Part shown: positions 1-64,000 of the stretch, one piece after another
Numbering within the stretch: position 1 is the first letter of the stretch
Layout of the letters: each line of letters opens with the position of its first letter
Assembly: GCA_015069195.1 (NCBI GenBank)
Contig: SVJA01000003.1
Location: forward strand, 129,838 to 193,837
Source: Oscillospiraceae bacterium
GTDB lineage: Bacteria > Bacillota > Clostridia > UBA1212
Length of the DNA: 64,000 nt
Reading direction: 5' to 3'
Program-made: the position numbers and the translations under genes
Notes under the pieces: generated by a model
Seen by the model: only the letters and a program-made list of their open reading frames with translations
Told to the model about the DNA's origin: nothing
The model's database searches: none

Positions 1-627
1 ACCGGAACTTCGTTTGTAAGTCCGGTCGAAACAGAGGTGGCGCAGCCTACGGCCGCGCCGCCAACTCCGACACCATATATACCGATTATCAGTCCCGATA
101 AAATCGGTATATACATTCCGTCAGAAGACGGAACATCGTCACGAAAGTATATAACAGAATTTAAAAGTGAAAGGGTTGCAAAAAAAGACATTGATTGTTT
201 TGAAGTGTTTGCAACTGATCTCCCTGTTGTGAAAGGAAACTCTTTTAAAAATATGTGGAAAAGTTTGTGGGATAATTTCGACGAAAAAACGGGTTCGAAA
301 ATAGGGTTTATGCTTGATTTTCAATTAGCAGACGGAACCGTCGTGTCGGAAACAATACTGAAGCCGAGTGATGCTTCGGGCTTTTATGATTTTTTAGAAG
401 TCTATATATACGACGATATAAATCAGGACGGCGGTTGGTACACCCACCTTGACGATGAAGATATAACGGAACAGACTATAATGTCTTCGATAAAGCTCAC
501 ATCGGGAAAACGAATCGATGAAGTAGGCGATATAAAGCCCAGTGCGTTTATCTACAACGACGATGATAATTTTGATAAAAACGGTAAGTACATAGGTATG
601 GTAATTTCTACGGTGGTTATTTATTGA
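1..627 (+). CDS. hypothetical protein, probably 5'-truncated at window edge (Pro/Thr linker + acidic C-terminal domain)
   Basis: Frame open from nt 1 with no stop before GTG 37; AQPTAAPPTPTP linker typical of interdomain linkers in secreted proteins. Confidence 0.4.
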   Translation, partial: TGTSFVSPVETEVAQPTAAPPTPTPYIPIISPDKIGIYIPSEDGTSSRKYITEFKSERVAKKDIDCFEVFATDLPVVKGNSFKNMWKSLWDNFDEKTGSKIGFMLDFQLADGTVVSETILKPSDASGFYDFLEVYIYDDINQDGGWYTHLDDEDITEQTIMSSIKLTSGKRIDEVGDIKPSAFIYNDDDNFDKNGKYIGMVISTVVIY

Positions 628-684
628 CGGATTTTCAGGTAAACTAAATCACCAAAAATATATAGAAATTTTTGTAAAAAACTA

Positions 685-713
685 TTGCAATCTTTACATA
701 GACAATGTATAAT
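685..713 (+). promoter_or_regulatory. sigma-A type promoter of S10 operon (TTGCAA-17-TATAAT)
   Basis: TTGCAA 685-690, 17-nt spacer, TATAAT 708-713; ~320 nt leader before rpsJ. Confidence 0.5.
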
Positions 714-1042
714 ACCGAATTGTGACCGACTGTGAAGCAGGAGATTGCTGTGACGAAGACAGTTGAGAGCCGGGTGGTTTACTTAAAATGATCAGTAAGT
801 TCACCGCTTTGGGATCAATGATGCGCGTACACAGGTAACTCATGCGGAGAATGTCCGATTCTATGAAATTGGGCGGTATGTCACTGTATAGCAGATGTTT
901 GTACATCTTAATTCAGATATCCGGATTGAAATCCTCCTAAGGGGGATAACTCGATTTGGAATTTTTAATGAAGCGAGATGAAACACACGGAAGTGTGTAC
1001 AGGGGTTACTGAGAAGTCAAAAGAAAGAGAGGAAAATTTAAA

Positions 1043-1360
1043 ATGGCAAGTAAGCAGAAAATGAGTATCAAACTTAAAGCTTATGATCATCAGCTTATCG
1101 ATCAGTCAGCTCAGAAGATAGTTGACACAGCAAAGAGAACAGGTGCGGCAGTGTCCGGTCCTATTCCGCTCCCGACAGAAATCGAGAGAGTTACTATTCT
1201 TCGTGCTGTTCATAAGTACAAAGATTCTCGTGAGCAGTTTGAAATGAGAACTCACAAGAGACTTGTTGAGATTTTGATGCCTACACCGAAGACAGTTGAC
1301 GCTTTGATGAGACTTGATCTTCCTGCTGGTGTTGATATCGAAATCAAGGTTAAGCAGTAA
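1043..1360 (+). CDS. rpsJ: 30S ribosomal protein S10
   Basis: Translation matches S10 family along full length; first gene of S10 operon. Confidence 0.95.
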
Positions 1361-1539
1361 TCGCTTCCTTATACAATAGGTAAGACAAGCTTAACAAGTT
1401 ATTTAAACCGGTTGTTACGGCAAAATGCCGATACAATATGTCTTAAGCGGCGGTCTGTAAAAGGTTCGAACAGACGGAAGTGTTGCGAAAGATAGGTCAT
1501 GTTCAGGTTGGCTGAACCAATAACCAAAGGAGGAAAAAG

Positions 1540-2172
1540 ATGAGTAAATTTATTTTAGGAACCAAAATCGGAATGACACAGATCTTTGATGCAGACGGTG
1601 TTTGCATTCCTGTTACAGTTATTCAGGCAGAACCCTGTGTAGTCATTCAGAAGAAAACAACAGAAACCGATAGCTACAATGCTATAAAAATCGGTGCAGG
1701 CAAGTGTGAGCTTAAGAAGCTCAACAAACCCGAAGCAGGCGTATTCAGCAAGCTCGGTATGGATAGCGGTTACAAATATCTCCGTGAGTTCAGAACAGAC
1801 GCTACTGATGAGTTTGAAATCGGTAAAGAAATCGGCGTATCCATATTCAGTGACGGCGATTGCGTAGATGTAAGCGGTACTTCAAAAGGTAAAGGCTTCC
1901 AGGGCGCAATCAAGAGACACGGTCAGAAAATCGGACCGAAGTCACATGGTTCTAAGTACCACAGAGGTGTAGGTTCCATGGGTCCTAATACAGATCCCGG
2001 TAAGGTCTTCAAAGGAAAGAAAATGCCCGGACATATGGGTAGCGAGACTGTTACAGTCCAGAACCTTTCCATAGTAAAAGTTGACGGCGAGAGAAATCTT
2101 CTTCTCATAAAGGGTGCAGTTCCCGGTGCGAAGGGTACTTTGCTCGAAATCAGCCAGTCAGTTAAGGCCTAA
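1540..2172 (+). CDS. rplC: 50S ribosomal protein L3
   Basis: Conserved L3 sequence; RBS AAAGGAGG upstream. Confidence 0.95.
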   Translation: MSKFILGTKIGMTQIFDADGVCIPVTVIQAEPCVVIQKKTTETDSYNAIKIGAGKCELKKLNKPEAGVFSKLGMDSGYKYLREFRTDATDEFEIGKEIGVSIFSDGDCVDVSGTSKGKGFQGAIKRHGQKIGPKSHGSKYHRGVGSMGPNTDPGKVFKGKKMPGHMGSETVTVQNLSIVKVDGERNLLLIKGAVPGAKGTLLEISQSVKA

Positions 2173-2195
2173 TGTCAGGGAAGGAGGAAACTATA

Positions 2196-2819
2196 ATGGC
2201 AAACGCAAAAGTTTATGATATGTCAGGAAAGTTTATAGAAGAGATCGAACTCGATGCTAACATTTTCGGTGTTGAAGTAAATACAGCAGTTATCCATGCG
2301 GCAGTAGTAAATCAGCTCGCAAATAAGCGTCAGGGTACTCAGTCAGCTAAGACAAAGAGCGAAGTAAGCGGCGGCGGTAAGAAGCCTTACAGACAGAAAG
2401 GTACAGGCCGTGCAAGACAGGGTAGCACAAGATCAGCACAGTGGATCAAAGGCGGTATCGTATTTGCTCCGAAGCCGAGAAGCTACAGATATGCACTTCC
2501 CAAGAAAGTTAAGAGATTTGCTCTCAAATCAGCACTTTCATCAAAGGCTGCAGCTGAAGAAATTATCGTACTCGATACTCTTTCAGTAGATGAGATAAAG
2601 ACTAAAAACATTGTAGCAGTTCTTAAGAACCTCGAAGTTGCAACATCTGCATTGTTCGTAATTGCAGAGAGCGACGAGAAGATTGTTAAGTCTGCAAGAA
2701 ATATTGAGCTTGTTAGCACAGCTTGTGTAAATACAATTAATGTATACGATATCCTTCGTCACAACAAGTTGATAATAACAAAAGAAGCTCTTGCTAAAGT
2801 ATCGGAGGTATATGCATGA
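2196..2819 (+). CDS. rplD: 50S ribosomal protein L4
   Basis: ATG 2196 preceded by AAGGAGG 2181-2187; MANAKVYD... L4 N-terminus; ORF-track start 2172 rejected. Confidence 0.93.
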   Translation: MANAKVYDMSGKFIEEIELDANIFGVEVNTAVIHAAVVNQLANKRQGTQSAKTKSEVSGGGKKPYRQKGTGRARQGSTRSAQWIKGGIVFAPKPRSYRYALPKKVKRFALKSALSSKAAAEEIIVLDTLSVDEIKTKNIVAVLKNLEVATSALFVIAESDEKIVKSARNIELVSTACVNTINVYDILRHNKLIITKEALAKVSEVYA

Positions 2820-3178
2820 AAGAGTATGATGTAATTATTCGTCCCCATGTAACCGAGAAAAGTACTGAGCAGTCAGCAACAGGTAAGTACACATTTATCG
2901 TTGCAAAGACAGCTACAAAGATCGACATCAAAAATGCTGTTGAGAAACTTTTCAACGTAAAGGTATTGTCTGTAAATACTGTTCGTTACGACGGTAAAAG
3001 AAAGAGCCGCAGACAGGCAGGCGGCGAGGTTATCGGCTATACACCGAGCTACAAGAAAGCTATCGTTCAGATAGACACAGATCCCAAGGCTGCTTCATAC
3101 CAGACAAAGGGCGGCAAGGTTGTTAAGGCTGACAAGAAGTATAAGAATTCTATCGAAGAATTCGGATTCATTCAGTAA
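2816..3178 (+). CDS. rplW: 50S ribosomal protein L23 (with ~25-aa C-terminal extension)
   Basis: L23 core motifs; ATGA overlap with rplD stop. Confidence 0.9.
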   Translation: MKEYDVIIRPHVTEKSTEQSATGKYTFIVAKTATKIDIKNAVEKLFNVKVLSVNTVRYDGKRKSRRQAGGEVIGYTPSYKKAIVQIDTDPKAASYQTKGGKVVKADKKYKNSIEEFGFIQ

Positions 3179-3196
3179 GTAGGAGGGCAATAAAAA

Positions 3197-4030
3197 ATGG
3201 CTATTAAAAAATACAATCCTACAACACCGGGTAGAAGAGGAATGACAGTTTCTGCTTTTGAGGAAATCACAGGCAAGAGCAATATCAAAACTCTTATGGC
3301 GCCGGTAAAGAAGAACGCCGGAAGAAACTCTTACGGTAAAATCACTGTAAGACATCAGGGCGGAGGAGCGAAGAGACAGTACAGACTCATCGACTTCAAG
3401 AGAAACAAAGACGGAATTCCCGGAAAAGTTGCTTCTATTGAGTACGATCCGAACCGTACAGCTAACATCGCATTGATCGTATATGCAGATGGTGAAAAGA
3501 GATACATTCTCCATCCCGAAGGACTTAATGTAGGCGATACTGTTATGTCAGGCGCAGACGCAGATATCAAAGTTGGTAACTGCCTTCCTATCGAGAACAT
3601 TCCCGTAGGTACAGTTATTCACAACATTGAAATGAAGCCTGGTAAAGGCGCTCAGATGGTAAGGACTGCCGGCGGCAGTGCTCAGCTTATGGCTAAAGAA
3701 AACGGCTATGCACAGATCAGACTTGCTTCAGGTGAGGTAAGAATGGTAACAGTTAACTGCAAAGCTACAATCGGCCAGGTTGGCAACATAGATCACGAGA
3801 ATGTTAAAATCGGTAAAGCTGGTCGTAAGAGACATATGGGTATCAGACCTACGGTACGTGGTGTCGTAATGAACCCCTGCGATCACCCTCACGGTGGTGG
3901 TGAAGGTAAGTCTCCTGTCGGTATGCCGAGTCCTGTTACTCCTTGGGGTAAACCTGCTCTCGGATATAAGACAAGAGCTAAACACAAAGCTTCCGATAAG
4001 TACATCGTAAGAAGAAGAAACGGCAAATAA
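3197..4030 (+). CDS. rplB: 50S ribosomal protein L2
   Basis: Strong L2 similarity ([15 protein letters not shown]...). Confidence 0.96.
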
Positions 4031-4045
4031 TCAGGAGGGAAAATA

Positions 4046-4336
4046 ATGAGTAGATCAGTTAAAAAAGGACCTTACATTGAAGAAAGACTCCTTAACAGAA
4101 TCGAAGCAATGAATGCTAAAAACGAGAAAATCGTTATAAAGACATGGTCAAGAGCATCAACTATATTTCCTCAGATGGTAGGTCATACAATTGCTGTTCA
4201 TGACGGTAGAAAACATGTTCCGGTATACGTAACTGAGGAAATGGTCGGCCACAAGCTCGGCGAGTTTGCTCCGACAAGAACTTACAAGGGTCACGTAAAC
4301 AAAGCTGAGAAATCAAGCGGCGTTAAGAAGAAATAA
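4046..4336 (+). CDS. rpsS: 30S ribosomal protein S19
   Basis: S19 family sequence. Confidence 0.95.
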
Positions 4337-4365
4337 TTGGTATAGTTTGGAAGGAGGAATTCCAG

Positions 4366-4842
4366 TTGGAAAGAAAAAGATTGGAAAAAGAAGAGCTTCT
4401 TGAAAGAAGAGAAGAACTTTTAGAGAAGTATTACGCACCTACAGCTAAAAATTGCAAACCTTTCATTCTCACCAAGAGAGAGCGCAAGATTCTCGGCATT
4501 GGCAGAGATCAGGGTAAGGCAGTTTTGAAGTATGCAAGAATATCACCCAGAAAAGTTAAAATTGTTTTGGATTTGATTAAAGGTAAGAGCTTGGATGAGG
4601 CATACGCTATTGTCCGTTATACACCTAAGGCAGCAAGTGAGCTTATTTACAAGCTTCTTAAGTCTGCTGAAGCTAATGCAGTTAACAACTTTGAGCTGGA
4701 TGCTGATAAGTTATATGTAGCTGATGCTTATGCATCACAGGGTCCGATTCTTAAGAGAATGCAGCCTGTATCCAGAGGCCGCGGTAACAGAATCAACAAA
4801 AGAACCAGCCATATAACAGTAGTTGTTAAAGAGAGAGTTTAA
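4366..4842 (+). CDS. rplV: 50S ribosomal protein L22 with ~45-aa Glu/Lys/Arg-rich N-terminal extension
   Basis: L22 core ([18 protein letters not shown]...) from residue ~47; only in-frame start is TTG 4366 after GGAGGA 4352-4357; no ATG closer to the core. Confidence 0.85.
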
Positions 4843-4856
4843 GAGGAGGTTGTATA

Positions 4857-5519
4857 ATGGGTCAGAAAGTTAATCCTCACGGTCTTAGAGTCGGCGTTAT
4901 AAAGGATTGGGATTCAAGATGGTTCGCAAACAAGAAAGATTTTGCTAATTATCTTGTAGAAGATGCTAAAGTAAGAGATTTTCTTAAGAAAGAACTCTAC
5001 AAAGCCGGCGTTTCAAAGATAAGAATTGAAAGAACAGCCAATAAGCTCATCATCAACGTTGACGTAGCTAAACCCGGTATGGTTATCGGTAAGGGCGGCG
5101 TAAAGAAAGAAGAGCTTAAGGCAAAACTCGAAAAATACATCGGTCGCGCAGTTATTATCAATGTTTTCGAAGTTAAGTCACCCGATATGGATGCTCAGCT
5201 TTGTGCAGAAAACATTGCTACACAGCTCGAACAGCGTGTATCTTTCAGAAGAGCTATGAAGCAGGTAATGGGCAGAACAATGCGTGCCGGTGCTCTCGGT
5301 ATAAAGACTGCTTGTTCAGGTCGTCTCGGAGGTGCAGAAATCGCACGTACAGAGCATTACCATGAAGGAACAATTCCGCTTCAGACACTTCGTGCCGATA
5401 TTGATTACGGATTTGCAGAGGCAAATACAACATACGGTAAAATCGGTGTAAAGGTTTGGATTTACAAGGGAGAGGTTCTTCCTGCAGCTAAGAAAAATGC
5501 AGAAGGAGGCGCTAACTAA
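4857..5519 (+). CDS. rpsC: 30S ribosomal protein S3
   Basis: S3 family ([13 protein letters not shown]...). Confidence 0.96.
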
Positions 5520-5520
5520 T

Positions 5521-5961
5521 ATGTTAATTCCGAAAAGAGTTAAACACAGAAAAGTCCAGAGAGGCAGAATGAAAGGCAAAGCTACAAGAGGTAATGTGGT
5601 ATGCTATGGTGAGTTTGGTCTCCAGACAACTGAGTGCGGTTGGATCACTGGTAATCAGATTGAGGCAGCACGTATCGCAGTTAACAGATACATCAAAAGA
5701 GGCGGTAAAGTTTGGATAAAGGTATTCCCCGATAAGCCGATCACAAAGAAACCTGCTGAAACTCGAATGGGTTCAGGTAAAGGTTCTCCGGAGTACTGGG
5801 TAGCAGTTGTTAAACCGGGCCGCGTTCTTATCGAAATTGCAGGTGTTAGTGAAGAAGTTGCAAGAGAGGCACTTCGTCTTGCTATGCATAAGCTTCCTGT
5901 TAAGTGTAAGATAATTGCACGTGAAGCAGCAGAAATGGAAGGTGAAACAAATGAAGGCTAA
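5521..5961 (+). CDS. rplP: 50S ribosomal protein L16
   Basis: ATG 5521 gives [11 protein letters not shown] canonical L16 start; GGAGG 5505-5509. Confidence 0.94.
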
Positions 5962-6172
5962 GGACTACAATGCTAAATTGGCTAAAATGACTCTTGATGA
6001 GTTGAAGAAAGAAGAGAACGAACTTAAAGCTCAGCTCTTCAAGCTTCGTTTCCAGCAGGCTACTACTGCTATGGAGAATCCTACACAGCTTAAGTTTGTT
6101 AAGCGTGACATTGCAAGAGTTAAAACTGCAATCAAGAAATTAGAAATTGCTCAGCAGGCAGAAAATGCTTAA
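5951..6172 (+). CDS. rpmC: 50S ribosomal protein L29
   Basis: ATG 5951 (MKAKDYNAK...) overlaps rplP end as usual. Confidence 0.9.
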
Positions 6173-6188
6173 TTTTGAAAGGAGGTAG

Positions 6189-6452
6189 TTGGTTTTGTCA
6201 GAAAGAAATTTGAGAAAGACAAGAGTAGGTAAAGTTATCAGCGACAAGATGGATAAGACTATCGTTGTAGCAGTTGAGAACAGCGTAAAGCATCCGCTCT
6301 ATAAGAAAATCGTAAAGAAGACATATAAGCTTAAGGCTCATGATGAAAACAATGAAGCCGGAATAGGCGATACCGTAATGGTAATGGAAACCAGACCTTT
6401 GAGTAAGGATAAACGCTGGAGATTGGTTTCTATTGTAGAAAAGGCTCAGTAA
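6189..6452 (+). CDS. rpsQ: 30S ribosomal protein S17
   Basis: S17 family; TTG start after GGAGG. Confidence 0.9.
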
Positions 6453-6470
6453 TTTTTAGGAGGGTTTGAA

Positions 6471-6839
6471 ATGATACAAGTACAGACAAGACTTAAGGTT
6501 GCTGACAATACCGGTGCTAAAGAATTGATGTGTATCAAAGTTATCGGCGGAAGTAAAAGACGTTATGCTAACATCGGTGATATCATCATCTGTTCAGTAA
6601 AGAGCGCTGCACCGGGCGGCATCGTTAAAAAAGGCGAAGTTGTAAAGTGCGTTGTTGTTCGTACCAAACGTGGTGTAAGAAGGAACGACGGTACTTATAT
6701 AAAATTTGATGAAAATGCTGCAGTTCTTATAAAGGATGATCTTAATCCGAAGGGAACTCGTATTTTTGGACCTGTCGCAAGAGAACTCAGAGATAATGAT
6801 TTCATGAAGATCGTCTCGCTTGCGCCTGAAGTTCTTTGA
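6471..6839 (+). CDS. rplN: 50S ribosomal protein L14
   Basis: [17 protein letters not shown]... L14. Confidence 0.96.
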
Positions 6840-6852
6840 TGGAGGGAATATA

Positions 6853-7200
6853 ATGAGCAGTTTGAATATTAAAAAAGGCGATGAAGTCGTTATACTCACA
6901 GGCAAGGATTCAGGAAAGAAAGGTAAAGTTCTTGCAGTTCTTACTGAAGAAGAGCGTGTTGTAGTAGAAGGAAGACAGAAAGTTTCAAAACACAAAAAGC
7001 CGAGAAGCCAGAAGGATGTAGGCGGAATTGTTGCACAGGAAGCTTCTATCCATGTTTCAAATGTTATGGTTATCTGCCCTAAATGCGGCAAGGCAACCAG
7101 AACAGGTCATCAGATCATCGAAGACGGCAACAAAAAGATTAAAGTTCGTGTTTGCAAAAAATGCGGTGCCACAATCAAAACTGTTGACGCTACGAAATGA
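6853..7200 (+). CDS. rplX: 50S ribosomal protein L24 (KOW) with C-terminal CxxC...CxxC motif
   Basis: ATG 6853 after GGAGGG; KOW motif; C-terminal CPKCG...CKKCG. Confidence 0.9.
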
Positions 7201-7218
7201 TCGAAGGGAGGATAATTG

Positions 7219-7758
7219 ATGTTAAGACTTAAAGAAAGATATATCAAAGAAATCGCTCCTGCAATGATGGAGAAATTTCAGTACAAGAATGTAATGCAGA
7301 TTCCGAAGCTCGAAAAGATCGTTATCAATATGGGTCTCGGTGAGATTAAAGAAAACCCGAAAGCTCTTGAATCAGCTATGGCAGACCTTAAGCTCATCAC
7401 AGGTCAAACTCCTGTTGTAACAAAGGCTAAGAAGTCAATTGCTGCATTCAAGCTCAGACAGGGCATGAACATCGGTTGCAAAGTTACTCTTCGTGGTGAG
7501 AAAATGTATGCTTTTGCTGATAAGCTTATGAGCATCGCTCTTCCCCGTATCAGAGACTTCCACGGTATCCCCGGAAACTCTTTTGACGGCAGAGGTAACT
7601 ATGCACTCGGTCTTAAGGAACAGCTTATATTCCCTGAGATCGAGTACGATAAAATCGACAAAGTAAGAGGTATGGATATCATATTTGTTACTACAGCTAA
7701 CACTGATGAAGAAGCGAAAGAATTGCTCAGACTTATGGGCATGCCTTTTGCACAGTAA
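7219..7758 (+). CDS. rplE: 50S ribosomal protein L5
   Basis: L5 family; ATG 7219. Confidence 0.95.
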
Positions 7759-7773
7759 TGGAGGGATTGACTC

Positions 7774-7959
7774 ATGGCTAAAACTTCAATGAAAATTAAG
7801 CAGCAGAGAACACCTAAATTCTCTACAAGAGCTTACAACAGATGTCAGCTTTGCGGTCGTCCGCATTCTTACATCAGAAAATATGGTATTTGCCGTATTT
7901 GCTTCAGAGAATTGGCTTACAAGGGCCAGATTCCCGGAATCAAAAAAGCAAGCTGGTAA
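7774..7959 (+). CDS. rpsZ: 30S ribosomal protein S14 type Z (61 aa, zinc-binding)
   Basis: 61 aa with CxxC...CxxC; canonical short S14. Confidence 0.95.
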
Positions 7960-7980
7960 TAATTTAAGGAGGGTAAAGTT

Positions 7981-8379
7981 ATGCAAATTACAGACGTAAT
8001 CGCTGATATGCTTACACGTATCAGAAATGCAGGTACAGCTAAACACGCAACTGTTGACGTTCCTGCTTCAAAACTTAAAAATGCTATTGCAGATATCCTT
8101 CTTGAAGAGGGTTACATTGCAAAAGTTGAGAACATCGCAGATGACAAGCAGGGTGTTATCCGTATCACATTAAAGTATACAGCTAACAAGAAATCTGTTA
8201 TCTCCGGTATAAAGAGAATTTCTAAGCCCGGTCTCAGAGTATATGCTAACAAAGAAGAGCTTCCGAAAGTTCTTAACGGACTCGGTATTGCTATCGTTTC
8301 TACTTCTAAAGGCATTATGACTGATAAGAAGGCTAGAAAGCTCGGTCTCGGCGGTGAAGTTATGGCATTTGTTTGGTAA
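7981..8379 (+). CDS. rpsH: 30S ribosomal protein S8
   Basis: S8 family. Confidence 0.95.
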
Positions 8380-8504
8380 TCCAAACGGCCGTAAAATTAG
8401 TTAAATTATCGGTTTAAACCGATTTAGATTATCTGAAAAGAGTTTGTGCGGTATGTTTATCGCATATCGCACAGATTCAGAATTTAAGATTGGAGGAAAA
8501 ACAA

Positions 8505-9050
8505 ATGTCCAGAATAGGCAGAAAGCCCATTACGGTTCCTGCAGGCGTAGAAGTTAAAATCGCTGATGGCAACACAGTTGTTGTTAAAGGACCCAAGGGT
8601 ACTCTCACAGAAAAGTTTAATGAGAGAATGACAATTAAAATGGAAGGTACAGAGATTACTGTTGAAAGAGCTTCTGATGATAAGCTTGACAGATCGCTTC
8701 ACGGTCTTACAAGAACACTTATCCAGAACATGGTTGACGGTGTAACAAAAGGCTTTGAGAAGAATCTCGAAATCAACGGTGTAGGTTACAGAGCAGCAAT
8801 GCAGGGTAACAAACTCGTACTTAACGTAGGTTATTCACATCCTGTTGAGATGATTGCTCCCGAAGGTGTTACTATCGAAGTACCCGCACAGGAAAAAATC
8901 GTTATCAAAGGTGCTAATAAGCAGGCAGTCGGCGAATTTGCGGCTAAAGTCAGAAGTGTTCGTAAACCTGAGCCTTACAAAGGAAAAGGTATTAAGTATG
9001 CTGATGAGTTTATCAGACGCAAAGAAGGTAAGACCGGTGCTAAGAAGTAA
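8505..9050 (+). CDS. rplF: 50S ribosomal protein L6
   Basis: ATG 8505 ([12 protein letters not shown]...) after GGAGG 8492-8496. Confidence 0.94.
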
Positions 9051-9069
9051 GAAAGGGAGTGTAGCTTAA

Positions 9070-9438
9070 ATGATTAAGAAAGTCAGCAAAAATGCAATTC
9101 GCCAGAGAAGACATCTGCGCGTAAGAAAAAAGATAGTTGGCACAAGCGAGCGCCCGAGACTTAATGTTTTCAGAAGTAATGCAAACATCTATGCTCAGAT
9201 TATTGACGATTCTGAAGGCAAAACTTTAGTATCAGCGTCTACTCTTGACAAAGCTATCGCAGACAAAGTAGATAACGGCAGCAACATCGATGCTGCTACA
9301 GAGGTTGGTAAGCTTGTTGCGGAAAGAGCTCTTGCTTCCGGTATAACTAACGTAGTATTTGACCGCGGCGGTTATATTTATCACGGACGTGTAAAAGCAC
9401 TTGCAGATGCAGCCCGTGAAGCAGGCCTTGTATTTTAA
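9070..9438 (+). CDS. rplR: 50S ribosomal protein L18
   Basis: L18 family. Confidence 0.95.
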
Positions 9439-9458
9439 TAAGGCAGGAGGGAGAAATT

Positions 9459-9959
9459 ATGGAACGTAATAATACAGAAAATAATGAGTTCAAAGAGAAG
9501 CTTGTACACCTTGGTAAAGTAACAAAGGTTGTTAAAGGTGGTCGTAACTTCAGATGGAGTGCTCTCGTTGTAGTAGGTGACTCTAACGGTCGCGTAGGTG
9601 CAGGCCTTGGTAAAGCAGGTGAAGTATCAGACGCTATCAGAAAAGCTGTTGACGCTGCTAAAAAGAATCTTATAACAGTTCCGATGGTAGGAACAACAAT
9701 TCCTCACGAAATCATCGGTTGCTACGGTGCAGGCGAAGTTCTTCTTAAGCCGGCTAAAGAAGGTAGCGGTGTTATCGCAGGCGGTGCAGCTCGTGCAGTT
9801 ATTGAGCTTGCAGGTATAAGAGATATTAAGACTAAGTGCCTTAGATCAAACAACCCCACAAATGTTGTTAATGCTACTATCGCAGGTCTTAAAGGTCTTA
9901 CAACTGTTGAGGAAGTTGCAAAACTTCGCGGCAAGTCAGTTGAAGAAATTCTTGAATAA
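9459..9959 (+). CDS. rpsE: 30S ribosomal protein S5
   Basis: S5 family. Confidence 0.95.
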
Positions 9960-9973
9960 GGAGGGCTTTTTAA

Positions 9974-10147
9974 ATGTTGAAGATTACACTTGTAAAAAGT
10001 ATCAACGGCACAAAGAAAAATCAGAGTGCTACTGTTAAGGCTCTCGGATTGAAGAAAATCGGAAGCAGTGTTGAAAAGACAGACACACCTCAAATCAGAG
10101 GTATGATCAATGTAGTAAGCCACCTCGTTGTGGTTGAAGAAGTTTAA
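9974..10147 (+). CDS. rpmD: 50S ribosomal protein L30 (57 aa; below ORF-track size cutoff)
   Basis: ATG 9974 after GGAGGG; [17 protein letters not shown]... L30; expected position between rpsE and rplO. Confidence 0.85.
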
Positions 10148-10162
10148 TGGAGGTGCTGGTCA

Positions 10163-10606
10163 ATGAAACTTAACGAATTGTGTCCCGCAGAGGGCTCCAA
10201 GCGTGAAGCTTACAGAAAAGGCAGAGGTCACGGATCCGGCAACGGCAAAACAGCAGGCCGTGGTCACAAGGGTCAGAAAGCACGTTCAGGCGGCGGCGTA
10301 AGACCGGGCTTTGAGGGTGGTCAGACTCCTCTTTACAGAAGAATCCCGAAGAGAGGATTCAACAACAAACGTTTTGCTGCAGTTTATGCAGAGATTAACG
10401 TAAGTGCTTTGAATGTATTTGAAGACGGTGCAGTAGTAGATGCTACAGCTCTCATCGAAGCAGGCTTGATAAAAAAAGCATTTGACGGTGTAAGTGTTCT
10501 CGGTAACGGCGATCTTACAAAGAAGATTACTGTTAAGGCTGCAAGATTCACCAAAACAGCTACTGAGAAAATAGAGAGTTTGGGAGGAAAGGCTGAGGTG
10601 ATCTGA
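10163..10606 (+). CDS. rplO: 50S ribosomal protein L15
   Basis: L15 family. Confidence 0.95.
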
Positions 10607-10607
10607 T

Positions 10608-11999
10608 ATGGGTATATTACAGATTTTTAAGAATTCATTTAAAGTTCCTGAATTACGTAAGAAACTTTTTATGACACTTGTTCTTATTCTCATATTCAGA
10701 ATCGGATGCTTTATTCCCGTGCCGGGTCTCAGTGAATCGGCATTGAGCTCACTTGCAGGTAGCGGATTGTTCCAGTTTATGGATATACTTTCCGGTGGTG
10801 CGTTTGAAAACGTATCAATCTTTGCAATGGGTATTTCACCGTACATCAACGCTTCTATCATTATGCAGCTTCTCACTGTTGCTATTCCTTACTTTGAAAG
10901 ACTTCAGAAGGAAGGCGGAGAAGGCAGAAAGAAGATAAACAAGATTACAAGATATGTTACTGTAGGTCTTGCGATTTTCCAGGGTGTTATGCTTTATATA
11001 AATCTTAACAACTCAGGCAGCGCATTCACAGAAGGTCTCGGAACAGGCAAAGCTGCAACAGTATTGCTTTTCTTGACAATTTTGTTCTCGTTCACTGCAG
11101 GTACAGCCATTCTTACATGGCTTGGTGAAAAGATTACAGAAGTGGGTATCGGAAACGGTATCTCGATGATTATCTTTGCCGGTATCATTTCAAGACTTCC
11201 GGATGCTATCAAAACTTTCATCAGCATTATTGTTTACGGTAGCACAACATGGGGTGTTGATTACAAAGATGCAGATGCTGCTTCAAAGATTTCTGACAAG
11301 CTTTATGTTACAATTCCGTTTATCGTAGCGGTAGTACTTGTATTCCTTGCCGTTATCGTAGCAGTTGTTTGGATGGACGGCGGTGAGAGAAGACTCCCCG
11401 TACAGTATGCGAAGAGAGTTGTAGGTCGTAAAATGCTCGGCGGACAGAGCACACACATTCCGCTCAAGGTTAACTCTTCCGGAGTTCTTCCGATTATTTT
11501 CGCTATGTCACTCCTTCAGTTCCCTGTAACTATTGCTTCATTTATCAATGCAAACAGCGGAATCACAAAATCATTAAATGATTTTACAGGCACATGGTGG
11601 TATTTGATAATATATGCAGCATTGATCGTAGGCTTTACATTCTTCTATAATATTGTTTACTTTGATCCTAATGAGATAGCAAACAATCTTAAGAATAACG
11701 GTGGTATGATCATGGGTGCAAGTCTCCGTCCCGGAAAACCCACTGCAGATTATATCAAAGGTATTTCTACAAGAATTACTTGGTTTGGTGCATTCTTCCT
11801 TGCAGTTCTCGCAGTATTGCCGAGCTTGATTCAGAAGATTATTGCACTGTTCAGTCCGAGCCTCGGAAACTTCAATATGTGGTTCGGCGGCACTTCAGTG
11901 CTTATCGTTGTAGGTGTTGCAATAGAGACTGTAAGACAGCTCGAAGCTCAGCTTCTTATGAGACACTACAAAGGCGGAAAAGGCGGATTCTTGGATTAA
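10608..11999 (+). CDS. secY: preprotein translocase subunit SecY
   Basis: 10-TM SecY sequence; canonical position after rplO. Confidence 0.96.
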   Translation: MGILQIFKNSFKVPELRKKLFMTLVLILIFRIGCFIPVPGLSESALSSLAGSGLFQFMDILSGGAFENVSIFAMGISPYINASIIMQLLTVAIPYFERLQKEGGEGRKKINKITRYVTVGLAIFQGVMLYINLNNSGSAFTEGLGTGKAATVLLFLTILFSFTAGTAILTWLGEKITEVGIGNGISMIIFAGIISRLPDAIKTFISIIVYGSTTWGVDYKDADAASKISDKLYVTIPFIVAVVLVFLAVIVAVVWMDGGERRLPVQYAKRVVGRKMLGGQSTHIPLKVNSSGVLPIIFAMSLLQFPVTIASFINANSGITKSLNDFTGTWWYLIIYAALIVGFTFFYNIVYFDPNEIANNLKNNGGMIMGASLRPGKPTADYIKGISTRITWFGAFFLAVLAVLPSLIQKIIALFSPSLGNFNMWFGGTSVLIVVGVAIETVRQLEAQLLMRHYKGGKGGFLD

Positions 12000-12168
12000 T
12001 GAGAATTGCTTTTTAGGCAAAATACTTGAAATAGTTTGACTGCGATTGGCTCAGAGTGTGCGCTCTGAGCCGGTCGCACTAACTTGTTTAAAAGACAGTA
12101 ATTATTTTTAACAGATTTTTACCGGGTCGGCATTATAGCTCCGGTTAAATTAGAAAGGACGTTTAATT

Positions 12169-12810
12169 ATGAACTTAATGTTACTCGGCGCTCCCGGTGC
12201 GGGCAAAGGCACACAGGCTGTAGAGCTTGCTAAACTTCTCGGCATTCCCCAGGTTTCTACAGGTGATATATTCCGCGCGAATATAAAAGGAAATACAGAG
12301 CTCGGCAAACTTGCAAGTTCTTACATATCTAAAGGAATGCTTGTTCCGGATGAGGTTACTTTCGATATCGTAAAGGACAGACTTCTTCAGGATGATTGCA
12401 AAAACGGTGTAATCCTTGACGGTTTCCCGAGAACTATTGCTCAGGCAGATATGCTTGACAAATTCTTTGCAGAGATCGGTCGTAAACTCGACTATGTTGT
12501 AAATATTGTTGTTGATGATGCAGCTGTTGTTGCAAGACTCTCAAGAAGAAGAATCTGCCCCGATTGTAAGCAGAGCTTCCACCTTGACTTTGCACCTCCT
12601 GCAGGCGAAAAATGTACAAATTGCGGAGGTACTGTTGTACAGCGTCCCGATGATGTTGAGGAAGTTATTATGCAGAGACTTCAGGAATATCACAAACAGA
12701 CAGCTCCGCTTGTGGAGTATTACAAAGAAAAAGGAATTCTTGTTGATTCAGAGAGTGTAAACGATATCGAGCAGGCTCTTCAGAACACAAAGAATGCTAT
12801 CGGAGTTTGA
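12169..12810 (+). CDS. adk: adenylate kinase (zinc-binding LID, CPDC...CTNC)
   Basis: GAPGAGKGTQ P-loop, Cys4 LID. Confidence 0.95.
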   Translation: MNLMLLGAPGAGKGTQAVELAKLLGIPQVSTGDIFRANIKGNTELGKLASSYISKGMLVPDEVTFDIVKDRLLQDDCKNGVILDGFPRTIAQADMLDKFFAEIGRKLDYVVNIVVDDAAVVARLSRRRICPDCKQSFHLDFAPPAGEKCTNCGGTVVQRPDDVEEVIMQRLQEYHKQTAPLVEYYKEKGILVDSESVNDIEQALQNTKNAIGV

Positions 12811-12816
12811 TTTTAA

Positions 12817-13581
12817 ATGTTAAATATTAAATCAAAACATGAAATTGAATTGATGAAATCAGCAGGCAAAATTGTCGGTGAACTTTTAAATATTCTCGAA
12901 GAAAAAATAGTTCCGGGAATAACGACAAAAGAACTTGACATAATTGCCGAAAAATATATAATAGAGTGTGGCGCGTTTCCATCCTTTAAAGGATTTCCGG
13001 GACATGGTAGTGCTCCTGATTTTCCGGCGAGTATCTGTTCGTCGGTAAATGATGAGGTCATTCATGGCATTCCGGGAAGCCGTGTTTTGCACGACGGAGA
13101 TATTATAAGTATTGATGTCGGTGCATGTTATAAAGGATATCACGGAGATGCCGCCAGGACTTTCGGCGTGGGCAAGTGTTCATCTGAGGCGTCGCGGCTG
13201 ATCACCGTTACAAGGGACAGTTTCTTCAAAGGTGTTGAGAAGGCTGTCGCGGGTAACAGAGTGATAGATGTGTCAGGTGCTATACAAGATCATGTTGAGT
13301 CCAACGGTTTCTCACTTGTACGTGAGTTCACAGGTCACGGTATCGGAAGAGGTCTTCATGAGGAGCCCGAGGTACCGAACTATCGCGGACGCGTTCGCGG
13401 AATAAGATTTATACCGGGAGTTGCGATTGCCGTAGAGCCTATGGTGAATGCCGGAGGCACAGGGATATATGTTGCACGTGACGGTTGGACTGTGAAGACA
13501 AGTGACAAAAGCTTATCGGCACATTATGAGAACACTATCATAGTGACGGACGGTGAGCCGATTATAACCACACTTGTGTAA
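12817..13581 (+). CDS. map: type I methionine aminopeptidase
   Basis: MetAP metal-binding motifs. Confidence 0.94.
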   Translation: MLNIKSKHEIELMKSAGKIVGELLNILEEKIVPGITTKELDIIAEKYIIECGAFPSFKGFPGHGSAPDFPASICSSVNDEVIHGIPGSRVLHDGDIISIDVGACYKGYHGDAARTFGVGKCSSEASRLITVTRDSFFKGVEKAVAGNRVIDVSGAIQDHVESNGFSLVREFTGHGIGRGLHEEPEVPNYRGRVRGIRFIPGVAIAVEPMVNAGGTGIYVARDGWTVKTSDKSLSAHYENTIIVTDGEPIITTLV

Positions 13582-13632
13582 GCTGTTTCTGGGAAGAAAT
13601 CAGCAGGTTAAGAAAAAACAGGAGGTTTGATT

Positions 13633-13848
13633 GTGTCTAAAGAAGATGTAATCGAAGTGGAGGGTGTTGTTACCGAAGTATTGCCAAACTGCATTTTCAA
13701 AGTTACTTTGGAAAACGGTCACGTAGTGACATCGCACATTTCAGGCAAACTCAGAACAAACTATATCAAGATTCTTCCGGGCGATCGTGTAGCTCTTGAG
13801 TTATCACCTTACGATCTTGACAGAGGCAGAATTACATGGAGAAAGTAA
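13633..13848 (+). CDS. infA: translation initiation factor IF-1
   Basis: GTG 13633 after GGAGG gives [11 protein letters not shown]... Confidence 0.92.
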
Positions 13849-13910
13849 TCCGGCGGCTGATTTATACGGATTACGGTTATTGTTTTATATGTGTTTAAGG
13901 AGGAACTATC

Positions 13911-14027
13911 ATGAAAGTAAGACCGTCAGTAAAGCCTATTTGCGATAAGTGCAAGGTAATTAAAAGACACGGTAAAGTAATGGTAATTTGCGATGCTTAT
14001 CCGAAGCATAAGCAGAGACAGGGCTAA
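13911..14027 (+). CDS. rpmJ: 50S ribosomal protein L36 (38 aa, C-type zinc ribbon)
   Basis: [38 protein letters not shown] after AAGGAGG. Confidence 0.9.
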
Positions 14028-14206
14028 TATCCTATCTTGTTGAGGAGTTATTTCCTGTAAAAAGTATCATGTCAGAATGCGGCTGCGCATAAAAGTATTT
14101 TCACTGCTTTAGATGCGAATTTTGATATGTTTATTATATTGCAATTTTTTCCGGCGACCTTTTAGTTTGGTCGCAAAGTGGTTTATATTTTTGGAGGTGT
14201 AAAAAC

Positions 14207-14575
14207 ATGGCGCGTATTGCAGGTGTTGACTTGCCGAGAGAAAAGCGTGTTGAGATCGGACTTACCTATATTTACGGTATAGGCAGAACTTCTTCTGCTA
14301 AGATTCTTGAGAAGACAGGAATCAGTCCAGATACCAGAGTCAAGGATTTGACAGATGATGAAGTAAATATGTTGAGAGACGTAATAGACAAAGAGTATGT
14401 TGTTGAGGGTGATGTACGTAGAGAAGTTGCTCTTAATATCAAGCGTCTCATGGAAATTGGTTGCTACAGAGGCAGACGTCACAAAGTCGGACTTCCTGTA
14501 AGAGGTCAGAGAACTAAGACAAATGCAAGAACAAGAAAAGGTCCTTGCAAGACTGTAGCAGGAAAGAAGAAATAA
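14207..14575 (+). CDS. rpsM: 30S ribosomal protein S13
   Basis: S13 family. Confidence 0.96.
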
Positions 14576-14590
14576 GTTGGAGGTTTGATT

Positions 14591-14989
14591 ATGGCTGTTA
14601 AAGGCAAAAAAGTTGTAAGAGGTAAGCGCAGAGAGCGCAAAAACGTTGAACACGGTGCTGCACACATCCGTTCAAGCTTCAATAACACTATCGTAACTAT
14701 TACTGACAAGAACGGTAATGCATTGTCTTGGGCAAGTGCAGGCGGACTTGGCTTCAGAGGTTCTAAGAAGAGCACTCCTTTTGCTGCTCAGTCAGCTGCA
14801 GAGACAGCTGCTAAGGCTGCTATGGAGTACGGTCTTAAGGACGTAGAAGTTTATGTAAGAGGTCCCGGAGCAGGTCGTGAATCTGCTATCAGAGCTTTGC
14901 AGAGCGCAGGACTTGAAGTTCTTCTTATTAAGGACGAGACTCCTATTCCGCACAACGGATGCAGACCGCCTAAAAGAAGACGTGTTTAA
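14591..14989 (+). CDS. rpsK: 30S ribosomal protein S11
   Basis: ATG 14591 (MAVKGKKVV...). Confidence 0.95.
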
Positions 14990-15010
14990 TCATTACTGGA
15001 GGTGTAACTA

Positions 15011-15637
15011 ATGGCAAGATATACAGGTGCATCATGTAGACTTTGCAGAAGAGAAGGAACAAAGCTTTTTCTTAAAGGTGCAAGATGTAGTTCAGATAAA
15101 TGTGCAGTGAGCAAGAGAACATCCGCTCCCGGTCAGCACGGACAGGGTAAGAAGAAACAGTCCGGATACGGTCTCCAGCTCAGAGAAAAGCAGAAAGCTA
15201 AAAGATATTACGGCGTACTCGAGAAACAGTTCAGAAACTATTTCGAGCTCGCAAGCAAAAAACAGGGTATCACCGGTGAAAACCTTTTGATACTCCTCGA
15301 GAGAAGACTTGACAACGTTGTTTACAGAATGGGTCTCGGTACTTCCAGAGCAGAAGCAAGACAGCTTGTAAGACACGGTCACTTCACTGTTAACGGCAAG
15401 AAAGTGAACATTCCTTCATATCTCGTATCTGCAGGTGATGTTGTTGCTGTATGTGAGAAGAGTGCTTCTATCGAACGTTTGAAAGTTATTCTTGATGACA
15501 CAAGCGGTCGTATTGTTCCGGCATGGATTGATTTTGACGCTGATAAGCTTACAGCAAATGTTAATGCATTGCCTGCTCGTGCAGACATTGATATTGATAT
15601 CGAAGAGCATCTTATCGTTGAGTTGTATAGCAAATAA
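15011..15637 (+). CDS. rpsD: 30S ribosomal protein S4
   Basis: S4 family incl. N-terminal Cys cluster. Confidence 0.95.
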
Positions 15638-15711
15638 TAATTTGTTTACAAACTTATTGATGGTAGTTAAGTTATTTTTTAGTGTTCAAGATATTCATGG
15701 AGGGATATATA

Positions 15712-16665
15712 GTGAATAATATTGAAAGACCTAGAAGAATAGAGTGTGTAGAGAACAGCGAGAACGGAAACTATTCCAGATTCGTAATAGAGCCTCTCGA
15801 AAGAGGATATGGTATCACTCTCGGAAACTCACTCAGAAGAGTTATGCTTTCGTCACTCCCGGGTGCTGCTGTAAAGTCGATAAAAATTGAAGGCGTGCGT
15901 CATGAGTTTTCAACTATCCCCGGTGTTGTTGAGGATGTTACAGAGATCGTTCTCAACATAAAGAAGGTTGCATTCAAGGTTTACGAAGGTACAACATGTA
16001 CTGTATCGATAAATACTTCCAAGCCCGGCGAAGTTACTGCTGCGGATATCGTTTGCGGATCCGAAGTATCAGTACTTAACAAAGATCAGCACATTGCTAC
16101 TCTTAACGGCGAATTTCCCCTTTCTATAGAAATGGAAGTAGCTATGGGTATCGGTTGGTCGTCTTCTGATAAGAACAAATCGGCAGATCAGCCCAACGGA
16201 GTTATATCGATTGATTCGATTTTCTCGCCTGTAAAGAAAGTTAACTATGTTGTAGAAAATACATTGGTTGGAAATGTAACGGACTATGACAAACTTTCTA
16301 TTGAGATATGGACTGACGGTTCTGTTTCACCTGAGGATGCTTTAAAGCAAGGTGCTCAGATACTCATTGAGCAGCTCAGCATTTTCGTGAACAAGACAGA
16401 TTCCGACGCAGAGTTCCAGGACGCTGCACAGGAAGAGAATGCATCCAATCAGGAGAAGATACTCGAAATGAGCATAGAAGAACTTGATCTTTCAGTCAGA
16501 TCTTTTAACTGTCTCAAGAGAGCATCTATTCACACTGTAGGTGATTTGGTTAAGAAGACCGAAGATGAAATGATGAAGGTTCGTAACCTTGGTAAGAAGT
16601 CTTTTGTTGAAATTCAGCACAAGCTTGAGGGTATGGGACTTTCTTTTAAGGACTCAAATAATTAA
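15712..16665 (+). CDS. rpoA: DNA-directed RNA polymerase subunit alpha
   Basis: GTG 15712 after GGAGGG; MNNIERPRRIE... RpoA N-terminus, alpha-CTD at C-terminus. Confidence 0.93.
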   Translation: MNNIERPRRIECVENSENGNYSRFVIEPLERGYGITLGNSLRRVMLSSLPGAAVKSIKIEGVRHEFSTIPGVVEDVTEIVLNIKKVAFKVYEGTTCTVSINTSKPGEVTAADIVCGSEVSVLNKDQHIATLNGEFPLSIEMEVAMGIGWSSSDKNKSADQPNGVISIDSIFSPVKKVNYVVENTLVGNVTDYDKLSIEIWTDGSVSPEDALKQGAQILIEQLSIFVNKTDSDAEFQDAAQEENASNQEKILEMSIEELDLSVRSFNCLKRASIHTVGDLVKKTEDEMMKVRNLGKKSFVEIQHKLEGMGLSFKDSNN

Positions 16666-16717
16666 TTGCAATTTACACAAGATTTATCGCGTAAATTTGT
16701 TAGGAGGTTTGTTGTAG

Positions 16718-17239
16718 ATGGGATATAGAAAACTTGGTGCTACTTCTGACAGAAGAAAAGCTATGCTCAGAGGTCTTGTAACTGCATTGCTCCAGAACGG
16801 TTCAATCGTTACAACTGAGACAAGAGCTAAAGAAGTACAGAGCATTGCAGAGCGCCTTATCGGTATCGCTGTTCGTGAGGCTGATAACTTCACTTCAAAG
16901 CAGAAAACCGTAAGTGCTGCTAAAACAAATTCAAAAGGTAAAGTATTGACTGTAGCCAAAACTTCAAAGAACGGCAGAAAGTACAATGTTGTTGAGCGTG
17001 AAGTTAAGACAGAGTTGGTAAGAGTTGACGATGCGTCAAGACTTGCTGCAAGAAAGCAGGCAATAGCTTGGATTTACAATGTAAAAGACGCTAAGGGCGA
17101 GAATGTTAACGTGGTTAACAAGCTTTTCGACGAGATCGCTCCCAAATATAAGGAGCGAAAAGGCGGATACACAAGAATCTATAAGACAGGTTGCCGTAGA
17201 GGCGATGCTGCTCCGATGGCAATTCTTGAGCTTGTATAA
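16718..17239 (+). CDS. rplQ: 50S ribosomal protein L17 (173 aa, internal ~50-aa insertion)
   Basis: Conserved L17 N- and C-terminal blocks flank a Lys/Ser/Thr-rich insert. Confidence 0.92.
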
Positions 17240-17275
17240 AGAACTAATTTGCTTTTGAAGATTTTATAAGAAATA

Positions 17276-17314
17276 CAGCCCGCAAATGTATTTATGCATT
17301 GCGGGCTGTTGGTC
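17276..17314 (+). terminator. intrinsic terminator after rplQ
   Basis: CAGCCCGCAA...TTGCGGGCTG stem + TTGGTCATATT. Confidence 0.55.
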
Positions 17315-17392
17315 ATATTAAATAGAATTCAGTTCAATATATGGTGTGTGTTTTGCATGATACAGAAAACCACACTATATATTGATTTTTTC

Positions 17393-17421
17393 TTTACGAC
17401 GGTAAATAAATTTGGTATAAT
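17393..17421 (+). promoter_or_regulatory. rnpB promoter with extended -10 (TGGTATAAT)
   Basis: TTTACG-17-TATAAT with TG at -15/-14. Confidence 0.5.
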
Positions 17422-17427
17422 CGGTAA

Positions 17428-17766
17428 GCAAGTAAGCTTGACGGTCGCGGGTATAAACCGAAAGGTCGTATCTGAGGAAAGTCCGGGCTCCGTAGGGCAA
17501 GGGTGCCGGGTAACACCCGGTGGAGGCAACTCTAAGGAAAGTGCAACAGAAAATTACCGCCGGTTTTGCCGGTAAGGATGAAAAGGCGAGGTAAGAGCTC
17601 ACCGCTGCTACGGTAACGCAGCAGGCTGTGTAAACCCCATCCGGAGCAACACCGCTATGGGACTATTGTTTGCCCGACAGTCTCTTTGGTGGCACGAATG
17701 CTGCAGTGATGCAGTGTCTAGATAGATGACCGTCCATTGACAGAACCCGGCTTACTGCTTGCTTGC
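17428..17766 (+). ncRNA. rnpB: RNase P RNA, bacterial type A
   Basis: GAGGAAAGTCCGGGCTCCGTAGGGCAAGGGTGCCGGGTAAC..., GGTAAGAGCTCACC, ACAGAACCCGGCTTA P4 strand; P1 ends pair; ends approximate. Confidence 0.85.
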
Positions 17767-17819
17767 ATTATACATGTTTGTAATTTTATATTATATAATT
17801 TCCGGAAGGAGCGTTACAT

Positions 17820-18275
17820 ATGAGATGTCCGTTTTGCGGTTATTTAGAAGATAAGGTAGTGGATTCGCGCCCTAATGATGAGGGCGTAGTTATCAGAAGA
17901 CGCCGTGAGTGTCTTGGTTGCGGTGAGAGATTTACTACTTATGAGAAAGTTGAAACCATGCAGCTTATAGTCATAAAAAAGGACGGTACAAGAGAGACTT
18001 TTGACAGAGACAAGCTTATGAGCGGTGTTGTTAAGTCGTGTGAAAAAAGACCTGTTTCTATTGAGCAAATGGAAGAGCTTGTTGACGATATCGAGAAGCA
18101 GCTTCTGAACACAATGCGCAAAGAGGTTACATCGTCTGAGATCGGTGAGATTTTGATGGAAAGACTTAAAGATCTCGATCAGGTAGCATATGTAAGATTT
18201 GCTTCTGTATACAAAGAGTTCAAAGATGTAGATACATTTATGGAAGAACTCAAAAAGATTATTAAAAAGAAATAA
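17820..18275 (+). CDS. nrdR: transcriptional repressor NrdR
   Basis: Zn-ribbon CPFC...CLGC + ATP-cone. Confidence 0.93.
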
Positions 18276-18299
18276 TTCTAAATTATGAAAGATAAAATA

Positions 18300-18334
18300 A
18301 AGCGCCCGCGGCTAATGCCCCGGGCGCTTTTGTA
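18300..18334. terminator. bidirectional intrinsic terminator between convergent nrdR and ltaS-like gene
   Basis: GCGCCCG...CGGGCGC + TTTTG. Confidence 0.6.
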
Positions 18335-18344
18335 ATATTGTTGA

Positions 18345-20759
18345 TTATTGGTTAAATCGATAAGCTGCGCTTTCATAGAATGTACCGCCGCCTTTTTCTC
18401 CGATGACTCGGAGTGTTATGATATCCATTTCGCTAAAACCGTCGCTGTAGCCTTTTAAAATGGCGTTTTCTGCGTCCGTATAGGTTAAGTCGTAAACTTT
18501 GCCGTTTATTACGATGACGCAGTTTTCGGTCAGATTTTGACCTTTTATCAAATATTCGTCAGTGCCACTTCCAGAGGGCGTAATGGAGTCGATTTTGATT
18601 TCGTTGAGACCGATTTTGTATTCGTTTGTATATTTATCATGATTGCATTCCTCAAAGAGCAGATAGTGTTGGAGAATAGCATACTTTTCAAGATAATCGG
18701 TCTGATCATTATAAAGCTTATGGAATTTGTTCATAAGAGTTCCGTTGATGGATATTTCATCGCAGAGGAATGTAGAAAGATTAAACAATTCCATATCCAT
18801 ATCGGATTTCTTTTCGATACCGAGGTTATTCCATGTGAAGAACTGCGATGTGAACTTCTGGTTATCATCCATTGCCTCGACACCGTAAAAGAGTGACGGC
18901 AGATGATCGGAGTAGAAGAGCACATATGTGGGTTCGTTTCTTTCTTCAAGGTACTTTACGAGATCCTGAATGACCTTGTCGAATAACTCGAGTTGGCTGA
19001 GGTAATATTCTACACGAGCCTCTAGTTTTTCGTCTTCGAAGTTTTCCATAACGAGCGGATATTCGCCGTCGTAAGGATTGTATTTCCCGTGGAGCTGAAC
19101 ACTGACGGTGAATATAAAATCATTCCCCTCGGTGCTGTTTAATACTTTGTCGATTTCTGTAATGAGAATCTGATCATTAGCCCAGATTGCCCCTTCTCTT
19201 TTTTCGACGCCCGGCATCATTTCGTAAGGAATAAATGTGTTAAATCCGAGTTTGTCGTAAACTTTGTCTCTGTCGAAAAATTCACCCTGGTACGAGTGGA
19301 TGGCAGTTGTAGAATACCCAAGCTCTTCAAAACGACGTGCAAGGCTGTCTACGCTGTTTTCGTAAAGGTGTGTAACATACGGATTGTAGCCGTTGGGAAG
19401 GAAATCCATATTAAGACCTGTGAGAAACTCGAATTCGCTTTTAACAGTCTGACCTCCGAATATCGGTACATCAATGGTTCCGGATGTGTTTTCTGCAATA
19501 AGACTTCTTATATAGGGCATAGGATCGCGCTCAAAGACAAGATCCGGATATGCGTTCTTAAAGAGATACGGATCACAGAATGATTCGAGCTGGATAACAA
19601 TGACATTCTGAACTTCTTTAGAGTCAGTAACCGGCTTGTAGTCATTTTTTACATCTTCGATTATTTCGCCAGCTGTTTCGGACGAATAACCTACAGGCTC
19701 GGTAACTGTAGAGTTGAGTACATAGTTGAAGAAACTGAAAATAAATCCGTTTGTATGGTAGGTTGCTCTTACATATTTGTTTTGTGTGTTTGTGTATGAA
19801 AGACCTCTGACCCCGAAGAATGATGTGACGGACACAATAACAACAACAAATGAGAGTAAAAGATTTGTGAGTTTAAAGGGCACTTTTTGTTCTTTTTTTG
19901 CGAGGGAAACTATTACGGCGATAAGTAAAATCACTCCGGTAACAGTGAGTATAAATGTGCCTACGGATATATACTTTCCTGCTGCGGCAAGACCTTCGGA
20001 AATATTAAATACGTCAAGTAATAAAACAGGCTCGTAAACGTTGCTGGATTTGAGATAGCTTATGATTGCAATTATTATCCAGAAAGCCGAACAAAGTGAG
20101 AATGTCAGCTTTTTTCTTCGTACAAACATTACAAAGAATGAGCACACGAAAAATACAAGAATATTGTTTGCAAAGTAGTCAGGGTTATTGAAAAATGATA
20201 CGAATGCTTTGTGGAGATTCAGGAACGGCAGTGATGTGTTGAGAAGCTGTATGATTTCCATAATCAATACTACAATTGCATAGGAGTAGAGCCACTTGCA
20301 CATAGAAGTATAGAACTTTTTGTATCTGTCGTTTTGTACTTTGTCCTTTTCGTAGAAAAAGAATACAACCGCAATCATTGCACCAATAAGTGCTACCGCC
20401 AAAACTCCCCACCATTTAAAACCGGAAACAAATGTGAGCCAGGTAAGCCAGATCGTCGCACCGATTGAAAAAACGGTCTTTCGCCTGTCGAAAATAAAAG
20501 ACGGCAGCACAAACAATAAAAGGATTACGCTACGCGGTATAATATTGAATAAAACGCGTGGAAAATCGCTGCTGACATCGGTTGTCCACGGTGTGACAAA
20601 TAATGAAACAGCAGACAACAATACTATAGCCATAAACCAAGGCAATATATATTTAGCATTTTCCTTAGCATAACAATAAAGTTCCGAAAAACCTTCTTTA
20701 AATGATTTTTTTATGCGAACCGACAATTTTTCTTTTTCGGCTGAAGAAACCCTTTTCAT
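18345..20759 (-). CDS. LTA-synthase (LtaS)/sulfatase-family membrane protein, 804 aa, extended polytopic N-terminus and extra C-terminal domain
   Basis: NVIVIQLESF motif and sulfatase fold residues; ~10 predicted TM helices at N-terminus. Confidence 0.8.
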   Translation of the reverse strand: MKRVSSAEKEKLSVRIKKSFKEGFSELYCYAKENAKYILPWFMAIVLLSAVSLFVTPWTTDVSSDFPRVLFNIIPRSVILLLFVLPSFIFDRRKTVFSIGATIWLTWLTFVSGFKWWGVLAVALIGAMIAVVFFFYEKDKVQNDRYKKFYTSMCKWLYSYAIVVLIMEIIQLLNTSLPFLNLHKAFVSFFNNPDYFANNILVFFVCSFFVMFVRRKKLTFSLCSAFWIIIAIISYLKSSNVYEPVLLLDVFNISEGLAAAGKYISVGTFILTVTGVILLIAVIVSLAKKEQKVPFKLTNLLLSFVVVIVSVTSFFGVRGLSYTNTQNKYVRATYHTNGFIFSFFNYVLNSTVTEPVGYSSETAGEIIEDVKNDYKPVTDSKEVQNVIVIQLESFCDPYLFKNAYPDLVFERDPMPYIRSLIAENTSGTIDVPIFGGQTVKSEFEFLTGLNMDFLPNGYNPYVTHLYENSVDSLARRFEELGYSTTAIHSYQGEFFDRDKVYDKLGFNTFIPYEMMPGVEKREGAIWANDQILITEIDKVLNSTEGNDFIFTVSVQLHGKYNPYDGEYPLVMENFEDEKLEARVEYYLSQLELFDKVIQDLVKYLEERNEPTYVLFYSDHLPSLFYGVEAMDDNQKFTSQFFTWNNLGIEKKSDMDMELFNLSTFLCDEISINGTLMNKFHKLYNDQTDYLEKYAILQHYLLFEECNHDKYTNEYKIGLNEIKIDSITPSGSGTDEYLIKGQNLTENCVIVINGKVYDLTYTDAENAILKGYSDGFSEMDIITLRVIGEKGGGTFYESAAYRFNQ

Positions 20760-20955
20760 ATCTTACATCTCTTTTCGTGATAATAGAAATCAAAACACGG
20801 ATATTATACCACATATAAACAGAGCGATAAAGAAAATAATATGTTAAATTTTTCTGTGAATTGTAATTGGAAAATATATTATCTTGACTTTAATTTTGAT
20901 AATGGTAAAATAGTTTCGATGTTTATGCAGACCAATTGATATGGAGGTGTTATAA

Positions 20956-21126
20956 ATGGCTTATAAAATTACTGATGATTGCATCGCGTGCGGCGCATGT
21001 GCAGGTGAGTGTCCTGTTGAGTGCATTACTGAGGGCGAAGGCAAATATGTTATCGACGCTGATGTTTGCATCGAGTGTGGTTCATGTGCAGGTGTTTGTC
21101 CTGTAGGAGCACCGGTTCAGGACTAA
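20956..21126 (+). CDS. 2x[4Fe-4S] ferredoxin (56 aa)
   Basis: Two CxxCxxCxxxCP motifs; ATG 20956 after GGAGG. Confidence 0.85.
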   Translation: MAYKITDDCIACGACAGECPVECITEGEGKYVIDADVCIECGSCAGVCPVGAPVQD

Positions 21127-21163
21127 TCAACCTATAATACATATTGATTAGAGATTTAGAAAA

Positions 21164-21215
21164 TACCTCTGCTTTGTATTGTTTTATGATTACCGAAGCA
21201 GAGGTGTTTTGCGTT
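21164..21215 (+). terminator. intrinsic terminator after ferredoxin
   Basis: ACCTCTGCTT...AAGCAGAGGT + GTTTTG. Confidence 0.55.
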
Positions 21216-21239
21216 AAAAATAGAATTTTGTAAAAAGTT

Positions 21240-21980
21240 ATGGATATGACTTCCGATAAAGAAAATTTTGATACAGAATTAAATATTGAACTGAAAGAAG
21301 AGGAGCAAATCGAAGATTTGCTTTGTAACGGTTTAAAAATAATACAGCGCCGCGGAGTGTTCCGTTTCGGAACGGACGCCGTCTTACTGGCGAACAACTC
21401 CGTTGTTCCACGCGGCGCCACGGTGCTCGACATCGGTACCGGCACCGGCATTATACCGCTTTTGCTCAGTGCCAAAACAGATGCCTCACATATTACCGGC
21501 ATAGAATTACAACCTGATATGGCGGATATGGCTCGCCGAAGTGTGTCAATGAACGGTCTCGGTGACAAGATTGATATTGTCTGCGGAAATATATGCGATG
21601 CGGTATTGATATTCGGTAAAGCGGTTTTTGATGTAATTGTTACAAATCCGCCGTACAAAAGAAGCGGAAGCGGCATAATAAATTCGAATGATGCCAAAAC
21701 ATTGGCACGGCACGAAACGGCAGGCACGCTTGATGATTTTATTAGGGTATCTGCATTGCTTTTAAAACCGATGGGACGGTTCAACATGATCTGCAGACCG
21801 GAGAGGCTTTGTGACACAATGGAATCACTCAGAAAATATGGACTTGAACCGAAAGAGCTTACAATGGTGCATTCGGATTACAATAAGCCGCCCGTGATGT
21901 TTTTATTGAATGCTGTAAAGGGCGGCGGCAAAAATCTTATGGTAAAGGTACCGTTGCTGATAGACAATACAAATTATTGA
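21240..21980 (+). CDS. SAM-dependent methyltransferase, YabB/TrmN6-like (NPPY motif)
   Basis: GTGTG SAM motif, NPPY; synteny with rsmI as in B. subtilis yabB-yabC. Confidence 0.85.
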   Translation: MDMTSDKENFDTELNIELKEEEQIEDLLCNGLKIIQRRGVFRFGTDAVLLANNSVVPRGATVLDIGTGTGIIPLLLSAKTDASHITGIELQPDMADMARRSVSMNGLGDKIDIVCGNICDAVLIFGKAVFDVIVTNPPYKRSGSGIINSNDAKTLARHETAGTLDDFIRVSALLLKPMGRFNMICRPERLCDTMESLRKYGLEPKELTMVHSDYNKPPVMFLLNAVKGGGKNLMVKVPLLIDNTNY

Positions 21981-22012
21981 CAATTGCTTTCAAAGATTGA
22001 AAGGAACAAATT

Positions 22013-22861
22013 ATGTTATACATAGTAGCAACTCCCATAGGAAACTTAGGAGACATAACATACAGAGCGCTTGAAACGTTGAAAAACGTAGATTTGATAG
22101 CGGCAGAGGATACAAGACATACTGCTAAGCTTCTGGCGCATTTTGATATACAAAAACCGCTCGTAAGTTATTACGAGCATAATAAAATGGCTCGCGGTCC
22201 TCAACTAATAGAAAAACTTATGGACGGGGAAAATATTGCCCTTGTATCGGACGCAGGTACTCCCGGCATATCAGATCCCGGAGAAGATCTGATCCGACTT
22301 GCTATAGAAAACGGCATAGAAGTTACAATGATTCCGGGAGCCGTTGCAGGCATTATGGGGCTTGTTCTTTCCGGTCTTCCGACCGGAAGGTTTGTGTTCG
22401 AAGGTTTTTTGCCCGAGGACAAAAAAAAACGTGCAGAGCGGATTTCCAAAATAAAGTTTGAGGACAGAACCGTAATTCTGTACGAGTCACCGTACAATAT
22501 AATCAGAACGCTCAAAGATATAGAAGCTTTTGCTCCCGACAGAACCGTAGTTATTTGCCGTGAAATGACAAAAAAATTCGAAGAGTTCAGAAGATGTACT
22601 GCTACAGAACACCTGGCTTACTTTGAAGAGAACGAACCTCGTGGCGAATTTGTTGTTATTCTCCAAGGTTATGACGGAGAGTTGCCGGACAATGCGGCTG
22701 CAAATACCGTGATAACCGATGAAGTTGTATACAACAAAGTATGCGAACTTATGGACAGCGGTATGGACAGAAAAAAGGCCATAAAAAGTGCGGCTGAAGT
22801 CTTATCGATATCAAGAAACGAAGCTTATGCCGCCTATGAAAAAATATATAAAAGAGAATAA
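22013..22861 (+). CDS. rsmI: 16S rRNA (cytidine1402-2'-O)-methyltransferase
   Basis: MLYIVATPIGNLGDIT... tetrapyrrole-methylase fold RsmI. Confidence 0.93.
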   Translation: MLYIVATPIGNLGDITYRALETLKNVDLIAAEDTRHTAKLLAHFDIQKPLVSYYEHNKMARGPQLIEKLMDGENIALVSDAGTPGISDPGEDLIRLAIENGIEVTMIPGAVAGIMGLVLSGLPTGRFVFEGFLPEDKKKRAERISKIKFEDRTVILYESPYNIIRTLKDIEAFAPDRTVVICREMTKKFEEFRRCTATEHLAYFEENEPRGEFVVILQGYDGELPDNAAANTVITDEVVYNKVCELMDSGMDRKKAIKSAAEVLSISRNEAYAAYEKIYKRE

Positions 22862-22866
22862 AAATT

Positions 22867-22930
22867 TTGCCCGCCGGCAATGTTCGGAAATCGGTCCGAT
22901 ATCCGATTATTCAAACATCGCCGGCGGGCT
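22867..22930. terminator. long-loop GC hairpin between convergent rsmI and abrB-like gene
   Basis: TTGCCCGCCGGC ... GCCGGCGGGCTG + TTTTTT. Confidence 0.45.
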
Positions 22931-22936
22931 GCTTTT

Positions 22937-23209
22937 TTAGTTGGCGGCGTATTCTACCGCGTTATAAATGCTTGCAAATTCTGCCAGACATTCACTGCAG
23001 ATATTCTTTCCTTTGTAGACGGTAAGCTCACCTGCATTTGAGCAAAAAGAGCAGGACGGAGCATACTTTTTAAGTATAATCATATTTCCGTCTGTAAATA
23101 TTTCCATGGAATCTCTGTCCGTGATATCCATACGGCGGCGAAGGTCGATGGGTAAAACGACTCTTCCCAATTCATCAAGTTTTCTTACTACTCCTGTAGA
23201 TTTCATCAT
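22937..23209 (-). CDS. abrB: AbrB-family transition-state regulator homolog with Cys4 C-terminal domain
   Basis: N-terminal swapped-hairpin STGVVRKLDELGRVVLPIDLRR; position after rsmI as in Bacillus; C-terminus CSFC...CSEC. Confidence 0.8.
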   Translation of the reverse strand: MMKSTGVVRKLDELGRVVLPIDLRRRMDITDRDSMEIFTDGNMIILKKYAPSCSFCSNAGELTVYKGKNICSECLAEFASIYNAVEYAAN

Positions 23210-23289
23210 AATAGTGTCCTCCTGTTATTTAGGTTATGAAATGTATTTTTTGTAAAGTTGTTGTTTACAAGCAAGATGTTACAGCGGTA

Positions 23290-23296
23290 TTCGACA
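23290..23296 (-). promoter_or_regulatory. Spo0A box (TGTCGAA on minus strand) upstream of abrB homolog
   Basis: Exact 0A-box heptamer ~80 nt upstream of start codon. Confidence 0.4.
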
Positions 23297-23471
23297 TTGT
23301 TCAATGATAATTGTAATTATTTCCCAAGAATTGCGAATAATCCTTTTATTTAAAGCATTTTTCATTTAAATTATTTCCCTTGATTTTTGGATATTTCCCA
23401 ATAAAAAAGTAATATTCCCTGAAAGCCTGGCATACTTTTTAAAGACAAACTATTATTGGCAGCGGAATTTT

Positions 23472-24110
23472 ATGCTTAATTATATATGGGTCTTTTTGCT
23501 CGGCGGCGGGATACTTTTCGGTATAGCAAACGGCAGGGCTGATGAGGTAGGAGAGGCCATCATTGAATCTTGCGGAAATGCTGTCGAGTTTTGTATCGGG
23601 ATTGCCGGCATTACCGCTTTTTGGTGCGGAATAATGGATATATTAAGTCAGACCGGGGCGATAAGTTTTGTTTCAAAGTTGTTGAAACCGATAATAAAAA
23701 GGTTGTTTCCTGAGACCGTTTCGAATGAAAAAGCCGGTGAATACATTATTACAAATATAAGTGCGAATCTGTTCGGGCTCGGAAACGGTGCAACTCCGTC
23801 GGGAATCGGTGCCGTAACGGAGCTTCAAAAGGAACATATCAGGTTGTCGGGAGATACCGGAACCGGCGTTGCATCAGACAGTGTAGGTCTTTTTCTGGTG
23901 ATAAATTCCACTGCTTTTCAGCTTATTCCTTCTACCGTTATGGCGATACTTGCATCAAGCGGTTCTGTCTACGCATCCAAAATCATACTTCCGGTGTGGA
24001 TAGTTTCAATCCTTTCACTCTTGTCGGGCGTGATAACTTTCTATATTTCAAAGTATATGCGCCGAGGTTTAAAAAATATTGTGCGTGGCAGGGGAGGCAG
24101 CAGACATTGA
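23472..24110 (+). CDS. spmA: spore maturation protein A (nucleoside-recognition domain)
   Basis: SpmA family membrane protein. Confidence 0.85.
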   Translation: MLNYIWVFLLGGGILFGIANGRADEVGEAIIESCGNAVEFCIGIAGITAFWCGIMDILSQTGAISFVSKLLKPIIKRLFPETVSNEKAGEYIITNISANLFGLGNGATPSGIGAVTELQKEHIRLSGDTGTGVASDSVGLFLVINSTAFQLIPSTVMAILASSGSVYASKIILPVWIVSILSLLSGVITFYISKYMRRGLKNIVRGRGGSRH

Positions 24111-24610
24111 ACCTTGTAATTCCTACTTTTGTTTTTATTACGATTGTTTGCGGTGTAATATTTAGAGTGCCGTGTCTTGATTCATTTAAAAATGGTGCGA
24201 CAGAGGGGCTTGAAACGATCTTGAAACTTGTTCCTACGTTGATAGGGCTTATATGTGCTGTGGGCGTTTTTCGTGCAAGCGGACTTATGGATATAATTTC
24301 AGGTATGATGGTTCCTGTTTTTGAAAGATTTGGGGTAGAATCAGATATTTCTGCAATGGTACTAATGCGGCCGGTTTCCGGAAGCGCAGCGCTTGCAATA
24401 CTTAAAGATATTATTAAAGGTTGCGGAGAAAATTCCAAAACCGTTGCGGCTGCGGCGATAATGATGGGTTCTACCGAGACTATTTTGTACACATTGACAG
24501 TGTATACTTCCGAAACAAAGCTAAAAAAAGTTCCGAATGTTATTCCGGCTGTTATCGTTTCAACGATTGTTTCGACAATAGGTGCAATTATAGCGGCTGG
24601 GCTGATCTGA
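24107..24610 (+). CDS. spmB: spore maturation protein B
   Basis: TTG 24107 overlapping spmA stop; MNLVIPTFVFITI... SpmB. Confidence 0.8.
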   Translation: MNLVIPTFVFITIVCGVIFRVPCLDSFKNGATEGLETILKLVPTLIGLICAVGVFRASGLMDIISGMMVPVFERFGVESDISAMVLMRPVSGSAALAILKDIIKGCGENSKTVAAAAIMMGSTETILYTLTVYTSETKLKKVPNVIPAVIVSTIVSTIGAIIAAGLI

Positions 24611-24699
24611 AGTATTTTTCGGTTGTGAGAATTTGTGTATAGGTGTATTATATTTGTGCAAATAAACTTTATTTACAGCAATTTCCGGGATTGATAGAT

Positions 24700-26712
24700 A
24701 TGCACAGAATTCTTCTTGATAAATCAAAAATTATTGTGTTTTTACTGATTGTATCGGTTATTTTCGTTTTTGCATCTTGTGCGGGGCAGGCGGAGAATAC
24801 ATTGTTCCCTTCCGAAAATGAGACTACGGCAGAAGTTTCGGTTCCGTCATCGTCAAATTCTTTCAATGTAAAAACTTTTGAAAGTTTAGAGGCGATTTCC
24901 GCATACAGCCATTGTGAAAAAGTGACAATACAAGGAAATATAGAACTTGCCGGGGATATTGTGTTTAATAATCCTGTCGATATAACGGTAAAGGGTTTTA
25001 TTGTGTCAAATACGCATTCCGTTATTGTAAAGAGTGATAAAAAAACCGTGATAAATGTAGATATAACATCCGGAAGTACTGTATCCGAGGGCGCAATAAT
25101 AATTGATGCCCCGAATTCTGCATTGAATTGGACAGGCGGCTGTGTGCCGGGCGTAGAGCATGTAATTGAAAATATGAATGTGAAGTCATTTAATGACAAT
25201 GACCTGAGCGAAAGGCTTACGGGCGGAACGGGCAAATCTGTTTTTGAAAGCGTTTCACTAAAAGATCCGAAAGGCTCTGATATCGGTTGTGAGTTCTCGG
25301 TAAAAGGGAATGTAATAACTGTACTTTATCCTTTTTCTTTGCATGAAAATAAATTGCGTGATTCCGAAATAGAAATTTCAGCGTCTGATTGTAAAGAAAA
25401 ATTAATTACGGACAGGAATAAAAATAAAGCGGACAAGCTTTCCCTTAACGGTAAGTATGTGTTGACGTTGAGTGACGACGAAGGCAATACACGCGGATAT
25501 TATTTAAATATAAAACGTCGATGTGAAAGTCTTCCGGTTATTTCAGTTTATACGGATGGCGGAAAGAGCATAGACAGCAAAGAAACATATGTTTCGGCTC
25601 AGCTTGGAATTGATTGCAGCGGTTCGAAGGAATACAAAAATTTTTCACTTGATACAAAATCAGTGGGAATTAAAGGTCGTGGAAATGCATCGTGGAATTA
25701 CACTGACAAAAAAGCGTACAGACTTAAATTTGATGAAAAAGTTTCTGTTTTAGGTATGAAAGCCGACAAAGATTGGGTTCTTGTGCCAAATTACTTTGAT
25801 AAAAGTCTGATACGGAATGTTACTGCGCACGAACTTGCAAAGCAGATGGAAAATCTTGAGTACACGCCTACTCATATTTTGGTGGATTTGTTTTTGAACG
25901 GCGAGTATCGCGGTGTCTATACGATTGCTGATAAGATAGAGGTATCAAATAACAAGGTTGATATCGAAACCTCCGACAACGTAGTAAATCCGGGATTTTT
26001 GATAGAGATAGGTTGGGATTATTCATCTGAAAACATATATGGTAAAGACTATTTTGATGTTGAAATTATAAAGAGACTGTATGTAAAAGATCCGGAAATT
26101 ACGTCAAGATATAACAGCCGTATGAACGATATTATCGAGTATGTAAGATTGACGGACAGGGCGATTTCGTCAGGCGAGGGATACGAGAAATACATCGATG
26201 TTGATTCAATGGTAGATTGGTTTATAATCGCCGAACTCACAAACAATACTGAGATGGCATTTTACAGGAGTTGTTATTTTTACAGAGAAGAGGGAGGCAA
26301 AATTAAAATGGGCCCCGTCTGGGACTTTGATATGGCATTCGGAAACCACAGCGCAGATATATCCGGATATGACGGATGGGCAACTGCTGAGGCAGAGTTT
26401 GCGTATGTAAATGACACATGGACTACTTATCTTATAAAAGATAAAGTGTTTATGGATAAAGTACGTGCACGCTGGAATGAAAAGAAAGAAATCCTTTTAA
26501 AGACTGCAGAAGATACAATAGACAATTCTCTGGCGATAATAGGTGATTCGCAAACAGAAAACTTCAAAAAGTGGGATATTCTAGGCAAGCAAATCGGAGA
26601 GGGAAATGTCGATTACAATGAGTATGATACATACGAAAAGCAGGTTGAATATGTGCGTGAATTTGTGGAAAAACGTGCGGAATGGATGACCAATCGGCTG
26701 AACAACGGTTGA
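24700..26712 (+). CDS. CotH-family (spore-coat protein H kinase fold) lipoprotein
   Basis: Lipoprotein signal peptide ...VFASC from ATG 24700; CotH motifs GRGNASWNY, YRLKF, LRN; upstream GTG 24643 start less likely. Confidence 0.8.
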   Translation: MHRILLDKSKIIVFLLIVSVIFVFASCAGQAENTLFPSENETTAEVSVPSSSNSFNVKTFESLEAISAYSHCEKVTIQGNIELAGDIVFNNPVDITVKGFIVSNTHSVIVKSDKKTVINVDITSGSTVSEGAIIIDAPNSALNWTGGCVPGVEHVIENMNVKSFNDNDLSERLTGGTGKSVFESVSLKDPKGSDIGCEFSVKGNVITVLYPFSLHENKLRDSEIEISASDCKEKLITDRNKNKADKLSLNGKYVLTLSDDEGNTRGYYLNIKRRCESLPVISVYTDGGKSIDSKETYVSAQLGIDCSGSKEYKNFSLDTKSVGIKGRGNASWNYTDKKAYRLKFDEKVSVLGMKADKDWVLVPNYFDKSLIRNVTAHELAKQMENLEYTPTHILVDLFLNGEYRGVYTIADKIEVSNNKVDIETSDNVVNPGFLIEIGWDYSSENIYGKDYFDVEIIKRLYVKDPEITSRYNSRMNDIIEYVRLTDRAISSGEGYEKYIDVDSMVDWFIIAELTNNTEMAFYRSCYFYREEGGKIKMGPVWDFDMAFGNHSADISGYDGWATAEAEFAYVNDTWTTYLIKDKVFMDKVRARWNEKKEILLKTAEDTIDNSLAIIGDSQTENFKKWDILGKQIGEGNVDYNEYDTYEKQVEYVREFVEKRAEWMTNRLNNG

Positions 26713-26731
26713 TTTTTCGGAGGATTAATCG

Positions 26732-27625
26732 GTGAAAAAAACTGATAATGTGAACAGATACATAAAAAATACCGCGCTCATTCTTGCTTTTCTGACAGCG
26801 GTCTCATATATATTATTTATTTGGAAGTCTCCTGTGTTTGATATATTGGAAACTGCTGTGAACACTGTTGAAGCGGAAAGCTTTACTGTTGTGATGAATA
26901 AAGACGGTAAAGATACGGAGTATAGAATCGTTATAGACTTTAAAAATGAAGATATAGCGATGTTATCGGAAAGTAATGCCGGGAATTTTGTTAGCGGAAT
27001 ATACGGTGGTTATTACTTTGAATGTGAATTTATTTCCGGGGAAAATAAGTTCAGCGGCTCTAAAAAAGATATAACGAAAGACATAGAGACTTTATTCGTA
27101 CGATGGAATGATATAAAAAACGGAACCGTTGACAGCTTTGATGCGGAAAGTGTGTTTGATTTTTTAAGCATTATAACAGGAACGGACAGCAAGGTAATAA
27201 GGGCTCACATAGATGAGACAAATTTAAAAAAAACGGTTCTGTCGGCGTTTAAAATATTAAGTGATCGTGAGTGGATGACGGAGTGTCTTAGTCATAAAAG
27301 AGTTATAAAGACCGATTCCGTAACGAATTGTTTTGATTTTAATTTTACGATTCTGGGCGAAACAGTACACGGTCTTTTGATAGAATGCGCGAAAACTTCA
27401 TTTGCCGAATTTGCAATCGAAGATATTACGAGGAAAATCAAGTCGTTAGAGAGCACGATGGTCTTAAAAACGGACCTCACAACAAAACACGGATACCTTA
27501 AAACTGTTACTATGTACGGTGAAAAAAACGGCACAGAATTCAAACTCGAATATGAATTCAAAAACATAGGGAAAACGAAAATAGAAGCCAATGAGTTATC
27601 AAAATATATTGAATATTGCATTTGA
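26732..27625 (+). CDS. hypothetical N-terminally membrane-anchored protein
   Basis: GTG start after GGAGG; single N-terminal TM; no recognisable family. Confidence 0.6.
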   Translation: MKKTDNVNRYIKNTALILAFLTAVSYILFIWKSPVFDILETAVNTVEAESFTVVMNKDGKDTEYRIVIDFKNEDIAMLSESNAGNFVSGIYGGYYFECEFISGENKFSGSKKDITKDIETLFVRWNDIKNGTVDSFDAESVFDFLSIITGTDSKVIRAHIDETNLKKTVLSAFKILSDREWMTECLSHKRVIKTDSVTNCFDFNFTILGETVHGLLIECAKTSFAEFAIEDITRKIKSLESTMVLKTDLTTKHGYLKTVTMYGEKNGTEFKLEYEFKNIGKTKIEANELSKYIEYCI

Positions 27626-27634
27626 TATTTTTTC

Positions 27635-27663
27635 TTGCCAACATTATTGTTTTCAGTTATACT
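27635..27663 (+). promoter_or_regulatory. sigma-A type promoter upstream of hpf (TTGCCA-17-TATACT)
   Basis: Motif spacing exact; ~110-nt leader. Confidence 0.45.
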
Positions 27664-27783
27664 AAATTTAACAAAAGGACAGGCATCGGGAGCGGTTCGG
27701 TGCGGGGATTAAGATTTGATATGGAAATTTTTACACGGCTGACTTAATACCGGTGGCATCCTATATAAAAGGAGGAATTAGGC

Positions 27784-28314
27784 ATGTTAGTAAAGTTTAA
27801 TTGCAAGAATGCAAATTTGTGGAACATCACAATTGAGGCGATGGAAAAGAAAATCGAGTCGAGATTTTCGCGTTACTTCGATACAGATGATGTTGCGGTA
27901 AATGTAAAGGTTACCGAGCAAAAACTTGGATTTAAGGTTGAGCTGACAATGCCGTATTTAGGTCAGCAGCTCAGAGCAGAAGTTACTGATAAAGAAAGCC
28001 CTCTTGCAGCATTTGACAAAGGCATGGATGTTATGGAAAGACAGATGTCGAAATGCAAGACAAAGCTCAAGAGAAATAAGCGCCAAGTGATAGAGGTTGC
28101 CGCAGCGCCTGCAGAATATGCTGAAGACGATACGGATTACGAAGTAGTCAGAACAAAGAATTACGAAATGAAACCGATGACGGTTCAGGATGCTATTTTA
28201 AATATGGAAATGCTCGGACATGCATTCTATATGTTCCGCGATGCAGATACTGGTTCTTATGCTACCGTATATAAGAGGGCAGACGGTGCTTACGGCTTGA
28301 TTGTGCCGAAATAA
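27784..28314 (+). CDS. hpf: ribosome hibernation promoting factor, long form
   Basis: N-terminal RaiA/HPF domain + C-terminal dimerisation domain. Confidence 0.88.
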   Translation: MLVKFNCKNANLWNITIEAMEKKIESRFSRYFDTDDVAVNVKVTEQKLGFKVELTMPYLGQQLRAEVTDKESPLAAFDKGMDVMERQMSKCKTKLKRNKRQVIEVAAAPAEYAEDDTDYEVVRTKNYEMKPMTVQDAILNMEMLGHAFYMFRDADTGSYATVYKRADGAYGLIVPK

Positions 28315-28336
28315 AGTGATAAAATAAGCCTTGGTA

Positions 28337-28373
28337 AAGGCGGCATGCCGCGTATACGTGGTATGCCGCCTTT
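28337..28373 (+). terminator. intrinsic terminator after hpf
   Basis: GGCGGCATGCC...GGTATGCCGCC + TTTTATGTT. Confidence 0.55.
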
Positions 28374-28439
28374 TATGTTGAAAACAATTATACGATTTAT
28401 GTATACAAGCATACAAATCTTAAGGAGCGATGTTCCTCT

Positions 28440-29270
28440 ATGGGAGAAAACGATTTTACAAATGACACAGTGGAAAATGATTTTTCCGATATCGAAAAGG
28501 ATATTCCGACAGAGGATTCTTTGACGGGAAATACAGAGCCTTCCGATGCTGTTGTTTCGGCAGATATTTCCGAAAGTGAGCCGGAAGAAAATATTGATGC
28601 GTCAGAACCTTCAGAGTCTGATGAGATTGCTGAAGACGGTGACGGGTCGTCTGAAAATGAGGCAGACGATGTTCTGGAGCAAAAAGATCATAAGGCTGAC
28701 CTTGACGGATACAGAGCATATCGCAGAAGAACTGTTCAGCAGGACGAAAATGCGAAAAGTGCAGAGAAAAAGGTTTCTTCTAAAAAGTTTACTGATATAA
28801 AGTTCGGAAGTATTTCCATTTATGCGATAGTGCTTGCTTTGTTTACATTGCTGGACTTCTTTGTGGTACATATTTTTGCGAGTAATCAGTCATATAATGT
28901 TTCTGACAAAATACTTTCAGCGCTCGGATTTGATGCGTTGCATTTTACAAATATCACATATTCTCAAATTTGTCTGGGACTCGGATATTTTGTTGCGTTC
29001 CTTCTCGGAGGTATAGTTCTTTTCATACTTATGAAGATTCTCAACAAGTTATTTGAAAATTTCCCGATTGGTAAAATCGGCGGAGCTTATCCTGCTATTG
29101 TACTGGGAATATTTACAATAGTTTTTATTGTGGGATTTGCAATTGCGTATTTTTCGAACGATGCGCTTCTCATTCCGGCTGTATATCGTTGGGGTGCTCC
29201 TGCAGCCGCTTATTTGGGCGGATTGATGTTTTACGGAGCGTCTAAGCTTCATGTAGGTATAGAATACTGA
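28440..29270 (+). CDS. hypothetical protein: ~110-aa acidic disordered N-terminus + 4-TM C-terminal domain
   Basis: D/E/S-rich N-terminus, then hydrophobic helices. Confidence 0.65.
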   Translation: MGENDFTNDTVENDFSDIEKDIPTEDSLTGNTEPSDAVVSADISESEPEENIDASEPSESDEIAEDGDGSSENEADDVLEQKDHKADLDGYRAYRRRTVQQDENAKSAEKKVSSKKFTDIKFGSISIYAIVLALFTLLDFFVVHIFASNQSYNVSDKILSALGFDALHFTNITYSQICLGLGYFVAFLLGGIVLFILMKILNKLFENFPIGKIGGAYPAIVLGIFTIVFIVGFAIAYFSNDALLIPAVYRWGAPAAAYLGGLMFYGASKLHVGIEY

Positions 29271-29290
29271 TAATAAAAGAGGTTGTAGTT

Positions 29291-31720
29291 ATGCGAAAAG
29301 AACATATTGAATTATTTGAAAAAGTAAAAAAACTCGGTCAGGAGCAGCTGTTAGCTTTTTACGAAGAGCTTTCTGCTGAAGAGCAGGATGCATTGGTTGC
29401 TGATATAGAAAGTATCGATTTTGCATTGATGAAGGAGCTTTTTGAAAATGCAGGAAAGCCGACTGCAAACAATAAGGACGCTGTTTTGTCTCCCATAGAG
29501 GCTGCTGACAAAACAAATATGTCTGCAGAGCTTGCCGATAAGTTTGTTACGGCAGGAGATAGAGAACTTTCGAAAGGCAGAGTAGCAGCTGTTACGATGG
29601 CAGGCGGACAGGGTTCGAGACTCGGACACGATGGTCCGAAAGGTACTTATGATATAGGACTTCCTTCACATAAGTCACTTTTTGAGATACAGTGCGACGG
29701 ACTTAAAAAGATTTCCGGAAAGTGCGGCAAAAACATTCCGTGGTACATAATGACAAGTCAGATAAATCACGCTGACACAGTTGCTTTCTTCAAAGAAAAC
29801 AATTACTTCGGATATTCCAAGGATGATATTTTTTTCTTCCCGCAGAATATGATACCGGTTGTTTCGATGGACGGAAAACTTCTTCTTGAGAGCAAAAGCA
29901 AAGTTCTCAGAAGTCCCGACGGAAACGGCGGTCTTTTCTCAGCGGTAGTCAGCTCCGGTGCTCTTGCAGACATGCAGAAACGCGGCGTAAAATGGGTGTT
30001 TATTTGCGGAATAGATAACTGTCTGGTAAATATGGTTGATCCTATGTTTGTAGGTTACACATTGGAGTCAGGCGTACCTGCTTCTGCAAAATCTTTCGTA
30101 AAGAGAAGTTTTGATGAGAAGGCAGGTATTTTGTGTCGCAAGGATGGAAAGCCGGGAGTTATAGAATATACCGAGGTTCCTGAGAAAGAAGCGAAGATGA
30201 CCGATGAAAACGGTTGCTTTGTATACGGTGACGCAAATGTTCTGAACTACGTTTTTGATATAAGCGTTCTTGAGAGCATTGCCGGAAACGGAATGTGTTA
30301 CCATACCGCTTGTAAGAAAATTACTTACTTAAACAGCGACGGCGAAATTGTTACTTCAAAGTCTCCCGATGCATATAAATTTGAATTGTTCTTATTTGAT
30401 GCATTCGATTTTATCGACGATATGAGAATACTCAGAATAGACAGAAAACTCGAGTTTGCACCGGTAAAGAACAAAGAAGGAGAGGACAGCCCGGCTTGGG
30501 CAAGAGATTTGTATATGAAAGCTAATAAGATTCAGATGAAAACGCCCCTCGTTGAGATGGACGGCGACGAGATGACAAGAATTGTATGGAAAAAGATAAA
30601 AGATATTCTTCTTACTCCTTACATTGACCTTAAAACTGAGTACTATGACCTCGGTATAGAAAACAGAGATGCGACAGATGACCAGGTTACAAAGGATTCA
30701 GCAAATGCTACTAAAAAATACGGTGTAGCAGTAAAATGTGCGACAATCACGCCCAATGCCGCACGTGTAAAAGAGTTCAATTTAAAGAAAATGTACAAGA
30801 GCCCGAACGGCACAATCCGTTCCATTCTGGATGGCACCGTGTTCCGTGCACCTATCCTTGCTGACGGTATCAGCCCCCTTGTAAAAGGCTGGGAGAAACC
30901 TATCGTTATCGCAAGACATGCGTACGGTGACATTTATTCGGCTATCGATGCTAAGGTTCAGAAAGGTTCGACGGCGGAACTCGTAATTACAGCACCTGAC
31001 GGAACCGTTACAAAATCTGTTATCCACGATTTCGCAAAGACAGACGGTATCGTAATGGGTATGCATAACGAGGATTCTTCGATAGAAGGTTTTGCGAGAG
31101 CTTGTTTTGAATATGCTATATCTGAGAAAATGGATTTGTGGTTCTCCTCAAAGGATACCATTTCAAAGACTTATGACCACCATTTCAAAGATATTTTCAA
31201 TGATCTTTACGAAAATGAGTACAAGGGAAGATTTGAAGCACTCGGAATTACATACTTCTACACATTGATTGACGATGCGATTGCAAGAGTTATGAAATCA
31301 AAGGGCGGATTTATTTGGGCTTGTAAGAACTATGACGGTGACGTATTCTCCGATATGCTTGCAACTGCTTTCGGAAGCCTTGCTATGATGACATCGGTAC
31401 TTGTATCGCCTCACGGTTATTTTGAGTACGAGGCTGCTCACGGAACTATTCCGAGACATTACCATAAGTACCTTGCAGGAGAGAAAACTTCGACCAACCC
31501 GATTGCTACAATATTTGCATGGACTGGTGCTTTGGCAAAGAGAGGCGAGATGGACGGTATCGACGAATTGGTTTCATTTGCAAAAAGAATGGAAGATGCA
31601 GTTCTCGAAACAGTTGGTTCAGGTTATATGACAGGTGACCTTGCACTTATTTCGGAACTTCCCGAAAAACATGTACTTGACCTTGATGAGTTCCTTAACA
31701 AGGTTGCTTCAAATCTTTAA
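29291..31720 (+). CDS. in-frame fusion: UDP-sugar (UDP-GlcNAc-type, UDPGP family) pyrophosphorylase domain (aa 1-415) :: NADP-dependent isocitrate dehydrogenase, eukaryote-like subfamily II (aa 416-809)
   Basis: MAGGQGSRLG / PDGNGG UDPGP motifs; then MKTPLVEMDGDEMTRIVW... IDH; no stop or RBS at junction 30536. Confidence 0.8.
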   Translation: MRKEHIELFEKVKKLGQEQLLAFYEELSAEEQDALVADIESIDFALMKELFENAGKPTANNKDAVLSPIEAADKTNMSAELADKFVTAGDRELSKGRVAAVTMAGGQGSRLGHDGPKGTYDIGLPSHKSLFEIQCDGLKKISGKCGKNIPWYIMTSQINHADTVAFFKENNYFGYSKDDIFFFPQNMIPVVSMDGKLLLESKSKVLRSPDGNGGLFSAVVSSGALADMQKRGVKWVFICGIDNCLVNMVDPMFVGYTLESGVPASAKSFVKRSFDEKAGILCRKDGKPGVIEYTEVPEKEAKMTDENGCFVYGDANVLNYVFDISVLESIAGNGMCYHTACKKITYLNSDGEIVTSKSPDAYKFELFLFDAFDFIDDMRILRIDRKLEFAPVKNKEGEDSPAWARDLYMKANKIQMKTPLVEMDGDEMTRIVWKKIKDILLTPYIDLKTEYYDLGIENRDATDDQVTKDSANATKKYGVAVKCATITPNAARVKEFNLKKMYKSPNGTIRSILDGTVFRAPILADGISPLVKGWEKPIVIARHAYGDIYSAIDAKVQKGSTAELVITAPDGTVTKSVIHDFAKTDGIVMGMHNEDSSIEGFARACFEYAISEKMDLWFSSKDTISKTYDHHFKDIFNDLYENEYKGRFEALGITYFYTLIDDAIARVMKSKGGFIWACKNYDGDVFSDMLATAFGSLAMMTSVLVSPHGYFEYEAAHGTIPRHYHKYLAGEKTSTNPIATIFAWTGALAKRGEMDGIDELVSFAKRMEDAVLETVGSGYMTGDLALISELPEKHVLDLDEFLNKVASNL

Positions 31721-31817
31721 TTCTCGATAAAAAAGATTTTAACGCGATGCGAAGTAAACGCTTCGCATCACGTCATAAAAATAAAAATAAGGCGAAAGCC
31801 GAAGGGAGATATTATAA

Positions 31818-33131
31818 ATGGGAGTTATTAAATTCGATTATAAAAATGCTGAGAAATTTGTTCAGCCTTACGAGATTGATATGCTTTCTGCTCAGGTTTC
31901 AGCAGCACACGATATGCTTCATAACAAAACCGGCGCTGGCAACGATTATGTGGGTTGGGTAGACCTTCCGAAGAATTTTGACAAAGAAGAATATGCTCGC
32001 ATAAAGGAGTGCGTAGAACGCATAAAGTCTGACTCTGATGTTCTTATCGTAATCGGTATCGGTGGTTCTTACCTCGGTGCAAGAGCTGCGATTGAGATGC
32101 TCACAGGTTCTTTCTACAACCTTGAGGCAGTAAAAAATCGCAAGCAGACAGCAGTACTTTTTGCAGGTTGCAACATCAGCGCTTCATATATGTGCGATCT
32201 TATGAAGATTATTGACGGATATGATGTTTCCGTAAATGTTATTTCAAAATCAGGTACAACAACAGAGCCTGCCATTGCTTTTAGATTCCTCAAAGAACAT
32301 ATGGAAAAAAAATACGGCAGAGAAGGTGCTGCAAAGAGAATTTATGCGACTACAGACAAGGCTCGCGGAGCACTTAAGAAACTTGCCGATGCAGAAGGTT
32401 ACGAGACATTTGTTATTCCGGATGATGTTGGCGGAAGATTTTCAGTTCTTACTCCCGTAGGACTTCTTCCTATCGGTGTTGCAGGTGCAGACCTTGATAA
32501 GATTATGGAAGGTGCCGAGAAAGCTTACGAAGAGTATTTGGAGCCTGATGTTACAAAGAATGATTGCTACAAATATGCTGCTGTCAGAAATGCTCTTTAC
32601 AGAAAAGGCAAAGATATCGAAATTCTTGTAAACTATGAGCCTTCGCTTCACTACATTACAGAATGGTGGAAACAGCTTTACGGCGAGAGCGAAGGAAAAG
32701 ACCAGAAAGGTATATTCCCTGCAGGTGTTGACTTCACTACAGACCTTCACTCTATGGGACAGTACATTCAGGACGGTCAGAGAAAGTTGTTTGAGACTGT
32801 TATATCTGTTGCAACTCCTAAACAGAACATCATTTTACAGGTCACAGAAGACGATATTGACGGTCTTAACTACCTCGCGGGAAAAGATATGGATTATGTA
32901 AACAAACAGGCTGCAAAGGGTACTATGATGGCTCACGTTGACGGCGGTGTTCCGAATCTTGAAATAGAGATTCCTGCTATGGACGAATTCAGCTTCGGCG
33001 CACTTGTTTACTTCTTTGAGAAAGCTTGCGGTATCAGCGGCTATATGCTCGGAGTAAATCCGTTCAATCAGCCCGGTGTAGAAGCTTACAAGAAAAATAT
33101 GTTTACATTGCTTGGTAAGCCGGGTTATTGA
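31818..33131 (+). CDS. pgi: glucose-6-phosphate isomerase (short Firmicutes type)
   Basis: PGI family, SIS motifs [11 protein letters not shown]. Confidence 0.92.
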
Positions 33132-33199
33132 TAAGTTGACTTTCAAAGCCGATGACTGAGTTTTCTCTGCCGTCGGCTTTTATTCTATGGAGGATTTGC

Positions 33200-35566
33200 A
33201 TGGGAAATTTACAAGCAAAGAAAAGAATAGTATGTATGATGCTAGCACTGGTGTTTTCGTTGCAGTTGTTTTTGTTACCTGAAATGGTCTCTCACGGAGC
33301 ACAAAGTACAGAACTGACATTTAACGGTGAAAAAGTTGCAGCAAACATTAGTGGTTATTCTTCTGCCAATAACGGCAACTATACTTTTTCTTCAAAACTT
33401 ACAATAGAGTTTGATGAACCGAGCAAGGGATATTTTAACCGTTATACAATCGAGTATATTTCTGATGTTTACATCAGCGGTACTGTTTATTATAAGCTTG
33501 ACGGCCGTACAAAAAGAGAGGAATTCTTTCTTGAGAGTGGTACAAAAGCATCGTTTTCGTCACTTATAGACGGATATCTTGATTCTAAAACAGGAAACCG
33601 ATTGGAAAAGATTGTTTTCGAGCCGCTTTCAAAAGATACTGCTTCGCTCAGGATTTTGTCGATAAAAACAACAACATACGATGTTTTTAAAAGTGAGACT
33701 GCATACATAGAAAATGACCGTTTCAAAGTAGGTTGCTGCCTTATATGGGGTGGCGGTCTTAACTATATCGAAGATAAAAAAGATAATGATTCTACCGTGA
33801 CCAACATGCTCAATCATTGCGATACGGGACGATTGGTTCAGCAGTCTTATTACGGCACATCGGAATCTCCGTACAGACCGGGTTACTATAATAACTCAGT
33901 GTGGGGATACAATCCGGTGCAGGGCGGAGACCAGCACGGAAACAAGAGTAAGTTGGTGGATTTTTCGATAAATACAGATACAATTTATGTGAAGTGCAGA
34001 CCTCTTGACTGGTCAAAAGACGATGAGGCGACTCCTTCGTATATGGAAAATGTGTACAAGCTAGAAAAGGATCATATAAAAGTCGATAACAGATTTATTG
34101 ATTTTTCGGGTTACAGTCACGGTAAGGCAAGACACCAGGAGCTTCCGGCTTTTTATACGATAAGCTATCTCGATACATTTACTTTCTACAACGGAACAAA
34201 ACCGTGGACGGGAGGTGATCTTACTGTAAAAAAGAATCTTCCGTTCTGGGGAGATCCTTCAACAAACGCACAGTGCTATTTCAATGTGAAGAAGGGCAAT
34301 ACAGAGACTTGGTGTGCATGGACAAGCAGTGAGAAAAAATACGGACTCGGACTCTATACGCCAAATGTAAGTATTTTACTTGCAGGAAGACACGCATACA
34401 ACGGAAGTAAAGATCCGGCAGATAGTGCGACAAATTATGTTGCTCCCCTCATAACATCACTTATGCAAAGTTATGAGCCTTTCCAGTATAGTTACTATAT
34501 TACCGCAGGCTCTGTAGAAACAATAAGATCGGTATTCACACAAAATAAAACAAACCAGACTTATGCGGATTTATCATATGATACGACAAATCTTTCTTTT
34601 GACAAATCATATGAAGTGAATGCACTTACCGGCATAAAAAATGTAACGATTACTCACGATGCAACCAAAGGCGCTGCGGTGTATAAAGCTCCTGCGACGG
34701 CAACTTCATATAAAGGCGATTGTGATTCTTATTCGTACATTTATTTTTCAAGTGATGTAAATACGCAGAATTACAGATACATAGTTTTTTCGTATATGTT
34801 GCCAACGACAAATATGACAAATGACTATAACGCTGAGTTTTTTGTTTGTACAGGTACACGTCAGAAAGCTGAGAGCGGATATTCGCACAAGGAGAGTCTG
34901 ACACGCGACGGCAAGTTCCATTCGGTAGTAATAGATATGTATACAAAGAAAGCCGAAAACGGAAGTTATCTGTGGCCGTCGGGCGGAGAGAGACTAAACT
35001 GTATAAGGCTTGATTTTGACAAAGCCATGCCTAATGACATGTTGTATATAACAGGTTTTGGACTTGCCAAGACTCTTTCGGAAGCGAATAATTATGCATC
35101 TGAATTCTTGAAAACTCCGTCATCCGGCGGAAGTACAACTCCGTCACAAACACCCGGATCGAATATAGTTATCCCTACATTTGATCCTGAGATAACATCA
35201 GGTGTGGCTACAGCACCATCTGTTCCTGCTACATCAGCACCGGCAGGTGAAACTGAGCAACCGACTCAGACTCCTGATTGTGAATCACCACTGGTTACTG
35301 ACGTCCCTGTAAGTCCGGGAAATAATGAGAATTCTGACGAAAACGTTGATTATCCTGATGATGAATATATCGAAGAGGATGAATACAATTCCTCAGGAAT
35401 TAGTATGTTCGGCATAATTGCGATAATAGCAGGTGTCGGGTTACTCATTATCGCAGGTGCAATTATACTGATAGTGGTTTTGGTAAAAAAGAAAAAGAAA
35501 AAAGCAGCGGCAAATATCGCAGCTGAACCTGCTGTCGATCTTGAAAACGATTGCAGTATAATTTAA
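33200..35566 (+). CDS. surface protein paralog A: signal peptide, conserved Cys/Trp-rich central domain, beta-rich domain, P/T/S linker, C-terminal TM anchor + KKKKKK
   Basis: ATG 33200 after GGAGGA; ~50% identical to downstream paralog; no known family recognised. Confidence 0.75.
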   Translation: MGNLQAKKRIVCMMLALVFSLQLFLLPEMVSHGAQSTELTFNGEKVAANISGYSSANNGNYTFSSKLTIEFDEPSKGYFNRYTIEYISDVYISGTVYYKLDGRTKREEFFLESGTKASFSSLIDGYLDSKTGNRLEKIVFEPLSKDTASLRILSIKTTTYDVFKSETAYIENDRFKVGCCLIWGGGLNYIEDKKDNDSTVTNMLNHCDTGRLVQQSYYGTSESPYRPGYYNNSVWGYNPVQGGDQHGNKSKLVDFSINTDTIYVKCRPLDWSKDDEATPSYMENVYKLEKDHIKVDNRFIDFSGYSHGKARHQELPAFYTISYLDTFTFYNGTKPWTGGDLTVKKNLPFWGDPSTNAQCYFNVKKGNTETWCAWTSSEKKYGLGLYTPNVSILLAGRHAYNGSKDPADSATNYVAPLITSLMQSYEPFQYSYYITAGSVETIRSVFTQNKTNQTYADLSYDTTNLSFDKSYEVNALTGIKNVTITHDATKGAAVYKAPATATSYKGDCDSYSYIYFSSDVNTQNYRYIVFSYMLPTTNMTNDYNAEFFVCTGTRQKAESGYSHKESLTRDGKFHSVVIDMYTKKAENGSYLWPSGGERLNCIRLDFDKAMPNDMLYITGFGLAKTLSEANNYASEFLKTPSSGGSTTPSQTPGSNIVIPTFDPEITSGVATAPSVPATSAPAGETEQPTQTPDCESPLVTDVPVSPGNNENSDENVDYPDDEYIEEDEYNSSGISMFGIIAIIAGVGLLIIAGAIILIVVLVKKKKKKAAANIAAEPAVDLENDCSII

Positions 35567-35585
35567 TTGAAATAAAAAATAGGAA

Positions 35586-35620
35586 AGGCTCCCTCGGCTG
35601 TGCCGGGGGAGCCTTTTTAT
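35586..35620 (+). terminator. intrinsic terminator between paralogs
   Basis: GGCTCCC...GGGAGCC + TTTTTATG. Confidence 0.6.
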
Positions 35621-35772
35621 GTGGCGAAGCTACCGATAATCGTAAGTGAAAAAATTTGCAACTAAAACCGTTTTTTTACGAGATATAGACATATAAGTTG
35701 TGTTTTATTTTACAATATTGTTAAATAATATTAACGATTTTGTTTCAAAAATATTTTATAAGGAGATTTCGG

Positions 35773-38190
35773 ATGATACGAAAGTTTTTTAATAATGAAA
35801 CAAGTAAAAAAATAGTTTCGTTATTTATTGCGATGATATTTACAGTACAGTTGTTTTTTGTGCCGGGAATGGTTTCTCACGGTGCAGAAAATGTGAACCT
35901 TTCTTTTAACGGAAAGAATGTCCCTGTAAGTGTAAGCGGTTATACATCTGCATCACAAGGTCGATATACTTTTAAATCAAAACTTACTTTTGATTTTTCA
36001 AACCCGGCCGGTGCGAAGTTTAACCGATATACTTTAAACTATACTGCGAATGCTTGTATAGGAGGACGAATATATTATAAAGTGTCCGGTGCGACTAAAA
36101 GTGAAGAATTCTTTTTGGAAAGCGGCACAAATGTTTCATTTTCGTCATTGATTGACGGATACCTTGATTCAAAGCAGGGCAGCAGTATTGAGAAAATTGT
36201 TTTTGAACCGCGTTCTGCGTCTACCGCACAGCTTAAAATAAGTTCCGTAAAAACCGTTGTGTACGAAGTGTATAAAAATCAGACGGTGTACATAGAAAAT
36301 GACCGCTTTAAAGTAGGTTGCTACCTTATATGGGGCGGCGGTCTTAACTACATCGAAGATAAAAAAGACAACGATCCTACCGTGACGAATATGCTTAATC
36401 ATTGTGATACGGGACGTTTGGTACAGCAGTCATATTACGGTTCTATGGAATATCCGTATCAGCCGGGAAATTATAACGGTTCTACATGGGCATATAACCC
36501 TGTACAGGGCGGTGACCAGCACGGAAATAAAAGCAAATTAGTTGACTTTGTCGTAACGTCAAATTCTATTTACGTCAAATGCAGACCGCTTGATTGGTCT
36601 AAAAATAACGTACTGACTTTTTCGTATATGGAGAATGTTTATAAACTGGAAAATGATCACATAAAAGTCGATAATCGCTTCATTGATTTTTCCGGTTATA
36701 ATCACGGAAGAGGTAAACATCAGGAACTTCCTGCTTTTTATACAATAAGCTATCTTGACACATTTACTTATTATGACGGTAAAGATCCGTGGACAAATGA
36801 TACTCTTACTGTGAAACGAAATCTTCCGTTCTGGGGTAATTCCGCAACAAGCTCTCAGTGTTACTTCGGTATGGAAAATGAAAATACCGAGACTTGGTGT
36901 GCGTGGACCAGCAAAGACAAAGGTTACGGTCTGGGATTGTACACACCGGATGCCAGCATATTGCTTGCAGGCAGATACAACTATAACGGCAGTAAAGAAC
37001 CGAAAAATAGTGCCACAAACTATGTTGCACCGCTTATAACATCAGTAATGCAAAACTATGTTCCGTTTCAATATAGTTACTATATAACTGCAGGTACGGT
37101 GAGTACAATCCGTTCTGTATTTACTAAAAATCATGAAGCGTTGACATCCGGAAGCGACAAGATTGATACAACTAATTTAAGCTTCGATAACGCTTCTGAT
37201 ATAAAGGCATTTTCAACCAGAAAAGATGTAATGATATCTCACGACAAACTTACAGGCTCGGCGGTATTAACTGCGCAGACCCCTTCACTTTCAGGTGCTT
37301 GCGATGCTTATGCTTATTTAAAATTTTCAAATGTAAATACAAAAGACCACAGATATGTCGTTCTTTCATACAAAGTTGAATCTTCTGACCACTATAACTC
37401 ACGCAACCTTGAACTGTTTGTTTGTGCCGGAGATATAGAGGAGGCGACAGGCGGTTATTCTTACAGAGAACGTTTGTCTGTTGATGGTACTTTCCATTCT
37501 TTGATTATAGATATGTGGAATAAGAAAGCTTTTAACGGAAGTGCGCTGTGGCCGTCAGGCGGTGCTCCGCTTCATGCTGTCAGATTGGATTTTGACGGCG
37601 CGAGTGCCGGCGACAGGTTATCCATAACGGGATTTGCTCTTGCGGCATCTTATTCTGAAGCTACGGCGATTGGAAATTCCTTTAACAAGGCGGCAAATTC
37701 TGTGTCAAGTTCAGAAAATGGTTTTACAGCCGGTACAAATATTGTAATACCTACAAAGCCGGCAGCTGACACACCTGCAAAACCGAACAATTCAAATCCG
37801 GGTAATAATAACACAAATAATAATGCTTCGAGCTCAGATAATTACGGTTCAAATTCAGATAATAACAGTACCATTACTGATACAGACAGTACAGATAATT
37901 CGACTGACAATTATCCGAACAACAATTATGATACCGGTGAAGATAATCCGGGAGGCAATTTCGGTGAAGACGGTTATGGTAAAGGCGACGACAATGAAAA
38001 AGGCATGAACATTGTACTTATTGTGTGCATATCTGCTTTTTGCGGTGCTGCAATAGCCGGTATTATTACGACCATTGTTTTACTGATTAAAAAGAAGAAA
38101 AATAAAAAAACACAGGTGCCGGTAAATGAGCAATCGGTAAAAACTGACATTCCTGCCGATGAGGAATTCACGGATTGGAGCATAATATAA
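35773..38190 (+). CDS. surface protein paralog B (same architecture; Asn/Ser/Thr/Asp-rich linker)
   Basis: ATG 35773 after AAGGAG; collinear with paralog A. Confidence 0.75.
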   Translation: MIRKFFNNETSKKIVSLFIAMIFTVQLFFVPGMVSHGAENVNLSFNGKNVPVSVSGYTSASQGRYTFKSKLTFDFSNPAGAKFNRYTLNYTANACIGGRIYYKVSGATKSEEFFLESGTNVSFSSLIDGYLDSKQGSSIEKIVFEPRSASTAQLKISSVKTVVYEVYKNQTVYIENDRFKVGCYLIWGGGLNYIEDKKDNDPTVTNMLNHCDTGRLVQQSYYGSMEYPYQPGNYNGSTWAYNPVQGGDQHGNKSKLVDFVVTSNSIYVKCRPLDWSKNNVLTFSYMENVYKLENDHIKVDNRFIDFSGYNHGRGKHQELPAFYTISYLDTFTYYDGKDPWTNDTLTVKRNLPFWGNSATSSQCYFGMENENTETWCAWTSKDKGYGLGLYTPDASILLAGRYNYNGSKEPKNSATNYVAPLITSVMQNYVPFQYSYYITAGTVSTIRSVFTKNHEALTSGSDKIDTTNLSFDNASDIKAFSTRKDVMISHDKLTGSAVLTAQTPSLSGACDAYAYLKFSNVNTKDHRYVVLSYKVESSDHYNSRNLELFVCAGDIEEATGGYSYRERLSVDGTFHSLIIDMWNKKAFNGSALWPSGGAPLHAVRLDFDGASAGDRLSITGFALAASYSEATAIGNSFNKAANSVSSSENGFTAGTNIVIPTKPAADTPAKPNNSNPGNNNTNNNASSSDNYGSNSDNNSTITDTDSTDNSTDNYPNNNYDTGEDNPGGNFGEDGYGKGDDNEKGMNIVLIVCISAFCGAAIAGIITTIVLLIKKKKNKKTQVPVNEQSVKTDIPADEEFTDWSII

Positions 38191-38241
38191 TAAAATATAT
38201 AAGGATGCTGATTGAAAATCAGCATCTTCTCCTTTAAGTTA

Positions 38242-38290
38242 AAAGCAGGAAGCGCGCGACGGTCATCCGTCGCGCGCTTCCTGCTTTTGA
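38242..38290. terminator. strong bidirectional terminator (19-bp GC stem) between paralog B and azlD
   Basis: AGCAGGAAGCGCGCGACGG-TCAT-CCGTCGCGCGCTTCCTGCT + TTTTG. Confidence 0.7.
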
Positions 38291-38312
38291 AATCGTTACG
38301 CCGTAGGCGTAA

Positions 38313-38621
38313 TTAAATCAATATGAGTTCCAATATAAAAACCACCACACAGGCAGAGCCTGCTACCCAGAAAAGATTTGATGTAAACCATGCAACCGCT
38401 ATTCCTACGACCAATGCTGCGATGCCTGACCAGATGCTTTGGGTTGAGTGGATTATTGCCGGGAAAGTCATTACTGCGAGAGTTATGTAGGGCACATAGT
38501 AGAGGAACGATTTTAAAAATTGACTTTTGATTTCCCTGCGAAGAACTGTCATCGGGATGACTCGTATCAGGTATGTGACTCCGACCGTTATCAGTATGTA
38601 TATGTAGATATTGTGATTCAT
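38313..38621 (-). CDS. azlD: branched-chain amino acid transport protein AzlD
   Basis: AzlD family small membrane protein. Confidence 0.85.
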   Translation of the reverse strand: MNHNIYIYILITVGVTYLIRVIPMTVLRREIKSQFLKSFLYYVPYITLAVMTFPAIIHSTQSIWSGIAALVVGIAVAWFTSNLFWVAGSACVVVFILELILI

Positions 38622-39361
38622 TTTGACGTTTCCTCCTTTACGGGGAAGAGCAATGCCGCAATGCTTGATATAAGCAATGTGAGAATGATTGTGATAATAC
38701 CGGACGATACTTCTTTTATGTAGGGAATTACTGTGCAGAGATAGCTCGCAAGCATTGATACAGTGACGAGTCCGAGAATGATTTTATTTTTCTTTCCTGC
38801 GGGTATTATCACTGCGAGGAACATTCCGTAAAGGCTGACGCTGAGTGCGCTTACGATGCCTGCCGGCAGTGCATTTCCGAGTACAACTCCGACACCGGTG
38901 CCTATTGTCCACGCAGGCTGGGCGAGAGCCATTATTCCGAAGCAGAAGAACGGATTTACATAGCCCGGTTGTGATATGGAGGCTCCGAACATTTCATCGG
39001 TGAGGTAGAAGCTGAGCAATATACGTTTTGCGAGTGAAGTTTCCTTTGATATACGCTGGCTGAATGCGCAGGACATCAAAAAGTAGCGTGCGTTTGCTAT
39101 CAATACCATAACGGCGATTGCGACATAACCGGCACTCTCTGCAATCAATGAAAATGTGGCATATTCGCCTGCTGATGCAAGCATAAAGAAACTTGTCAGC
39201 GAAGCTTGGAAAGCCGAAAGACCTGCCGCTTTTGCGTGAATTCCGAGTGAAAGAGACACGGCGAAGTAACCGAGCGCAATCGGTATACCTGTTTTCATCC
39301 CTTCAACAAATTTTTGTCTATTTGATATTCCGAGCTGATTTAACGGCGAATCCTTTGACAT
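38618..39361 (-). CDS. azlC: branched-chain amino acid permease AzlC
   Basis: AzlC family; start ATG 39361 (MSKDSPLNQ...) after GGAAGGAG; overlaps azlD by 4 nt. Confidence 0.85.
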   Translation of the reverse strand: MSKDSPLNQLGISNRQKFVEGMKTGIPIALGYFAVSLSLGIHAKAAGLSAFQASLTSFFMLASAGEYATFSLIAESAGYVAIAVMVLIANARYFLMSCAFSQRISKETSLAKRILLSFYLTDEMFGASISQPGYVNPFFCFGIMALAQPAWTIGTGVGVVLGNALPAGIVSALSVSLYGMFLAVIIPAGKKNKIILGLVTVSMLASYLCTVIPYIKEVSSGIITIILTLLISSIAALLFPVKEETSK

Positions 39362-39513
39362 GCTGAAAATGCGTCTCCTTCCTCTGAAAAATCTCACGCC
39401 GTCTATTTTACCACAGAGAAATAAAATTGCCACATTGAATTAAAAAAAGTTTTATTATATGACGAATTTTGTTATAATTCATACATATTCCGGATATGAA
39501 AGGACGAATAATT

Positions 39514-40965
39514 ATGAGTGATGGTGTAGCACTTCCTACAAGTGACAGAACGACGGTCAATGAGAAACCGGCAGATATATGGGTTTGCCCCGAATTTAAA
39601 GTATCAGGTGTGTTTTCTTCTCATATGGTACTCCAGCGAGACAGGGAAATTTCCGTGTGGGGCTTTTCAACTGCAGTGGGCAGCGTGGTTACTGCAGAAT
39701 TTATGGGAGATACTGTAACGGCGCTTGTAGATAGCGACAACAAGTGGCTCGTAAAACTTCCTGCAAAGGCATATACAAGAGTGCCTCAAACTATGAAAAT
39801 ATACGATGATAAGGGTCACGAGACAATTTTTGAAGATATTCTTATAGGTGATGTGTGGCTTGTCGGCGGTCAGTCAAATGCAGAACTTCCGCTTGCACCA
39901 TGTATGTGTATGACTCCGGATATTGTTTTTAACGAAAATGATAATTTCAGATTATTTATGCAGACGCAGAATTATGTCTACACGCATCAGGAGTATTGCA
40001 ACTATCCGCAGAGAGATATAGTTAATCCGGATTGGCAATGGAAACGCCCGTCTGAGGGAGCGTCACTTGAGTTTTCTGCAATCGGTTGGTATTTTGCACA
40101 AGAACTGACAAAACATATCGATATCCCTATCGGAATGATAAATGTTTCTGCAGGCGGCGCCTGTATAAGAGAACTTGTTCCCGAAGAACTTGCGTACTCT
40201 ATGGGCTACACATTCGGTGCAAACGTCAGGGAGGCCGGCTACTACAATGCATTGATAAATCCTTTCATAGGACTTCAATTCAAAGCAATGATTTTCTTCC
40301 AGGGTGAAAGCGAAGGCGGCGACAAAACTTTTGCAATGCGCTATGCCGACGAACTTTCTCAGCTCGTTGCAAACGAAAGAGAACTGTTTGGTTTTGATTT
40401 CCCGTTTTATAACATGCAGCTTACGGAATATTCCGATCCCGGAGCGTTTCATTTCCCTTGGCACTACATCGTGCGTGTTCAGCAGTTTGACGCGTTAAAA
40501 ATTATTCCCGACTCGGCTTTGATAGTAACTATGGATTACGGCAACCTCGAGGGCTACGATGATATTCATTCACCGCTGAAAAAGCCTCTTTCGGACCGTG
40601 CTGTGTTGCTTGCTCTGGCAAGAGAGTACGGTATAGGAAAGGAAGAAGAAGTTTCATCCCCGATGCCTGTAAAGGCTGAATTGTCTGCTGACAAAAAACA
40701 GGTGGTTATCACTTTTGAAAACGTGCGTGAAGATCTCACAGTCAAGGGCGCATCGTTAAATGGTTTTTGCCTTGGCGATTATGAAAACAGAATTTCCGTC
40801 GAAGCAATCATTTCCGGCAAAAATACAGTTACCGTAAATGTCCCCGAAGGTTGCGAATTTGATTCAATCGGTTACGCTGTCCAAAACAGTATCACAGGTG
40901 ATTTCGCAAACCTCAGAAATTCAATCGGTATGCCTTGCCCGGCGTTTATGGTTGGGGTAGAGTAA
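39514..40965 (+). CDS. sialate O-acetylesterase-like (SASA/SGNH) carbohydrate esterase
   Basis: WLVGGQSNAE motif; ATG 39514 after AAAGGA. Confidence 0.75.
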   Translation: MSDGVALPTSDRTTVNEKPADIWVCPEFKVSGVFSSHMVLQRDREISVWGFSTAVGSVVTAEFMGDTVTALVDSDNKWLVKLPAKAYTRVPQTMKIYDDKGHETIFEDILIGDVWLVGGQSNAELPLAPCMCMTPDIVFNENDNFRLFMQTQNYVYTHQEYCNYPQRDIVNPDWQWKRPSEGASLEFSAIGWYFAQELTKHIDIPIGMINVSAGGACIRELVPEELAYSMGYTFGANVREAGYYNALINPFIGLQFKAMIFFQGESEGGDKTFAMRYADELSQLVANERELFGFDFPFYNMQLTEYSDPGAFHFPWHYIVRVQQFDALKIIPDSALIVTMDYGNLEGYDDIHSPLKKPLSDRAVLLALAREYGIGKEEEVSSPMPVKAELSADKKQVVITFENVREDLTVKGASLNGFCLGDYENRISVEAIISGKNTVTVNVPEGCEFDSIGYAVQNSITGDFANLRNSIGMPCPAFMVGVE

Positions 40966-41021
40966 GCGGAAAATAATTAATTCTATATTTACAGAATCGT
41001 TTTGATCTTAAAACACTACGC

Positions 41022-41062
41022 ATTCAAAAAGTTGAACACTTTTTGAATGCGTAGTTTGTATC
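41022..41062. terminator. bidirectional terminator, perfect 16-bp stem
   Basis: CTACGCATTCAAAAAG-ttgaaca-CTTTTTGAATGCGTAG, T-rich flank. Confidence 0.65.
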
Positions 41063-41157
41063 AATTTTGAGTTTTTATTATGAATTATCATGCATTTTTT
41101 GATACGGGTTGCACCCGGTTGCAAAAGTTGCATTTTTGATTTAGGGCTGCATTGGAG

Positions 41158-41430
41158 TTACTTGAGTATTTCGTGAGGCTGAGGATGCTCTATTTTGTCG
41201 GTATCCCTTTCTCTTGAAAAGCTTAATTCAACAAATTCCATGAGATCGCTGTTAAATTTCCAATGAGAATCGGCAAACCAATGGTTCATAAGCGTTGTGT
41301 ATTTGGAAATTAACGAGTGGACAGCTGAAAGGGAGAAAAGATTTGCCATAGCACCAATATGTTTTTCAAACCACACTTTGCGAGTGTCTTCTATAGAATC
41401 GTATTGGTAATCCGTATTTTCTTTATACAT
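41158..41430 (-). CDS. hypothetical small protein (90 aa), stop-start coupled to upstream 115-aa ORF
   Basis: ATG 41430 immediately follows TAG of upstream ORF in same frame. Confidence 0.5.
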   Translation of the reverse strand: MYKENTDYQYDSIEDTRKVWFEKHIGAMANLFSLSAVHSLISKYTTLMNHWFADSHWKFNSDLMEFVELSFSRERDTDKIEHPQPHEILK

Positions 41431-41778
41431 CTAATGTCCGTTAACCGCATTTGCTCTTACATAGCGCCATTTTTGCGAATTACTTTCTCTGTGAATCAGC
41501 TCATATTTTTGTGCACACATTTTGGTTATTTCTTCGATAACCTTAAAGAAGAGTTCGTCTGTACTTATTGCTTGCGCAATAGTTGTTCTTCTACCGAAAT
41601 CTGTTTCGGCGGTTATACGCAGTCCCTCAATTCGACAATACATATTAAATCCCTGAGATGCATTATCAACTATTTCTTGAGAAAAATATGATGCTAATTC
41701 AACTTTGGCCGATTCAATCTGCTCAGGCAAATCGCTTGGCTTTTTCGCTTTTTTAGTAAACAAGTCAAAGAATCTCAT
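41431..41778 (-). CDS. hypothetical small protein (115 aa)
   Basis: ORF with GGGG SD-like upstream; no recognisable family. Confidence 0.55.
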   Translation of the reverse strand: MRFFDLFTKKAKKPSDLPEQIESAKVELASYFSQEIVDNASQGFNMYCRIEGLRITAETDFGRRTTIAQAISTDELFFKVIEEITKMCAQKYELIHRESNSQKWRYVRANAVNGH

Positions 41779-41806
41779 ACTCTATACCCCAATAATAGTT
41801 TTTATT

Positions 41807-41917
41807 ATTATACCACTGCTAAAAATCATTATACCACTGCTAAAAATCATTGCAATGCATCACGATGAAACTATTCTTTTTGACAATGAAATTATTCTCT
41901 CACAATGAAATTAACCT
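41807..41917 (-). promoter_or_regulatory. promoter/operator: TTGCAA-16-TGgTATAAT, tandemly duplicated 21-bp unit carrying extended -10, plus three 12-bp direct repeats (CACAATGAAATT-like)
   Basis: Read on minus strand upstream of 41778 gene. Confidence 0.5.
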
Positions 41918-42081
41918 CTTATTCCCAAGTGTGTAAAAGCCTTATGCCGCAAGGGGGTTCGGTTATAGACAAAGCACGATGATTTCGTATCAAAACTATA
42001 GTGATAATATGGTCGAAGTATAGTGACTCAAACATTATTTATAGTATTTATCTTTCAATCTAAAAAATAACTGTAGAACTA

Positions 42082-42633
42082 CTAAAGTAATCTTAATATT
42101 TCTTCTTCTGACCACAGTTCGTTTGGGAAAATCGAGATATCATCTTTGTGTTTCCTGATAATACGAATTGGTTCTTCTGTGTTGTCGTAGACATGCATAA
42201 TGTCACAAAGGTTCATTAAATGTTTAATATTTTTCAATGATTTGTCATAACGGTTTCGTATTTTGTCTTCATCGACATTATGTCCGCCGAGTGCTACTCT
42301 TGCTGCAACTCGGGCAACATTAACAGATGGATTTACTGTAAGAACAAAAATACATTTTATGAAATATCCCTCTGCTTTTGCTTTCTCTAAAATATCAAGT
42401 TTATAATGAGAGGAGAGTACTGTTTCAAATGTAAAGTCTTCTTTTTTTGCTATAGATTGATAACGCATCTTATCTGCAAGGACAGCAGATTCTTCGTTAC
42501 TCATTCCTGTCGTGTGTGATATATCGTCTGCGTTGGTATATGTTCCGACAATATCAAGAAATTGTGTGATGGTACTTTTGCCCGAACCGTTTGGACCGGC
42601 AAAAACAAGCAACATGGGCTTTTTATCCGACAT
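42082..42633 (-). CDS. zeta-toxin/AAA_33-like P-loop kinase (183 aa)
   Basis: Walker A FAGPNGSGKST; ...RVALGGHNVDEDKIRNRY; ATG 42633 overlaps upstream gene by 11 nt. Confidence 0.7.
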   Translation of the reverse strand: MSDKKPMLLVFAGPNGSGKSTITQFLDIVGTYTNADDISHTTGMSNEESAVLADKMRYQSIAKKEDFTFETVLSSHYKLDILEKAKAEGYFIKCIFVLTVNPSVNVARVAARVALGGHNVDEDKIRNRYDKSLKNIKHLMNLCDIMHVYDNTEEPIRIIRKHKDDISIFPNELWSEEEILRLL

Positions 42634-42856
42634 AAGTTTTCTTACCGTCCTCTGTTTCAATATAAGCCTTTTGTTTTACTCGATCATATCTGGCAATAGG
42701 TTTTCTACAAGTTTTTGCTTTGTGAATAGCCGATTTTACAGCCTCTTTTGCGCGAGTGTCCATTTCCTCTTCGTTTTTGGAAAACATTTCACTCGTATTA
42801 TCCGCTGATACAACAGTTATTGATCGATTGTCGGTCAATTTAATTGTTTTATTCAT
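42623..42856 (-). CDS. small (77 aa) protein, putative antitoxin/regulator partner of kinase
   Basis: GGAGGA RBS; overlaps kinase start (ATGTCGGATAA). Confidence 0.6.
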   Translation of the reverse strand: MNKTIKLTDNRSITVVSADNTSEMFSKNEEEMDTRAKEAVKSAIHKAKTCRKPIARYDRVKQKAYIETEDGKKTYVG

Positions 42857-42942
42857 AGCTATTCCTCCAATGATAGATTACGTTGAATATATCAACACAT
42901 ATAGTGTACTATATTTTACGAAGATATTCAATCATAGGTACA

Positions 42943-43214
42943 ATTCAAAAATCTGATATCATGCCAATTTCACCTTGATTTCTCCGCTAATAATATCGAA
43001 AAAACCTCACTGAATAAAATTTAAAAATTCGATATCGAGCGAATTACACCTTTTACTTTGGTGAAAACAATCGAAAAAGGGACTCACGAAAAAATTCAAA
43101 AATTTGATATCGGGCAGATTACCTCTTTCGTGCTTTGCTGGAACCTTCGAAAAAACGATCAGGGGTAGGAATTTCAAAATCGGATACCGGGCCGATTTTA
43201 ATTCCTACCCCCTG
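42943..43214. repeat. degenerate ~75-bp tandem repeat x3.5, each with GATATC-centred palindromic core
   Basis: Cores at 42943, 43023, 43098, 43172; last unit contains 12-bp inverted repeat GGGGTAGGAATT/AATTCCTACCCC. Confidence 0.7.
43151..43205 (-). terminator. terminator-like hairpin immediately downstream of fhs
   Basis: 12-bp stem, then TGATCGTTTTTTCG on minus strand. Confidence 0.45.
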
Positions 43215-43223
43215 TTGTTTTTA

Positions 43224-44888
43224 TCAGAACAATCCACTTATCACGCCGTCTGCATCAACGTCGATTTTCTCGGCTGCCGGTACTTTCGGAAGACCGGGCA
43301 TTGTCATAATTTCGCCTGTGAGAGCTACGATGAAGCCTGCACCTGCTGAAATTTTTACGTTGCGAACAGTAACCGTGAAGTTTTCCGGAGCACAAATCTT
43401 TGTAGCATCGTCAGAGAAGCTGTACTGTGTTTTTGCCATACAGATTGGCAAGTTGCCGAATCCGTTTGCTTCGAGCTGGGCAATTTGCTTCTTTGCTTGT
43501 GCGGTGAATGCTGCGCCGCTGCCGCGGTAGATTCGTTTAACGATGGTGTCGATTTTGTTTTCGATTGTATCGTCAAGGCCGTAGCTGAATTCAAATGTGC
43601 TCGGTGTTTCGCAAAGTCTTACAACCTCTTGTGCGAGTTCTATGGCGCCGTTGCCGCCTTCTGCCCAGACATTTGACAAACATACGTTAACGCCTAATTT
43701 ACGGCATTTTTCAGCGATGAGAGCTATTTCTGCGTCTGTGTCGGTTGGGAAACGATTGATAGCAACAACTGCGGGGAGTTTGTATACATCTTTTATATTT
43801 GAAACGTGTCTTAAGAGGTTCGGCATACCTGCTGCAAGAGCCTCCAAGTCTTCACCGCCGAGCTCTGTTTTGGGAACACCGCCGTGCATTTTGAGAGCAC
43901 GAACCGTTGCTACCACAACAACTGCCGACGGTTTGAGTCCGCCGAAACGGCACTTTATATCAAGGAACTTCTGCGCACCGAGGTCTGCGCCGAAACCGGC
44001 TTCTGTTACTGTATAATCTGCAAGCTTCATAGCCATTTTTGTTGCAATCATTGAGTTACAGCCGTGTGCGATGTTTGCGAAAGGTCCGCCGTGAACGAAT
44101 GCCGGTGTACCTTCCAAAGTCTGAACGAGGTTCGGTTTGATAGCGTCCTTGAGGAGTGCTGTCATTGCACCGTGAGCATTGAGCTGACCTGCAGTAACCG
44201 GTTTTTCGTCATAAGTGTAGCCGACGATAATTTTTGAAAGTCTTTCCTTGAGGTCGGTGATTGACGAAGCAAGACAGAGAACAGCCATAATTTCAGATGC
44301 AACGGTGATATCGTATCCGTCCTCTCTCGGAACGCCGTTTACACGGCCGCCGAGACCGTCAGTTACGAAACGAAGCTGTCTGTCGTTCATATCCACACAA
44401 CGCTTCCATGTGATTCTGCGAGGGTCAATATTGAGGGCGTTGCCCTGATAAATGTGGTTGTCGAGCATTGCTGCAAGAAGGTTGTTTGCGGCCCCGATTG
44501 CGTGGAAGTCGCCTGTAAAGTGAAGATTGATGTCCTCCATAGGAACAACCTGTGCGTAGCCGCCGCCTGCAGCACCGCCTTTTACGCCAAAAACAGGGCC
44601 GAGTGAAGGCTCTCTGAGTGCGGCAATAACATTCTTTCCGATTTTATTAAGACCGTCTGCAAGGCCGATAGAAGTCGTTGTTTTGCCTTCGCCTGCAGGG
44701 GTAGGGGTGATGGCTGTAACCAAAATGAGTTTGCCGTCTTTTTTGTCGCTGTTTAAAAGGCTGAGATCAACTTTTGCCTTGTATTTTCCGTATTGTTCGA
44801 GATTATCCTCGGGAATACCTGCCTTTGCGGCAATTTCCGTAATATTTTTCATTTGTACCGACTGTGCAATTTCAATATCGCTTTTCAT
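43224..44888 (-). CDS. fhs: formate--tetrahydrofolate ligase
   Basis: FTHFS family along full length. Confidence 0.95.
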
Positions 44889-44953
44889 CGTGTAATCTCC
44901 TTTGAAAATATCAATTAATGTTTAACAATTTTATGTTCAGCAATTATTGTTTT

Positions 44954-44987
44954 GCAAGCCGTGCCGCCCAAAAGGCGGCACGGCTTG
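44954..44987. terminator. perfect 15-bp GC hairpin between purL end and fhs start
   Basis: GCAAGCCGTGCCGCC-caaaa-GGCGGCACGGCTTGC. Confidence 0.45.
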
Positions 44988-45005
44988 CCTTTATCTAATC
45001 TTAAA

Positions 45006-48000
45006 TTAAATCTTGTAATACTTAACAGCAGATTCGAAAATCTTCATATCGTAGTTGCCTTCGACATTCTTGTAGAGGTCAGGACCTGTACGCTCTGTGT
45101 GCCCCATTTTACCGAGAACACGTCCGTCAGGTGAAGTGATACCTTCGATTGCGAAAATTGAACCGTTGGGGTTGTAAGCAATGTCATATGTGGGCTTGCC
45201 GTTTAAGTCTACATACTGTGTAGCAACCTGTCCGTTTGCTGCAAGTTTGAGAGCGAGATCTTCGTTGCAGAGGAAACGTCCTTCACCGTGTGAAATCGGA
45301 ACTGTGAAGATGTCGCCGGGCTTAACTGCTGCAAACCAAGGAGACTTGTTTGATGCGACCCTTGTGCGTACGAGCATTGACTGGTGACGGCCTATCTTGT
45401 TGTATGTAAGAGTAGGACAGTTTTCGTCGGTGTCAATGATTTCGCCGTAAGGAACAAGTCCGAGTTTTATGAGTGCCTGGAATCCGTTACAGATACCTGC
45501 CATAAGACCGTCGCGGTTCTTGAGCAAATCGTGTACGCAATCTTTTACTGCTTCGTTTCTGAAGAATGCTGTGATGAATTTACCCGATCCGTCAGGCTCG
45601 TCACCGCCGGAGAATCCGCCGGGGATAAAGATGAGCTGTGAGTCAGCCGCTGTCTTTACGAAGCGCTCTATAGAGTTTTCTATTCCCTTTGCAGTAAGGT
45701 TGTTGAGAACTATTATCTCAGGTTCGATGCCTGCACGAAGCATTGATTTTGCAGTGTCATATTCACAGTTTGTACCGGGGAATACGGGAATTACTGCTTT
45801 AACTTTCTGATGCTTTATTGCAGGAGTCGGGTAGCTTTCTGCATTGTATGTGAATGTTTCAATCGGTGTGTTCTCTGTCTTGATGTTGCAAGAGTAGATG
45901 TCCTCGAGTTTGTCCTCGTAGAATCCGCAGAGTGTTTTGCCGTCCATTACGGCCGCACCGTATGTAAAGTCAAAGTTTTCTGTTGTCTTACCAACCAAAG
46001 TTGCTCCGGCAATTGTAACGCCTTCTGCTGCCTCGATTACGAATGCACCGTAGTTGTAGCCGAAGATGTCGAAAATTGACATTGCAGCATCGTATGCAAA
46101 TCCGAATCCGTTACCCATAGCCATTTTGAGAATTGCTTCTGCAACACCGCCGTATGTAGGTGTGTATACGGAGAGTGCTTTGCCGGATGTAACAAGCTCT
46201 GTTACTTTGTTGTATGTTGCGATAAGTGATGATGTAACGGGGAGTCCGTTTTCGTCATATTGGGGCTTTATCATGTATACGTTTGAACCTGCTTTTTTGA
46301 ATTCAGGTGAAACGATGTTCTTTACGTCAGTTGTTGTAACTGCGAAAGATACGAGCGTCGGAGGAACATCGAGTTTTTCGAAGCTTCCGCTCATTGAGTC
46401 TTTACCGCCGATAGATGCGATTCCGAGTTCAAGCTGAGCCTTAAATGCACCGAGAAGTGCTGCGAGAGGTTTGCCCCAACGCTTTCCGTCTTTCATCGGT
46501 TTTTCGAAGTATTCCTGGAATGTAAGATATACATCTTCAAATGCCGCACCTGTTGCGATGAGCTTTGATACTGATTCAACAACTGCAAGGTAAGCACTGT
46601 GATAAGGGCTCTTTTCTGCGATGAAAGGATTGTAGCCCCATGCCATGAGTGAACATGTTGTAGTGTCTTTTTTCTCTACGGAAACTTTGTTTACCATGGC
46701 CTGCGGAGGTGTAAGCTGATACTTTCCGCCGAAAGGCATAAGTACTGTGTTTGCACCGATTGTTGAGTCGAAACGCTCGCTGAGACCTCTCTTAGAACAT
46801 ACGTTGAGGTCGCTTGCAAGGGCAGCATAGAGATATTCGAAACTGCCTTCGATGGTCTTTACGTATTCTTCCGGTTTTGCCGGAGTGATGTCGATATGCT
46901 TTTCAGCACCGTTTGAGTTGAGGAACTCTCTTGAAATGTCAACGATTTTGTTGCCGTTCCAATGCATTACGAGTCTAGGCTCAGCTTTTACTGTAGCAAC
47001 TACCGTAGCTTCGAGGTTCTCTGAATCTGCAAGTGATTTGAATGCTTCTACATCTTCGGGTGCGATAACTACTGCCATACGCTCCTGTGACTCACTGATT
47101 GCAAGCTCTGTGCCGTCAAGTCCGTCGTATTTTTTCGGAACTGCATTGAGGTCAATAACAAGACCGTCTGCAAGCTCACCGATAGCAACGGAAACACCGC
47201 CTGCACCGAAGTCATTACATCTTTTAATCATCTTGGATGCAACGGGATTTCTGAAAAGTCTCTGGAGTTTTCTTTCTTCCGGAGCATTACCTTTCTGTAC
47301 TTCCGCACCGCAAGTTTCGAGTGATTCGAGTGTGTGCGATTTAGAAGAACCTGTTGCACCGCCGCAACCGTCGCGTCCTGTACGACCGCCGAGCAGTATT
47401 ACGATGTCGCCGGGGGCAGGGCACTCTCTGCGTACGTTTTCAGCAGGAGCCGCTGCGATAACCGCACCGATTTCCATACGCTTTGCTGCATATCCGTCGT
47501 GGTAAATTTCGTCAACCTGTCCTGTTGCAAGACCGATCTGGTTACCGTATGAGCTGTAACCTGCAGCCGCTGTTGTAACAATCTTTCTCTGTGAAAGTTT
47601 TCCGGGGATAGTATCCTTTACGGGTTTGAGCGGATTTGCAGCACCTGTCACACGCATAGCACCATATACATATGAACGACCTGAAAGCGGGTCACGGATA
47701 GCACCGCCGATACATGTAGCAGCACCGCCGAAAGGCTCGATTTCTGTCGGGTGGTTGTGAGTTTCGTTTTTGAAGAGGAGAAGCCAATCTTCGTCTTTTC
47801 CTTCTACATTAACTTTGATTTTTACTGTACAAGCGTTTATTTCTTCTGACTCGTCGAGTTTGTCAAGTTTGCCTGTTGTCTTAAGATATTTTGTCGCAAG
47901 AGTAGCGATGTTCATAAGATTTATCGGCTTAGTGACACCGAGGTCTTTTCTTATCTGAACATACTCGTCATAAGCCTTTGAAAGAAGCTCATCCTCAAAC

Positions 48001-48707
48001 TTTACGCTGTCGATTGTCGTCAAAAATGTTGTGTGGCGGCAGTGGTCTGACCAATATGTATCGATCATCTTGATTTCTGTGATAGTGGGGTCGCGATCCT
48101 CTTTTTTGAAGTATGCCTGACAGAATTTGAGGTCATCAAGATCCATTGCAAGACCGTTTTCTTTGAGGAATTCTGCAAGTCCTGCTTCGTCGAGTTTGAT
48201 GAAACCGTCAAGTGTCTTTACTGTCTGAGGAATTTCACATTCGACAGCAAGCGTCTCAGCCTTGTCCATAGAAGATTCACGACATTCAACGGGGTTTATA
48301 ACGTGTTTCTTTATTGTTTCTATATCTTCAGCGGAGAGGTTTCCGTAGAGAACATAAAGCTTTGCAGTTCTTACTGTCGGACGCTCTGCGCGTGAAATGA
48401 TCTGAATACACTGTGCCGCAGAGTCTGCTCTCTGGTCGTACTGACCGGGGAGATATTCTACTGCAAATACATATGAGGCACCTGTTGTGTCAGCTTCGTC
48501 TGATATAATATCAAGCTGGGGTTCTGAAAAAACTGTTTTTTTGCAACGTTCAAACAATGCTTCATCAATGTTTTCTACGTCATATCTGTTCAGAAGTCTT
48601 AAGTCTGTGAGACCTTCTATCTGAAGGAGTGTCTTTATCTCAGAAGCAAGTGATGCCGCTTCGTGAGCAAGCTCTTTTTTCTTTTCAACAAAAATTCTGT
48701 AAACCAT
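45006..48707 (-). CDS. purL: phosphoribosylformylglycinamidine synthase, single-chain large form
   Basis: 1233 aa FGAM synthetase incl. C-terminal glutaminase domain. Confidence 0.95.
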   Translation of the reverse strand: MVYRIFVEKKKELAHEAASLASEIKTLLQIEGLTDLRLLNRYDVENIDEALFERCKKTVFSEPQLDIISDEADTTGASYVFAVEYLPGQYDQRADSAAQCIQIISRAERPTVRTAKLYVLYGNLSAEDIETIKKHVINPVECRESSMDKAETLAVECEIPQTVKTLDGFIKLDEAGLAEFLKENGLAMDLDDLKFCQAYFKKEDRDPTITEIKMIDTYWSDHCRHTTFLTTIDSVKFEDELLSKAYDEYVQIRKDLGVTKPINLMNIATLATKYLKTTGKLDKLDESEEINACTVKIKVNVEGKDEDWLLLFKNETHNHPTEIEPFGGAATCIGGAIRDPLSGRSYVYGAMRVTGAANPLKPVKDTIPGKLSQRKIVTTAAAGYSSYGNQIGLATGQVDEIYHDGYAAKRMEIGAVIAAAPAENVRRECPAPGDIVILLGGRTGRDGCGGATGSSKSHTLESLETCGAEVQKGNAPEERKLQRLFRNPVASKMIKRCNDFGAGGVSVAIGELADGLVIDLNAVPKKYDGLDGTELAISESQERMAVVIAPEDVEAFKSLADSENLEATVVATVKAEPRLVMHWNGNKIVDISREFLNSNGAEKHIDITPAKPEEYVKTIEGSFEYLYAALASDLNVCSKRGLSERFDSTIGANTVLMPFGGKYQLTPPQAMVNKVSVEKKDTTTCSLMAWGYNPFIAEKSPYHSAYLAVVESVSKLIATGAAFEDVYLTFQEYFEKPMKDGKRWGKPLAALLGAFKAQLELGIASIGGKDSMSGSFEKLDVPPTLVSFAVTTTDVKNIVSPEFKKAGSNVYMIKPQYDENGLPVTSSLIATYNKVTELVTSGKALSVYTPTYGGVAEAILKMAMGNGFGFAYDAAMSIFDIFGYNYGAFVIEAAEGVTIAGATLVGKTTENFDFTYGAAVMDGKTLCGFYEDKLEDIYSCNIKTENTPIETFTYNAESYPTPAIKHQKVKAVIPVFPGTNCEYDTAKSMLRAGIEPEIIVLNNLTAKGIENSIERFVKTAADSQLIFIPGGFSGGDEPDGSGKFITAFFRNEAVKDCVHDLLKNRDGLMAGICNGFQALIKLGLVPYGEIIDTDENCPTLTYNKIGRHQSMLVRTRVASNKSPWFAAVKPGDIFTVPISHGEGRFLCNEDLALKLAANGQVATQYVDLNGKPTYDIAYNPNGSIFAIEGITSPDGRVLGKMGHTERTGPDLYKNVEGNYDMKIFESAVKYYKI

Positions 48708-48730
48708 TTATTTTTCCTCCGAATCTGACA

Positions 48731-50035
48731 TTAAAGGCTTTCTAAGATGCCGAGGGCTCTTTTGCCTATATCATTTCTTTTATATTCGTTTTCGAATGTT
48801 ACACCGTTTGATGCAGCATAAGCTTTCTTTACTGCTTCTGCAAGGGTAGGGGCTGTCGCGGTAACTCCGAGAACTCGTCCGCCTGCGCTGAGTGTCTTTT
48901 CACCGTCTTTTTTAGCACCTGCATAGAAGATTTCAGCATCTCCGATAACGGAAGCATCCTCTTTTATTTCGAAGCCTGATTTGTAGCTCTGGGGATAACC
49001 GTTTGACGCCTTGATAACACAGCAAGCCGCTCTGTCTGCGAATTTAACTTCAACATCAGAAAGTCTCTTTTCGCTTACAGCAATCATTATTTCCATAAGA
49101 TCAGACTCCAAAAGCGGAAGCACTACCTGTGTTTCGGGATCGCCGAAACGGCAGTTGTATTCGATTACTTTAGGTCCTTTAGGAGTTATCATAAGTCCGA
49201 AGTAGAGGCAACCGCAGAATGTTCTGCCTTCGCTGTTCATCGCATTCATTGTGGGAAGGAAAATTTTCTCCATACAAACTTTTGCAACATCCTCTGTGTA
49301 GCAGGGATTCGGAGCTACAGTACCCATACCGCCTGTATTAAGGCCTGTGTCATTGTCTCCGATTCTCTTGTGGTCCATGGATGAAACCATCGGAACCATT
49401 GTTTTTCCGTCTGTGAATGAAAGTACGGATACTTCGGGACCTGTAAGGAATTCTTCGATTACGATGTTGTCACCGCTCTTGCCGAATACCTTGTCGCACA
49501 TAATAGAATTAACTGCATCGATAGCGTCTTCTTTTGTCTCTGCAATGATAACGCCTTTTCCGAGTGCCAATCCGTCTGCCTTGATAACAATCGGGAAAGT
49601 GTCTGAATTTTTTACATATTCGAGAGCAGCTTCTGCGCTGTTAAATACTTCGTATTCTGCTGTCGGAATACCGTACTTTTTCATAAGGTCTTTTGAGAAA
49701 ACCTTACTGCCTTCGATAATAGCAGCATTTGCGCGAGGACCGAAGCAGGGGATACCTTTTTCTTCGAGTTTGTCAACCGCACCGAGTACGAGCGGATCAT
49801 CGGGTGCAACTATTGCAAAGTCAATGTTGTTTGCAACGGCAAATTCGCATATTTTATCAATGTCTTTTGCACCGATTGCAACACATTCCGCATCGTTTGC
49901 CATGCCACCGTTTCCGGGGAGCGCATAAATCTTTCCTACGAGGGGACTTTGCTTTATTTTCTTTATGATAGCGTGCTCACGTCCGCCGCCGCCGACTACC
50001 ATAACAGTCATATTTTTAAAATTAGTTTCTGCCAT
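48731..50035 (-). CDS. purD: phosphoribosylamine--glycine ligase
   Basis: GGGGREHA; AAGGAG RBS. Confidence 0.95.
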   Translation of the reverse strand: MAETNFKNMTVMVVGGGGREHAIIKKIKQSPLVGKIYALPGNGGMANDAECVAIGAKDIDKICEFAVANNIDFAIVAPDDPLVLGAVDKLEEKGIPCFGPRANAAIIEGSKVFSKDLMKKYGIPTAEYEVFNSAEAALEYVKNSDTFPIVIKADGLALGKGVIIAETKEDAIDAVNSIMCDKVFGKSGDNIVIEEFLTGPEVSVLSFTDGKTMVPMVSSMDHKRIGDNDTGLNTGGMGTVAPNPCYTEDVAKVCMEKIFLPTMNAMNSEGRTFCGCLYFGLMITPKGPKVIEYNCRFGDPETQVVLPLLESDLMEIMIAVSEKRLSDVEVKFADRAACCVIKASNGYPQSYKSGFEIKEDASVIGDAEIFYAGAKKDGEKTLSAGGRVLGVTATAPTLAEAVKKAYAASNGVTFENEYKRNDIGKRALGILESL

Positions 50036-50051
50036 TATTGTCTCCTTAAAA

Positions 50052-51236
50052 TCAATGGTGGAAAAGTCTCATTTTTGTGAATGCCATTGCCATATTGTAC
50101 TTGTCGCATACGGAAATAACATTATCATCTCTGATAGAACCGCCGGGCTGTGCAATGTATGAAACACCGCTCTTTTTTGCTCTTTCGATGTTGTCACCGA
50201 AGGGGAAGAATGCGTCTGACCCGAGTGATACACCTGTGATTGTATCAAGGTAAGCTCTCTGCTCAGCTTTTGTGAACGGCTCAGGTCTTTCTGCGAAATA
50301 CTGCTGCCATACATCATCGCCGAGTACGTCGTCACATTCATCTGAAATGTATACGTCGATAACGTTGTCTCTGTCGGCTCTTCCTAAGCCCTCTCTGAAC
50401 TTGAGTCCGAGAACTTTGTCGTGCTGTCTTAAGTGCCAGATGTCTGCTTTGTTTCCTGCAAGTCTTGTGCAGTGGATTCTGGACTGCTGTCCTGCACCTA
50501 CGCCGATAGCCTGTCCGTCAACTGCGTAGCAAACTGAATTCGACTGAGTGTACTTGAGTGTGATAAGTGCAATGATAAGATCTTTCTTAGCATTTTCGGG
50601 AATCTCTTTGTTGTTTGTTACGATTTCTGTCAAAAGGTCGTAATCAATCTTAAATTCATTTCTTCCCTGCTCAAATGTGATTCCGTAAACCTGCTTGCGT
50701 TCGAGCGGATCGGGCTTGAAGTTTTCGTCAATCTTTACGATGTTGTAGTTTCCTTTACGTTTGCTCTTAAGAATTTCAAGAGCCTCGTCTGTGTAGCCGG
50801 GAGCGATAACACCGTCTGATACTTCTCTCTGTATGAGTTTTGCTGTTGTAGCGTCGCATACATCGCTGAGTGCAATCCAGTCACCGAATGATGACATACG
50901 GTCGGTGCCGCGAGCGCGTGCGTAAGCACAAGCGAGCGGTGAATCGTCAAGTCCTTCTATATCGTCAACAAAACAAGCTTTTTTTAATTTGTCGCTGAGT
51001 TTTGTACCGATAGCCGCGCTGGTGGGACTTACGTGTTTGAATGAAGCAGCAGCGGGCTCGCCGAGAGCCTCTTTTATTTCTTTTACAAGCTGCCAGCTGT
51101 TGAAGGCATCAAGAAAATTTATATATCCCGGACGTCCGCAAAGAACTTCTATCGGAAGGTCGCTTCCGTCGTGCATAAATATTTTTGAGGGCTTTTGGTT
51201 GGGGTTACAACCGTATTTTAATTCCATTTCGTTCAT
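50052..51236 (-). CDS. purH: AICAR formyltransferase (PurH C-terminal-domain type, lacks IMP cyclohydrolase domain)
   Basis: PurH AICARFT motifs SDAFFPF, GGSIRD; only 394 aa. Confidence 0.85.
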   Translation of the reverse strand: MNEMELKYGCNPNQKPSKIFMHDGSDLPIEVLCGRPGYINFLDAFNSWQLVKEIKEALGEPAAASFKHVSPTSAAIGTKLSDKLKKACFVDDIEGLDDSPLACAYARARGTDRMSSFGDWIALSDVCDATTAKLIQREVSDGVIAPGYTDEALEILKSKRKGNYNIVKIDENFKPDPLERKQVYGITFEQGRNEFKIDYDLLTEIVTNNKEIPENAKKDLIIALITLKYTQSNSVCYAVDGQAIGVGAGQQSRIHCTRLAGNKADIWHLRQHDKVLGLKFREGLGRADRDNVIDVYISDECDDVLGDDVWQQYFAERPEPFTKAEQRAYLDTITGVSLGSDAFFPFGDNIERAKKSGVSYIAQPGGSIRDDNVISVCDKYNMAMAFTKMRLFHH

Positions 51237-51964
51237 TTTACTGCTCCTTCGTTTTTGTTAATCATTCTTGCTTCGTATTTGCCGCTTTCTAAGTCAACGT
51301 AGCGTACATAAAGCGAAATTTTGTTGTTTTCGTTGAGGTTATTCCAGATAACATTTGTGAATTCGTCAATGTCATTTGGTACGATAACTCTCTCGGGCTC
51401 TCCCTGGAATGTCGGTATCGGATTTCCGTCACATACATATGTGTGGATGAAATGTCCGAGTCCTGCTTTTGCGGGGTAGCTGAAAGTGAATCTTGCACAG
51501 TCTGAACCGACTTCGTCAAGGCTCTTTAAGATACTCATTTTGTATGTGAAGTCATTTCCGGCAAATGTCATAATACCGCTGATTCTCGGTGTAAAGTTCG
51601 GACCGTCGGGCTCAAAGCATCTTGTGTCGAGCGCTTCTTCAAAAGTCTTGCCGTCCTTTATGAAATCGTATACAGTATCTGTCTGGTCGCCGTTTGTTAC
51701 GATAAGCTTGTTGTCGATTACTCTTACGGGAGAGTAGATGATAAGTGACGGATCTTCGAGTTTTGACGGATCGTAAGCATTTATTACGATGTCATCTCCG
51801 TTCTTTATGAGGATACGGTTTCTGCTGTTTTCGCTTCTTCCCATTATGAAGTATGCCGTAACTGCTTTTTTTCCGTCTTCACTTTTTCCTATTACGATAC
51901 CTCTTCCGACATATTCGTTGTCTTTTATGAGTTCGCCGATGTCATTAACTTTGTATATATTCAT
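51233..51964 (-). CDS. purO: IMP cyclohydrolase, PurO (archaeal) type
   Basis: YVGRGIVIG...YFIMGRSENSRNR PurO motifs; ATG 51964 after GGAGGA. Confidence 0.75.
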   Translation of the reverse strand: MNIYKVNDIGELIKDNEYVGRGIVIGKSEDGKKAVTAYFIMGRSENSRNRILIKNGDDIVINAYDPSKLEDPSLIIYSPVRVIDNKLIVTNGDQTDTVYDFIKDGKTFEEALDTRCFEPDGPNFTPRISGIMTFAGNDFTYKMSILKSLDEVGSDCARFTFSYPAKAGLGHFIHTYVCDGNPIPTFQGEPERVIVPNDIDEFTNVIWNNLNENNKISLYVRYVDLESGKYEARMINKNEGAVK

Positions 51965-51981
51965 GGTATCCTCCGATTTGA

Positions 51982-52593
51982 TTATTTTCTGTTTGCAGCA
52001 ATGTCTGCCGCCACGATTTCCGCTGCCTGCGGAAGTATTTTCCATTCGGCTTCTTCCATAACACGTTTCTGGAGAACTTCGGGAGTGTCTCCGTCCTGAA
52101 TGGTAACTGCCTTCTGAAGAATTATTTTTCCGCCGTCGGGTATTTCGTTTACAAAATGTACCGTCGCACCTGTAACTTTTACTCCGTATCCGAGTGCCGC
52201 TTCGTGGACATGAAGTCCGTAGAAACCTTCACCGCAGAATGACGGTATGAGAGAAGGGTGGACATTTATTATTCTGTTTTCCCATCTTTTCGTGAAGTCT
52301 GCACTGAGTATGCACATGAATCCCGCGAGGATTATCATTTCGACTTCTGCTTTTTTGAGTTCTGCAAGAAGCTTTTCCTCAAAATCTGCTTGCCCCGCAC
52401 ATTCTTTTTTGCAAACCACTGCTGTGGGGATGTTTGCGTTTGCCGCACGTGTGAGTGCGTATGCCGTAGGCTTGTCCGCTATGACGGTAACGATTTCACC
52501 GCTTTTTATGATGGCGCTTTTCTGTGCATCTATAAGTGCCTGGAGATTTGTGCCGCCGCCTGAAACAAGCACCGCTATTTTAGTCTTTAGCAT
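51982..52593 (-). CDS. purN: phosphoribosylglycinamide formyltransferase
   Basis: GART family. Confidence 0.93.
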
Positions 52594-53627
52594 ATTACAA
52601 CACCCTCGTCGGATTTGATAACTTCGCCGATGATGTAAGCGTCTTCTCCTGCGTTTCTGAGAATCTCAACTGCTTTGTCAGCATCTTTTTTGTCAACGAT
52701 AACGCTCATACCTACACCCATATTGAATGTGTTAAACATATCTCTTTCTGGAATGTTACCTTTTTTCTGGATGAGTTTGAAGATAGGAAGAACTTTTACT
52801 GCACTCTTGTCAATCTTTGCACCGAGTCCTTTAGGAATACTTCTCGGAATGTTTTCATAGAAACCACCGCCTGTGATGTGTGAAACGCCTTTAACTTTAA
52901 TTTCGTCAAAGAGTGCGAGCATAGGCTTTACGTAAATCTTTGTAGGAGTGAGAAGTGTCTCTCCGATAGATTTTCCGCCGAGCTCTTTGCAAGGTGATTT
53001 GATGTCTGCATTTTCTACATCGAGAACTTTTCTTACGAGTGAGAAACCGTTTGAGTGAACACCGCTAGATGCAAGAGCGATGATTACGTCGCCTTCTGCG
53101 ATTGTGTTGTTGTCGATGAGTTTGTCTTTGTCAACGATACCTGTTGAGTAACCTGCAAGGTCGTATTCGTCCTCAGGGTAGAATCCGGGCATCTCTGCTG
53201 TCTCACCGCCGATGAGTGCACAGCCTGCCTGTACGCAACCTTCTGCAACACCTTCTACGATGGATGCAACTTTTTCGGGAAAGTTTTTTCCTACTGCGAT
53301 GTAGTCGAGGAAGAACAACGGTTTTGCACCGCAGCAGATGATATCGTTTACACACATAGCTACGCAGTCGATACCTACTGTATTGTGCTTGTCCATAATG
53401 AAAGCGAGTTTCAATTTTGTACCTACGCCGTCTGTGCCGCTTACGAGTATCGGCTTTGTGATACCTGTCATATCAAGTTCAAAAGCTCCGCCGAAACCGC
53501 CGATATCGGAGGAAACTCCTTTTGTGGCAGTTCTTTTTATGTGGCTCTTCATAAGCTCTACTGCTTTGTAACCTGCGGTAATGTCAACACCGGCTTCTTT
53601 ATAACTTTCACTAAAACTTTTTTCCAT
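52587..53627 (-). CDS. purM: phosphoribosylformylglycinamidine cyclo-ligase
   Basis: AIR synthetase family. Confidence 0.95.
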
Positions 53628-55090
53628 TATTTCTTTCCTCCGTCTTTTTTATCAGTTCTTTCACTGAGTTTTTTATCATATTTGTTCTGCTGGTCTCCAA
53701 CCGGAATTTCGGTGGGGTAGTTGCCGTCAAAACATGCTGTGCAGTACTTTTCTGTATCTTCACCTGCAAGTTTTACCACATTTTCAAGACTTAAATATCC
53801 GAGTGTGTCGGCACCGATTATATCTGCAATCTCATCTATCGTATGTTTGCACGCGATGAGTTTGTCTTTTGAGTCAATGTCCGTTCCGTAATAACAGGGA
53901 TTGGTGAACGGCGGCGAAGATATTCTCATATGGACTTCGGTAGCACCTGCATCTCTTAAGAGTTTTACTATTCTTGCACTTGTAGTACCTCTTACGATGG
54001 AGTCATCAATCAAGACTACGCGTTTGCCCATTACCGTATCGCTTATAGGATTGAGTTTTATGCGGACAAGATCTTCTCTTGCTTTCTGACCCGGCGCGAT
54101 AAATGTACGGCCGATGTATTTGTTTTTCAAGAATCCTATTCCGTAGGGGATGCCTGACTGTGTGGAGTAACCGATAGCGGCGTCAAGTCCTGAATCCGGA
54201 ACACCGATTACGATGTCTGCTTCTACCGGATGCTCTTTTGCGAGGAACGCACCTGCGCGTCTTCTGGCTTTGTGAACCGAGCAACCCTCCATCGTGGAGT
54301 CGGGTCTTGCGAAGTAAACATACTCAAATACGCAAAGTGACTGTTTGCATTTTCCGCAATGTGTCATATTGCTCTTAATACCGTTTTTGTCAACAACCAT
54401 GATTTCTCCCGGTTTGAGTTCTCTTACGAGAGTAGCGCCTACCGCATCAAGTGCACAGCTTTCTGAAGCAAATACATAGCTTCCGTCTTTTGTTGTGCCG
54501 TAGCAAAGCGGTTTTATACCGCCGGGGTCTCTGGCTGCGATAAGCTTTGTAGGTGACATAACTACGAAGGAGTATGCTCCTTTGAGTTTTGCCATAGCGC
54601 GGTTTATCGCTTCTTCTATTGAGGGGCTCTGGATGCGCTCTCTGATAATCATATGTGAGATGAGTTCGGCGTCGCTCGCTGTATAGAATATTGCACCTGC
54701 CATTTCGAGTTCTTGTCTGAGCTCAAAGGCGTTTACGAGGCAACCGTTATTTGCAAGTGCCATGCGGCCTTTTACGTGATTTACGAGTATCGGCTGGCTG
54801 TTTGCTCTTGCATTTCCTCCTGCAGCTCCGTAACATACATGACCTATCGCCATAGTACCCTGACCGAGTTTTTCAAGCTTTTCTGCATCAAAGACTTCGT
54901 TAACAAGTCCTACATCTTTGTACGTGTTGAAAAGTCCGTCATCATTTACACAGATACCGCAACTTTGCTGACCTCTGTGCTGGAGTGCATAAAGTCCGTA
55001 GTATACAAGGTGAGCAACGTCTTCTGTTTGTTGCGAGTATATACCGAACACTCCGCATTCTTCGTTTAATTTGTTTTGTGTGTTGTCCAT
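53627..55090 (-). CDS. purF: amidophosphoribosyltransferase
   Basis: N-terminal CGVFGIY Ntn, C-terminal Fe-S cysteines. Confidence 0.95.
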
Positions 55091-55168
55091 GTAGACATCT
55101 CCTGAATAAAAATTTTCTTTCTGAAATTTTTATCGTTTGTAGAAATTTATGTGCTTCAAAAATGTAAA

Positions 55169-55663
55169 TTAATTTGAAAAACGAGCACTGATGGCTTCAT
55201 TCTTTTTGAGTACTGCCTCAGCTGCGCTTCTTCTCGCTGCGTCGAGCTTGTCTGCAATATCGGCATCGCTTACGGATAAAATCTGAAGTGCAAGAAGTGC
55301 TGCGTTTGCTGCTCCGTCGATAGCTACTGTCGCAACCGGAATACCTGAAGGCATCTGTACGGTAGAGAGAAGTGCGTCAAGTCCGTCAAGTGTGGATGAC
55401 TTTACCGGAATACCGATAACGGGAAGCGTAGTGTTTGCTGCAATGGCACCTGCAAGGTGAGCTGCCTTTCCTGCCGCGGCAATAATAGCTCCGAAACCGT
55501 TCTGTCTTGCGTTTACTGAAAACTCCTTCGCTTCGACAGGTGTTCTGTGAGCGGAGTATACATGAACCTCATACGGTACACCGTATTCTTCGAGAACCTG
55601 TATTCCTTTTTCTACAACGGGCAAATCGCTGTCGCTACCCATAATAATTGCAATTTTTTTCAT
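55169..55663 (-). CDS. purE: 5-(carboxyamino)imidazole ribonucleotide mutase
   Basis: ATG 55663 ([13 protein letters not shown]...) after AAAGGA. Confidence 0.93.
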
Positions 55664-55710
55664 GTCAGAAAATCCTTTCAACTGTATGATAAAATTCAAA
55701 TTTTATTTAG

Positions 55711-55752
55711 TAAAAATTAAAACCGCCTGCACCTATGCACAAGGTCAGGCAG
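55711..55752 (-). promoter_or_regulatory. terminator-like attenuator hairpin + U-tract in pur operon leader
   Basis: GCCTGACC...GGTGCAGGC followed by GGTTTTAATTTTT, ~50 nt upstream of purE. Confidence 0.35.
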
Positions 55753-55971
55753 TTTCGATTACAAATGTAGTGTTTTTCTTTGCACTAATCCCCTTCTGTA
55801 AGGGAAAATAGGTGCAATAAGTCTGATAAGAAGTTGCACTCGGACATATGCATTTAGTTCGTCCTGCTGTATACTGTTTTTCTTCCAAAAAAGAAGCGCT
55901 AAAACAACACAATCGCATGGAAAGCGTCCTCCAATCAAACATTGATTTTCCTTATCGAAAAATCAATTTCA

Positions 55972-56000
55972 ATTCTACTATTTTCGACCTGTTTTGTCAA
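55972..56000 (-). promoter_or_regulatory. pur operon promoter TTGACA-17-TAGAAT
   Basis: Exact -35, 17-nt spacer; gives ~300-nt leader. Confidence 0.5.
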
Positions 56001-56029
56001 TGTGATTTAGCTTATTTTTCTGCAAAAAT

Positions 56030-56072
56030 AAGAACCGCGGAATTGTTCGGAAAACAATTCTGCGGTTCCGAT
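56030..56072 (-). terminator. intrinsic terminator after yhbY (16-bp stem)
   Basis: GAACCGCGGAATTGTT-cggaa-AACAATTCTGCGGTTC; T-run on minus strand. Confidence 0.6.
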
Positions 56073-56081
56073 AAAATTCAA

Positions 56082-56387
56082 TTAAAGATAATCGTCATAC
56101 TGTCCTTTTTCGGGATTTCGTCTGTATAAAACGATTCTGCTTCCGATGACCTGGATAACTTCGCACTGTAATGTGTCGGAGAGGATATTTGCAACCTCAC
56201 GCGAGTCATATTCGCAGTTTTCGAGAACTTTTACTTTTATAAGTTCTCTTGCGGTGAGTACATCATCTGCCTGTTTTATAACAGTATCTATAACCCCGCC
56301 TTTTCCGATGTGGAGGATAGGGTCGAGTTTCATCGCTACACCGCGAAGTGTAGCTCTTTGTTTACTTCTGAGTTTTGATTCGTACAT
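56082..56387 (-). CDS. yhbY: YhbY/CRM-domain RNA-binding ribosome assembly protein
   Basis: LRGVAMKLDPILHIGKGGV motif; ATG 56387 after AGGAGA. Confidence 0.8.
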   Translation of the reverse strand: MYESKLRSKQRATLRGVAMKLDPILHIGKGGVIDTVIKQADDVLTARELIKVKVLENCEYDSREVANILSDTLQCEVIQVIGSRIVLYRRNPEKGQYDDYL

Positions 56388-56412
56388 TTTTTGTCTCCTA
56401 TGCAATATAATA

Positions 56413-57387
56413 TCAGCTGCGGTCGAGTTCATCGGCAAATACAGCTCTGGAAAGAGCTTTTTTACCGTCTTTCTGCATGCATTCGATTCTGTAGAATTTG
56501 TATCCTTTAGGAAATTCAACAACATGGTCTGTAACAGTGTCGGAAAGATCTCTCTTTAACGAAACAAGACGTGAGTCTGTAAGAACAAGAAGGCTCATAA
56601 CCGGTGAACATTTTATGTGGAGAACATCTTTGTCCTCATATGAGTCGATATAAAACTCTTCGATGGTCGGACCGTTTGTTGCATAACATTCTTTTCTCTC
56701 AAGTGCCCCCATAACGGCATCGTACGCAAGTGCAGGAGCTTTTATCATAGTCCAGCCGCCGAAGCAATCGTTGTAAGGTCCGTGAATATCCTCTGCAAAA
56801 GAATGGTTGTCGTCTGTGGCAACTGCTGTAGCTCTTTTGCCGTTTCGGCAATAACAATCATACTCGTATTCTGCCCAGCCGTTGTGCATCTCGGTTTCGC
56901 AACCGTAGTTAAGAACTTCGAATGCAAAGAGACCTTCGAGGTCTATGAAATCGTTTACCGTCTGATAAGACCATCTGGGGTGGTTGTATTGAACAAGGAA
57001 CCCTGCCTCATTAGCATCATTTATGATTTTCTGAATATTCTCTACGCTGTATTTTCTGTCGATTTCGATGAAGTCAGTTCTGTCAGGATCTTTTGAGTAG
57101 AAATTTATATGATAAGTTTTCATGGTGCCCCAAGTAGGTCTTTCGGGACAGAGCTCGTCGTCGAAATTGTATTCTGCCGCAGTAATAGGCAAAAACTCTT
57201 CGTCACGCAAATCGTTGTGCGGAATAACAGTATTGTGGTCTGAATATGCAATGATGCTGTAACCACGTTCTTTGTATATTTCTTTAAGGTGTTCAGGCGT
57301 GAACTTTCCGTCTGAGCAAGTGCTGTGACAATGAAGATTTGCCTTGTAAAAGTTTCCTTCTTTCGGAAGAATATAATTTCGTGCCAT
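56413..57387 (-). CDS. PHP-domain metal-dependent phosphoesterase
   Basis: HCHSTCSDG ... YSDHNT PHP motifs. Confidence 0.8.
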   Translation of the reverse strand: MARNYILPKEGNFYKANLHCHSTCSDGKFTPEHLKEIYKERGYSIIAYSDHNTVIPHNDLRDEEFLPITAAEYNFDDELCPERPTWGTMKTYHINFYSKDPDRTDFIEIDRKYSVENIQKIINDANEAGFLVQYNHPRWSYQTVNDFIDLEGLFAFEVLNYGCETEMHNGWAEYEYDCYCRNGKRATAVATDDNHSFAEDIHGPYNDCFGGWTMIKAPALAYDAVMGALERKECYATNGPTIEEFYIDSYEDKDVLHIKCSPVMSLLVLTDSRLVSLKRDLSDTVTDHVVEFPKGYKFYRIECMQKDGKKALSRAVFADELDRS

Positions 57388-57467
57388 TATTTTATCTTAC
57401 CTTTCAGATAATAGTTGCGTACTCAATACATAAAAATGATAACAAAATTTGTACCAAAAAGCAATAT

Positions 57468-57496
57468 AGGGATGTGACTTGAAAGTCGCATCCCTA
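57468..57496 (-). terminator. intrinsic terminator after PFOR
   Basis: AGGGATGTGAC-ttgaaa-GTCGCATCCCT; T-rich on minus. Confidence 0.55.
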
Positions 57497-57524
57497 TCAA
57501 TATACGTTCAAAAATAATTTTTAA

Positions 57525-60500
57525 TTATTTTCCGTAGAGCTCATTGAGTTTCATAAGGTGCTCATAACGCTCAACTGATTTTTCTTCAGCCTTTGTGAAC
57601 AATTCTTCAGCTCTCTCAGGGAACTCTCTTGTAAGACGGTTGTAACGAGCTTCGTTCATGATGAACTCACGGTAGCTTGTTGTAGCCGCTTTGCTGTCAA
57701 CTGTGAAAGGATTCTTTCCTTCTGCCTTGAGAGCAGGGTTGTAACGGAACATATTCCAGTAACCGCAGTCAACTGCTTTCTTCATCTCAGCCTGACAGTT
57801 CTGCATACCGCCCTTGATTGAGTGCATCTCACAAGGTGCGTAACCGATGATAAGTGACGGACCCGGATATGCCTCAGCCTCTGCGATAGCTTTGATTGTC
57901 TGGTTCATGTCAGCGCCCATAGCAATCTGTGCAACGTAGATGTAGCCGTAAGACATTGCGATCTCTGCAAGGCTCTTCTTTGCGATAGCCTTACCTGCAG
58001 CGGCAAACTGTGCAACCTGACCGATCTGTGAAGCCTTGGAAGCCTGTCCGCCTGTATTTGAGTAAACCTCTGTATCGAATACCATGATGTTTACATCTTC
58101 GCCTGAAGCGAGAACGTGGTCAACACCGCCGAATCCGATATCGTAAGCCCAACCGTCACCACCGAAAATCCAGATGGATTTCTTTGAGAGGTATTCTTTG
58201 CTCTTGAGGATTTCTTTTGCTGCGTCGCATCCGCAATCTTCGAGAACTGCAACGAGTGCCTTTGTAGCTGCTGCATTCTTTGTGCCGTCGTCAAGAGTTG
58301 CGAGGTATTCGTCAATAGCTGCCTTTACATCGTCTCTCTTAGCATTTTCGCGGAGGTCTTTTACCTGAGCGATAAGGCGTTTACGGATAGCTTTCTGTCC
58401 GAGGTACATACCGAGACCGTGCTCTGCGTTATCCTCGAAGAGTGAGTTAGCCCAAGCAGGTCCGAAACCGTCTTTGTTTGTTGTGTACGGTGAAGTAGCA
58501 GCAGGACCGCCCCAGATAGATGAACAACCTGTAGCATTTGAAATGTACATTCTGTCACCGAAGAGCTGTGTAACGAGTCTTGCATATGCTGTCTCAGCAC
58601 AACCTGCACAAGAACCTGAGAACTCGAGGAGAGGCTGTTTGTACTGGCTGCTGATAACTGTAGAACCGCAGATTTCGGGTTTCTCTGTAACGTTAGCAAC
58701 ACAGTAATCAAATACTTTCTGCTGATCTTCCTGTGATTCTCTCGGAACCATCTTGAGCGATTTAGTAGGACATACACCGATACATACGCCGCAACCCATA
58801 CAGTCAAGCGGTGAAATAGCGAGTGTATATGTGTAATCTGTTTTTACGATCGGCTTCGGAGATTTCTTCATGTTCTCGGGAGCTGCTGCAACCTCGTCTG
58901 CATTGAGAGCGAAAGGTCTGATAGTAGCGTGAGGACATACGAATGAACACTTGTTACATTTAGCACATGTCTCTGCATTCCATGAAGGAACAGTAACTGC
59001 AACACCGCGCTTCTCAAATGCTGAAGCACCCTGGCAGAATGTACCGTCTGCGTAGTCTACGAAAGCAGATACGGGGAGTGAATCGCCGTCCATCTTTGAA
59101 ACGGGCTCCATGATACCTTCAACCATTTTCTCGAGCTGTGTAGAATCTGCGTTTGAAGCAGCAGCTTCTTTAAGCTCAATCTTCTTCCAAGCAGCAGGAA
59201 CTCTGATTTTCTTGAATGCTGATACACCGGCATCAATAGCCTTGTGGTTCATGTCAACGACATCCTGTCCTTTTTTGAGGTAGGACTTTGTAGCGGCGTC
59301 TTTCATGTAACCTACAGCTTCTTCGATTGGCATTACGTTTGCGAGTGCAAAGAATGCTGCCTGGAGAATTGTGTTTGTACGCTTACCCATACCGATCTTA
59401 GCGGCGAGGTCGATAGCGTTAACTGTGTAGAGCTGAATCTTGTTCTTAGCAATGTAGAGTTTTGCTTCATCAGAGAGATGCTGCTCGAGCTCTTTTGCTT
59501 TCCACTGGCAGTTGATAAGGAATACACCGCCGGGCTTAACGTCATTAACCATCTTGTAACCTTTTGTTACATATGAAGGGTTGTGACATGCAACAAAGTC
59601 AGCTTTGTTGATATAGTAGGGGCTCTTTATCGGCTGATCTCCGAAACGAAGGTGAGAAATTGTGATACCGCCTGTTTTCTTTGAGTCATACTGGAAGTAA
59701 GCCTGAACGAACTTATCTGTGTGGTCACCGATGATCTTTATGGAGTTTTTGTTAGCACCAACTGTACCGTCACCGCCGAGACCCCAGAATTTACATTCGA
59801 TAGTACCCTTAGCAGCTGTGTTCGGAGCAGCTTTCTCTTCAAGTGAAAGGTATGTAACGTCGTCATTGATACCGAGAGTAAAGCGTGACTTCGGATTCTT
59901 CTTAGCAAGCTCGTTGTAAACAGCGAAGATGCTTGCCGGGGGAGTATCCTTTGAACCGAGACCGTAACGGCCGCCGATGATAGTAGCTTTTCTGTTCATA
60001 GCGCTCATAGCAGCAACTACATCGAGGTAGAGAGGCTCACCGAGAGCACCGGGCTCTTTTGTTCTGTCGAGAACTGCGATCTTCTTAGCTGTAGTAGGAA
60101 TAGCTTCAACAAGCTTTTCTGCTGAGAAAGGACGGTACAAACGAACTTTTACGAGACCGACTTTCTTACCCTTAGCAACGAGGTAATCGATAACTTCTTC
60201 TGCAACATCACAGATAGAACCCATAGCGATGATAACTTTGTCAGCATCGGGAGCACCGTAGTAGTTGAAGAGTTTGTAATCTGTACCGAGTTTTGCGTTA
60301 ACTTTGTCCATATATTCTTCAACAATGCCTGGAACTGCATCATAGTATGCGTTACAAGCTTCTCTGTGCTGGAAGAATATATCTCCGTTTTCGTGTGAAC
60401 CACGCATTACGGGACGCTCAGGGTTGAGTGCACGCTTACGGAATGCTTCAACAGCATCCATATCGCACATTTCTTTGAGGTCTTCGTAATCCCAGATACC

Positions 60501-61049
60501 GATCTTCTGGATTTCGTGAGATGTACGGAAACCGTCGAAGAAGTTAATGAAAGGAACACGGCTCTTAATAGTTGCGAGATGTGCAACTGCAGCGAGGTCC
60601 ATAACTTCCTGCGGGTTTGACTCAGCGAGCATAGCAAAACCTGTCTGACGGCATGCATATACGTCGGAGTGGTCACCGAAGATATTGAGAGCATGTGAAG
60701 CTACACATCTTGCAGATACGTGGAATACTGAAGGGAGAAGTTCACCTGCGATTTTGTACATGTTCGGAATCATAAGGAGAAGTCCCTGTGAAGCCGTATA
60801 AGTAGTAGTGAGAGCACCTGCTGCGAGTGAACCGTGAACAGTACCCGAAGCACCTGCCTCTGACTGCATCTCGACAACATTAACTGTTGTGCCGAAGATG
60901 TTCTTTACACCCTGAGCTGACCACTGATCAACGTAGTCTGCCATAGGGCTTGACGGAGTGATAGGATAAATACCTGCTACTTCTGTAAAAGCGTATGATA
61001 CATAAGCGGCAGCATTATTACCATCCATCGTTTTTCTTTTTCTTGCCAT
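57525..61049 (-). CDS. nifJ: pyruvate:ferredoxin (flavodoxin) oxidoreductase
   Basis: 1174-aa single-chain PFOR with 2x[4Fe-4S] and TPP domains. Confidence 0.95.
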   Translation of the reverse strand: MARKRKTMDGNNAAAYVSYAFTEVAGIYPITPSSPMADYVDQWSAQGVKNIFGTTVNVVEMQSEAGASGTVHGSLAAGALTTTYTASQGLLLMIPNMYKIAGELLPSVFHVSARCVASHALNIFGDHSDVYACRQTGFAMLAESNPQEVMDLAAVAHLATIKSRVPFINFFDGFRTSHEIQKIGIWDYEDLKEMCDMDAVEAFRKRALNPERPVMRGSHENGDIFFQHREACNAYYDAVPGIVEEYMDKVNAKLGTDYKLFNYYGAPDADKVIIAMGSICDVAEEVIDYLVAKGKKVGLVKVRLYRPFSAEKLVEAIPTTAKKIAVLDRTKEPGALGEPLYLDVVAAMSAMNRKATIIGGRYGLGSKDTPPASIFAVYNELAKKNPKSRFTLGINDDVTYLSLEEKAAPNTAAKGTIECKFWGLGGDGTVGANKNSIKIIGDHTDKFVQAYFQYDSKKTGGITISHLRFGDQPIKSPYYINKADFVACHNPSYVTKGYKMVNDVKPGGVFLINCQWKAKELEQHLSDEAKLYIAKNKIQLYTVNAIDLAAKIGMGKRTNTILQAAFFALANVMPIEEAVGYMKDAATKSYLKKGQDVVDMNHKAIDAGVSAFKKIRVPAAWKKIELKEAAASNADSTQLEKMVEGIMEPVSKMDGDSLPVSAFVDYADGTFCQGASAFEKRGVAVTVPSWNAETCAKCNKCSFVCPHATIRPFALNADEVAAAPENMKKSPKPIVKTDYTYTLAISPLDCMGCGVCIGVCPTKSLKMVPRESQEDQQKVFDYCVANVTEKPEICGSTVISSQYKQPLLEFSGSCAGCAETAYARLVTQLFGDRMYISNATGCSSIWGGPAATSPYTTNKDGFGPAWANSLFEDNAEHGLGMYLGQKAIRKRLIAQVKDLRENAKRDDVKAAIDEYLATLDDGTKNAAATKALVAVLEDCGCDAAKEILKSKEYLSKKSIWIFGGDGWAYDIGFGGVDHVLASGEDVNIMVFDTEVYSNTGGQASKASQIGQVAQFAAAGKAIAKKSLAEIAMSYGYIYVAQIAMGADMNQTIKAIAEAEAYPGPSLIIGYAPCEMHSIKGGMQNCQAEMKKAVDCGYWNMFRYNPALKAEGKNPFTVDSKAATTSYREFIMNEARYNRLTREFPERAEELFTKAEEKSVERYEHLMKLNELYGK

Positions 61050-61270
61050 AATATATCCTCCTTTTAAGGTTTTTTACCATCGCTTAGTGTAGTCTTAATA
61101 AGTCAATTTGTCAATATAACAGACCGCGAATAATGTGTATAAAATAATGGTAATTTGCAATATTTTGACAAAAAATATTAAAAAGTGAGTGTTATTACTA
61201 TTAATGACATAAATAGTGTGTTAAAATGCCGTAAAATGTAAAAACGGTTACTTTCGGAGAGTGATATAAA

Positions 61271-62140
61271 ATGACATGGATTGTTGCTGCAATATTTTCA
61301 TCATTGTTTGCCGGATTGACTTCTATTCTCGCTAAGTGCGGAATAAAGAAAACCGATTCGGATGTAGCTACGGCATTGCGTACCGTGGTGGTACTTATTT
61401 TTTCATGGATAATGGTATTTATAGTAGGTTCCGTTGATACGCTTAAAGATATAAGCGGTAAATCTCTTATATTTCTGGTGCTCTCGGGTCTTGCTACGGG
61501 AGCATCGTGGATATGCTATTTCAAGGCTTTGTCAATAGGTGATGTGAATAAAGTAGTTCCGATAGATAAATCCAGCACAGTGCTTTCGGTTCTGTTGGCG
61601 ATTATACTGTTTGACGAAACAAACAATCTTTGGGTAAAACTTATTTGTACGGCCGTGCTTGCAGTGGGCATATTACTTATGGTAGAAAAGAAACAAAGTT
61701 CGGACACTTCAAACGGCAAAGGTTGGATGCTTTATGCCGTGTTTGCTGCTGTGTTTGCCGCTCTTACATCAGTTCTGGCAAAGGTCGGAATTTCCGGTGT
61801 AGAGTCAAATTTAGGTACTGCGATAAGAACTTGCGTTGTACTTGTGATGGCGTGGGTGATTGTTCTGATAAAAGGAAAACATTCGGAACTTAAAACACTT
61901 GATAAAAAAGAATTGATATTCATATCGCTTTCCGGACTTGCAACAGGTGCTTCATGGCTTTGCTACTATTATGCGATGCAGAAGGGTATAGTAAGCATTG
62001 TAGTGCCGATAGACAAATTAAGCATAGTAGTATCCATTGTGTTCTCTTATTTTGTATTTAAGGAAAAACTTTCTGTAAAAGCCTTTATCGGTCTTTTACT
62101 TATGGTGTGCGCAACTGTTGTGATGGCAATATGGGCGTAA
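61271..62140 (+). CDS. EamA/DMT-family transporter
   Basis: Two EamA repeats, 10 TM. Confidence 0.8.
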   Translation: MTWIVAAIFSSLFAGLTSILAKCGIKKTDSDVATALRTVVVLIFSWIMVFIVGSVDTLKDISGKSLIFLVLSGLATGASWICYFKALSIGDVNKVVPIDKSSTVLSVLLAIILFDETNNLWVKLICTAVLAVGILLMVEKKQSSDTSNGKGWMLYAVFAAVFAALTSVLAKVGISGVESNLGTAIRTCVVLVMAWVIVLIKGKHSELKTLDKKELIFISLSGLATGASWLCYYYAMQKGIVSIVVPIDKLSIVVSIVFSYFVFKEKLSVKAFIGLLLMVCATVVMAIWA

Positions 62141-62169
62141 CTGTGATAAAATGATTATCGGGTGGTCAG

Positions 62170-63054
62170 ATGATTAAGAATAATAAAAAAAGATTAGATA
62201 TCAGTTTGAAAAATTTTATATTTCTTACGTTCGCAGGCATTATAAATGCTATCGGTGTCACAATGTTTTTGGCTCCGGTAAAATTGTATGACGGCGGTAT
62301 ATCCGGTACATCTATGCTTCTTTCCCAGGTAACGCCGGCTGTTTTGTCGCTGTCGTTTTTTCTTATAATTTTAAACATTCCTCTGTTTTTGTACGGGTTA
62401 AAAAAACAGGGGATAACTTTTACCGTATATTCAATATATGCAGTGGTTATTTATTCTGCGGCGGCTTTTATTATAACGGACATTTTGCCGGTAGATGTGA
62501 GTGTTGCATCTCCGTTTGCAGGCGATGATTTGCTTTTGTGTGCATTGTTCGGCGGTCTGATATCGGGTTGCGGAAGCGGTCTTACGATGCGTTTCGGCGG
62601 TGCACTTGACGGCGTAGAGGTAATGGCTGTTATATTCGCAAAAAAATTAGGTGTCAGCGTGGGTACTTTCATAATGGCATACAATGTCGTTTTGTACTCG
62701 GCTTCCGGCGTTATAACGCAGAGTTGGATACTCCCTCTTTATTCAATTATTGCGTATGCAATCGGACTTAAAACGGTAGACTTCATAGTAGAAGGTCTTG
62801 ATGGTTCAAAAAGTGTAATGATAGTTACCGACAAACCCGATGAGGTAAGCGACGCGTTGATGGAAGAATTTGAAACAGGTGTTACGAAAATTGCTGCAAG
62901 GGGAGGGTATTCCAACGCCGACAAAACAGTAATATACTTTGTCGTAAACCGTTTCCAGATACCGAAAATGAGAACGATAGTACACGAAGAAGACGAAAAT
63001 GCTTTTATGACAATAAGTGAAGTTGCAGATGTTTTTAAGGCTACCGGTAATTAA
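62170..63054 (+). CDS. YitT-family membrane protein (DUF161/DUF2179)
   Basis: YitT family features. Confidence 0.8.
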   Translation: MIKNNKKRLDISLKNFIFLTFAGIINAIGVTMFLAPVKLYDGGISGTSMLLSQVTPAVLSLSFFLIILNIPLFLYGLKKQGITFTVYSIYAVVIYSAAAFIITDILPVDVSVASPFAGDDLLLCALFGGLISGCGSGLTMRFGGALDGVEVMAVIFAKKLGVSVGTFIMAYNVVLYSASGVITQSWILPLYSIIAYAIGLKTVDFIVEGLDGSKSVMIVTDKPDEVSDALMEEFETGVTKIAARGGYSNADKTVIYFVVNRFQIPKMRTIVHEEDENAFMTISEVADVFKATGN

Positions 63055-63135
63055 ATTGTTCGATTGCACCTTAAATTTAAAAGTGCTAAAATACGGAATG
63101 TTTGAAATACTAATATAACTTGGGAGGTAATATAA

Positions 63136-63978
63136 ATGAGTGAATGTTCACATGATTGCAGTAATTGCTCTGCAAATTGCAGCAGCCGTGAGGGTGGTTG
63201 CGGTTCTTCACAGAGCCCTGAGAGTTTTCTCGAAAAACCTCACCGTTTAAGTGAGATAAAGAAAGTTATAGGTGTTGTCAGTGGTAAAGGCGGCGTAGGT
63301 AAATCTATGGTTACTTCTATGATGGCGGTAACCATGAACAGAAGAGGATACAGAAGTGCAATCCTTGATGCCGATATTACCGGCCCTTCGATTCCGAAAA
63401 TGTTCGGTTTGACAGATAAGGCTACCGCAGACGAAATCGGAATATATCCTGTAGGCACAAAGACAGACATCGGCGTTATGTCGGTAAATCTTCTTCTTGA
63501 AAATGATACTGATCCTGTCGTATGGAGAGGTCCTGTTATAGCAGGTGCGGTCAAGCAGTTCTGGACCGATGTTATCTGGGGCGACGTAGACTTTATGTTT
63601 GTGGATATGCCTCCCGGAACAGGCGATGTACCGCTTACAGTATTCCAATCCATTCCGGTTGACGGAATAATCGTTGTAACATCTCCGCAGGAGCTTGTTT
63701 CAATGATAGTAGGCAAGGCTGTAAAAATGGCAGACCTCATGAATGTTCCTGTTTTGGGTATCGTTGAAAATATGTCATACTTTGAATGCCCGGATTGCGG
63801 AAAGAAACACAAAATTTACGGTGAAAGCCATATTGAAGAAGTTGCGAAAGAGTACGGAATAAAAGTTATTTCCCAGCTTCCGATAGATCCGAAGCTTGCC
63901 GCAGCGGCAGACAAGGGTACTATCGAATTGTTTGACACTGCCGGACTTGAAAATATGGCAGATGCAGTAGAAAAATAA
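63136..63978 (+). CDS. Mrp/NBP35 (ApbC) Fe-S cluster carrier ATPase with Cys-rich N-terminal extension
   Basis: GKGGVGKS P-loop; CPDCG motif; N-terminal CSHDCSNCSANC. Confidence 0.88.
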   Translation: MSECSHDCSNCSANCSSREGGCGSSQSPESFLEKPHRLSEIKKVIGVVSGKGGVGKSMVTSMMAVTMNRRGYRSAILDADITGPSIPKMFGLTDKATADEIGIYPVGTKTDIGVMSVNLLLENDTDPVVWRGPVIAGAVKQFWTDVIWGDVDFMFVDMPPGTGDVPLTVFQSIPVDGIIVVTSPQELVSMIVGKAVKMADLMNVPVLGIVENMSYFECPDCGKKHKIYGESHIEEVAKEYGIKVISQLPIDPKLAAAADKGTIELFDTAGLENMADAVEK

Positions 63979-64000
63979 AACGATTAATTGATTAGGACGG

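Follow-up and report, generated by a model that had tools for sequence, protein, structure and literature searches.

A single reading frame in the 64,000-nucleotide stretch of DNA analyzed here (the window) appears to encode two enzymes at once: a sugar-nucleotide pyrophosphorylase and an NADP-dependent isocitrate dehydrogenase (IDH). The question raised by this locus is whether such a protein is real and, if so, how its two halves came to share one polypeptide. The reading that we favor, with a probability of roughly 78% on the sequence evidence, is that the gene encodes a genuine bifunctional protein born from the fusion of neighboring genes.

One reading frame, two enzyme domains

The fusion gene extends from position 29291 to 31720 on the plus strand, with an ATG start and a TAA stop, and encodes a protein of 809 amino acids. 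A Shine-Dalgarno-like (SD) AAGAGG, read from the sequence at 29277..29282 (plus strand), lies 8 nt 5′ of the ATG and forms a duplex of −7.0 kcal/mol with the 3′ tail of 16S rRNA. In the protein, Pfam UDPGP (PF01704) matches residues 91–408 (E = 4e-42; 144.8 bits, cut-off 22) and Iso_dh (PF00180) residues 420–788 (E = 1e-54). The NCBIfam model for NADP-IDH, NF006156, covers residues 412–809 at 635.1 bits (cut-off 335), and TIGR00127 scores the IDH half at 536.7 bits (cut-off 397.15); type-I IDH models fall far under their cut-offs. Pfam, NCBIfam, and the translation therefore agree with the initial annotation, which had described one ORF joining a complete UDPGP-family enzyme to a complete type-II NADP-IDH, and the AlphaFold2 (AF2) monomer model of the whole protein is confident (pTM 0.79). 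No NCBIfam model matches the N-terminal half, and for this reason the NCBI/PGAP name of the protein is 'NADP-dependent isocitrate dehydrogenase' only.

The same fused architecture was found in 28 protein clusters (P0001–P0028) with identities of 54–100%, so the orthologs called for by the initial annotation do exist. Their hosts are uncultured gut and rumen Clostridia, the fusion is restricted to one family, and every member derives from metagenome assemblies. Among 1.84 billion sequences, only one 50%-identity representative matched the 809-residue query end to end. The count leaves out many long 'IDH' representatives that proved to be artefacts, with internal duplications (P0029, P0030, P0031, and P0034) or over-extended N-termini (P0038, P0060, P0074, and P0101). 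The homolog search made with the N-terminal half alone listed none of P0001–P0028 and is no basis for counts of fused members.

Identity of the two halves

The N-terminal half (residues 1–410; 29291..30520, plus strand) contains all of the UDPGP motifs quoted previously: MAGGQGSRLG, PDGNGG, and EFAPVKN...DSP...ARDL. The earlier label 'UDP-sugar pyrophosphorylase' was right as to family and can be made more precise. The PDB matches of this half are UAP1/AGX1 structures (1vm8, 1jv1, and 9g53, E ~1e-80; range for UAP1/AGX1, 1e-80 to 5e-68), whereas UDP-glucose pyrophosphorylases reach at best 4.8e-15 and the UDP-sugar pyrophosphorylase USP 6e-4. Judged by these similarities, it is specifically of the UAP/AGX type (UDP-GlcNAc/GalNAc pyrophosphorylase) and not a UDP-glucose pyrophosphorylase. 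Foldseek places it on Aspergillus fumigatus UAP1 (6g9w) with a TM score of 0.83 and an rmsd of 3.2. The alignment with AGX1 stops at residue 426 of 505, and the eukaryotic C-terminal domain (about AGX1 427–505, ~80 residues) is absent. Because standalone bacterial UAP homologs, which are 407–431 residues long and up to 65% identical to the N-terminal half, all lack this domain as well, its absence is a feature of the short form found in bacteria rather than something lost through the fusion. The length of these homologs also rules out the idea that the IDH replaced the missing domain. A literature search found no characterized bacterial member of this short UAP group.

The C-terminal half (residues 412–809; 30524..31717, plus strand) is assigned by NF006156, TIGR00127, and PDB 4aou to the type-II, homodimeric-class NADP-dependent IDHs. 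Its closest solved structure is the Clostridium thermocellum enzyme (4aou/4aoy; 66% identity over the full length, 618 bits), so the 'eukaryote-type' of the initial annotation is only a family label here. Foldseek TM scores for this half are 0.83–0.85. Low-pLDDT loops in the AF2 model (residues 546–554, 586–592, 682–686, and 719–723) would fit segments that take on order once a dimer or a complex with ligand forms. Searched separately, the two halves thus lead to UAP1/AGX1 and to type-II IDHs, respectively.

From these assignments, the N-terminal module would be expected to convert UTP and HexNAc-1-phosphate to UDP-GlcNAc and/or UDP-GalNAc, and the C-terminal module to produce 2-oxoglutarate and NADPH from isocitrate. 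In anaerobic Clostridia, IDH usually serves in the incomplete oxidative branch of the TCA cycle. Type-II IDHs are obligate homodimers, and the fusion is therefore expected to form a ~180-kDa dimer bearing two UAP modules.

Origin of the fusion from adjacent genes

In related gut and rumen Clostridia, adjacent, co-oriented, and unfused uap-icd pairs were found at loci L005, L008, L009, and L095, where the genes overlap by 1–11 nt or are separated by a 4-nt gap and the icd SD (AAGGAGG-like) sits within the final codons of uap. By this arrangement, uap and icd are translationally coupled. The initial annotation had considered the joining of a sugar-nucleotide enzyme to a TCA-cycle enzyme mechanistically odd. 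Because the two genes are adjacent, overlapping, and coupled in relatives, the genetic origin of the pairing is ordinary. Locus L095 (unfused) and locus L002 (fused) share synteny, CdAMP_rec-holB-PSP1-uap-icd versus CdAMP_rec-holB-PSP1-[uap::icd], with PSP1 62% and IDH 78% identical between them. The pairs at L005, L008, and L009 are 55–59% (UAP) and 79–81% (IDH) identical to the halves of the window protein. At L007 and L089, LicD intervenes between UAP and IDH. P0121 (L088) was considered as the nearest unfused relative and rejected: a 1-nt indel interrupts what is otherwise a fused gene, and adding back one C gives ...SPALARKLYMKENKIKM.

All 110 standalone UAPs have a C-terminal tail of 6–15 residues, and this tail is truncated at the window junction. 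On the IDH side, all 28 fused proteins and all 5 adjacent-unfused IDHs carry two signature motifs, HGT[IV]P[RK]HY and YDGDVFSDMLA, that none of 92 other IDHs has; in the window protein they read HGTIPRHY and YDGDVFSDMLA. The second places a Phe between two metal-binding Asp residues (D-V-F-S-D), a position occupied by Met in other Clostridia and by Gln in human IDH1. Because both motifs are common to the UAP-linked IDHs and confined to them, the uap-icd linkage had a single origin. The fusion itself took place repeatedly, on two or three occasions at a minimum. Trees of UAP and IDH (distance neighbor-joining, 100 bootstraps, midpoint rooting) place P0004/P0005 differently, and because of this conflict the number of fusion events may be 2, 3, or more. 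UAP halves diverge faster than IDH halves (46–62% versus 67–83% identity), and the unfused pairs show the same rate gap.

Taken together, these comparisons suggest an ancestor in which uap was directly followed by icd, with the genes overlapping or nearly touching and the icd ribosome-binding site inside the end of uap. In the window lineage, a small deletion would have taken away the uap stop codon together with the last part of the tail before it, the SD located there, and the start codon of icd, so that both reading frames became joined almost seamlessly. As a consequence of that deletion, the IDH would be confined to the C-terminal half of a ~90-kDa polypeptide.

The neighborhood of the window gene was also inspected. 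An upstream 276-residue ORF ends only 20 nt before the AAGAGG, which makes its co-transcription with the fusion gene plausible. Downstream lies pgi (glucose-6-phosphate isomerase, Pfam PGI; 31818..33131, plus strand), a conserved neighbor in the window lineage that follows the fusion in all contigs carrying P0001. The icd-pgi order is the same at the unfused locus L007 (UAP-LicD, IDH, PGI, NagB-like). In the window, 97 nt separate the fusion gene from pgi and contain a strong GC-rich hairpin of 15 pairs (31740..31775, no strand assigned), scored as a minus-strand terminator because of a T-run on that strand. The 106-nt region 31715–31820 folds at −26.9 kcal/mol (z = −4.8), and an Rfam search of positions 27000–34000, hairpin included, gave no match.

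Does the fusion reflect a functional partnership?

The mechanism just described would mainly set a 1:1 output of two already co-translated enzymes and would create no new reaction. Alternatively, the linkage and repeated fusion may stem from a genuine partnership of the two enzymes, functional or physical, such as tuning of UDP-HexNAc synthesis by 2-oxoglutarate or NADPH, cross-allostery, or use of the IDH dimer as a scaffold for UAP. Several observations point in this direction: a linkage of single origin was kept over deep divergence of the UAP halves, fusion recurred, the UAP-linked IDHs have their own signature near the active site, and the junction in the AF2 model is ordered. Moreover, uap-icd stays together as its other neighbors (citrate synthase/SHMT, PGI, holB/PSP1) vary, and pgi adjoins the pair in the window lineage and at L007, where a NagB-like gene, also related to hexosamine metabolism, is present too. 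We nevertheless regard such a partnership as unlikely. The two reactions have no substrate or product in common, so that any selective benefit of the fusion would be hypothetical. A single indel readily fuses overlapping genes, so that recurrence may simply equal mutational opportunity, and since fusions are hard to undo, their persistence is no proof of selection. In addition, the UAP C-terminus has been fused to other downstream genes (LicD, PGM/PMM), and in other Clostridia it is GntR-FCD and TrmB-like genes, upstream and unrelated, that have been joined to IDH N-termini. Finally, among the matches listed in a genome pattern scan (best at most 56% identical, with the species of the window not included), 76 of the 80 UAP-bearing genomes have no IDH in the fetched flanks.

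A more specific form of this idea is that the UAP-linked IDH, with its Phe between the Asp residues and a Pro at the position of IDH1 T313 (28/28 fused proteins), complexes with the pyrophosphorylase, covalently in the window, and couples envelope-sugar supply to TCA-branch flux and 2-oxoglutarate/NADPH by allostery or scaffolding. We consider this speculative and doubtful, and prefer the simpler reading of a bifunctional protein derived from neighboring genes.

The junction and the loss of the IDH start signals

The junction (residues 407–416, L-Y-M-K-A-N-K-I-Q-M; 30509..30538, plus strand) connects the stump of the UAP tail to the IDH N-terminus within the stretch ...ARDLYMKANKIQMKTPLVE..., for which an unfused junction such as ...YLKVHKEEQE-stop/MAKINM... 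provides a comparison. The codons AAG ATT CAG ATG AAA ACG are read in frame with no stop codon; nothing is left of the uap stop, of the SD that uap contained, or of the ancestral icd ATG. The initial annotation let the IDH begin at residue 416, and this has to be corrected. Because unfused relatives and the N-terminus of 4aou begin M-x-K-I-x-M (in full, M-x-K-I-x-M-x-x-P-[LIV]-VEMDGDEM), the alignment puts the beginning of IDH homology at residue 411/412 and the ancestral start position at Ala411 (ATG to GCT). M416 is ruled out as the former start, being an ordinary IDH residue that is equally conserved inside unfused IDHs. M409 is poorly kept across the fused family, where M, L, V, I, Y, or R is found.

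The SD duplex energies at M409 (−3.5 kcal/mol) and M416 (−4.1 kcal/mol) are at the level of the background set by the 27 in-frame internal ATGs of the window gene (median −3.5 kcal/mol), as opposed to −11.1 to −11.6 kcal/mol at genuine icd starts in relatives (L005, L008, L009, and L095). The absence of both a stop codon and an SD from the junction, reported earlier, is thus borne out. Because the window lineage lost both SD and ATG, it probably produces IDH solely as part of the fusion, as had been proposed, although internal initiation of a leaderless or SD-independent kind, or cleavage after translation, may occur.

It is improbable, however, that free IDH, started at codon 409 or 416 or released by proteolysis, is the main product and the 90-kDa fusion a minor one. 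In-frame ATGs are present at both codons, and the linkers of other fused lineages retain a strong relic SD with an in-frame ATG (L002, −10.1; L011 and L017, −12.1; L003, −9.4 kcal/mol), as do the GntR-IDH and TrmB-IDH fusions described below. Such an internal-initiation signal (SD plus start codon) is present in clade C (L002, L011, L017) but absent from the window. There, the ancestral ATG is now GCT, and the two remaining ATGs have background SD energies, the first being unconserved and the second an internal residue of unfused IDHs. The junction is also predicted to be structured (pLDDT 92–93 over residues 401–420, with a helix at 401–411 followed by a strand at 420–424) and not a flexible, cleavable linker. 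The obligate fusion thus remains the better account of the window gene.

Conservation of catalytic residues

In an HMMER alignment, AGX1 residues R115, K122, Q196, G222, N223, and D253 correspond to R110, K117, Q185, G211, N212, and D242 of the fusion, and G290, E303, Y304, N327, and K407 to G279, E292, Y293, N316, and K393. In AGX1, these residues make up the signature of the nucleotidyltransferases and bind uridine, HexNAc, and phosphate. Ten of the 11 show no variation among the 28 fused proteins, and N316 is at least 90% conserved; the position of AGX1 H331 is a Tyr. Columns that do not vary among standalone UAPs are likewise constant in the fused UAP halves. In the IDH half, all 12 isocitrate and metal ligands (T487...D688) are present and invariant in 28/28 fused proteins. 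The reference ligands were T77, S94, N96, R100, R109, R132, Y139, K212, T214, D252, D275, and D279 of human IDH1, the sequence of which was checked by its length (414) and marker residues. Residues contacting the NADP 2′-phosphate (IDH1 R314, H315, and K260) are conserved as R722, H723, and K669. The adjoining position of IDH1 T313 is Pro (P721) in 28/28 fused proteins; with the Phe of D-V-F-S-D (F686), this gives the subfamily two unusual substitutions beside its cofactor and metal sites, which might affect the enzyme.

These observations make it very improbable that one half is decayed or non-catalytic, for example a regulatory UAP-like domain or a dead IDH. The IDH-only PGAP name, the lack of an NCBIfam match in the N-terminal half, and the faster evolution of UAP halves might be read in that way, but the rate gap is the same in unfused pairs and both halves model confidently onto their folds. 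The possibility raised previously that the fused copy is a pseudogene remnant fares no better: the IDH ligands are intact throughout the fused proteins, the fused gene directly follows citrate synthase at L001, L003, and L004 (two other fused lineages), and no second IDH was found within the 64-kb window.

The fusion on independent contigs

Thirteen contigs that were assembled independently (JGI, ENA, and NCBI assemblies) encode the identical 809-residue protein (P0001) with the same neighbors, and over the ORF two of these 13 depart from the window DNA at 1 nt in 2430. None of them revealed the missed stop codon or frameshift that the initial annotation had wanted checked. Although a one-base error could mimic fusion of the relatives' overlapping genes, which are in different frames, and the single-run assembly of L088 shows the reverse (a 1-nt indel splitting a fused gene), a sequencing or assembly artefact merging two ordinary genes is ruled out for practical purposes by the 13 contigs, the 28 fused clusters, and the physical absence of the uap tail, SD, and ATG, which base-calling errors cannot yield.

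Significance and comparison with known systems

The finding overturns no current understanding: both enzyme families are textbook material, and composite proteins made from operon neighbors are well known. It documents a UAP::IDH architecture that public annotation has concealed. The earlier statement that this architecture is undescribed holds for the literature, in that a full-text search turned up neither a UAP-IDH fusion nor bacterial UAP-LicD (absence there being no proof of absence), but the protein is already in public databases, annotated as IDH only. Because of that annotation, a UDP-HexNAc pyrophosphorylase would be overlooked whenever the metabolism of these gut and rumen Clostridia is reconstructed. 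The family also provides an unusually complete fusion series within one family, from coupled overlap through stop-loss with relic SD and ATG to a seamless obligate fusion. In addition, it gives a guilt-by-association hint connecting cell-wall sugar-nucleotide synthesis with 2-oxoglutarate/NADPH production. If the coupled reading were true, it would constitute a previously unknown regulatory link from carbon/nitrogen metabolism to cell-wall precursors in anaerobic Firmicutes.

Among characterized and annotated proteins, the N-terminal half shares its fold and motifs (GGQGxRLG...PKG, PDGNGG, DN, EYxE, EFAPxKN) with eukaryotic UAP1/AGX1 and with the clostridial 'UDPGP type 1 family protein'. It equals the clostridial UAPs in length, but the short tail at its C-terminus is cut back and continues straight into the IDH. 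The C-terminal half shares its ligands with type-II IDHs (4aou/4aoy, Desulfotalea psychrophila 2uxq, and human IDH1/IDH2) and the K-I-x-M-x-x-P-L-VEMDGDEMTR motif with CtIDH. Unlike these enzymes, it lacks a separate start codon, with Ala411 in place of the initiator Met, and it carries the UAP-linked signature. The adjacent uap-icd pairs at L005, L008, L009, and L095 have the same gene order, orientation, and IDH signature; in contrast to the window gene, they encode two polypeptides, with the icd ATG overlapping the uap stop codon or lying 4 nt after it.

Other fusions resemble the window gene at one end or the other. In UAP-LicD (695 aa) and UAP-PGM/PMM (1002 aa), the UAP C-terminus is likewise fused to an operon neighbor, but these pairings, unlike UAP-IDH, make clear pathway sense. 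In GntR-FCD-IDH (624 aa) and a TrmB-like methyltransferase-IDH (618 aa), the IDH N-terminus is again the point of fusion. These two keep the icd SD and ATG (−10.2 and −8.2 kcal/mol, respectively), so that they could still give rise to free IDH, unlike the window gene.

A UAP module fused to a type-II isocitrate dehydrogenase

The ORF at 29291..31720 (+) has 809 codons, beginning with ATG and ending with TAA. In Pfam, PF01704 (UDPGP) matches residues 91-408 (E 4e-42) and PF00180 (Iso_dh) residues 420-788 (E 1e-54). Two NCBIfam equivalog models for type-II NADP isocitrate dehydrogenase (IDH) also match, NF006156 at 635 bits (cut-off 335, alignment from residue 412) and TIGR00127 at 537 bits (cut-off 397). 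Because no NCBIfam model matches the N-terminal half, NCBI names the identical database protein just 'NADP-dependent isocitrate dehydrogenase'. The UDPGP motifs quoted in the initial annotation were found in the ORF, and reading of the junction beside unfused junctions agreed that it lacks an in-frame stop. The proposed beginning of the IDH at M416 had to be moved. The N-termini of unfused relatives and of the Clostridium thermocellum structure follow the pattern M-x-K-I-x-M-x-x-P-[LIV]-VEMDGDEMTR, and IDH homology therefore starts at residue 411/412, M416 being an ordinary conserved IDH residue. Judged by this motif, the ancestral initiator position is Ala411 (GCT).

The earlier assignment of the N-terminal half to the UDP-sugar pyrophosphorylases stood at the family level and could be narrowed: the nearest solved enzymes are of the UDP-GlcNAc/GalNAc type (UAP), namely mouse/human UAP1/AGX1 and fungal UAP1 (E ~1e-80), versus only 5e-15 for UDP-glucose pyrophosphorylases. 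In the structure-search alignment, AGX1 R115, K122, Q196, G222, N223, D253, G290, E303, Y304, N327 and K407 correspond to R110, K117, Q185, G211, N212, D242, G279, E292, Y293, N316 and K393 of the fusion. All 11 positions are invariant or at least 90% conserved in 28 fused proteins, and we take their roles to be those in the AGX1 structure literature. Standalone clostridial 'UDPGP type 1' proteins (up to 65% identical) are 407-431 aa long, the same size as the N-terminal half, so the IDH was appended, and the idea that it substitutes for a lost UAP domain was ruled out.

The C-terminal half is 66% identical (618 bits) to the C. thermocellum NADP-IDH (4aou). The 12 residues that bind isocitrate and metal in human IDH1, as well as its NADP 2'-phosphate residues (R314, H315), are kept in 28/28 fused proteins. 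By these residues, both modules are intact, with conservation typical of active enzymes. An AlphaFold2 model computed from a 28-sequence alignment (mean pLDDT 85, pTM 0.79) predicts an ordered junction, with pLDDT 92-93 over residues 401-420; there, a helix (401-411) precedes the first IDH strand (420-424). Foldseek matched each half on its own, one to IDHs (TM 0.83-0.85) and the other to A. fumigatus UAP1 (TM 0.83, rmsd 3.2); no solved chain spanning both halves was found by Foldseek (query-normalised TM <=0.49).

The architecture is real and restricted to one family

A sequencing or assembly artefact, the concern raised in the initial annotation, is excluded by the identical 809-aa protein on 13 separately assembled contigs and by 28 two-domain clusters. 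The 13 contigs, from separate JGI, ENA and NCBI assemblies, all have the gene order CotH - 297 aa - HPF - 276 aa - fusion - PGI (glucose-6-phosphate isomerase), and two of them show a single-nucleotide difference from the window over 2430 nt. The database search for orthologs with both domains returned 28 clusters (90% identity), every one of them from metagenome assemblies of Clostridia or Oscillospirales. With lengths of 779-835 aa and 54-100% identity to the query, they can be aligned end to end, and the linker alone differs in length. When 1.84 billion representatives at 50% identity were scanned exhaustively with HMMER, the representative P0027 was the sole match spanning query residues 5-806 and all remaining matches were single-domain; the architecture is therefore restricted to one family. 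Among the IDH representatives, P0029, P0030, P0031 and P0034 (450-540 aa) repeat IDH segments in tandem within the protein and look like assembly artefacts that inflate apparent length diversity, while P0038, P0060, P0074 and P0101 have over-extended N-terminal start calls.

The uap-icd linkage preceded fusion

The nearest non-fused relatives of the UAP half have a separate IDH gene directly downstream. The two genes overlap by 11 nt at locus L005, by TAATG at L008 and by ATGA at L095, and are 4 nt apart at L009. At each locus the Shine-Dalgarno (SD) sequence of icd (AAGGAGG-like; -11.1 to -11.6 kcal/mol) lies inside the last uap codons ('...KVHKEE...'), the arrangement of classic translational coupling. 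The synteny CdAMP_rec - holB - PSP1 - uap - icd is common to L095 (unfused) and L002 (fused), so both states exist at one locus. In another branch, LicD, a member of a phospho-sugar/phospho-alcohol transferase family, lies between UAP and IDH, as a separate gene in L089 (uap and licD, 422-2508) and fused to the UAP C-terminus in L007 (6001-8088) and the 695-aa proteins P0123-P0130; P0188 and P0199 are further such 695-aa fusions. L007 continues with IDH - PGI - NagB-like, the icd-pgi order being that of the window. Among the more distant UAP-bearing genomes listed, 76/80 had no IDH near the UAP gene in the fetched flanks.

The motifs HGT[IV]P[RK]HY and YDGDVFSDMLA are present in all fused and all five adjacent-unfused IDHs and in 0/92 other IDH matches, which have HGTV[QT]RH and YDGDVMSDM[VIL]. 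This exclusive signature indicates that the linkage arose once. Its two substitutions adjoin the active site: P721 (about nt 31451-31453), in the NADP-binding loop (HGTIPRHY), stands where human IDH1 has T313, and F686 (about nt 31346-31348) lies between the two metal-binding aspartates (DVFSD).

Fusion occurred more than once

A tail of 6-15 residues follows 'AR.LY.' in 110/110 standalone UAPs examined, and the tailed, unfused state is therefore ancestral. The junctions of fused proteins are of two kinds. One, with a long linker (clade C: P0007-P0011, P0013-P0016, P0028; 34-50 residues from EFAPVKN to VEMDG), retains the UAP tail; the P0007 linker '...DPQRWNN...' is recognisable as the unfused tail '...NPRKWEEQI*' of P0202, P0219 and P0237. 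An SD-like sequence and in-frame ATG are often retained at the old start (-10.1 in L002, -12.1 in L011 and L017). By their junctions, these are stop-loss or frameshift fusions, and free IDH may still be produced from them. In the short type (32-33 residues), found in clade A (P0006, P0012, P0017-P0027) and clade B (the window, P0002-P0005, L088), the stop codon, SD and ATG are missing along with most of the UAP tail. At the window's junction, 'YMKANK-IQM' aligns with the unfused 'YLKVHK-EEQE*-MAK-INM', which fits a scenario in which one small deletion in the uap-icd junction would have produced the short form.

In neighbour-joining trees (100 bootstraps; simple distance trees in which P0004/P0005 change place between UAP and IDH), clades A, B and C are each supported at 99-100 in the UAP tree, and unfused pairs interleave with them in both trees. 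The window IDH groups with that of unfused L007 (bootstrap 95), and unfused P0202 and P0219 nest within clade C (96-100). The window halves are 62% / 59% (UAP) and 83% / 81% (IDH) identical to those of unfused L007 / L005, versus 46% and 67% to those of fused L001. The interleaving and these identities imply that fusion happened at least twice, and probably three or more times. Locus L088 (Logan contig SRR31481459_5363) was ruled out as an unfused relative: at 1441-1600, the loss of one base from GGCC(C)G just 5' of the junction splits a fused ortholog into two ORFs with a 4-nt overlap, imitating an unfused pair. Either a sequencing error or a genuine recent frameshift could account for the split.

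In the window gene (SPECIFICALLY), the junction ATGs at codons 409 and 416 have SD energies of -3.5 and -4.1 kcal/mol, level with the median of the ORF's 27 in-frame internal ATGs; the start of the fusion gene itself scores -7.0 and that of pgi -12.6. The initial annotation had likewise seen no SD before the IDH methionine. M409 is not conserved among fused family members. From these two observations, the window lineage most probably produces its IDH solely as the C-terminal half of the fusion.

Genes around the fusion

The 97-nt spacer that separates pgi from the fusion gene holds a 15-bp GC-rich hairpin (31740-31775), with a T-run on the minus strand and an A-run after it on the plus strand; both flanking genes are plus-strand. 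The region 31715-31820 (106 nt) folds at -26.9 kcal/mol (z = -4.8) and has no Rfam match. The hairpin may serve to stabilise the mRNA or to terminate transcription, weakly or in both directions. Two ORFs without Pfam matches lie downstream of pgi, of 804 aa (33152-35566, +; immediately after pgi) and 816 aa (35740-38190, +). The features of the former suggest a cell-surface protein: its N-terminus is signal/TM-like, it has a region rich in Pro/Thr/Ser, and a C-terminal TM segment precedes a run of Lys. This ORF is kept downstream of pgi in the other contigs carrying the 809-aa protein. HPF is flanked by two more ORFs without Pfam matches, at 26732-27625 (+) and 28440-29270 (+). The latter (276 aa; acidic N-terminal region, several hydrophobic segments) ends 20 nt before the fusion gene and so may be co-transcribed with it. 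RpoA (15682-16665) and genes at 18345-20759 (-), 24643-26712 (+), 39496-40965 (+) and 43224-50035 (-), encoding LtaS-like sulfatase-domain, CotH kinase-family and SASA-family carbohydrate esterase proteins, formate-tetrahydrofolate ligase, PurL and PurD, make up the usual kind of context on a Firmicutes chromosome. Genes for citrate synthase, aconitase or another IDH were not found within the 64-kb window.

Meaning of the pairing

By homology, the UAP module would make UDP-GlcNAc and/or UDP-GalNAc for envelope glycans, and the fusion of sister UAPs to LicD or a phosphohexomutase points in the same direction. The latter is P0263 (1002 aa), joined to a phosphogluco/phosphomannomutase; two or three tandem UDPGP domains plus ADH_N also occur in giant proteins (P0244, 1447 aa; P0241, 1888 aa). 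The IDH module would supply 2-oxoglutarate and NADPH. Two other fused lineages have the fusion gene between citrate synthase, which directly precedes it, and SHMT, an arrangement that fits a housekeeping IDH of the oxidative TCA branch. The two reactions have no metabolite in common. A real regulatory or physical partnership between uap and icd is unlikely in our estimate, even though the pair has a single origin, has long been maintained and was repeatedly fused. The most economical reading is that fusion would freeze a 1:1 co-production already given by translational coupling, and would be tolerated because the joined ends, the C-terminus of UAP and the N-terminus of IDH, both lie free at the surface. 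The fusion reveals no new chemistry or mechanism; it does show intermediate stages of fusion in series, and it hints, in a way that can be tested, that cell-wall precursor synthesis may be linked to the TCA branch.

In support of such tolerance, other Clostridia fuse IDH N-termini to unrelated upstream genes (GntR-FCD, TrmB-like methyltransferase). These in-frame type-II IDH fusions are recurrent (P0059, gene 3001-4875 at L092/L093; P0102, gene 3001-4857 at L094; P0052; P0036; P0112). The GntR-FCD regulator-IDH (624 aa, >10 clusters, including NCBI assembly GCA_001304955.1) lies downstream of an HMGL-like gene, a possible Re-citrate synthase, and this transcription factor fused to IDH may merit separate study. 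The TrmB-like methyltransferase-IDH (618 aa) has 142 member sequences, and RepL-like-IDH, HAD phosphatase-IDH and IDH-SEC-C were also seen. Unlike the window gene, the GntR-FCD and TrmB-like fusions retain the icd SD and ATG (-10.2 and -8.2 kcal/mol at the two inspected junctions), so they probably still allow IDH to be made on its own. Full-text literature searches returned no description of a UAP::IDH architecture; it is present in public databases, annotated as IDH only. The two halves are ordinary representatives of well-studied families, and composite proteins are known to arise when operon neighbours fuse.

Follow-up and report, generated by a model that had tools for sequence, protein, structure and literature searches.

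Background

Galactose-mutarotase-like domains are large beta-supersandwiches of about 270-340 residues. Aldose 1-epimerases of the GalM/YeaD type (PF01263) are cytoplasmic, single-domain proteins of about 290-340 aa, with a catalytic His/His/Asp/Glu set in the cleft which binds the sugar. In the glycosidase and lyase families GH38, GH2 (LacZ domain 5), GH36, GH129 and PL8, mutarotase-like domains serve as accessories which adjoin a separate catalytic barrel. The supersandwich is itself the catalytic domain in the PL4 rhamnogalacturonan lyases, where it is followed by FnIII-like and CBM-like domains, and in OpgG the catalytic domain is a large beta-sandwich with a second beta-domain alongside. 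The Clostridia of the herbivore gut, most of which are uncultured, have many dockerin-bearing or lipid-anchored proteins without assigned function. Family GH186 was established from OpgD/OpgG, and the best structural match of OpgD among glycoside hydrolase enzymes is the C-terminal domain of a GH38 protein, 2wyh (PMC10514313).

The locus described here encodes two predicted surface proteins built around a domain with this predicted fold. The pair does not amount to a novel type of system. Its tandem order, membrane anchor and linker are ordinary.

Organization of the gene pair

The window, that is, the whole 64,000-nucleotide stretch of DNA which was analyzed, carries two adjacent, co-directional genes, A and B (Table 1). 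Its host was described as an uncultured Clostridium of the herbivore gut. Each gene has its own ribosome binding site, as the initial annotation had proposed: GGAGG (33190-33194) lies 6 nt 5' of the ATG of gene A, and AAGGAG (35760-35765) precedes gene B. The program-called reading frames begin at 33152 and, with TTG, at 35740, respectively.

Long hairpins, which had been missed by a simple terminator scan, were found by folding the intergenic RNA. The one between A and B resembles an intrinsic terminator and was equalled in none of 200 shuffled sequences, while the one following B is a bidirectional terminator common to this gene and the convergent azlD. Since strong hairpins stand after A and after B, the two genes are considered to be separate transcription units. 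A weaker hairpin upstream of gene A is a possible terminator between PGI and this gene.

Based on BLASTP, A and B share 56% identity over 776 aa, a similarity judged to be far beyond chance, and the same order of domains, which agrees with their earlier description as tandem duplicates of identical architecture. Compared by domain, identity comes to roughly 77% for the central, 45-68% for the N-terminal and 40-60% for the C-terminal domain. At the DNA level a direct repeat of 300 nt (79% identity) is present at a spacing of 2585 nt. A third copy (P0019) occurs in the source genome. The two genes are taken to be old paralogs because they fall into separate A and B clades in the tree, a second locus (L085) has the tandem pair too, a syntenic locus (L086) has one copy, and synonymous codon identity is only about 0.4-0.6. 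Recent gene conversion was ruled out, DNA identity being 79% at best with diverged synonymous sites.

Table 1. Features of the gene pair and its flanking hairpins (positions in the window)
Feature	Position	Strand	Remarks
Hairpin + U-run, weak	33146..33180	+	3' of PGI; RNA fold -19.9 kcal/mol, z = -2.5
Gene A	33200..35566	+	788 aa, identical to P0001 / MBE7064856.1; ATG 33200
A signal peptide	33200..33301	+	MGNLQAKKR, hydrophobic core, VSHGA; hydrophobic segment residues 8-30; cleavage predicted
A N-terminal beta-sandwich	33302..33673	+	AF2 model residues 1-124, block pLDDT 91-97
A central domain, 293 aa, predicted galactose-mutarotase-like beta-supersandwich fold	33677..34555	+	AF2, Foldseek, alignment
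A C-terminal beta-sandwich accessory domain	34589..35116	+	AF2 model residues 430-605; HMM searches, Pfam
A low-complexity linker	35117..35395	+	93 aa, P/S/T/E-rich; composition
A C-terminal transmembrane helix	35390..35497	+	GISMFGIIAIIAGVGLLIIAGAIILIVVLV, running into KKKKKK; hydrophobicity
A predicted cytoplasmic tail	35486..35563	+	26 aa, KKKKKKAAANIAAEPAVDLENDCSII; sequence; ends ...ENDCSII
Intrinsic-terminator-like hairpin between A and B	35582..35618	+	17-bp stem then UUUUUAU; RNA fold -35.4 kcal/mol, z = -5.8
Gene B	35773..38190	+	805 aa, identical to P0006 / MBE7064857.1; ATG 35773
B signal peptide	35773..35886	+	End VSHGA; sequence
B N-terminal beta-sandwich	35896..36255	+	N-domain HMM, E = 1e-43
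B central mutarotase-like domain	36262..37137	+	77% identical to that of A
B C-terminal beta-sandwich accessory domain	37174..37689	+	C-domain HMM, E = 1e-43
B low-complexity linker	37693..38001	+	103 aa, N/S/D/G/T-rich; composition
B C-terminal transmembrane helix	37999..38094	+	Running into KKKKNKK; hydrophobicity
B predicted cytoplasmic tail	38089..38187	+	33 aa; sequence; ends ADEEFTDWSII
24-bp perfect hairpin, A-run + U-run either side	38239..38290	.	RNA fold -47.4 kcal/mol, z = -10

Protein architecture and membrane anchor

The products of both genes consist of a signal peptide, an N-terminal beta-sandwich, the central domain, a C-terminal beta-sandwich, a linker, a helix and a tail. Every conserved sequence block quoted in the initial annotation was present, and the linkers are of low complexity as had been described. 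The conserved central domain was also recovered, at about 293 aa rather than the approximately 330 aa first given. In the 78 genome loci and the window, all 72 matches to the N-domain HMM were paired with a central domain. The C-terminal beta-sandwich is missing from shorter relatives, is also present on CotH-domain proteins, and matches the "X" neighbour family weakly by hhalign.

Exactly two hydrophobic segments were identified in each protein, the N-terminal signal and the C-terminal helix, with a run of lysines directly after the second. By the positive-inside rule, A and B would be type I (N-out, C-in) single-pass membrane proteins. The export signal and helix anchor lacking LPXTG that had been reported are thus predicted here as well: no LPXTG-type motif was found near the anchor of either protein and no NCBIfam anchor model matched. 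The one string resembling LPXTG, LPTTN, begins at residue 534 of A, inside the C-terminal beta-sandwich and far from the anchor. Because no LPXTG is present, attachment by sortase is not expected. A lipobox is absent from A and B, in which the signals end in VSHGA without Cys, and a type I dockerin (PF00404) was absent from both by Pfam.

The central domain

AF2 models were obtained with a pLDDT of 94.1 and a pTM of 0.91 for the central domain and a pLDDT of 91.8 for the full ectodomain. By its predicted fold, the central domain clearly belongs to the galactose-mutarotase-like beta-supersandwich class. Its top Foldseek matches in the PDB were stand-alone mutarotases (B. subtilis GalM, 3mwx/4bze), with E values of 3e-9 to 5e-9, a probability of 1.0, a TM-score of about 0.5 and approximately 10% identity. 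Many other members of the class were matched with a probability of 1.00 and TM-scores of 0.45-0.60, including the mutarotase-like domains of GH38 (TMq 0.60), GH129 (0.56), GH2, PL26, PL27 and PL8, as well as GH36 and YidC. OpgG was absent among the 50 Foldseek matches listed and no PL4 structure was among them.

None of the sequence searches gave the domain a name. No Pfam family matched the central domain of A or B at E<=1, or that of 50 diverse relatives at E<=5, and there were no NCBIfam or PDB sequence matches. The Pfam and NCBIfam HMMs gave no glycoside hydrolase, lyase or CBM family, RhgB_N and other lyase families of Pfam included; Aldose_epim (PF01263) and GH186 (MdoG/OpgD, PF04349) did not match A, B or the 50 relatives. 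The hhalign probabilities against E. coli GalM (0.4%) and E. coli OpgG (0.3%) are weak negatives, with a single sequence on the GalM or OpgG side. No characterized family member was found in the literature, searches with the motif strings included. The earlier view that the domain could not be placed therefore holds for the sequence libraries, but not for the predicted fold.

The central domain is the most conserved part of the proteins. Among 76 relatives, 65 of its 293 positions are invariant, eight of them acidic, and approximately 50 positions are at least 90% conserved in a set of 35-77% identity. The invariant residues (A numbering) include D208, R211, Q214, Q215, Y217, Y218, W235, Y237, N238, Q241, D254, K265, D270, E283, D301, E314, E369 and R443. 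In the alignment of the domain itself, a near-invariant His is at position 148 and invariant Glu residues are at 155 and 210. The conserved motifs are DTGRLVQQSYYG, YNPVQGGD, SYMEN, QELPAFY and ETWxAW.

Distribution of the family and gene neighbourhood

Clustered at 50% identity, the family falls into more than 2,236 groups, with at least 582 matches in species-representative genomes and often several members per genome. All 78 genome loci which were kept are from metagenome-assembled genomes of uncultured Clostridia, mostly of rumen, colon or caecum. The source names looked up were all "hypothetical protein" save one "PT domain-containing protein", and the precomputed Pfam field was blank for nearly all relatives. 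Anchors differ within the family. A lipobox-like start was present in about 120 of 261 relatives by a rough regular expression and a C-terminal helix in 22 of the 261; at least 15 relatives among the top 120 have dockerins, as do 11 of 37 multi-domain ones. Fusion to esterases occurs in a few relatives (GDSL esterase, dockerin and core; core, dockerin and SASA esterase; core and SASA). Some relatives are giant proteins with Flg_new and Big_3 repeats, which look like adhesins. One relative had a weak match to a T9SS-type C-terminal domain, and no polysaccharide utilisation locus was found around it. Together, the N-terminal and central domains are the constant core of this large family, unnamed so far, of extracellular proteins of herbivore-gut Clostridia.

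In the window the pair lies amid housekeeping genes. A UDP-sugar pyrophosphorylase fusion and PGI are located 5' of it, in an order kept in L086, and genes for an LtaS-type sulfatase-domain protein and a CotH protein also lie upstream. Clustering of 566 ORFs from the 78 loci, together with Pfam assignments for 108 directly adjacent genes (98 Pfam families), revealed no recurrent partner, and no consistent CAZyme or transporter. GH78, GH123-like, GH42, CE15, SASA, GDPD and MBOAT neighbours were each present in just 2-5 loci. RuvAB and YfhO were rejected as functional partners, their signal being synteny inside one clade.

Possible functions of the core and the tail

The reading which we favour, at about even odds, is that the core of A and B is a surface-displayed, uncharacterized, carbohydrate-active and probably glycan-cleaving module. 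Each gene would be transcribed alone and its product exported by a cleavable signal peptide. The single C-terminal helix would then tether the protein to the cytoplasmic membrane, with the N-terminus outside and the 26-33-aa tail inside, and the disordered linker of roughly 100 aa would form a stalk that brings the folded ectodomain (600 aa) across the cell wall. The functional part would consist of the N-terminal beta-sandwich and the 293-aa supersandwich. As a catalytic module it would most likely break down a plant polysaccharide, through either hydrolysis or beta-elimination, and the invariant acidic, basic and aromatic residues would line the cleft that takes up the substrate. The C-terminal beta-sandwich is an optional accessory module. 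Duplication has provided two diverged copies, presumably different in substrate or regulation.

An active site is favoured over a binding module because conservation of the central domain is so high. The GH38 C-terminal domain which is the best glycoside hydrolase match of OpgD also matches the central domain of A and B, and GH186 OpgD shows that folds of this class can be catalytic. The extracellular targeting of many relatives by lipobox, dockerin or helix, the esterase fusions and the wide occurrence of the family in gut Clostridia also count in favour of this reading. No sequence link from the core to a characterized enzyme family was found, hhalign against GalM and OpgG remaining below 1%. 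This counts against the reading, as do the use of the fold as a non-catalytic domain in other proteins, the scattered gene neighbourhoods, which offer no consistent CAZyme or transporter, and the housekeeping surroundings of the pair in the window.

The core could instead be a non-catalytic glycan-binding or adhesion module holding the cell or cellulosome on plant fibre, in the manner of Bacteroides surface glycan-binding proteins and cellulosomal X or CBM modules. The same fold is non-catalytic in most multi-domain glycosidases (GH2, GH38, GH36), in PL8 and in YidC; B. thetaiotaomicron SGBP-B is among the Foldseek matches of the full-ectodomain model, the giant relatives are adhesin-like, and a catalytic motif was not found in the core. 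The very high conservation with its many invariant charged residues argues against mere binding, however, as do the many dockerin or lipoprotein relatives in which no Pfam-recognized domain besides the anchor is present, and we regard this explanation as rather unlikely.

It is less probable still that A and B act on polymers of the bacterium's own envelope (capsule or exopolysaccharide, teichoic acids, wall glycopolymers) and not on food. Their membrane tether would suit such a role, as would the UDP-sugar pyrophosphorylase fusion, PGI, LtaS-type and CotH genes upstream and the occurrence of YfhO near seven loci, MBOAT near four and GDPD near four. The possible terminator 5' of gene A, however, would part the pair from PGI, the YfhO and RuvAB neighbours reflect a single clade, and the dockerin and esterase relatives, the mostly fibre-rich gut habitats and the several copies per genome are better suited to feeding enzymes.

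The initial annotation had suggested that the terminal SII could be a sorting or recognition tag for surface localisation, which now appears very unlikely. Both proteins do end in SII, with different residues upstream (...ENDCSII and ...FTDWSII), and what is retained in relatives is [D/E/N]-[C/W]-S-x-[I/L/M] rather than SII itself. This element is present in six of the nine closest relatives, and since these last residues are conserved while the length of the tail varies (28 to 69 aa across relatives sharing the end), selection on the C-terminal peptide is suggested. The element is missing from three of the nine and from all 13 other helix-anchored relatives, nor does it terminate any other ORF of the window. 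As it is present in just six of the nine, it is not a general sorting tag. Moreover, known C-terminal sorting signals (LPXTG, PEP-CTERM and similar) have their motif before the helix, on the outer side, whereas the tails of A and B should be cytoplasmic, being placed after the helix and lysine run; no NCBIfam sorting domain matched. A metagenome-wide scan for EEFTDWS-xx-stop gave two chance matches inside unrelated genes, the window's own JGI contigs being unrecovered. The A-clade ends CSII, CSVI and CSLL recall a CaaX box, an idea which was considered but dropped, since Trp replaces Cys in the B clade. The end [D/E/N]-[C/W]-S-x-hydrophobic-COOH of the A/B clade resembles a class I PDZ ligand.

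An extracellular aldose-1-epimerase-type enzyme, interconverting anomers or epimerising sugars released at the surface, is highly improbable despite the top structural matches being stand-alone mutarotases, given that the domain has no sequence relation to GalM and no Aldose_epim match in Pfam, that mutarotation is fast without an enzyme, and that we know of no reason for joining a mutarotase to dockerins or esterases.

Returning to a glycan-cleaving core, a bolder version of this proposal is possible, though we hold it only tentatively. The N-terminal and central domains would represent a new CAZy GH or PL family with a beta-supersandwich catalytic centre, working with acetyl esterases on decorated plant polysaccharide and widespread in the fibre-degrading Clostridia of the herbivore gut. 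In the A/B clade, the PDZ-like tail would link the enzyme at the surface with a partner inside the cell, for signalling, placement or turnover.

The family is large and often multi-copy, is fused in a few proteins to carbohydrate esterases and dockerins, and is unnamed in Pfam and NCBIfam. Should it prove catalytic, the enzymes known to degrade fibre would gain a further class, and there would be another example of a catalytic domain in a fold which is usually regarded as accessory. Since the domains are delimited, the model is of high confidence and the invariant residues are listed, a biochemical screen can start directly.

Comparison with known systems

The central domain of A and B shares its predicted fold and approximate size with GalM/YeaD. 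Unlike GalM, it is predicted to be extracellular, always stands behind its own beta-sandwich and has other conserved motifs; no HMM or profile relation connects the two. The GH186 proteins, which are periplasmic proteins of Gram-negative bacteria, likewise have no sequence relation to A and B. The best TM-scores were given by the accessory domains of GH38, GH2, GH36, GH129 and PL8, yet A and B are without a catalytic barrel, and in them conservation is highest in the mutarotase-like domain itself. The PL26 exo-RG lyase (5xqg) is a fold match with a similar multi-beta-domain layout. In contrast to cellulosomal dockerin proteins, A and B have no dockerin, whereas their relatives exchange the anchor for a dockerin or lipobox. 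Signal, ectodomain, stalk, helix and basic stop-transfer cluster are the same as in the helix-anchored surface proteins of Gram-positive bacteria, to which A and B add the conserved, predicted cytoplasmic end.

Gene pair and transcription

Two ORFs in the same direction were called mechanically, and in each a good ribosome-binding site precedes the ATG listed in the table. The deduced products A and B are identical to database proteins whose source record is a 'Ruminococcaceae/Oscillospiraceae bacterium' MAG; 23 metagenomic contigs carry genes identical to A/B. The initial description of tandem paralogs with a membrane anchor was borne out, the two sharing 56% identity across 776 residues, with a signal and a C-terminal helix in both. 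No further copies occur in the window; a shorter third paralog (P0019, MBE7064769.1, 557 aa) is located elsewhere in the same genome.

Folding of the intergenic RNA revealed a strong hairpin after each gene, neither of which was detected by a simple consensus terminator scan. The second, with an A-run and a U-run on its flanks, looks like a bidirectional terminator common to B and azlD. Together with the individual ribosome-binding sites and the AT-rich spacer ahead of B, these hairpins indicate that A and B are separate transcription units.

Coordinates of the gene pair, hairpins and other features (window, unless a locus is named)
Feature	Position	Strand	Description
Sulfatase-domain protein	18345-20759	-	803 aa; long N-terminal region, then sulfatase-type domain at residues 383-661
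CotH-kinase-domain protein	24643-26712	+	~6.5 kb upstream of A
UDPGP-IDH fusion	29291-31720	+	809-aa ORF; PF01704 (UDP-sugar pyrophosphorylase) residues 91-408, PF00180 (isocitrate/isopropylmalate dehydrogenase) residues 420-788
Gene A	ORF 33152-35566; ATG 33200		788 aa; P0001 / MBE7064856.1
Hairpin directly 3' of A	35582-35618		17-bp stem + U-run; -35.4 kcal/mol, z = -5.8
Gene B	ORF 35740-38190; ATG 35773		805 aa; P0006 / MBE7064857.1
Hairpin 3' of B, facing convergent azlD	38239-38290		perfect 24 bp, GC-rich; -47.4 kcal/mol, z = -10
SASA-type carbohydrate esterase	39496-40965	+	PF03629; just past AzlCD; no obvious signal peptide
CotH-domain protein, L037	4819-6963		adjoins family member
CotH-domain protein, L061	1427-3583		adjoins family member
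P0226, L090	9396-11093		family member
~520-aa tandem upstream proteins			L041, L049, L050, L054, L055, L056

The duplication is old. DNA identity between A and B reaches a maximum of 79% (across 300 nt), and identical amino acids use the same codon in only ~40-60% of cases, with one 40-codon stretch at 75%. A neighbour-joining tree of the nine closest relatives separated an A clade (P0001-P0005) from a B clade (P0006-P0009). Moreover, locus L085 of another organism carries a tandem pair (P0003 and P0008) followed by AzlC and SASA, and locus L086, from a third organism, carries just one copy, of A type, in the syntenic order PGI - gene - AzlD/C - SASA.

Protein architecture and C-terminal tail

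Exactly two hydrophobic segments were found in each protein: an N-terminal signal ending VSHGA and a C-terminal helix followed by KKKKKK in A and KKKKNKK in B. The helix is preceded by a low-complexity linker, which is P/S/T/E-rich in A (93 aa) and N/S/D/G/T-rich in B (103 aa). Every motif block quoted in the initial annotation was located in both proteins, and the reported absence of LPXTG near the anchor was confirmed. With a signal peptide and only one C-terminal helix in each, the positive-inside rule predicts that A and B are type I membrane-anchored proteins, with a disordered stalk that would keep the predicted ectodomain clear of the membrane.

The terminal SII had been proposed as a sorting tag, which was not supported. 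The tail (26 aa, ...ENDCSII in A; 33 aa, ...EEFTDWSII in B) should be cytoplasmic from its position after the helix and K-run, a poor fit to a surface sorting tag. Of the nine closest relatives, three lack the motif, as do all 13 other helix-anchored ones, and no other protein with this ending was found among the remaining window ORFs. A tail-motif pattern scan of metagenome_contigs missed JGI contigs carrying exact gene B, so negatives there do not equal absence. A-clade proteins end in DCSII, DCSVI or ECSLL and B-clade proteins in TDWSII, TNWSKM or TDWSKL; judged from these termini, the conserved unit is not SII itself. The final ~nine B-clade residues, (D/E)EFT(D/N)WSx-hydrophobic, are kept despite a tail length of 33-69 aa, which points to selective constraint at the C-terminal end. 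The x-S-x-hydrophobic-COOH pattern resembles a class I PDZ ligand. The A-clade end also resembles a CaaX box; the Trp of the B clade counts against that reading. The tail may be a signal specific to its clade, acting in the cytoplasm in an interaction or in turnover.

Fold of the central domain

The central domain is present in both proteins, at ~293 aa rather than the ~330 aa first estimated. The initial view that it could not be placed holds for sequence: Pfam, NCBIfam and PDB searches with A and B gave no match, nor did the family profile against PDB, and Pfam scans at relaxed thresholds, covering 50 diverse relatives, left the core (N-terminal beta-sandwich plus central domain) unmatched. 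It does not hold for fold. An AlphaFold ectodomain model (alignment of 76 relatives) comprised three beta domains at pLDDT 91.8, and the central domain modelled by itself gave pLDDT 94.1 and pTM 0.91. Foldseek against PDB identified this model as a galactose-mutarotase-like supersandwich, matching B. subtilis GalM (3mwx/4bze; E 3e-9 to 5e-9, TM ~0.5), YeaD-type mutarotases and other aldose-1-epimerase-like proteins (TM ~0.5), mutarotase-like domains of glycosidases (GH38, TMq 0.60; GH129, 0.56; also GH2 and GH36), and equivalent domains of PL26, PL27 and PL8 enzymes and of YidC. Sequence identity to all structural matches was ~10%, and E. coli GalM and OpgG showed no sequence relation when compared by profile. 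The modelled domain is thus unclassified by sequence and classified by fold. That it is a true extracellular mutarotase seems very improbable.

Family distribution and modules

A complete HMMER search across 1.84 billion cluster representatives yielded 2,236 family clusters at E<=1e-3, of which 582 reached E<=1e-30; a one-genome-per-species scan gave at least 582 matches. All 78 kept loci belong to MAGs of uncultured Clostridia, Oscillospiraceae or 'Ruminococcus', with frequent multiple copies per genome. Most of these MAGs come from goats, sheep, yak, deer, cattle, buffalo and horse (rumen, colon, caecum or faeces). Of the names looked up for relatives, all but one read 'hypothetical protein', the exception being a 'PT domain-containing protein'. 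P0226 showed a weak match (E = 0.011) to PF18962, the C-terminal sorting domain of the T9SS, which would point to a host in Bacteroidota and to transfer beyond the Clostridia; no polysaccharide utilisation locus surrounds this gene, which stands alone.

By HMM search of the local locus set, the N-terminal sandwich was never separated from the central domain, while the C-terminal sandwich was optional (present in 48, absent from 26). The latter was also found (HMM E ~1e-35) on the CotH-domain proteins of L037 and L061, which belong to two other MAGs, and is thus a module common to otherwise unrelated secreted proteins. The window also encodes a CotH protein, which lacks this module. In one clade, one to three tandem copies of a helix-anchored, unannotated ~520-aa protein with a P/T/E-rich linker and KKKD end lie directly upstream of family genes; its C-terminal part bears a weak likeness to the A/B C-domain (hhalign probability 70%, E = 4e-5).

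The anchor type is interchangeable across the family. Among 261 relatives, ~120 have a lipobox-like signal start (rough regex) and 22 a C-terminal helix with basic cluster; dockerins are borne by at least 15 of the 120 closest relatives. The 37 long relatives include proteins with dockerins (11), Flg_new repeats (12), a GDSL esterase (3) or a SASA esterase (2), in orders such as GDSL + dockerin + core and core + dockerin + SASA. In many dockerin-bearing or lipoprotein relatives the anchor is the sole Pfam-recognised domain.

Gene neighbourhood

The neighbourhood gives no functional signal. In the window, A and B sit among housekeeping genes: a ribosomal/SecY/RpoA cluster, hibernation factor, UDPGP-IDH fusion and PGI upstream, and AzlCD, SASA esterase, FTHFS, purine synthesis genes and PFOR downstream. 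Immediate neighbours across the 78 loci represent 98 different Pfam families, and CAZyme-like ones (GH78, GH123-like, GH42, CE15, SASA) occur at 2-5 loci each. RuvAB/YfhO were rejected as recurrent partners, their recurrence being synteny inside one clade. The UDPGP-IDH fusion is also found, again at 809 aa, at the syntenic site in L086 and is therefore not an assembly artefact. The SASA esterase keeps its position in L085 and L086, and P0200 and P0212 are fusions of the family core with the same Pfam domain. The 803-aa sulfatase-domain protein has a layout resembling LtaS-type lipoteichoic acid synthase.

Proposed function

The central domain is the most conserved part, with 65 of 293 positions unchanged across 76 relatives. 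These include eight acidic residues as well as Arg, Lys, Gln, Asn, Tyr and Trp, and most are still kept in relatives at 35-77% identity. A non-catalytic glycan-binding or adhesion role for the core is conceivable and rather unlikely, and action of A/B on the cell's own envelope polymers is improbable. The chances are about even that the conserved core is a catalytic carbohydrate-active module, a reading based on this conservation, the lone core on anchors, the esterase fusions and precedent in the fold. For such a module, the esterase fusions and habitat suggest acetylated plant polysaccharide as substrate. The novelty is that of a large unnamed family, the fold being known and the extracellular architecture of a familiar kind; the family is a concrete target for enzyme discovery.

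Mutarotases are examples of catalysis in the galactose-mutarotase-like fold. The fusions of core and carbohydrate esterase are arranged like bifunctional cellulosomal enzymes. The closest GH structural match of GH186 OpgD is the GH38 C-terminal domain (PMC10514313), which is likewise a structural match to the central domain of A.

Follow-up and report, generated by a model that had tools for sequence, protein, structure and literature searches.

A low-GC islet between fhs and an esterase gene joins a predicted short zeta-family toxin-antitoxin cassette to a rare gene split by a stop codon

In the gap downstream of fhs, where this gene and an esterase gene converge, the genome of an Oscillospiraceae bacterium carries a short AT-rich islet (positions 41100-43222 of the 64-kb stretch of contig that was analysed as a whole, referred to here as the window). 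The original prediction saw in it a horizontally acquired, compact module of four genes, of toxin-antitoxin or defence type and with its own promoter. The question raised by this locus is whether the islet is one functional unit or several pieces of DNA lying side by side, and the answer is sought in what each open reading frame (ORF) is and in the company that its relatives keep in other genomes.

Setting and composition of the islet

The proposal that the segment is compositionally foreign was borne out by windowed GC, by tetranucleotide composition and by the GC of individual ORFs. The islet has a GC content of 35.5% compared with 41.8% for the window (sd 0.024 across 2.1-kb windows) and is the lowest-GC 2.1-kb stretch of the 64 kb; sliding windows that are equally low amount to 0.6% and all of them overlap it. 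Its tetranucleotide distance from the window lies in the top 0.65%. Intergenic DNA of the window is generally about 36% GC, and the four islet ORFs are themselves GC-poor (35.5-37.1% against a mean of 42.6 ± 2.6% for the 54 other ORFs, just one of which is as poor), so that the low GC does not come from non-coding DNA alone. The two terminators that had been predicted to bound the islet were also found:

41015-41055, strand unassigned: bidirectional terminator hairpin with perfect 18-bp arms and a 5-nt loop, separating the islet from the convergent esterase gene (inverted-repeat search)
43151-43222, minus strand: fhs terminator hairpin with 23-nt arms, forming the islet border on the upstream side (inverted repeat and RNA fold)

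At the first of these, Rfam returned hairpin-type chance matches only. No recombinase is encoded among the ORFs of 41100-43222, and no integrase, transposase or flanking direct repeats that would delimit the islet were found. Every retrievable contig of the species is at least 99.9% identical with the islet unchanged, and gain or loss is thus not directly observed; searches for identical copies of the esterase and Fhs proteins led to near-clonal contigs only. In the nearest other genomes of a genome-collection scan, where the esterase is 54-60% identical, synteny was absent, and neither fhs, azlCD nor the islet genes lay nearby.

The split gene and its upstream region

The half of the islet that adjoins the esterase gene is occupied by the following features:

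41431-41778, minus strand: N-terminal fragment ('115-aa ORF'), the first half of a split gene of about 206 residues
41158-41430, minus strand: C-terminal fragment ('90-aa ORF'), the second half of that gene, its ATG lying immediately after the in-frame TAG
41431-41433, minus strand: in-frame TAG at the position of a Trp codon, TGG in 4/4 full-length relatives
41809-41850, minus strand: exact 21-bp tandem duplication (41809-41829 and 41830-41850; TRF, 2.1 copies, 100% identity)
41828-41855, minus strand: predicted promoter of the split gene, TTGCAA, 16-nt spacer, TATAAT with TG in front
41861-41913, minus strand: three direct repeats TA(A/G)TTTCAT(T/C)GT(G/C) (TAATTTCATTGTG), spaced 19-21 nt, just 5' of the -35 box
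41935-42033, minus strand: tRNA-Leu 3'-end relic and hairpins (alignment with loci L114 and L119)

A single G-to-A transition (TGG to TAG) cuts this gene in two. The full-length, unsplit relatives P0123, P0124, P0125 and P0127 cover both halves in the alignment, and the four genes originally counted in the islet therefore need revision: the toxin-like kinase among them stood, as a member of the Zeta_toxin family, while the 115-aa and 90-aa proteins turned out to be halves of one stop-split gene. Recoding of TAG was rejected as an explanation, since no other credible gene in the window has an internal TAG. The family is very rare, with six clusters among 1.84 billion representatives, and a word-indexed search of 5.8 billion clusters with the 90-aa fragment found only itself. 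It matched no Pfam family and no structure or fold, tblastn in phages and plasmids gave no matches, and no relatives were found on viral contigs. Three of seven family members do show sub-threshold matches to Imm63 (PF15599) in one shared stretch of ~40 residues (best E 8.3e-4), the 115-aa ORF scoring 16 bits and P0123 15.2 bits against a curated cut-off of 26.7. Imm63 is predicted to confer immunity in polymorphic toxin systems, and at this sub-threshold level the likeness is a lead only; the split gene has no toxin gene beside it, and the likeness has no structural support.

Judged from its sequence, the split gene is most likely inactivated. Neither half contains a further stop or frameshift, from which it follows that the nonsense change is either recent or tolerated. 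We give a small but appreciable chance to the reading that the two fragments are a functional pair, either a stable fission or a second toxin-immunity pair, joined by TAG-ATG stop-start coupling. An ATG directly follows the TAG, where the relatives have Arg, Leu, Thr or Cys, and in favour of this reading stand the intact state of both halves, the 63% identity of the C-terminal half to P0123 and the strong predicted promoter, which has been kept and even has its -10 region duplicated. The arrangement is fixed in all sampled contigs as well, with an identical TAG site in 15/15 contigs of the same species, but these contigs are nearly clonal and their fixation says little. Weighing against a functional pair, the stop replaces an otherwise invariant Trp by one transition, all four full-length relatives are unsplit, and the AlphaFold model of P0123 is one alpha/beta domain in which a beta-hairpin spans the split site, placing the break inside it.

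The DNA upstream of the split gene forms one of the two repeat-containing regulatory regions that had been predicted, both of which were found; it holds the three direct repeats and the 21-bp duplication, and the other, with four units of ~75 nt, is described below. At the equivalent place, L114 has TTGCGA, a 17-nt spacer and TATAAT. The duplication, which is missing from L114, yields two extended -10 boxes of the form TGgTATAAT. The triple repeats are kept together with the gene in L114 and one copy occurs in the viral contig L119; they may serve as a binding site for a regulator or as an arm-type site for a recombinase. Further upstream, the similarity to a tRNA-Leu 3' end spans 42010-42033 and is short (17 of 24 positions identical; anchored binomial P about 5e-3 to 6e-4 over 34 nt), and it is followed by a relic terminator hairpin at 41971-41996 and a second small hairpin at 41935-41957. 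L114 carries an intact tRNA-Leu(GAG) upstream of its homologous gene. ARAGORN reported no tRNA in the window, and a second tRNA copy was not found there. A whole decayed tRNA was rejected, since similarity is confined to the final ~24-34 nt, the 5' portion aligning no better than shuffles. We infer that the tRNA relic may have originated as an integration site. A hairpin of this upstream DNA also recurs at the end of the viral contig L117, beside three serine recombinase genes.

The predicted toxin-antitoxin cassette

The remainder of the islet, towards fhs, consists of two overlapping genes and the DNA that precedes them:

42082-42633, minus strand: predicted toxin, a short PezT/zeta-family P-loop kinase of 183 residues (Pfam Zeta_toxin, fold and motifs)
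42623-42856, minus strand: putative antitoxin of 77 residues, first in the gene order and sharing 11 nt with the toxin gene
42899-42931, minus strand: predicted cassette promoter, TTGAATAT, 17-nt spacer, TACACT (read from the sequence, with presumed function)
42900-43203, minus strand: four imperfect tandem units, 75-77 nt long, with a short palindrome about GATATCRAATTTTTRAATT in each

The larger protein matches Pfam Zeta_toxin (PF06414) with an E value of 1.6e-11 and 44.5 bits (curated cut-off 22.3), and its structure model, with a pLDDT of 89.6, finds its best Foldseek matches in PezT (2p5t), zeta (1gvn/3q8x) and AvrRxo1 (4z8q). Its motifs are GPNGSGKS, N34, D36, E70, R108, R112 and GGH118. 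Searches with phmmer and a shallow profile gave no zeta/PezT match and hhalign reached the P-loop only; alignment with PezT needed a broader HMM built with plasmid homologs, which places the Walker A lysine on PezT K45, D36 on D66 and E70 on the glutamate of IEGT. The Walker A sequence GPNGSGKS, D36 and E70 are invariant in 25 homologs. R108, R112 and H118 are likewise invariant among the homologs, in a pattern that matches R116/H122 reported for Rv0366c. The arginines may correspond to the lid arginines R158 and R171 of zeta, a region in which neither hhalign nor the broader HMM gave a residue-level alignment. The GTXR motif for UDP-GlcNAc is absent, the residues after E70 being TVLSS. Lacking this motif, the toxin probably has a substrate other than the classical UDP-N-acetylglucosamine, and membership of the canonical UNAG-kinase subgroup is not claimed for it.

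These features invite comparison with the best known systems of the family. With epsilon/zeta of pSM19035 and PezAT of Streptococcus pneumoniae, the islet toxin has in common its Pfam family and fold (Foldseek E 4.5e-7 to 1.4e-6), the conserved Walker A lysine, catalytic Asp and Glu, and an antitoxin gene upstream in the same operon, whereas it is ~100 residues shorter than zeta and PezT, 13-18% identical to them and without GTXR. Unlike those systems, the islet has neither an epsilon or PezA antitoxin nor an omega regulator. The top query-normalised structural similarity is to AvrRxo1 (TM 0.72), at an identity of 14-16%, a Xanthomonas protein paired with its antidote Arc1. AvrRxo1 is a zeta-like kinase whose substrate is NAD rather than UDP-GlcNAc; it differs as a much larger, type III-secreted effector, and no substrate is deduced from it for the islet toxin.

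A closer counterpart is the non-canonical, PezAT-like pair Rv0366c-Rv0367c (PezAT-Mtb), which resembles the islet in having a toxin of fewer than 200 residues from the Zeta_toxin family with a small antitoxin gene upstream. Both toxins possess GPNG(A/S)GKS, Asn34 and Asp36, with a Glu beyond strand 3 and a His six residues past an Arg, and both are without GTXR; the likeness is at the level of motifs, those of Rv0366c being taken from PMC6362051. From these motifs the islet toxin is a predicted member of the same short subtype as Rv0366c of M. tuberculosis. Experiments on Rv0366c showed that it arrests growth and that the gene upstream of it relieves the arrest (Tandon et al. 2019, PMC6362051). 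The antitoxin Rv0367c has a ribbon-helix-helix N-terminus and PezA-like C-terminal signatures (PMC6362051), and its cluster has been assigned to Pfam ParD_like in a review (PMC10532202). Unlike Rv0367c, the 77-residue partner of the islet toxin matches no Pfam family, and the host belongs to a different phylum.

The partner belongs to a family without a name or a Pfam entry. Among 23 members only singleton Pfam matches occurred, Epsilon_antitox, HTH and ParD_like gave no match at E <= 1 in any of the 23 proteins, and a PDB sequence search with the partner had no significant match. A DNA-binding or epsilon/PezA domain is not recognisable in it. The family is held together by the motif D-x-EMD-x-RA-xx-AV-xx-A-xxx-A-xx-C-x-KP-x-A-x-YD, the window protein being 36-69% identical to homologs at other loci.

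What marks the two genes as a unit is their constant association. The cassette was compared with 91 other loci, comprising 88 from assemblies or metagenomes, the Butyrivibrio proteoclasticus megaplasmid pCY360 and three viral contigs. In 91/91, a partner homolog lies directly upstream of the toxin homolog or that position is cut by a contig end; the partner is 76-81 residues long, and the overlap is 8 or 11 nt wherever both genes are complete. The flanking genes are different at each of these loci, and cassette GC is below that of the flanks in 39 of 46. DNA homology to relatives is confined to 42081-42868, and the DNA identity to the nearest cassettes is only ~74%, which indicates that the acquisition was not recent. 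At the protein level, copies of the toxin in other genomes keep 67-85% identity to it, whereas the housekeeping protein PurL of those genomes is only 61% identical. The cassette family is abundant among Clostridia of the rumen and gut, with over 4,000 relatives, many at 70-85% identity, and 474 plasmids carry short relatives of the toxin. The cassette is, on these comparisons, a widespread, self-contained and horizontally mobile unit of strictly two genes, of putative type II toxin-antitoxin kind. The original suggestion of a toxin-antitoxin or defence module with its own promoter thus held for a two-gene toxin-antitoxin pair with a predicted promoter and found no support for a defence system. 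With PADLOC-DB 2.0, the kinase gave generic matches, in which its N-terminal P-loop resembles that of long ATPases (residues 8-96 in the best, E 2.4e-7); nothing was returned for the three remaining ORFs of the islet, and no defence-system model was matched.

Carriage by viruses is seen on the three IMG/VR contigs, on one of which the cassette directly follows two endolysin genes; a position just after phage lysis genes is thus sometimes occupied. There is a slim chance that the kinase acts without GTXR on a novel substrate and forms, together with its partner, a cassette that excludes phages or stabilises prophages in Clostridia of the rumen and gut, while, separately, the split gene represents a new immunity-type fold that is controlled by the triple repeats and active as two fragments.

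It is very improbable that the kinase is an ordinary, non-toxic host kinase of small molecules or nucleotides with a co-translated partner, the low GC then reflecting short, weakly expressed genes and long intergenic regions. Such a reading can draw on weak matches of the toxin to guanylate, thymidylate and other nucleotide kinases, on the polynucleotide kinase and adenylate kinase folds that are also among its structural matches, and on the GC content of intergenic DNA across the window. It is opposed by the best family and structures, which are those of the zeta, PezT and AvrRxo1 toxins, by an identity between copies that is far above that of housekeeping genes, and by coding sequences that are themselves GC-poor; the obligatory overlapping upstream gene, the scattered contexts and the carriage on plasmids and phage contigs are hallmarks of addiction modules.

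Expression of the cassette would start from the predicted promoter, whose layout recurs as TTGAATAT-N15-TATAAT in the loci L018, L020, L023, L025 and L065. Over the predicted -10 box lies a 16-bp palindrome, ATATAGT-AC-ACTATAT (42899-42914), which is a candidate operator. Of the four 75-nt units, the first runs into the fhs terminator and the last reaches as far as the cassette promoter; their core, GATATCRAATTTTTRAATT, is present three times, against 0.31 expected, and every copy in the window lies within this repeat region. The units were not found in any other toxin-antitoxin locus, their core has only single and probably chance matches in viral contigs, and Rfam returned nothing over them. 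A CRISPR-like array was rejected, as the 'spacers' are also alike between units and the core is imperfect, and so was a small-ORF reading, the 56-aa ORF being a by-product of the 25-codon period.

Origin of the islet

Taken together, the islet is a patchwork of two unrelated modules, the two-gene toxin-antitoxin cassette and a rare gene split by a stop. Quite probably it is a composite of two independently acquired pieces, one a mobile toxin-antitoxin cassette and the other the remnant of a different insertion. The first piece would extend over 42081-42931. Its toxin may phosphorylate a small nucleotide-type metabolite at the expense of ATP and so bring about growth arrest, the 77-residue partner would bind and neutralise the kinase, and this partner could also act on the palindrome at the -10 box to repress the promoter, in a form of autoregulation. 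As in other such pairs, the likely outcome would be stabilisation of the carrier DNA, or growth arrest under stress or phage attack. The second piece, at 41158-42033, would comprise the tRNA-Leu 3'-end relic, its terminator, the promoter region with the triple repeats and the ~206-residue gene which, if expressed, would yield at best two fragments, via re-initiation at the adjacent ATG.

That all four ORFs form one operon resembling a defence or toxin-antitoxin system, in which the two downstream proteins serve the kinase as accessory factors for sensing or immunity, would fit their common strand, the lack of a clear terminator after the toxin gene, the low GC of the whole segment and the Imm63 'immunity protein' matches in the split-gene family, but is scarcely credible when the downstream pair is absent from all 91 other toxin-antitoxin loci, the toxin-antitoxin pair is absent from 4/4 loci of the split-gene family, the modules stand 303 bp apart, across a spacer that contains a conserved promoter of its own and the tRNA/terminator relic, the two downstream ORFs are a single gene broken by a stop, and PADLOC gave no match to a system-specific model. 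The single compact module of four genes originally envisaged accordingly falls away.

We prefer to regard the fhs-esterase gap as a permissive site between convergent genes, and the apparently elaborate 'defence islet' as selfish and decaying DNA that has accumulated there. The finding is an ordinary one for this genome. The family to which the cassette belongs, being abundant and combining a nameless antitoxin with a kinase that lacks GTXR, is a reasonable target for the biochemistry of non-canonical zeta toxins. At the locus itself, the annotation is corrected to three genes instead of four, one of them broken; the four minus-strand ORFs are also called on other contigs by independent pipelines.

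Layout and composition of the islet

The islet at 41100-43222 is a non-canonical short PezT/zeta toxin-antitoxin cassette beside a broken orphan gene. The flanking esterase and fhs genes are convergent, so that the islet fills the space downstream of fhs, and its four open reading frames (ORFs) are the same as those predicted by gene callers in other assemblies of the organism.

Features of the islet and its flanks (window coordinates)
39496-40965, plus strand: SASA-family carbohydrate esterase gene, flanking the islet
41015-41055: perfect hairpin with 18-bp arms, one islet boundary
41158-41430, minus strand: 90-aa ORF
41431-41778, minus strand: 115-aa ORF
42082-42633, minus strand: 183-aa ORF (length counted from ATG)
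42623-42856, minus strand: 77-aa ORF
43151-43222: fhs terminator hairpin, the other islet boundary
43224-44888, minus strand: fhs, formate-tetrahydrofolate ligase, flanking the islet

The original prediction described an AT-rich islet, which windowed GC, tetranucleotide distance and ORF GC all confirm, and interpreted it as a possible four-gene toxin-antitoxin or defence module of horizontal origin, which is only partly supported. With a GC of 0.355 against 0.418 for the window (standard deviation 0.024, windows of equal size), the islet is the lowest-GC stretch of its size in the 64 kb; the 0.6% of windows that are equally low all overlap it, and its tetranucleotide distance from the window lies in the top 0.65%. 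Its three long intergenic regions have a GC of 0.31-0.34, while its four ORFs range from 0.355 to 0.371 compared with a mean of 0.426 (standard deviation 0.026) for 54 other ORFs, one of which is equally low. Because the ORFs are low in GC too, the composition is not solely an intergenic effect. Other outliers in the window are the ORFs at 26732-27625 (35.2% GC) and 24643-26712 (38.2% GC; upstream of its GTG start, 74 codons are open in frame as far as a TAG), and further tetranucleotide-distance peaks lie near 23300 and 4300.

A putative toxin of the zeta/PezT family and its partner

Pfam places the 183-residue protein in Zeta_toxin (E 1.6e-11; 44.5 bits against a curated cut-off of 22.3), and NCBIfam, PHROGs and PADLOC gave only generic P-loop/nucleotide-kinase matches to it. 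Its AlphaFold model, made with 25 homologs as input, is confident (pLDDT 89.6), and Foldseek ranks PezT (2p5t), zeta (1gvn, 3q8x) and AvrRxo1 (4z8q, TM 0.72) first among PDB structures. Sequence-only PDB searches did not reach these structures; polynucleotide and nucleotide kinases rank below the zeta-type toxins. The earlier suggestion of a toxin-like kinase is borne out. A toxin HMM that included seven plasmid-borne homologs aligns to PezT over the Walker A motif, catalytic aspartate and glutamate, placing D36 on PezT D66 and E70 on the glutamate of the PezT IEGT motif. The family alignment shows no variation at K19, N34, D36, E70, R108, R112 and H118.

This motif set is common to the toxin and Rv0366c of M. 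tuberculosis, for which Tandon et al. reported GPNG(A/S)GKS, Asn34, Asp36, a Glu after strand 3, and an Arg with a His six residues on (PMC6362051). Rv0366c is a short “non-canonical PezT” without the GTXR UDP-GlcNAc-binding motif; its overexpression causes growth arrest, from which the upstream gene rescues (PMC6362051). GTXR is likewise absent from the window toxin, which has FETVLSS where zeta has IEGTGR. Given the family match, the Rv0366c-type motifs and the missing GTXR, we therefore file the toxin within the zeta/PezT family as an Rv0366c-like subtype, outside the canonical UDP-GlcNAc kinases.

The toxin family, from Clostridia of the rumen and gut, comprises 4,392 matches, and over 100 clusters reach 74-85% identity. 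Cassette loci were compared from assemblies and metagenomes (88), together with the cassette-bearing megaplasmid pCY360 of Butyrivibrio proteoclasticus B316 and three IMG/VR viral contigs. In every one a homolog of the 77-residue ORF (36-69% identity) precedes the toxin gene, or the contig end cuts off its position; the overlap is 8 or 11 nt where both genes are complete. Neighbours change from locus to locus, examples being an M3 peptidase with a DUF2284 gene, an arsenic-resistance operon, and a stretch that carries polymorphic-toxin, immunity and Schlafen-like ATPase genes. At the DNA level the window is homologous to these loci from 42868, at the ribosome-binding site, to 42081, at the toxin stop. 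In several close relatives the promoter is laid out as TTGAATAT-N15-TATAAT; its counterpart in the window reads TTGAATAT-N15-TACACT, and a 16-bp palindrome spans the -10 box there. Plasmids from many phyla, 474 in all, carry short relatives of the toxin, again preceded by small unnamed genes.

No Pfam model matches the partner family as a whole, and PDB sequence searches with it gave nothing significant; the conserved core of the family reads D-x-EMD-x-RA-xx-AV-xx-A-xxx-A-xx-C-x-KP-x-A-x-YD. According to a recent review, the upstream partner of many PezT/zeta homologs is something other than PezA or epsilon (PMC10532202). Partner linkage in all compared loci, varied contexts and mobile carriage fit a mobile type II toxin-antitoxin cassette; the kind is known, and what is new is an antitoxin family without prior description. 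By analogy, the kinase would be toxic, its partner would neutralise it, and the operon would be autoregulated.

One cassette copy lies in a region (L020-L022) that also holds a WHH/colicin-DNase toxin, a SUKH immunity gene, an IS66 fragment, a Schlafen/AlbA_2 ATPase and a HerA-like ATPase. In the IMG/VR contig L134 (2975-5555) the cassette lies directly 3' of two endolysin genes and 5' of a DNA methyltransferase gene, a typical phage “moron” position. In the metagenomic locus L095 (3788-4005) a frameshift interrupts the antitoxin gene (tblastn matches it in two pieces, and the ORF is 52 aa long), and the toxin gene is apparently intact.

A split gene beside a tRNA-Leu relic

The 115-aa and 90-aa ORFs, initially taken as separate small proteins, are halves of one gene. 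Word-indexed searches with either returned nothing beyond the proteins themselves, and when 1.84 billion representatives were searched exhaustively with HMMER, six clusters emerged, four of them proteins of 187-231 residues that align to the 115-aa ORF and on through the 90-aa ORF. The two ORFs share a frame, separated solely by a TAG at 41431-41433; all four full-length relatives have Trp here, encoded by TGG, so a single G-to-A change split a gene of ~206 residues. The model of the relative P0123 (pLDDT 81) is one alpha/beta domain with the split site within a beta-hairpin, and has no significant match in PDB or BFVD. The family belongs to no Pfam family (Imm63 matches are sub-threshold, in three of seven members), and tblastn of phage and plasmid records gave no match. 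Most likely this is a gene of unknown function that was inactivated recently. The main alternative is a tolerated fission: the codon after the TAG is ATG, making re-initiation conceivable.

The 58 long ORFs of the window end in TAA (39), TGA (17) or TAG (2). Both TAGs fall within the islet, one as the stop of the toxin gene and the other as the nonsense codon; the 54 other ORFs use only TAA or TGA, and no internal TAG was found in any other credible window gene. P0123, the closest full-length relative, lies on a 2-kb contig (L113, 138-1779), 218 nt downstream of a PARG_cat_microb gene (microbial-type poly(ADP-ribose) glycohydrolase). The 3' untranslated region of the split gene (41091-41151) holds two 23-nt direct repeats of TGCA-N15-TGCA type, 74% identical and 38 nt apart, plus three TGCAAC motifs, an arrangement not conserved in contig L114.

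The 303 bp from the toxin stop to the 115-aa ORF align at ~77% with the region upstream of P0124, another full-length relative, in L114, where this DNA is more alike than the coding regions (protein identity 51%). The L114 region starts with an intact tRNA-Leu(GAG) and its terminator hairpin, traces of which persist in the window.

Features upstream of the split gene (window coordinates)
41861-41913: three direct repeats, retained with a second small hairpin and promoter
41971-41996: tRNA-Leu terminator hairpin relic, loop and 3' arm nearly intact relative to L114
42010-42033: degraded tRNA 3' end, last ~24 nt, 17/24 identical

The tRNA body is not detectable in the window, and ARAGORN found no tRNA anywhere in it. 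Specific to the window is an exact duplication of 21 bp, which gives two copies of the TGgTATAAT -10 box. The tRNA-Leu terminator of L114, a 48-nt hairpin (AGCACGATGG-TTTTGATACGAAA-CCATCGTGCT), recurs in three IMG/VR contigs from the same rumen sample series.

Recurrences of the 48-nt hairpin (IMG/VR contig coordinates)
L117, region 1-4900: hairpin at the contig end, adjoining three tandem large serine recombinase genes
L118, 688-735: hairpin
L119, 7130-7235: hairpin, again 3' of a partial tRNA 3' end

Given the adjoining recombinase genes in L117, the hairpin may be a recombination target. We infer that the upstream region is what remains of an integration hot spot at tRNA-Leu, which was carried with the 206-residue gene or was adjacent to it.

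Probable separate acquisitions and the fhs-proximal repeats

Instead of the single four-gene module first envisaged, cassette and split gene are separate acquisitions: they co-occur in none of the other loci examined, and between them lie the relic terminator and a conserved promoter that is independent of the cassette. The contigs that could be retrieved for the species come from several metagenomes of the rumen and from an NCBI “Ruminococcaceae bacterium” MAG; all are at least 99.9% identical and have the identical islet, their sole polymorphisms being synonymous fhs sites; relatives retrieved via the esterase are too distant for locus comparison. Support for horizontal acquisition is therefore indirect, without an observed empty site, and comes from composition (in 39 of 46 loci the cassette is poorer in GC than the DNA on either side), identity discordant with housekeeping genes (the toxin is 85% identical to a copy in a genome whose PurL is 61% identical), multiple contexts, and carriage on a plasmid and on phage contigs.

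Four units of 75-77 nt run from within the fhs terminator to the cassette promoter, the last stopping where cassette-type promoter sequence starts. Aligned with MAFFT they show a mean column identity of 73%, a figure flattered by the aligner, and each has a short palindrome around GATATCRAATTTTTRAATT. No other toxin-antitoxin locus has these repeats, nor do they recur elsewhere in the window. Most likely they belong to the host fhs-downstream region or are a local duplication product; if functional at all, they could be an operator array or an insulator of decayed terminator copies. A 56-aa minus-strand ORF through the repeats (43007-43177), predicted by no pipeline, is probably not a gene; it repeats its own peptide (LPDIKFLNFF/LDIEFLNFIQ) because one unit equals 25 codons.

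Follow-up and report, generated by a model that had tools for sequence, protein, structure and literature searches.

A probable type II toxin-antitoxin cassette of gut and rumen Clostridia that pairs a short zeta-family kinase with an unnamed family of small proteins

Introduction

The toxins of the epsilon/zeta system of pSM19035 and of the PezA/PezT system of Streptococcus pneumoniae are P-loop kinases whose antitoxin gene lies directly upstream in the same operon. Most PezT/zeta homologues are without a known antitoxin, and the non-canonical members of the family are almost unstudied (PMC10532202). In our survey of the literature, PezT(Mtb) was the only non-canonical short zeta-like toxin for which experimental data were found: experiments on Rv0366c demonstrated its toxicity and its neutralisation by the protein encoded upstream (PMC6362051), and the Rv0367c antitoxin has an RHH fold of the Pfam family ParD_like (PMC10532202). 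No paper combining 'zeta toxin' with COG4185 was found, and zeta toxins are not mentioned in the NetFlax preprint or in Makarova 2009. Finally, a zeta-related kinase restrained by a small adjacent partner is also found in the AvrRxo1-ORF1/ORF2 pair of Xanthomonas. AvrRxo1 phosphorylates NAD.

We have analysed a gene pair located in a 64,000-nt stretch of DNA from an Oscillospiraceae bacterium (contig SVJA01000003.1), which is referred to as a whole as the window. The pair has in common with epsilon/zeta and PezA/PezT the Pfam family of the toxin, the P-loop kinase fold, the counterparts of zeta residues K46, E116 and R158, and the placement of the small gene. It differs from both systems in that the toxin has only 183 residues and no GTXR motif, and in that the cassette has no Omega-type third gene; furthermore, in contrast to the three-helix bundle of epsilon and to HTH-PezA, the partner has no Pfam match and is predicted to consist of a beta-hairpin, a helix and a beta-sheet. 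On the basis of its published description (PMC6362051), the toxin of PezAT(Mtb) (Rv0366c-Rv0367c) can be likened to the window kinase, as it is likewise short, with an N-terminal P-loop, Asn34/Asp36, a Glu, an Arg and a His six residues apart, and no GTXR; that system, however, is reported mainly from Corynebacteriales, whereas the window partner belongs to an unrelated and unnamed family of gut and rumen Clostridia. The kinase most resembles these 'non-canonical' short zeta-like toxins. AvrRxo1-ORF1 provides its best structural match (4z8q, E 4e-7, TM 0.72 over the query), and the mode of control proposed for the kinase is like that of AvrRxo1-ORF1, but AvrRxo1 is a larger secreted effector with ~14% sequence identity to the kinase, and the partner proteins have no detectable similarity.

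Results

Organization of the gene pair

Both genes are on the minus strand, with the 77-aa open reading frame (ORF) upstream, the P-loop kinase downstream, and a short overlap between them:

42623..42856, minus strand: predicted antitoxin gene of 77 aa, unnamed family, with an ATG start and ending ...KTYVG-TAA
42863-42868, minus strand: Shine-Dalgarno sequence GGAGGA, 6 nt 5' of the ATG of the 77-aa ORF; GGAGG is kept in relatives
42082..42633, minus strand: short P-loop kinase of the zeta-toxin family, predicted toxin, 183 aa, with its ATG at 42631-42633
42623..42633, minus strand: stop/start overlap ATGTCGGATAA, 11 nt, which places the kinase ATG within the final codons of the 77-aa ORF

These elements correspond to those reported in a preliminary description of the locus, which had pointed out the strong GGAGGA ribosome-binding site of the 77-aa ORF and its 11-nt overlap with the kinase, as well as a Walker A sequence FAGPNGSGKST (kinase residues 11-21) and the block RVAARVALGGHNVDEDKIRNRY, both of which are present in the translation. 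The longest ORF call for the kinase begins at TTG 42660 (192 aa), while its homologues begin at the ATG. The Shine-Dalgarno-like element nearest to this ATG is a GAGGA sequence 14 nt upstream, a poor spacing, and the lack of a well-placed ribosome-binding site is consistent with translation of the kinase being coupled to that of the upstream gene. Two independent collections together supplied 107 homologous pairs in which both genes are intact; stop and start overlap in 104 of them, by 11 nt (55 pairs), 8 nt (23 pairs) or 14-29 nt (26 pairs), and not at all in the remaining three. Because the overlap recurs so regularly, and because both ORFs have many conserved homologues, this arrangement is not due to chance.

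Upstream of the small gene the following elements can be recognized:

42926..42931, minus strand: probable -35 box TTGAAT; TTGAATA is invariant upstream of the small gene in 11 loci from unrelated neighbourhoods
42903..42908, minus strand: probable -10 box TACACT, 17 nt past the -35 box, aligned with TATAAT of relatives in the alignment of 11 loci
42899..42914, no strand assigned: palindrome ATATAGT-AC-ACTATAT over the -10 box, identified in an inverted-repeat scan, a speculative candidate operator

The -10 box of the window is degenerate (4/6), and a simple promoter scan did not call it, so that this box is recognized here by homology. In the differing contexts of the relatives a -35/-10 promoter is kept together with the pair, and the cassette probably carries its own promoter and is transcribed as one unit. 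The palindrome is not conserved in relatives. A scan of positions 40900-43300 with Rfam returned nothing credible, and an 18-nt triple repeat located upstream was rejected as a part of the cassette, since it is found in this species only.

The kinase is a short member of the zeta-toxin family

The preliminary description had called the kinase zeta-toxin-like and had suggested a comparison with the Pfam Zeta_toxin profile (PF06414). In this comparison the kinase scores 42.8 bits against a gathering cut-off of 22.3 (E 5.3e-11) in two stretches, in the best of which profile positions 68-188 (out of 199) are aligned to residues 37-152. The family assignment thus stands, as the score exceeds the curated cut-off and the predicted fold (see below) is in agreement. 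Homologues of the kinase fill more than 4,392 clusters; in the best 120 of these the proteins are 74-100% identical to it and 178-206 aa long, all carry PF06414, and those that have a name are called 'zeta toxin family protein' or 'predicted ABC-type ATPase'. A protein identical to the kinase is recorded from a Ruminococcaceae/Oscillospiraceae MAG. Searches of NCBIfam, PADLOC and PHROGs with the kinase gave sub-threshold generic P-loop similarity and nothing more. Sequence searches of the PDB, both with the single sequence and with a profile, did not reach the zeta toxins; the matches they produced, P-loop noise plus a spurious PPR match, were discarded.

The AF2 model of the kinase (pLDDT 89.5, pTM 0.83) was compared to the PDB with Foldseek. 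The best matches are 4z8q, 2p5t, 3q8x and 1gvn (E 4e-7 to 2e-6), the closest folds being those of AvrRxo1-ORF1, PezT and zeta, with ng_zeta1 lower down; a bacterial polynucleotide kinase follows close behind the zeta-type toxins in the list, and adenylate kinases are also near. Clustering with housekeeping kinases, which in the preliminary description was considered to contradict a toxin, was not observed with the NCBIfam models: the best of them, dTMP kinase, reaches 19.5 bits where 83.25 are required, and the remaining ones (guanylate, adenylate and uridine kinase) reach 13-15 bits against cut-offs of 160-223 (overall 13-20 bits versus 83-223).

Functional residues were mapped with a MAFFT alignment of pSM19035 zeta, the window kinase and 20 diverse family members. 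The zeta sequence was taken as the 287-aa reference; its residues 1-272 are 100% identical to zeta toxins annotated on plasmids of Enterococcus. With 183 residues against 287 (of which 1-272 are verified in this way), the kinase is indeed far shorter than canonical zeta, as had been noted earlier. An hhalign comparison of a shallow kinase profile with zeta aligned the P-loop alone, and was not used for the mapping. The residues of interest are:

42571..42597, minus strand: Walker A GPNGSGKST, residues 13-21 (codon of K19 at 42577-42579), from the translation; residues 13-20 fit the pattern GxxGxGK[ST], whose catalytic lysine, K19, aligns with zeta K46
42526..42528, minus strand: D36, the probable catalytic aspartate; from its position and the description in PMC6362051 it would correspond to zeta D67, which deprotonates the substrate, and to Rv0366c D36
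42424..42426, minus strand: E70, counterpart by MAFFT of zeta E116 (whose role in zeta is in nucleotide binding), invariant in kinase alignment A3
42298..42300, minus strand: R112, counterpart by MAFFT of zeta R158 (whose role in zeta is in catalysis and antitoxin contact), invariant in A3

E70 and R112 occupy the columns of E116 and R158 in all 21 family members aligned, and zeta T118 aligns with kinase T71. MAFFT leaves a gap opposite zeta D67, and the assignment of D36 derives from its position and from the description of Rv0366c; neither N34 nor D36 varies in A3, and D36 comes after the beta-strand formed by residues 31-33 in the AF2 model. By these criteria D36 is likely to be the counterpart of D67. 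The GTXR motif, with which the UDP-GlcNAc kinase subgroup of zeta toxins (zeta, PezT, EzeT) binds UDP-GlcNAc, is absent: E70 is followed by TVLS, the Gly is missing, and zeta R120 falls over L73 in all the aligned members. Since GTXR is missing, binding of the UDP-GlcNAc type is improbable, and the substrate is probably not bound the way zeta binds UDP-GlcNAc. Therefore, of the initial proposal of a zeta/PezT-like UDP-GlcNAc kinase, the zeta family part is retained, while the UDP-GlcNAc part is not to be taken for granted.

The 77-aa protein belongs to a family without a name

No match to the 77-aa protein was found in Pfam, NCBIfam, PADLOC or the PDB sequences, and its sole match is a weak one to a PHROG 'transcriptional regulator' (E 0.037). 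Pfam gave no convincing match for 38 members of the family, and a search of the PDB with the partner profile found nothing. Membership in Epsilon_antitox or HTH_3 has no Pfam support either in the 77-aa protein or in these 38 members, and the predicted fold is mixed beta/alpha rather than a helical bundle. From the N-terminus, the AF2 model shows a beta-hairpin (residues 2-16), then, after a linker, a helix (27-49) and finally three strands (54-75), with pLDDT 79.8 and a low pTM of 0.34, which leaves the tertiary arrangement uncertain. With this model Foldseek found nothing under E = 1 in the PDB, and none of epsilon, PezA, ng_epsilon1 and AvrRxo1-ORF2 is detectably similar to it. Altogether, the Pfam, NCBIfam, PDB sequence and Foldseek searches agree with the earlier remark that the small protein lacks an obvious epsilon, Phd or AbrB signature, reveal no other signature in it, and place it outside the families to which the described antitoxins of zeta toxins belong (epsilon, HTH-PezA, ng_epsilon1 and ParD_like RHH). 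Pfam and NCBIfam likewise recognise no DNA-binding domain in the 77-aa protein, so that classical autoregulation is unsupported in this case.

The family comprises 44 close clusters, and a profile search among 1.84 billion representatives retrieved 272 partner clusters at 50% identity; for the 150 of these 272 that were listed, the length ranges from 45 to 172 aa. A single part of the protein is conserved across the family:

42629..42778, minus strand: core of the partner, spanning residues 27-76 and proposed as the kinase-binding module

The core motifs are a helix EMDxRAxEAVKSAIxKAK followed by PIARYDxxxxKAYIExxDGxxxYV; in looser form these become, for the family, EMDxRAxxAVKxAIxKAK and PIAxYDxxxKxAYxExxDGxxxYV.

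Co-occurrence and asymmetric decay of the two genes

Two scans were carried out, each of which yielded 80 loci. The first was anchored on the partner, with one genome per GTDB species (alignment A1), and its loci are nearly all from gut or rumen Clostridia (Oscillospiraceae, Ruminococcus, Lachnospiraceae), with some from Selenomonas and Anaerovibrio. An intact kinase is found downstream of the small gene in 50 of these loci. In at least 10 others (L013, L016, L030, L044, L050, L064, L070, L074, which has an IS insertion, L080 and L085) a truncated or internally deleted kinase lies beside an intact partner gene, and 14 have no kinase remnant at all: as examples of these orphan partners, L045 and L047 lie between pyrH-like and frr-like genes, and L025-L027 have an MNT-type nucleotidyltransferase next downstream. 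A few loci end at a contig edge. Overall, the partner gene is alone or next to a decayed kinase in about 24 of the 80 loci.

The second scan, of metagenomes, was anchored on the kinase alignment, and the kinases of its loci are 44-76% identical to that of the window. The HMM of the small family matches directly upstream of the kinase in 62 loci; in two more the small gene is present and the kinase is cut by the end of the contig, and the remainder includes two degraded loci and three at contig edges. The apparent 'no partner' loci, which we considered as a possible refutation of the pairing, proved to be either partners fused to RelB or MazE domains (described in the next section) or a chimera: the only kinase without any partner candidate is in L095, where the N-terminus of an ABC transporter is joined at the Walker A. 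With this exception, every informative locus has a partner candidate upstream. Absence of the partner from orthologous loci, which the preliminary description had held to weaken its reading, is thus not what is seen, as the partner stands upstream of essentially every related kinase.

The kinase is better conserved than the partner in all the 107 pairs, with a mean identity to the window proteins of 61% versus 38%. A higher conservation of the toxin with respect to the antitoxin is typical of toxin-antitoxin pairs (PMC10532202).

Modular architecture of the partner family

In the partners of 62-66 aa the core is all there is, while five clear family members of 111-117 aa (L118, L122, L128, L131 and L152; HMM E 1e-12 to 1e-16) carry a RelB/DinJ RHH domain N-terminal to the same core, with scores of 26-44 bits for Pfam RelB (cut-off 22.4) and of 61.5 bits for TIGR02384 (cut-off 45.65). 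At nine kinase loci missed by the HMM, the upstream ORF is of about 100-115 aa and begins with a RelB RHH domain or, in L134, with a MazE/AbrB domain; the RelB and MazE domains at these nine loci all exceed the Pfam cut-offs. Eight of the nine ORFs end in DxxTGxLxxxYxDGRVEYV, which resembles the C-terminus of the 77-aa protein, and the ORF of L135 stops before the motif; in L144 the same motif is found in frame with the kinase. In an hhalign comparison of the 77-aa family with these divergent RelB/MazE partners the link is weak (probability 65%, E 5.8e-5, 24 columns), and what these more divergent fused partners share is the C-terminal hairpin only.

In the place where these relatives carry a RelB or MazE domain, the 77-aa protein has a 16-residue beta-hairpin. 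The relatives have the two-part build that is customary in type II antitoxins, as in the RelB/DinJ and MazE types, while the 77-aa protein itself matches neither family. Since the core occurs both alone and behind RelB domains, by sequence the partner family is defined by its C-terminal module, in front of which DNA-binding N-terminal domains have been exchanged. In their discussion, Leplae et al. (PMC3141249) place the toxin-binding part of type II antitoxins at the C-terminus.

Genomic context

The pair keeps its order and its overlap in differing neighbourhoods: as an example, the homologous loci are flanked by an ars operon in L001, and by PP2C/SLFN/DUF4143/IS66 genes in L003-L006. In the window the cassette lies in a region where the GC content falls to 32-38%, from 42-50% on either side, and in all the sampled genomes of the window's species it occupies one fixed chromosomal site, with no visible mobility at present. 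More distant relatives of the kinase are found on 474 plasmids, and 22 loci, most of them with the partner, are on IMG/VR viral contigs. The megaplasmid pCY360 of Butyrivibrio proteoclasticus B316 carries the same cassette with the same 11-nt overlap, its products being annotated 'hypothetical protein' (77 aa, WP_013282918.1) and 'zeta toxin family protein' (184 aa, WP_013282917.1), with a kinase 69% identical to that of the window; this copy from a cultured organism, which differs in residing on a megaplasmid instead of the chromosome, is annotated by homology only, and we found no characterisation of it. A comparison of the homologous loci, pCY360 and the window revealed no third conserved gene alongside the pair.

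Discussion

The zeta-family identity of the kinase, the recurrence of the pair as a unit, the asymmetric loss of its genes and the antitoxin domains borne by relatives of the partner make it likely that the two genes form a chromosomal type II toxin-antitoxin module. This was also the reading of the preliminary description, and it is sustained by the overlap, the co-inheritance of the genes, the asymmetric decay and the partner relatives with RelB or MazE domains. The toxin belongs to a known family, and the antitoxin domain is an unannotated one.

These results can be interpreted in terms of a mechanism analogous to that of the described systems. A single transcript, probably originating from the cassette's own promoter, would contain the 77-aa gene with its strong ribosome-binding site and then the overlapping kinase gene, whose translation would be coupled to that of the partner and would be lower, so that the partner would be in excess. 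The partner would also be the more labile of the two proteins. By analogy with epsilon/zeta and PezA/PezT, its C-terminal core (the helix and the small beta-sheet) would bind the kinase and block the site of ATP or of the substrate. If the partner were lost or degraded, the free kinase, by means of K19, D36, E70 and R112, would transfer phosphate from ATP to some small molecule that is essential to the cell, and so bring growth to a halt; that the free kinase is growth-inhibitory is what we infer from zeta, PezT, ng_zeta1 and Rv0366c.

We lean, with some caution, toward a more specific view, in which the core of about 50 residues is a dedicated and so far unannotated domain for the neutralisation of zeta-type kinases. 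Evolution would have placed it behind no fewer than four kinds of N-terminus (nothing, the short beta-hairpin, a RelB RHH domain or a MazE domain), and maybe in one instance have fused it to the kinase. Its target kinases, which are short and devoid of the UDP-GlcNAc motif, may use another substrate than the classical zeta toxins.

With regard to the role of such a module, it may serve to maintain the element that bears it, or it may have been selected for abortive-infection defence against phages, in which infection would deplete or displace the labile partner and the kinase would arrest the cell. This proposal is compatible with the toxin-antitoxin explanation, as it concerns what the pair is for. 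Some homologous loci do lie beside genes of the defence-island type (SLFN/AlbA_2, DUF4143 ATPase, IS66, SUKH immunity, MazE-like), and copies of the cassette occur on contigs classed as viral; on the other hand, PADLOC yields generic P-loop matches only, and the neighbours in the window are the metabolic genes fhs, purL, SASA esterase and azlCD, plus two small ORFs without an assigned function. We regard a defensive role as doubtful on these grounds.

A harmless role of the kinase in metabolism or salvage, with the small protein as its regulatory or chaperone subunit and no toxin-antitoxin module at all, is highly improbable. The weak similarity to guanylate and dTMP kinases, the nearness of the fold to polynucleotide and adenylate kinases, and the stability of the locus in the window's species would fit an enzyme of this type, but the scores with the housekeeping models are far under the cut-offs, the distribution is patchy and the neighbourhoods shift, plasmids and viral contigs included, kinase genes decay next to intact partner genes, and relatives of the partner bear RelB and MazE antitoxin domains. 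Even less credible is that the small protein is only an Omega-like transcriptional regulator of the operon, with the kinase controlled otherwise or by a separate antitoxin encoded elsewhere, as might be suggested by the relatives with DNA-binding N-terminal domains and by the weak PHROG match, because conservation in the family falls on the C-terminal core and not on a DNA-binding domain, the shortest partners (62-66 aa) are core alone, and no third conserved gene accompanies the pair.

Taken as a type II module, the cassette does not introduce a new principle: it represents one further type of antitoxin for a known toxin family. Together with its relatives, it offers one large clade of short zeta-like kinases a candidate for their antitoxin domain. 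This clade is frequent among Clostridia of the gut and rumen, and extends to plasmids and viral contigs. The natural domain-swap variants mark the part of the partner that is expected to bind the toxin, and the compact kinase of 183 residues is a place in which to seek a substrate other than UDP-GlcNAc. As for annotation, a name could be given to the 'hypothetical protein' whose gene precedes those of these 'zeta toxin family proteins'.

Repeats and small ORFs around the cassette

The intergenic region between the metabolic gene fhs and the cassette (the minus-strand pair of the 77-aa predicted antitoxin gene and the zeta-toxin-family kinase gene) contains three copies of the 18-nt motif GATATCRRATTTTTRAAT:

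42943-42960, minus strand, first copy
43019-43036, minus strand, second copy
43094-43111, minus strand, third copy

The copies, none of which would be expected by chance, are spaced by 75-76 nt and are portions of larger imperfect direct repeats of about 59 nt each. The motif is confined to same-species loci, and was not found with the cassette in loci outside the window's species.

Shortly downstream of the kinase the following features are recognized:

41862-41919, repeat of about 20 nt, three copies
41804-41845, tandem 21-nt repeat
41431..41778, minus strand, 115-aa ORF
41158..41430, minus strand, 90-aa ORF
41015-41055, perfect inverted repeat of 18 bp with a 5-nt loop

The two ORFs abut each other, share a low-GC stretch with the kinase, and have no match in Pfam or NCBIfam. 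Both repeats precede the ORF pair, and the 21-nt one overlaps a promoter-like TTGCAA-16-TATAAT; together, ORFs (41158-41778) and repeats (41800-41920) may constitute a second small two-gene unit. The inverted repeat separates the 90-aa ORF from the SASA-esterase gene convergent with it. It probably acts as a terminator in both directions, and was the source of spurious hits to miRNA families in Rfam.

Variation in the kinase and its partner

Among the metagenome loci anchored on the kinase, L100-L114 (for example, L101:15-317) carry partners of 62-66 aa that consist of the helix and beta-hairpin core and nothing else; the kinases paired with them are approximately 50-55% identical to the window kinase. 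In one metagenome locus (L144:2324-3043) the reading frame of a zeta-like kinase also includes the C-terminal motif of the antitoxin type, …AVAARRDYVPPFSAVYFDSETGMLKRRFMDG…, for a single chain of 239 aa, an arrangement reminiscent of EzeT; this is one instance, which an artefact of sequencing or of gene decay could explain. The kinase homologue at L095:840-1466 is alone among the kinase loci in having no partner upstream. As far as the Walker A box its N-terminus matches ABC_tran, and from there on the match is to Zeta_toxin; it is probably a chimera that arose, by recombination or in the assembly, at the P-loop common to both.

The scan of one genome per GTDB species, anchored on the small gene, also returned loci with no kinase. 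In three genomes (L025:1488-2075, L026 and L027) no kinase comes after the intact small-family member; the gene that follows it encodes a nucleotidyltransferase of the MNT type, 108 aa long (51.5 bits to Pfam NTP_transf_2). Orphan small genes lie amid core housekeeping genes, between pyrH-like and frr-like genes (L045, L047) or upstream of an rpsJ-like gene (L051, L060), with no kinase remnant at these four loci, which suggests that they are domesticated or leftover antitoxin genes.

More distant zeta-family loci occur on proteobacterial plasmids:

L196:1753-2900, Xylella pXF64-HB
L197:1750-2879, Yersinia massiliensis plasmid

Their zeta-family proteins are 303-312 aa long, that of Xylella with a KfrB domain at the C-terminus, and are preceded by ORFs of 70-73 aa that overlap the zeta-family gene by 4 nt. 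In these small ORFs a similar helix leads into a hairpin of the pattern 'DG…FP(D/N)G', and they may be members of the superfamily that includes the 77-aa partner.
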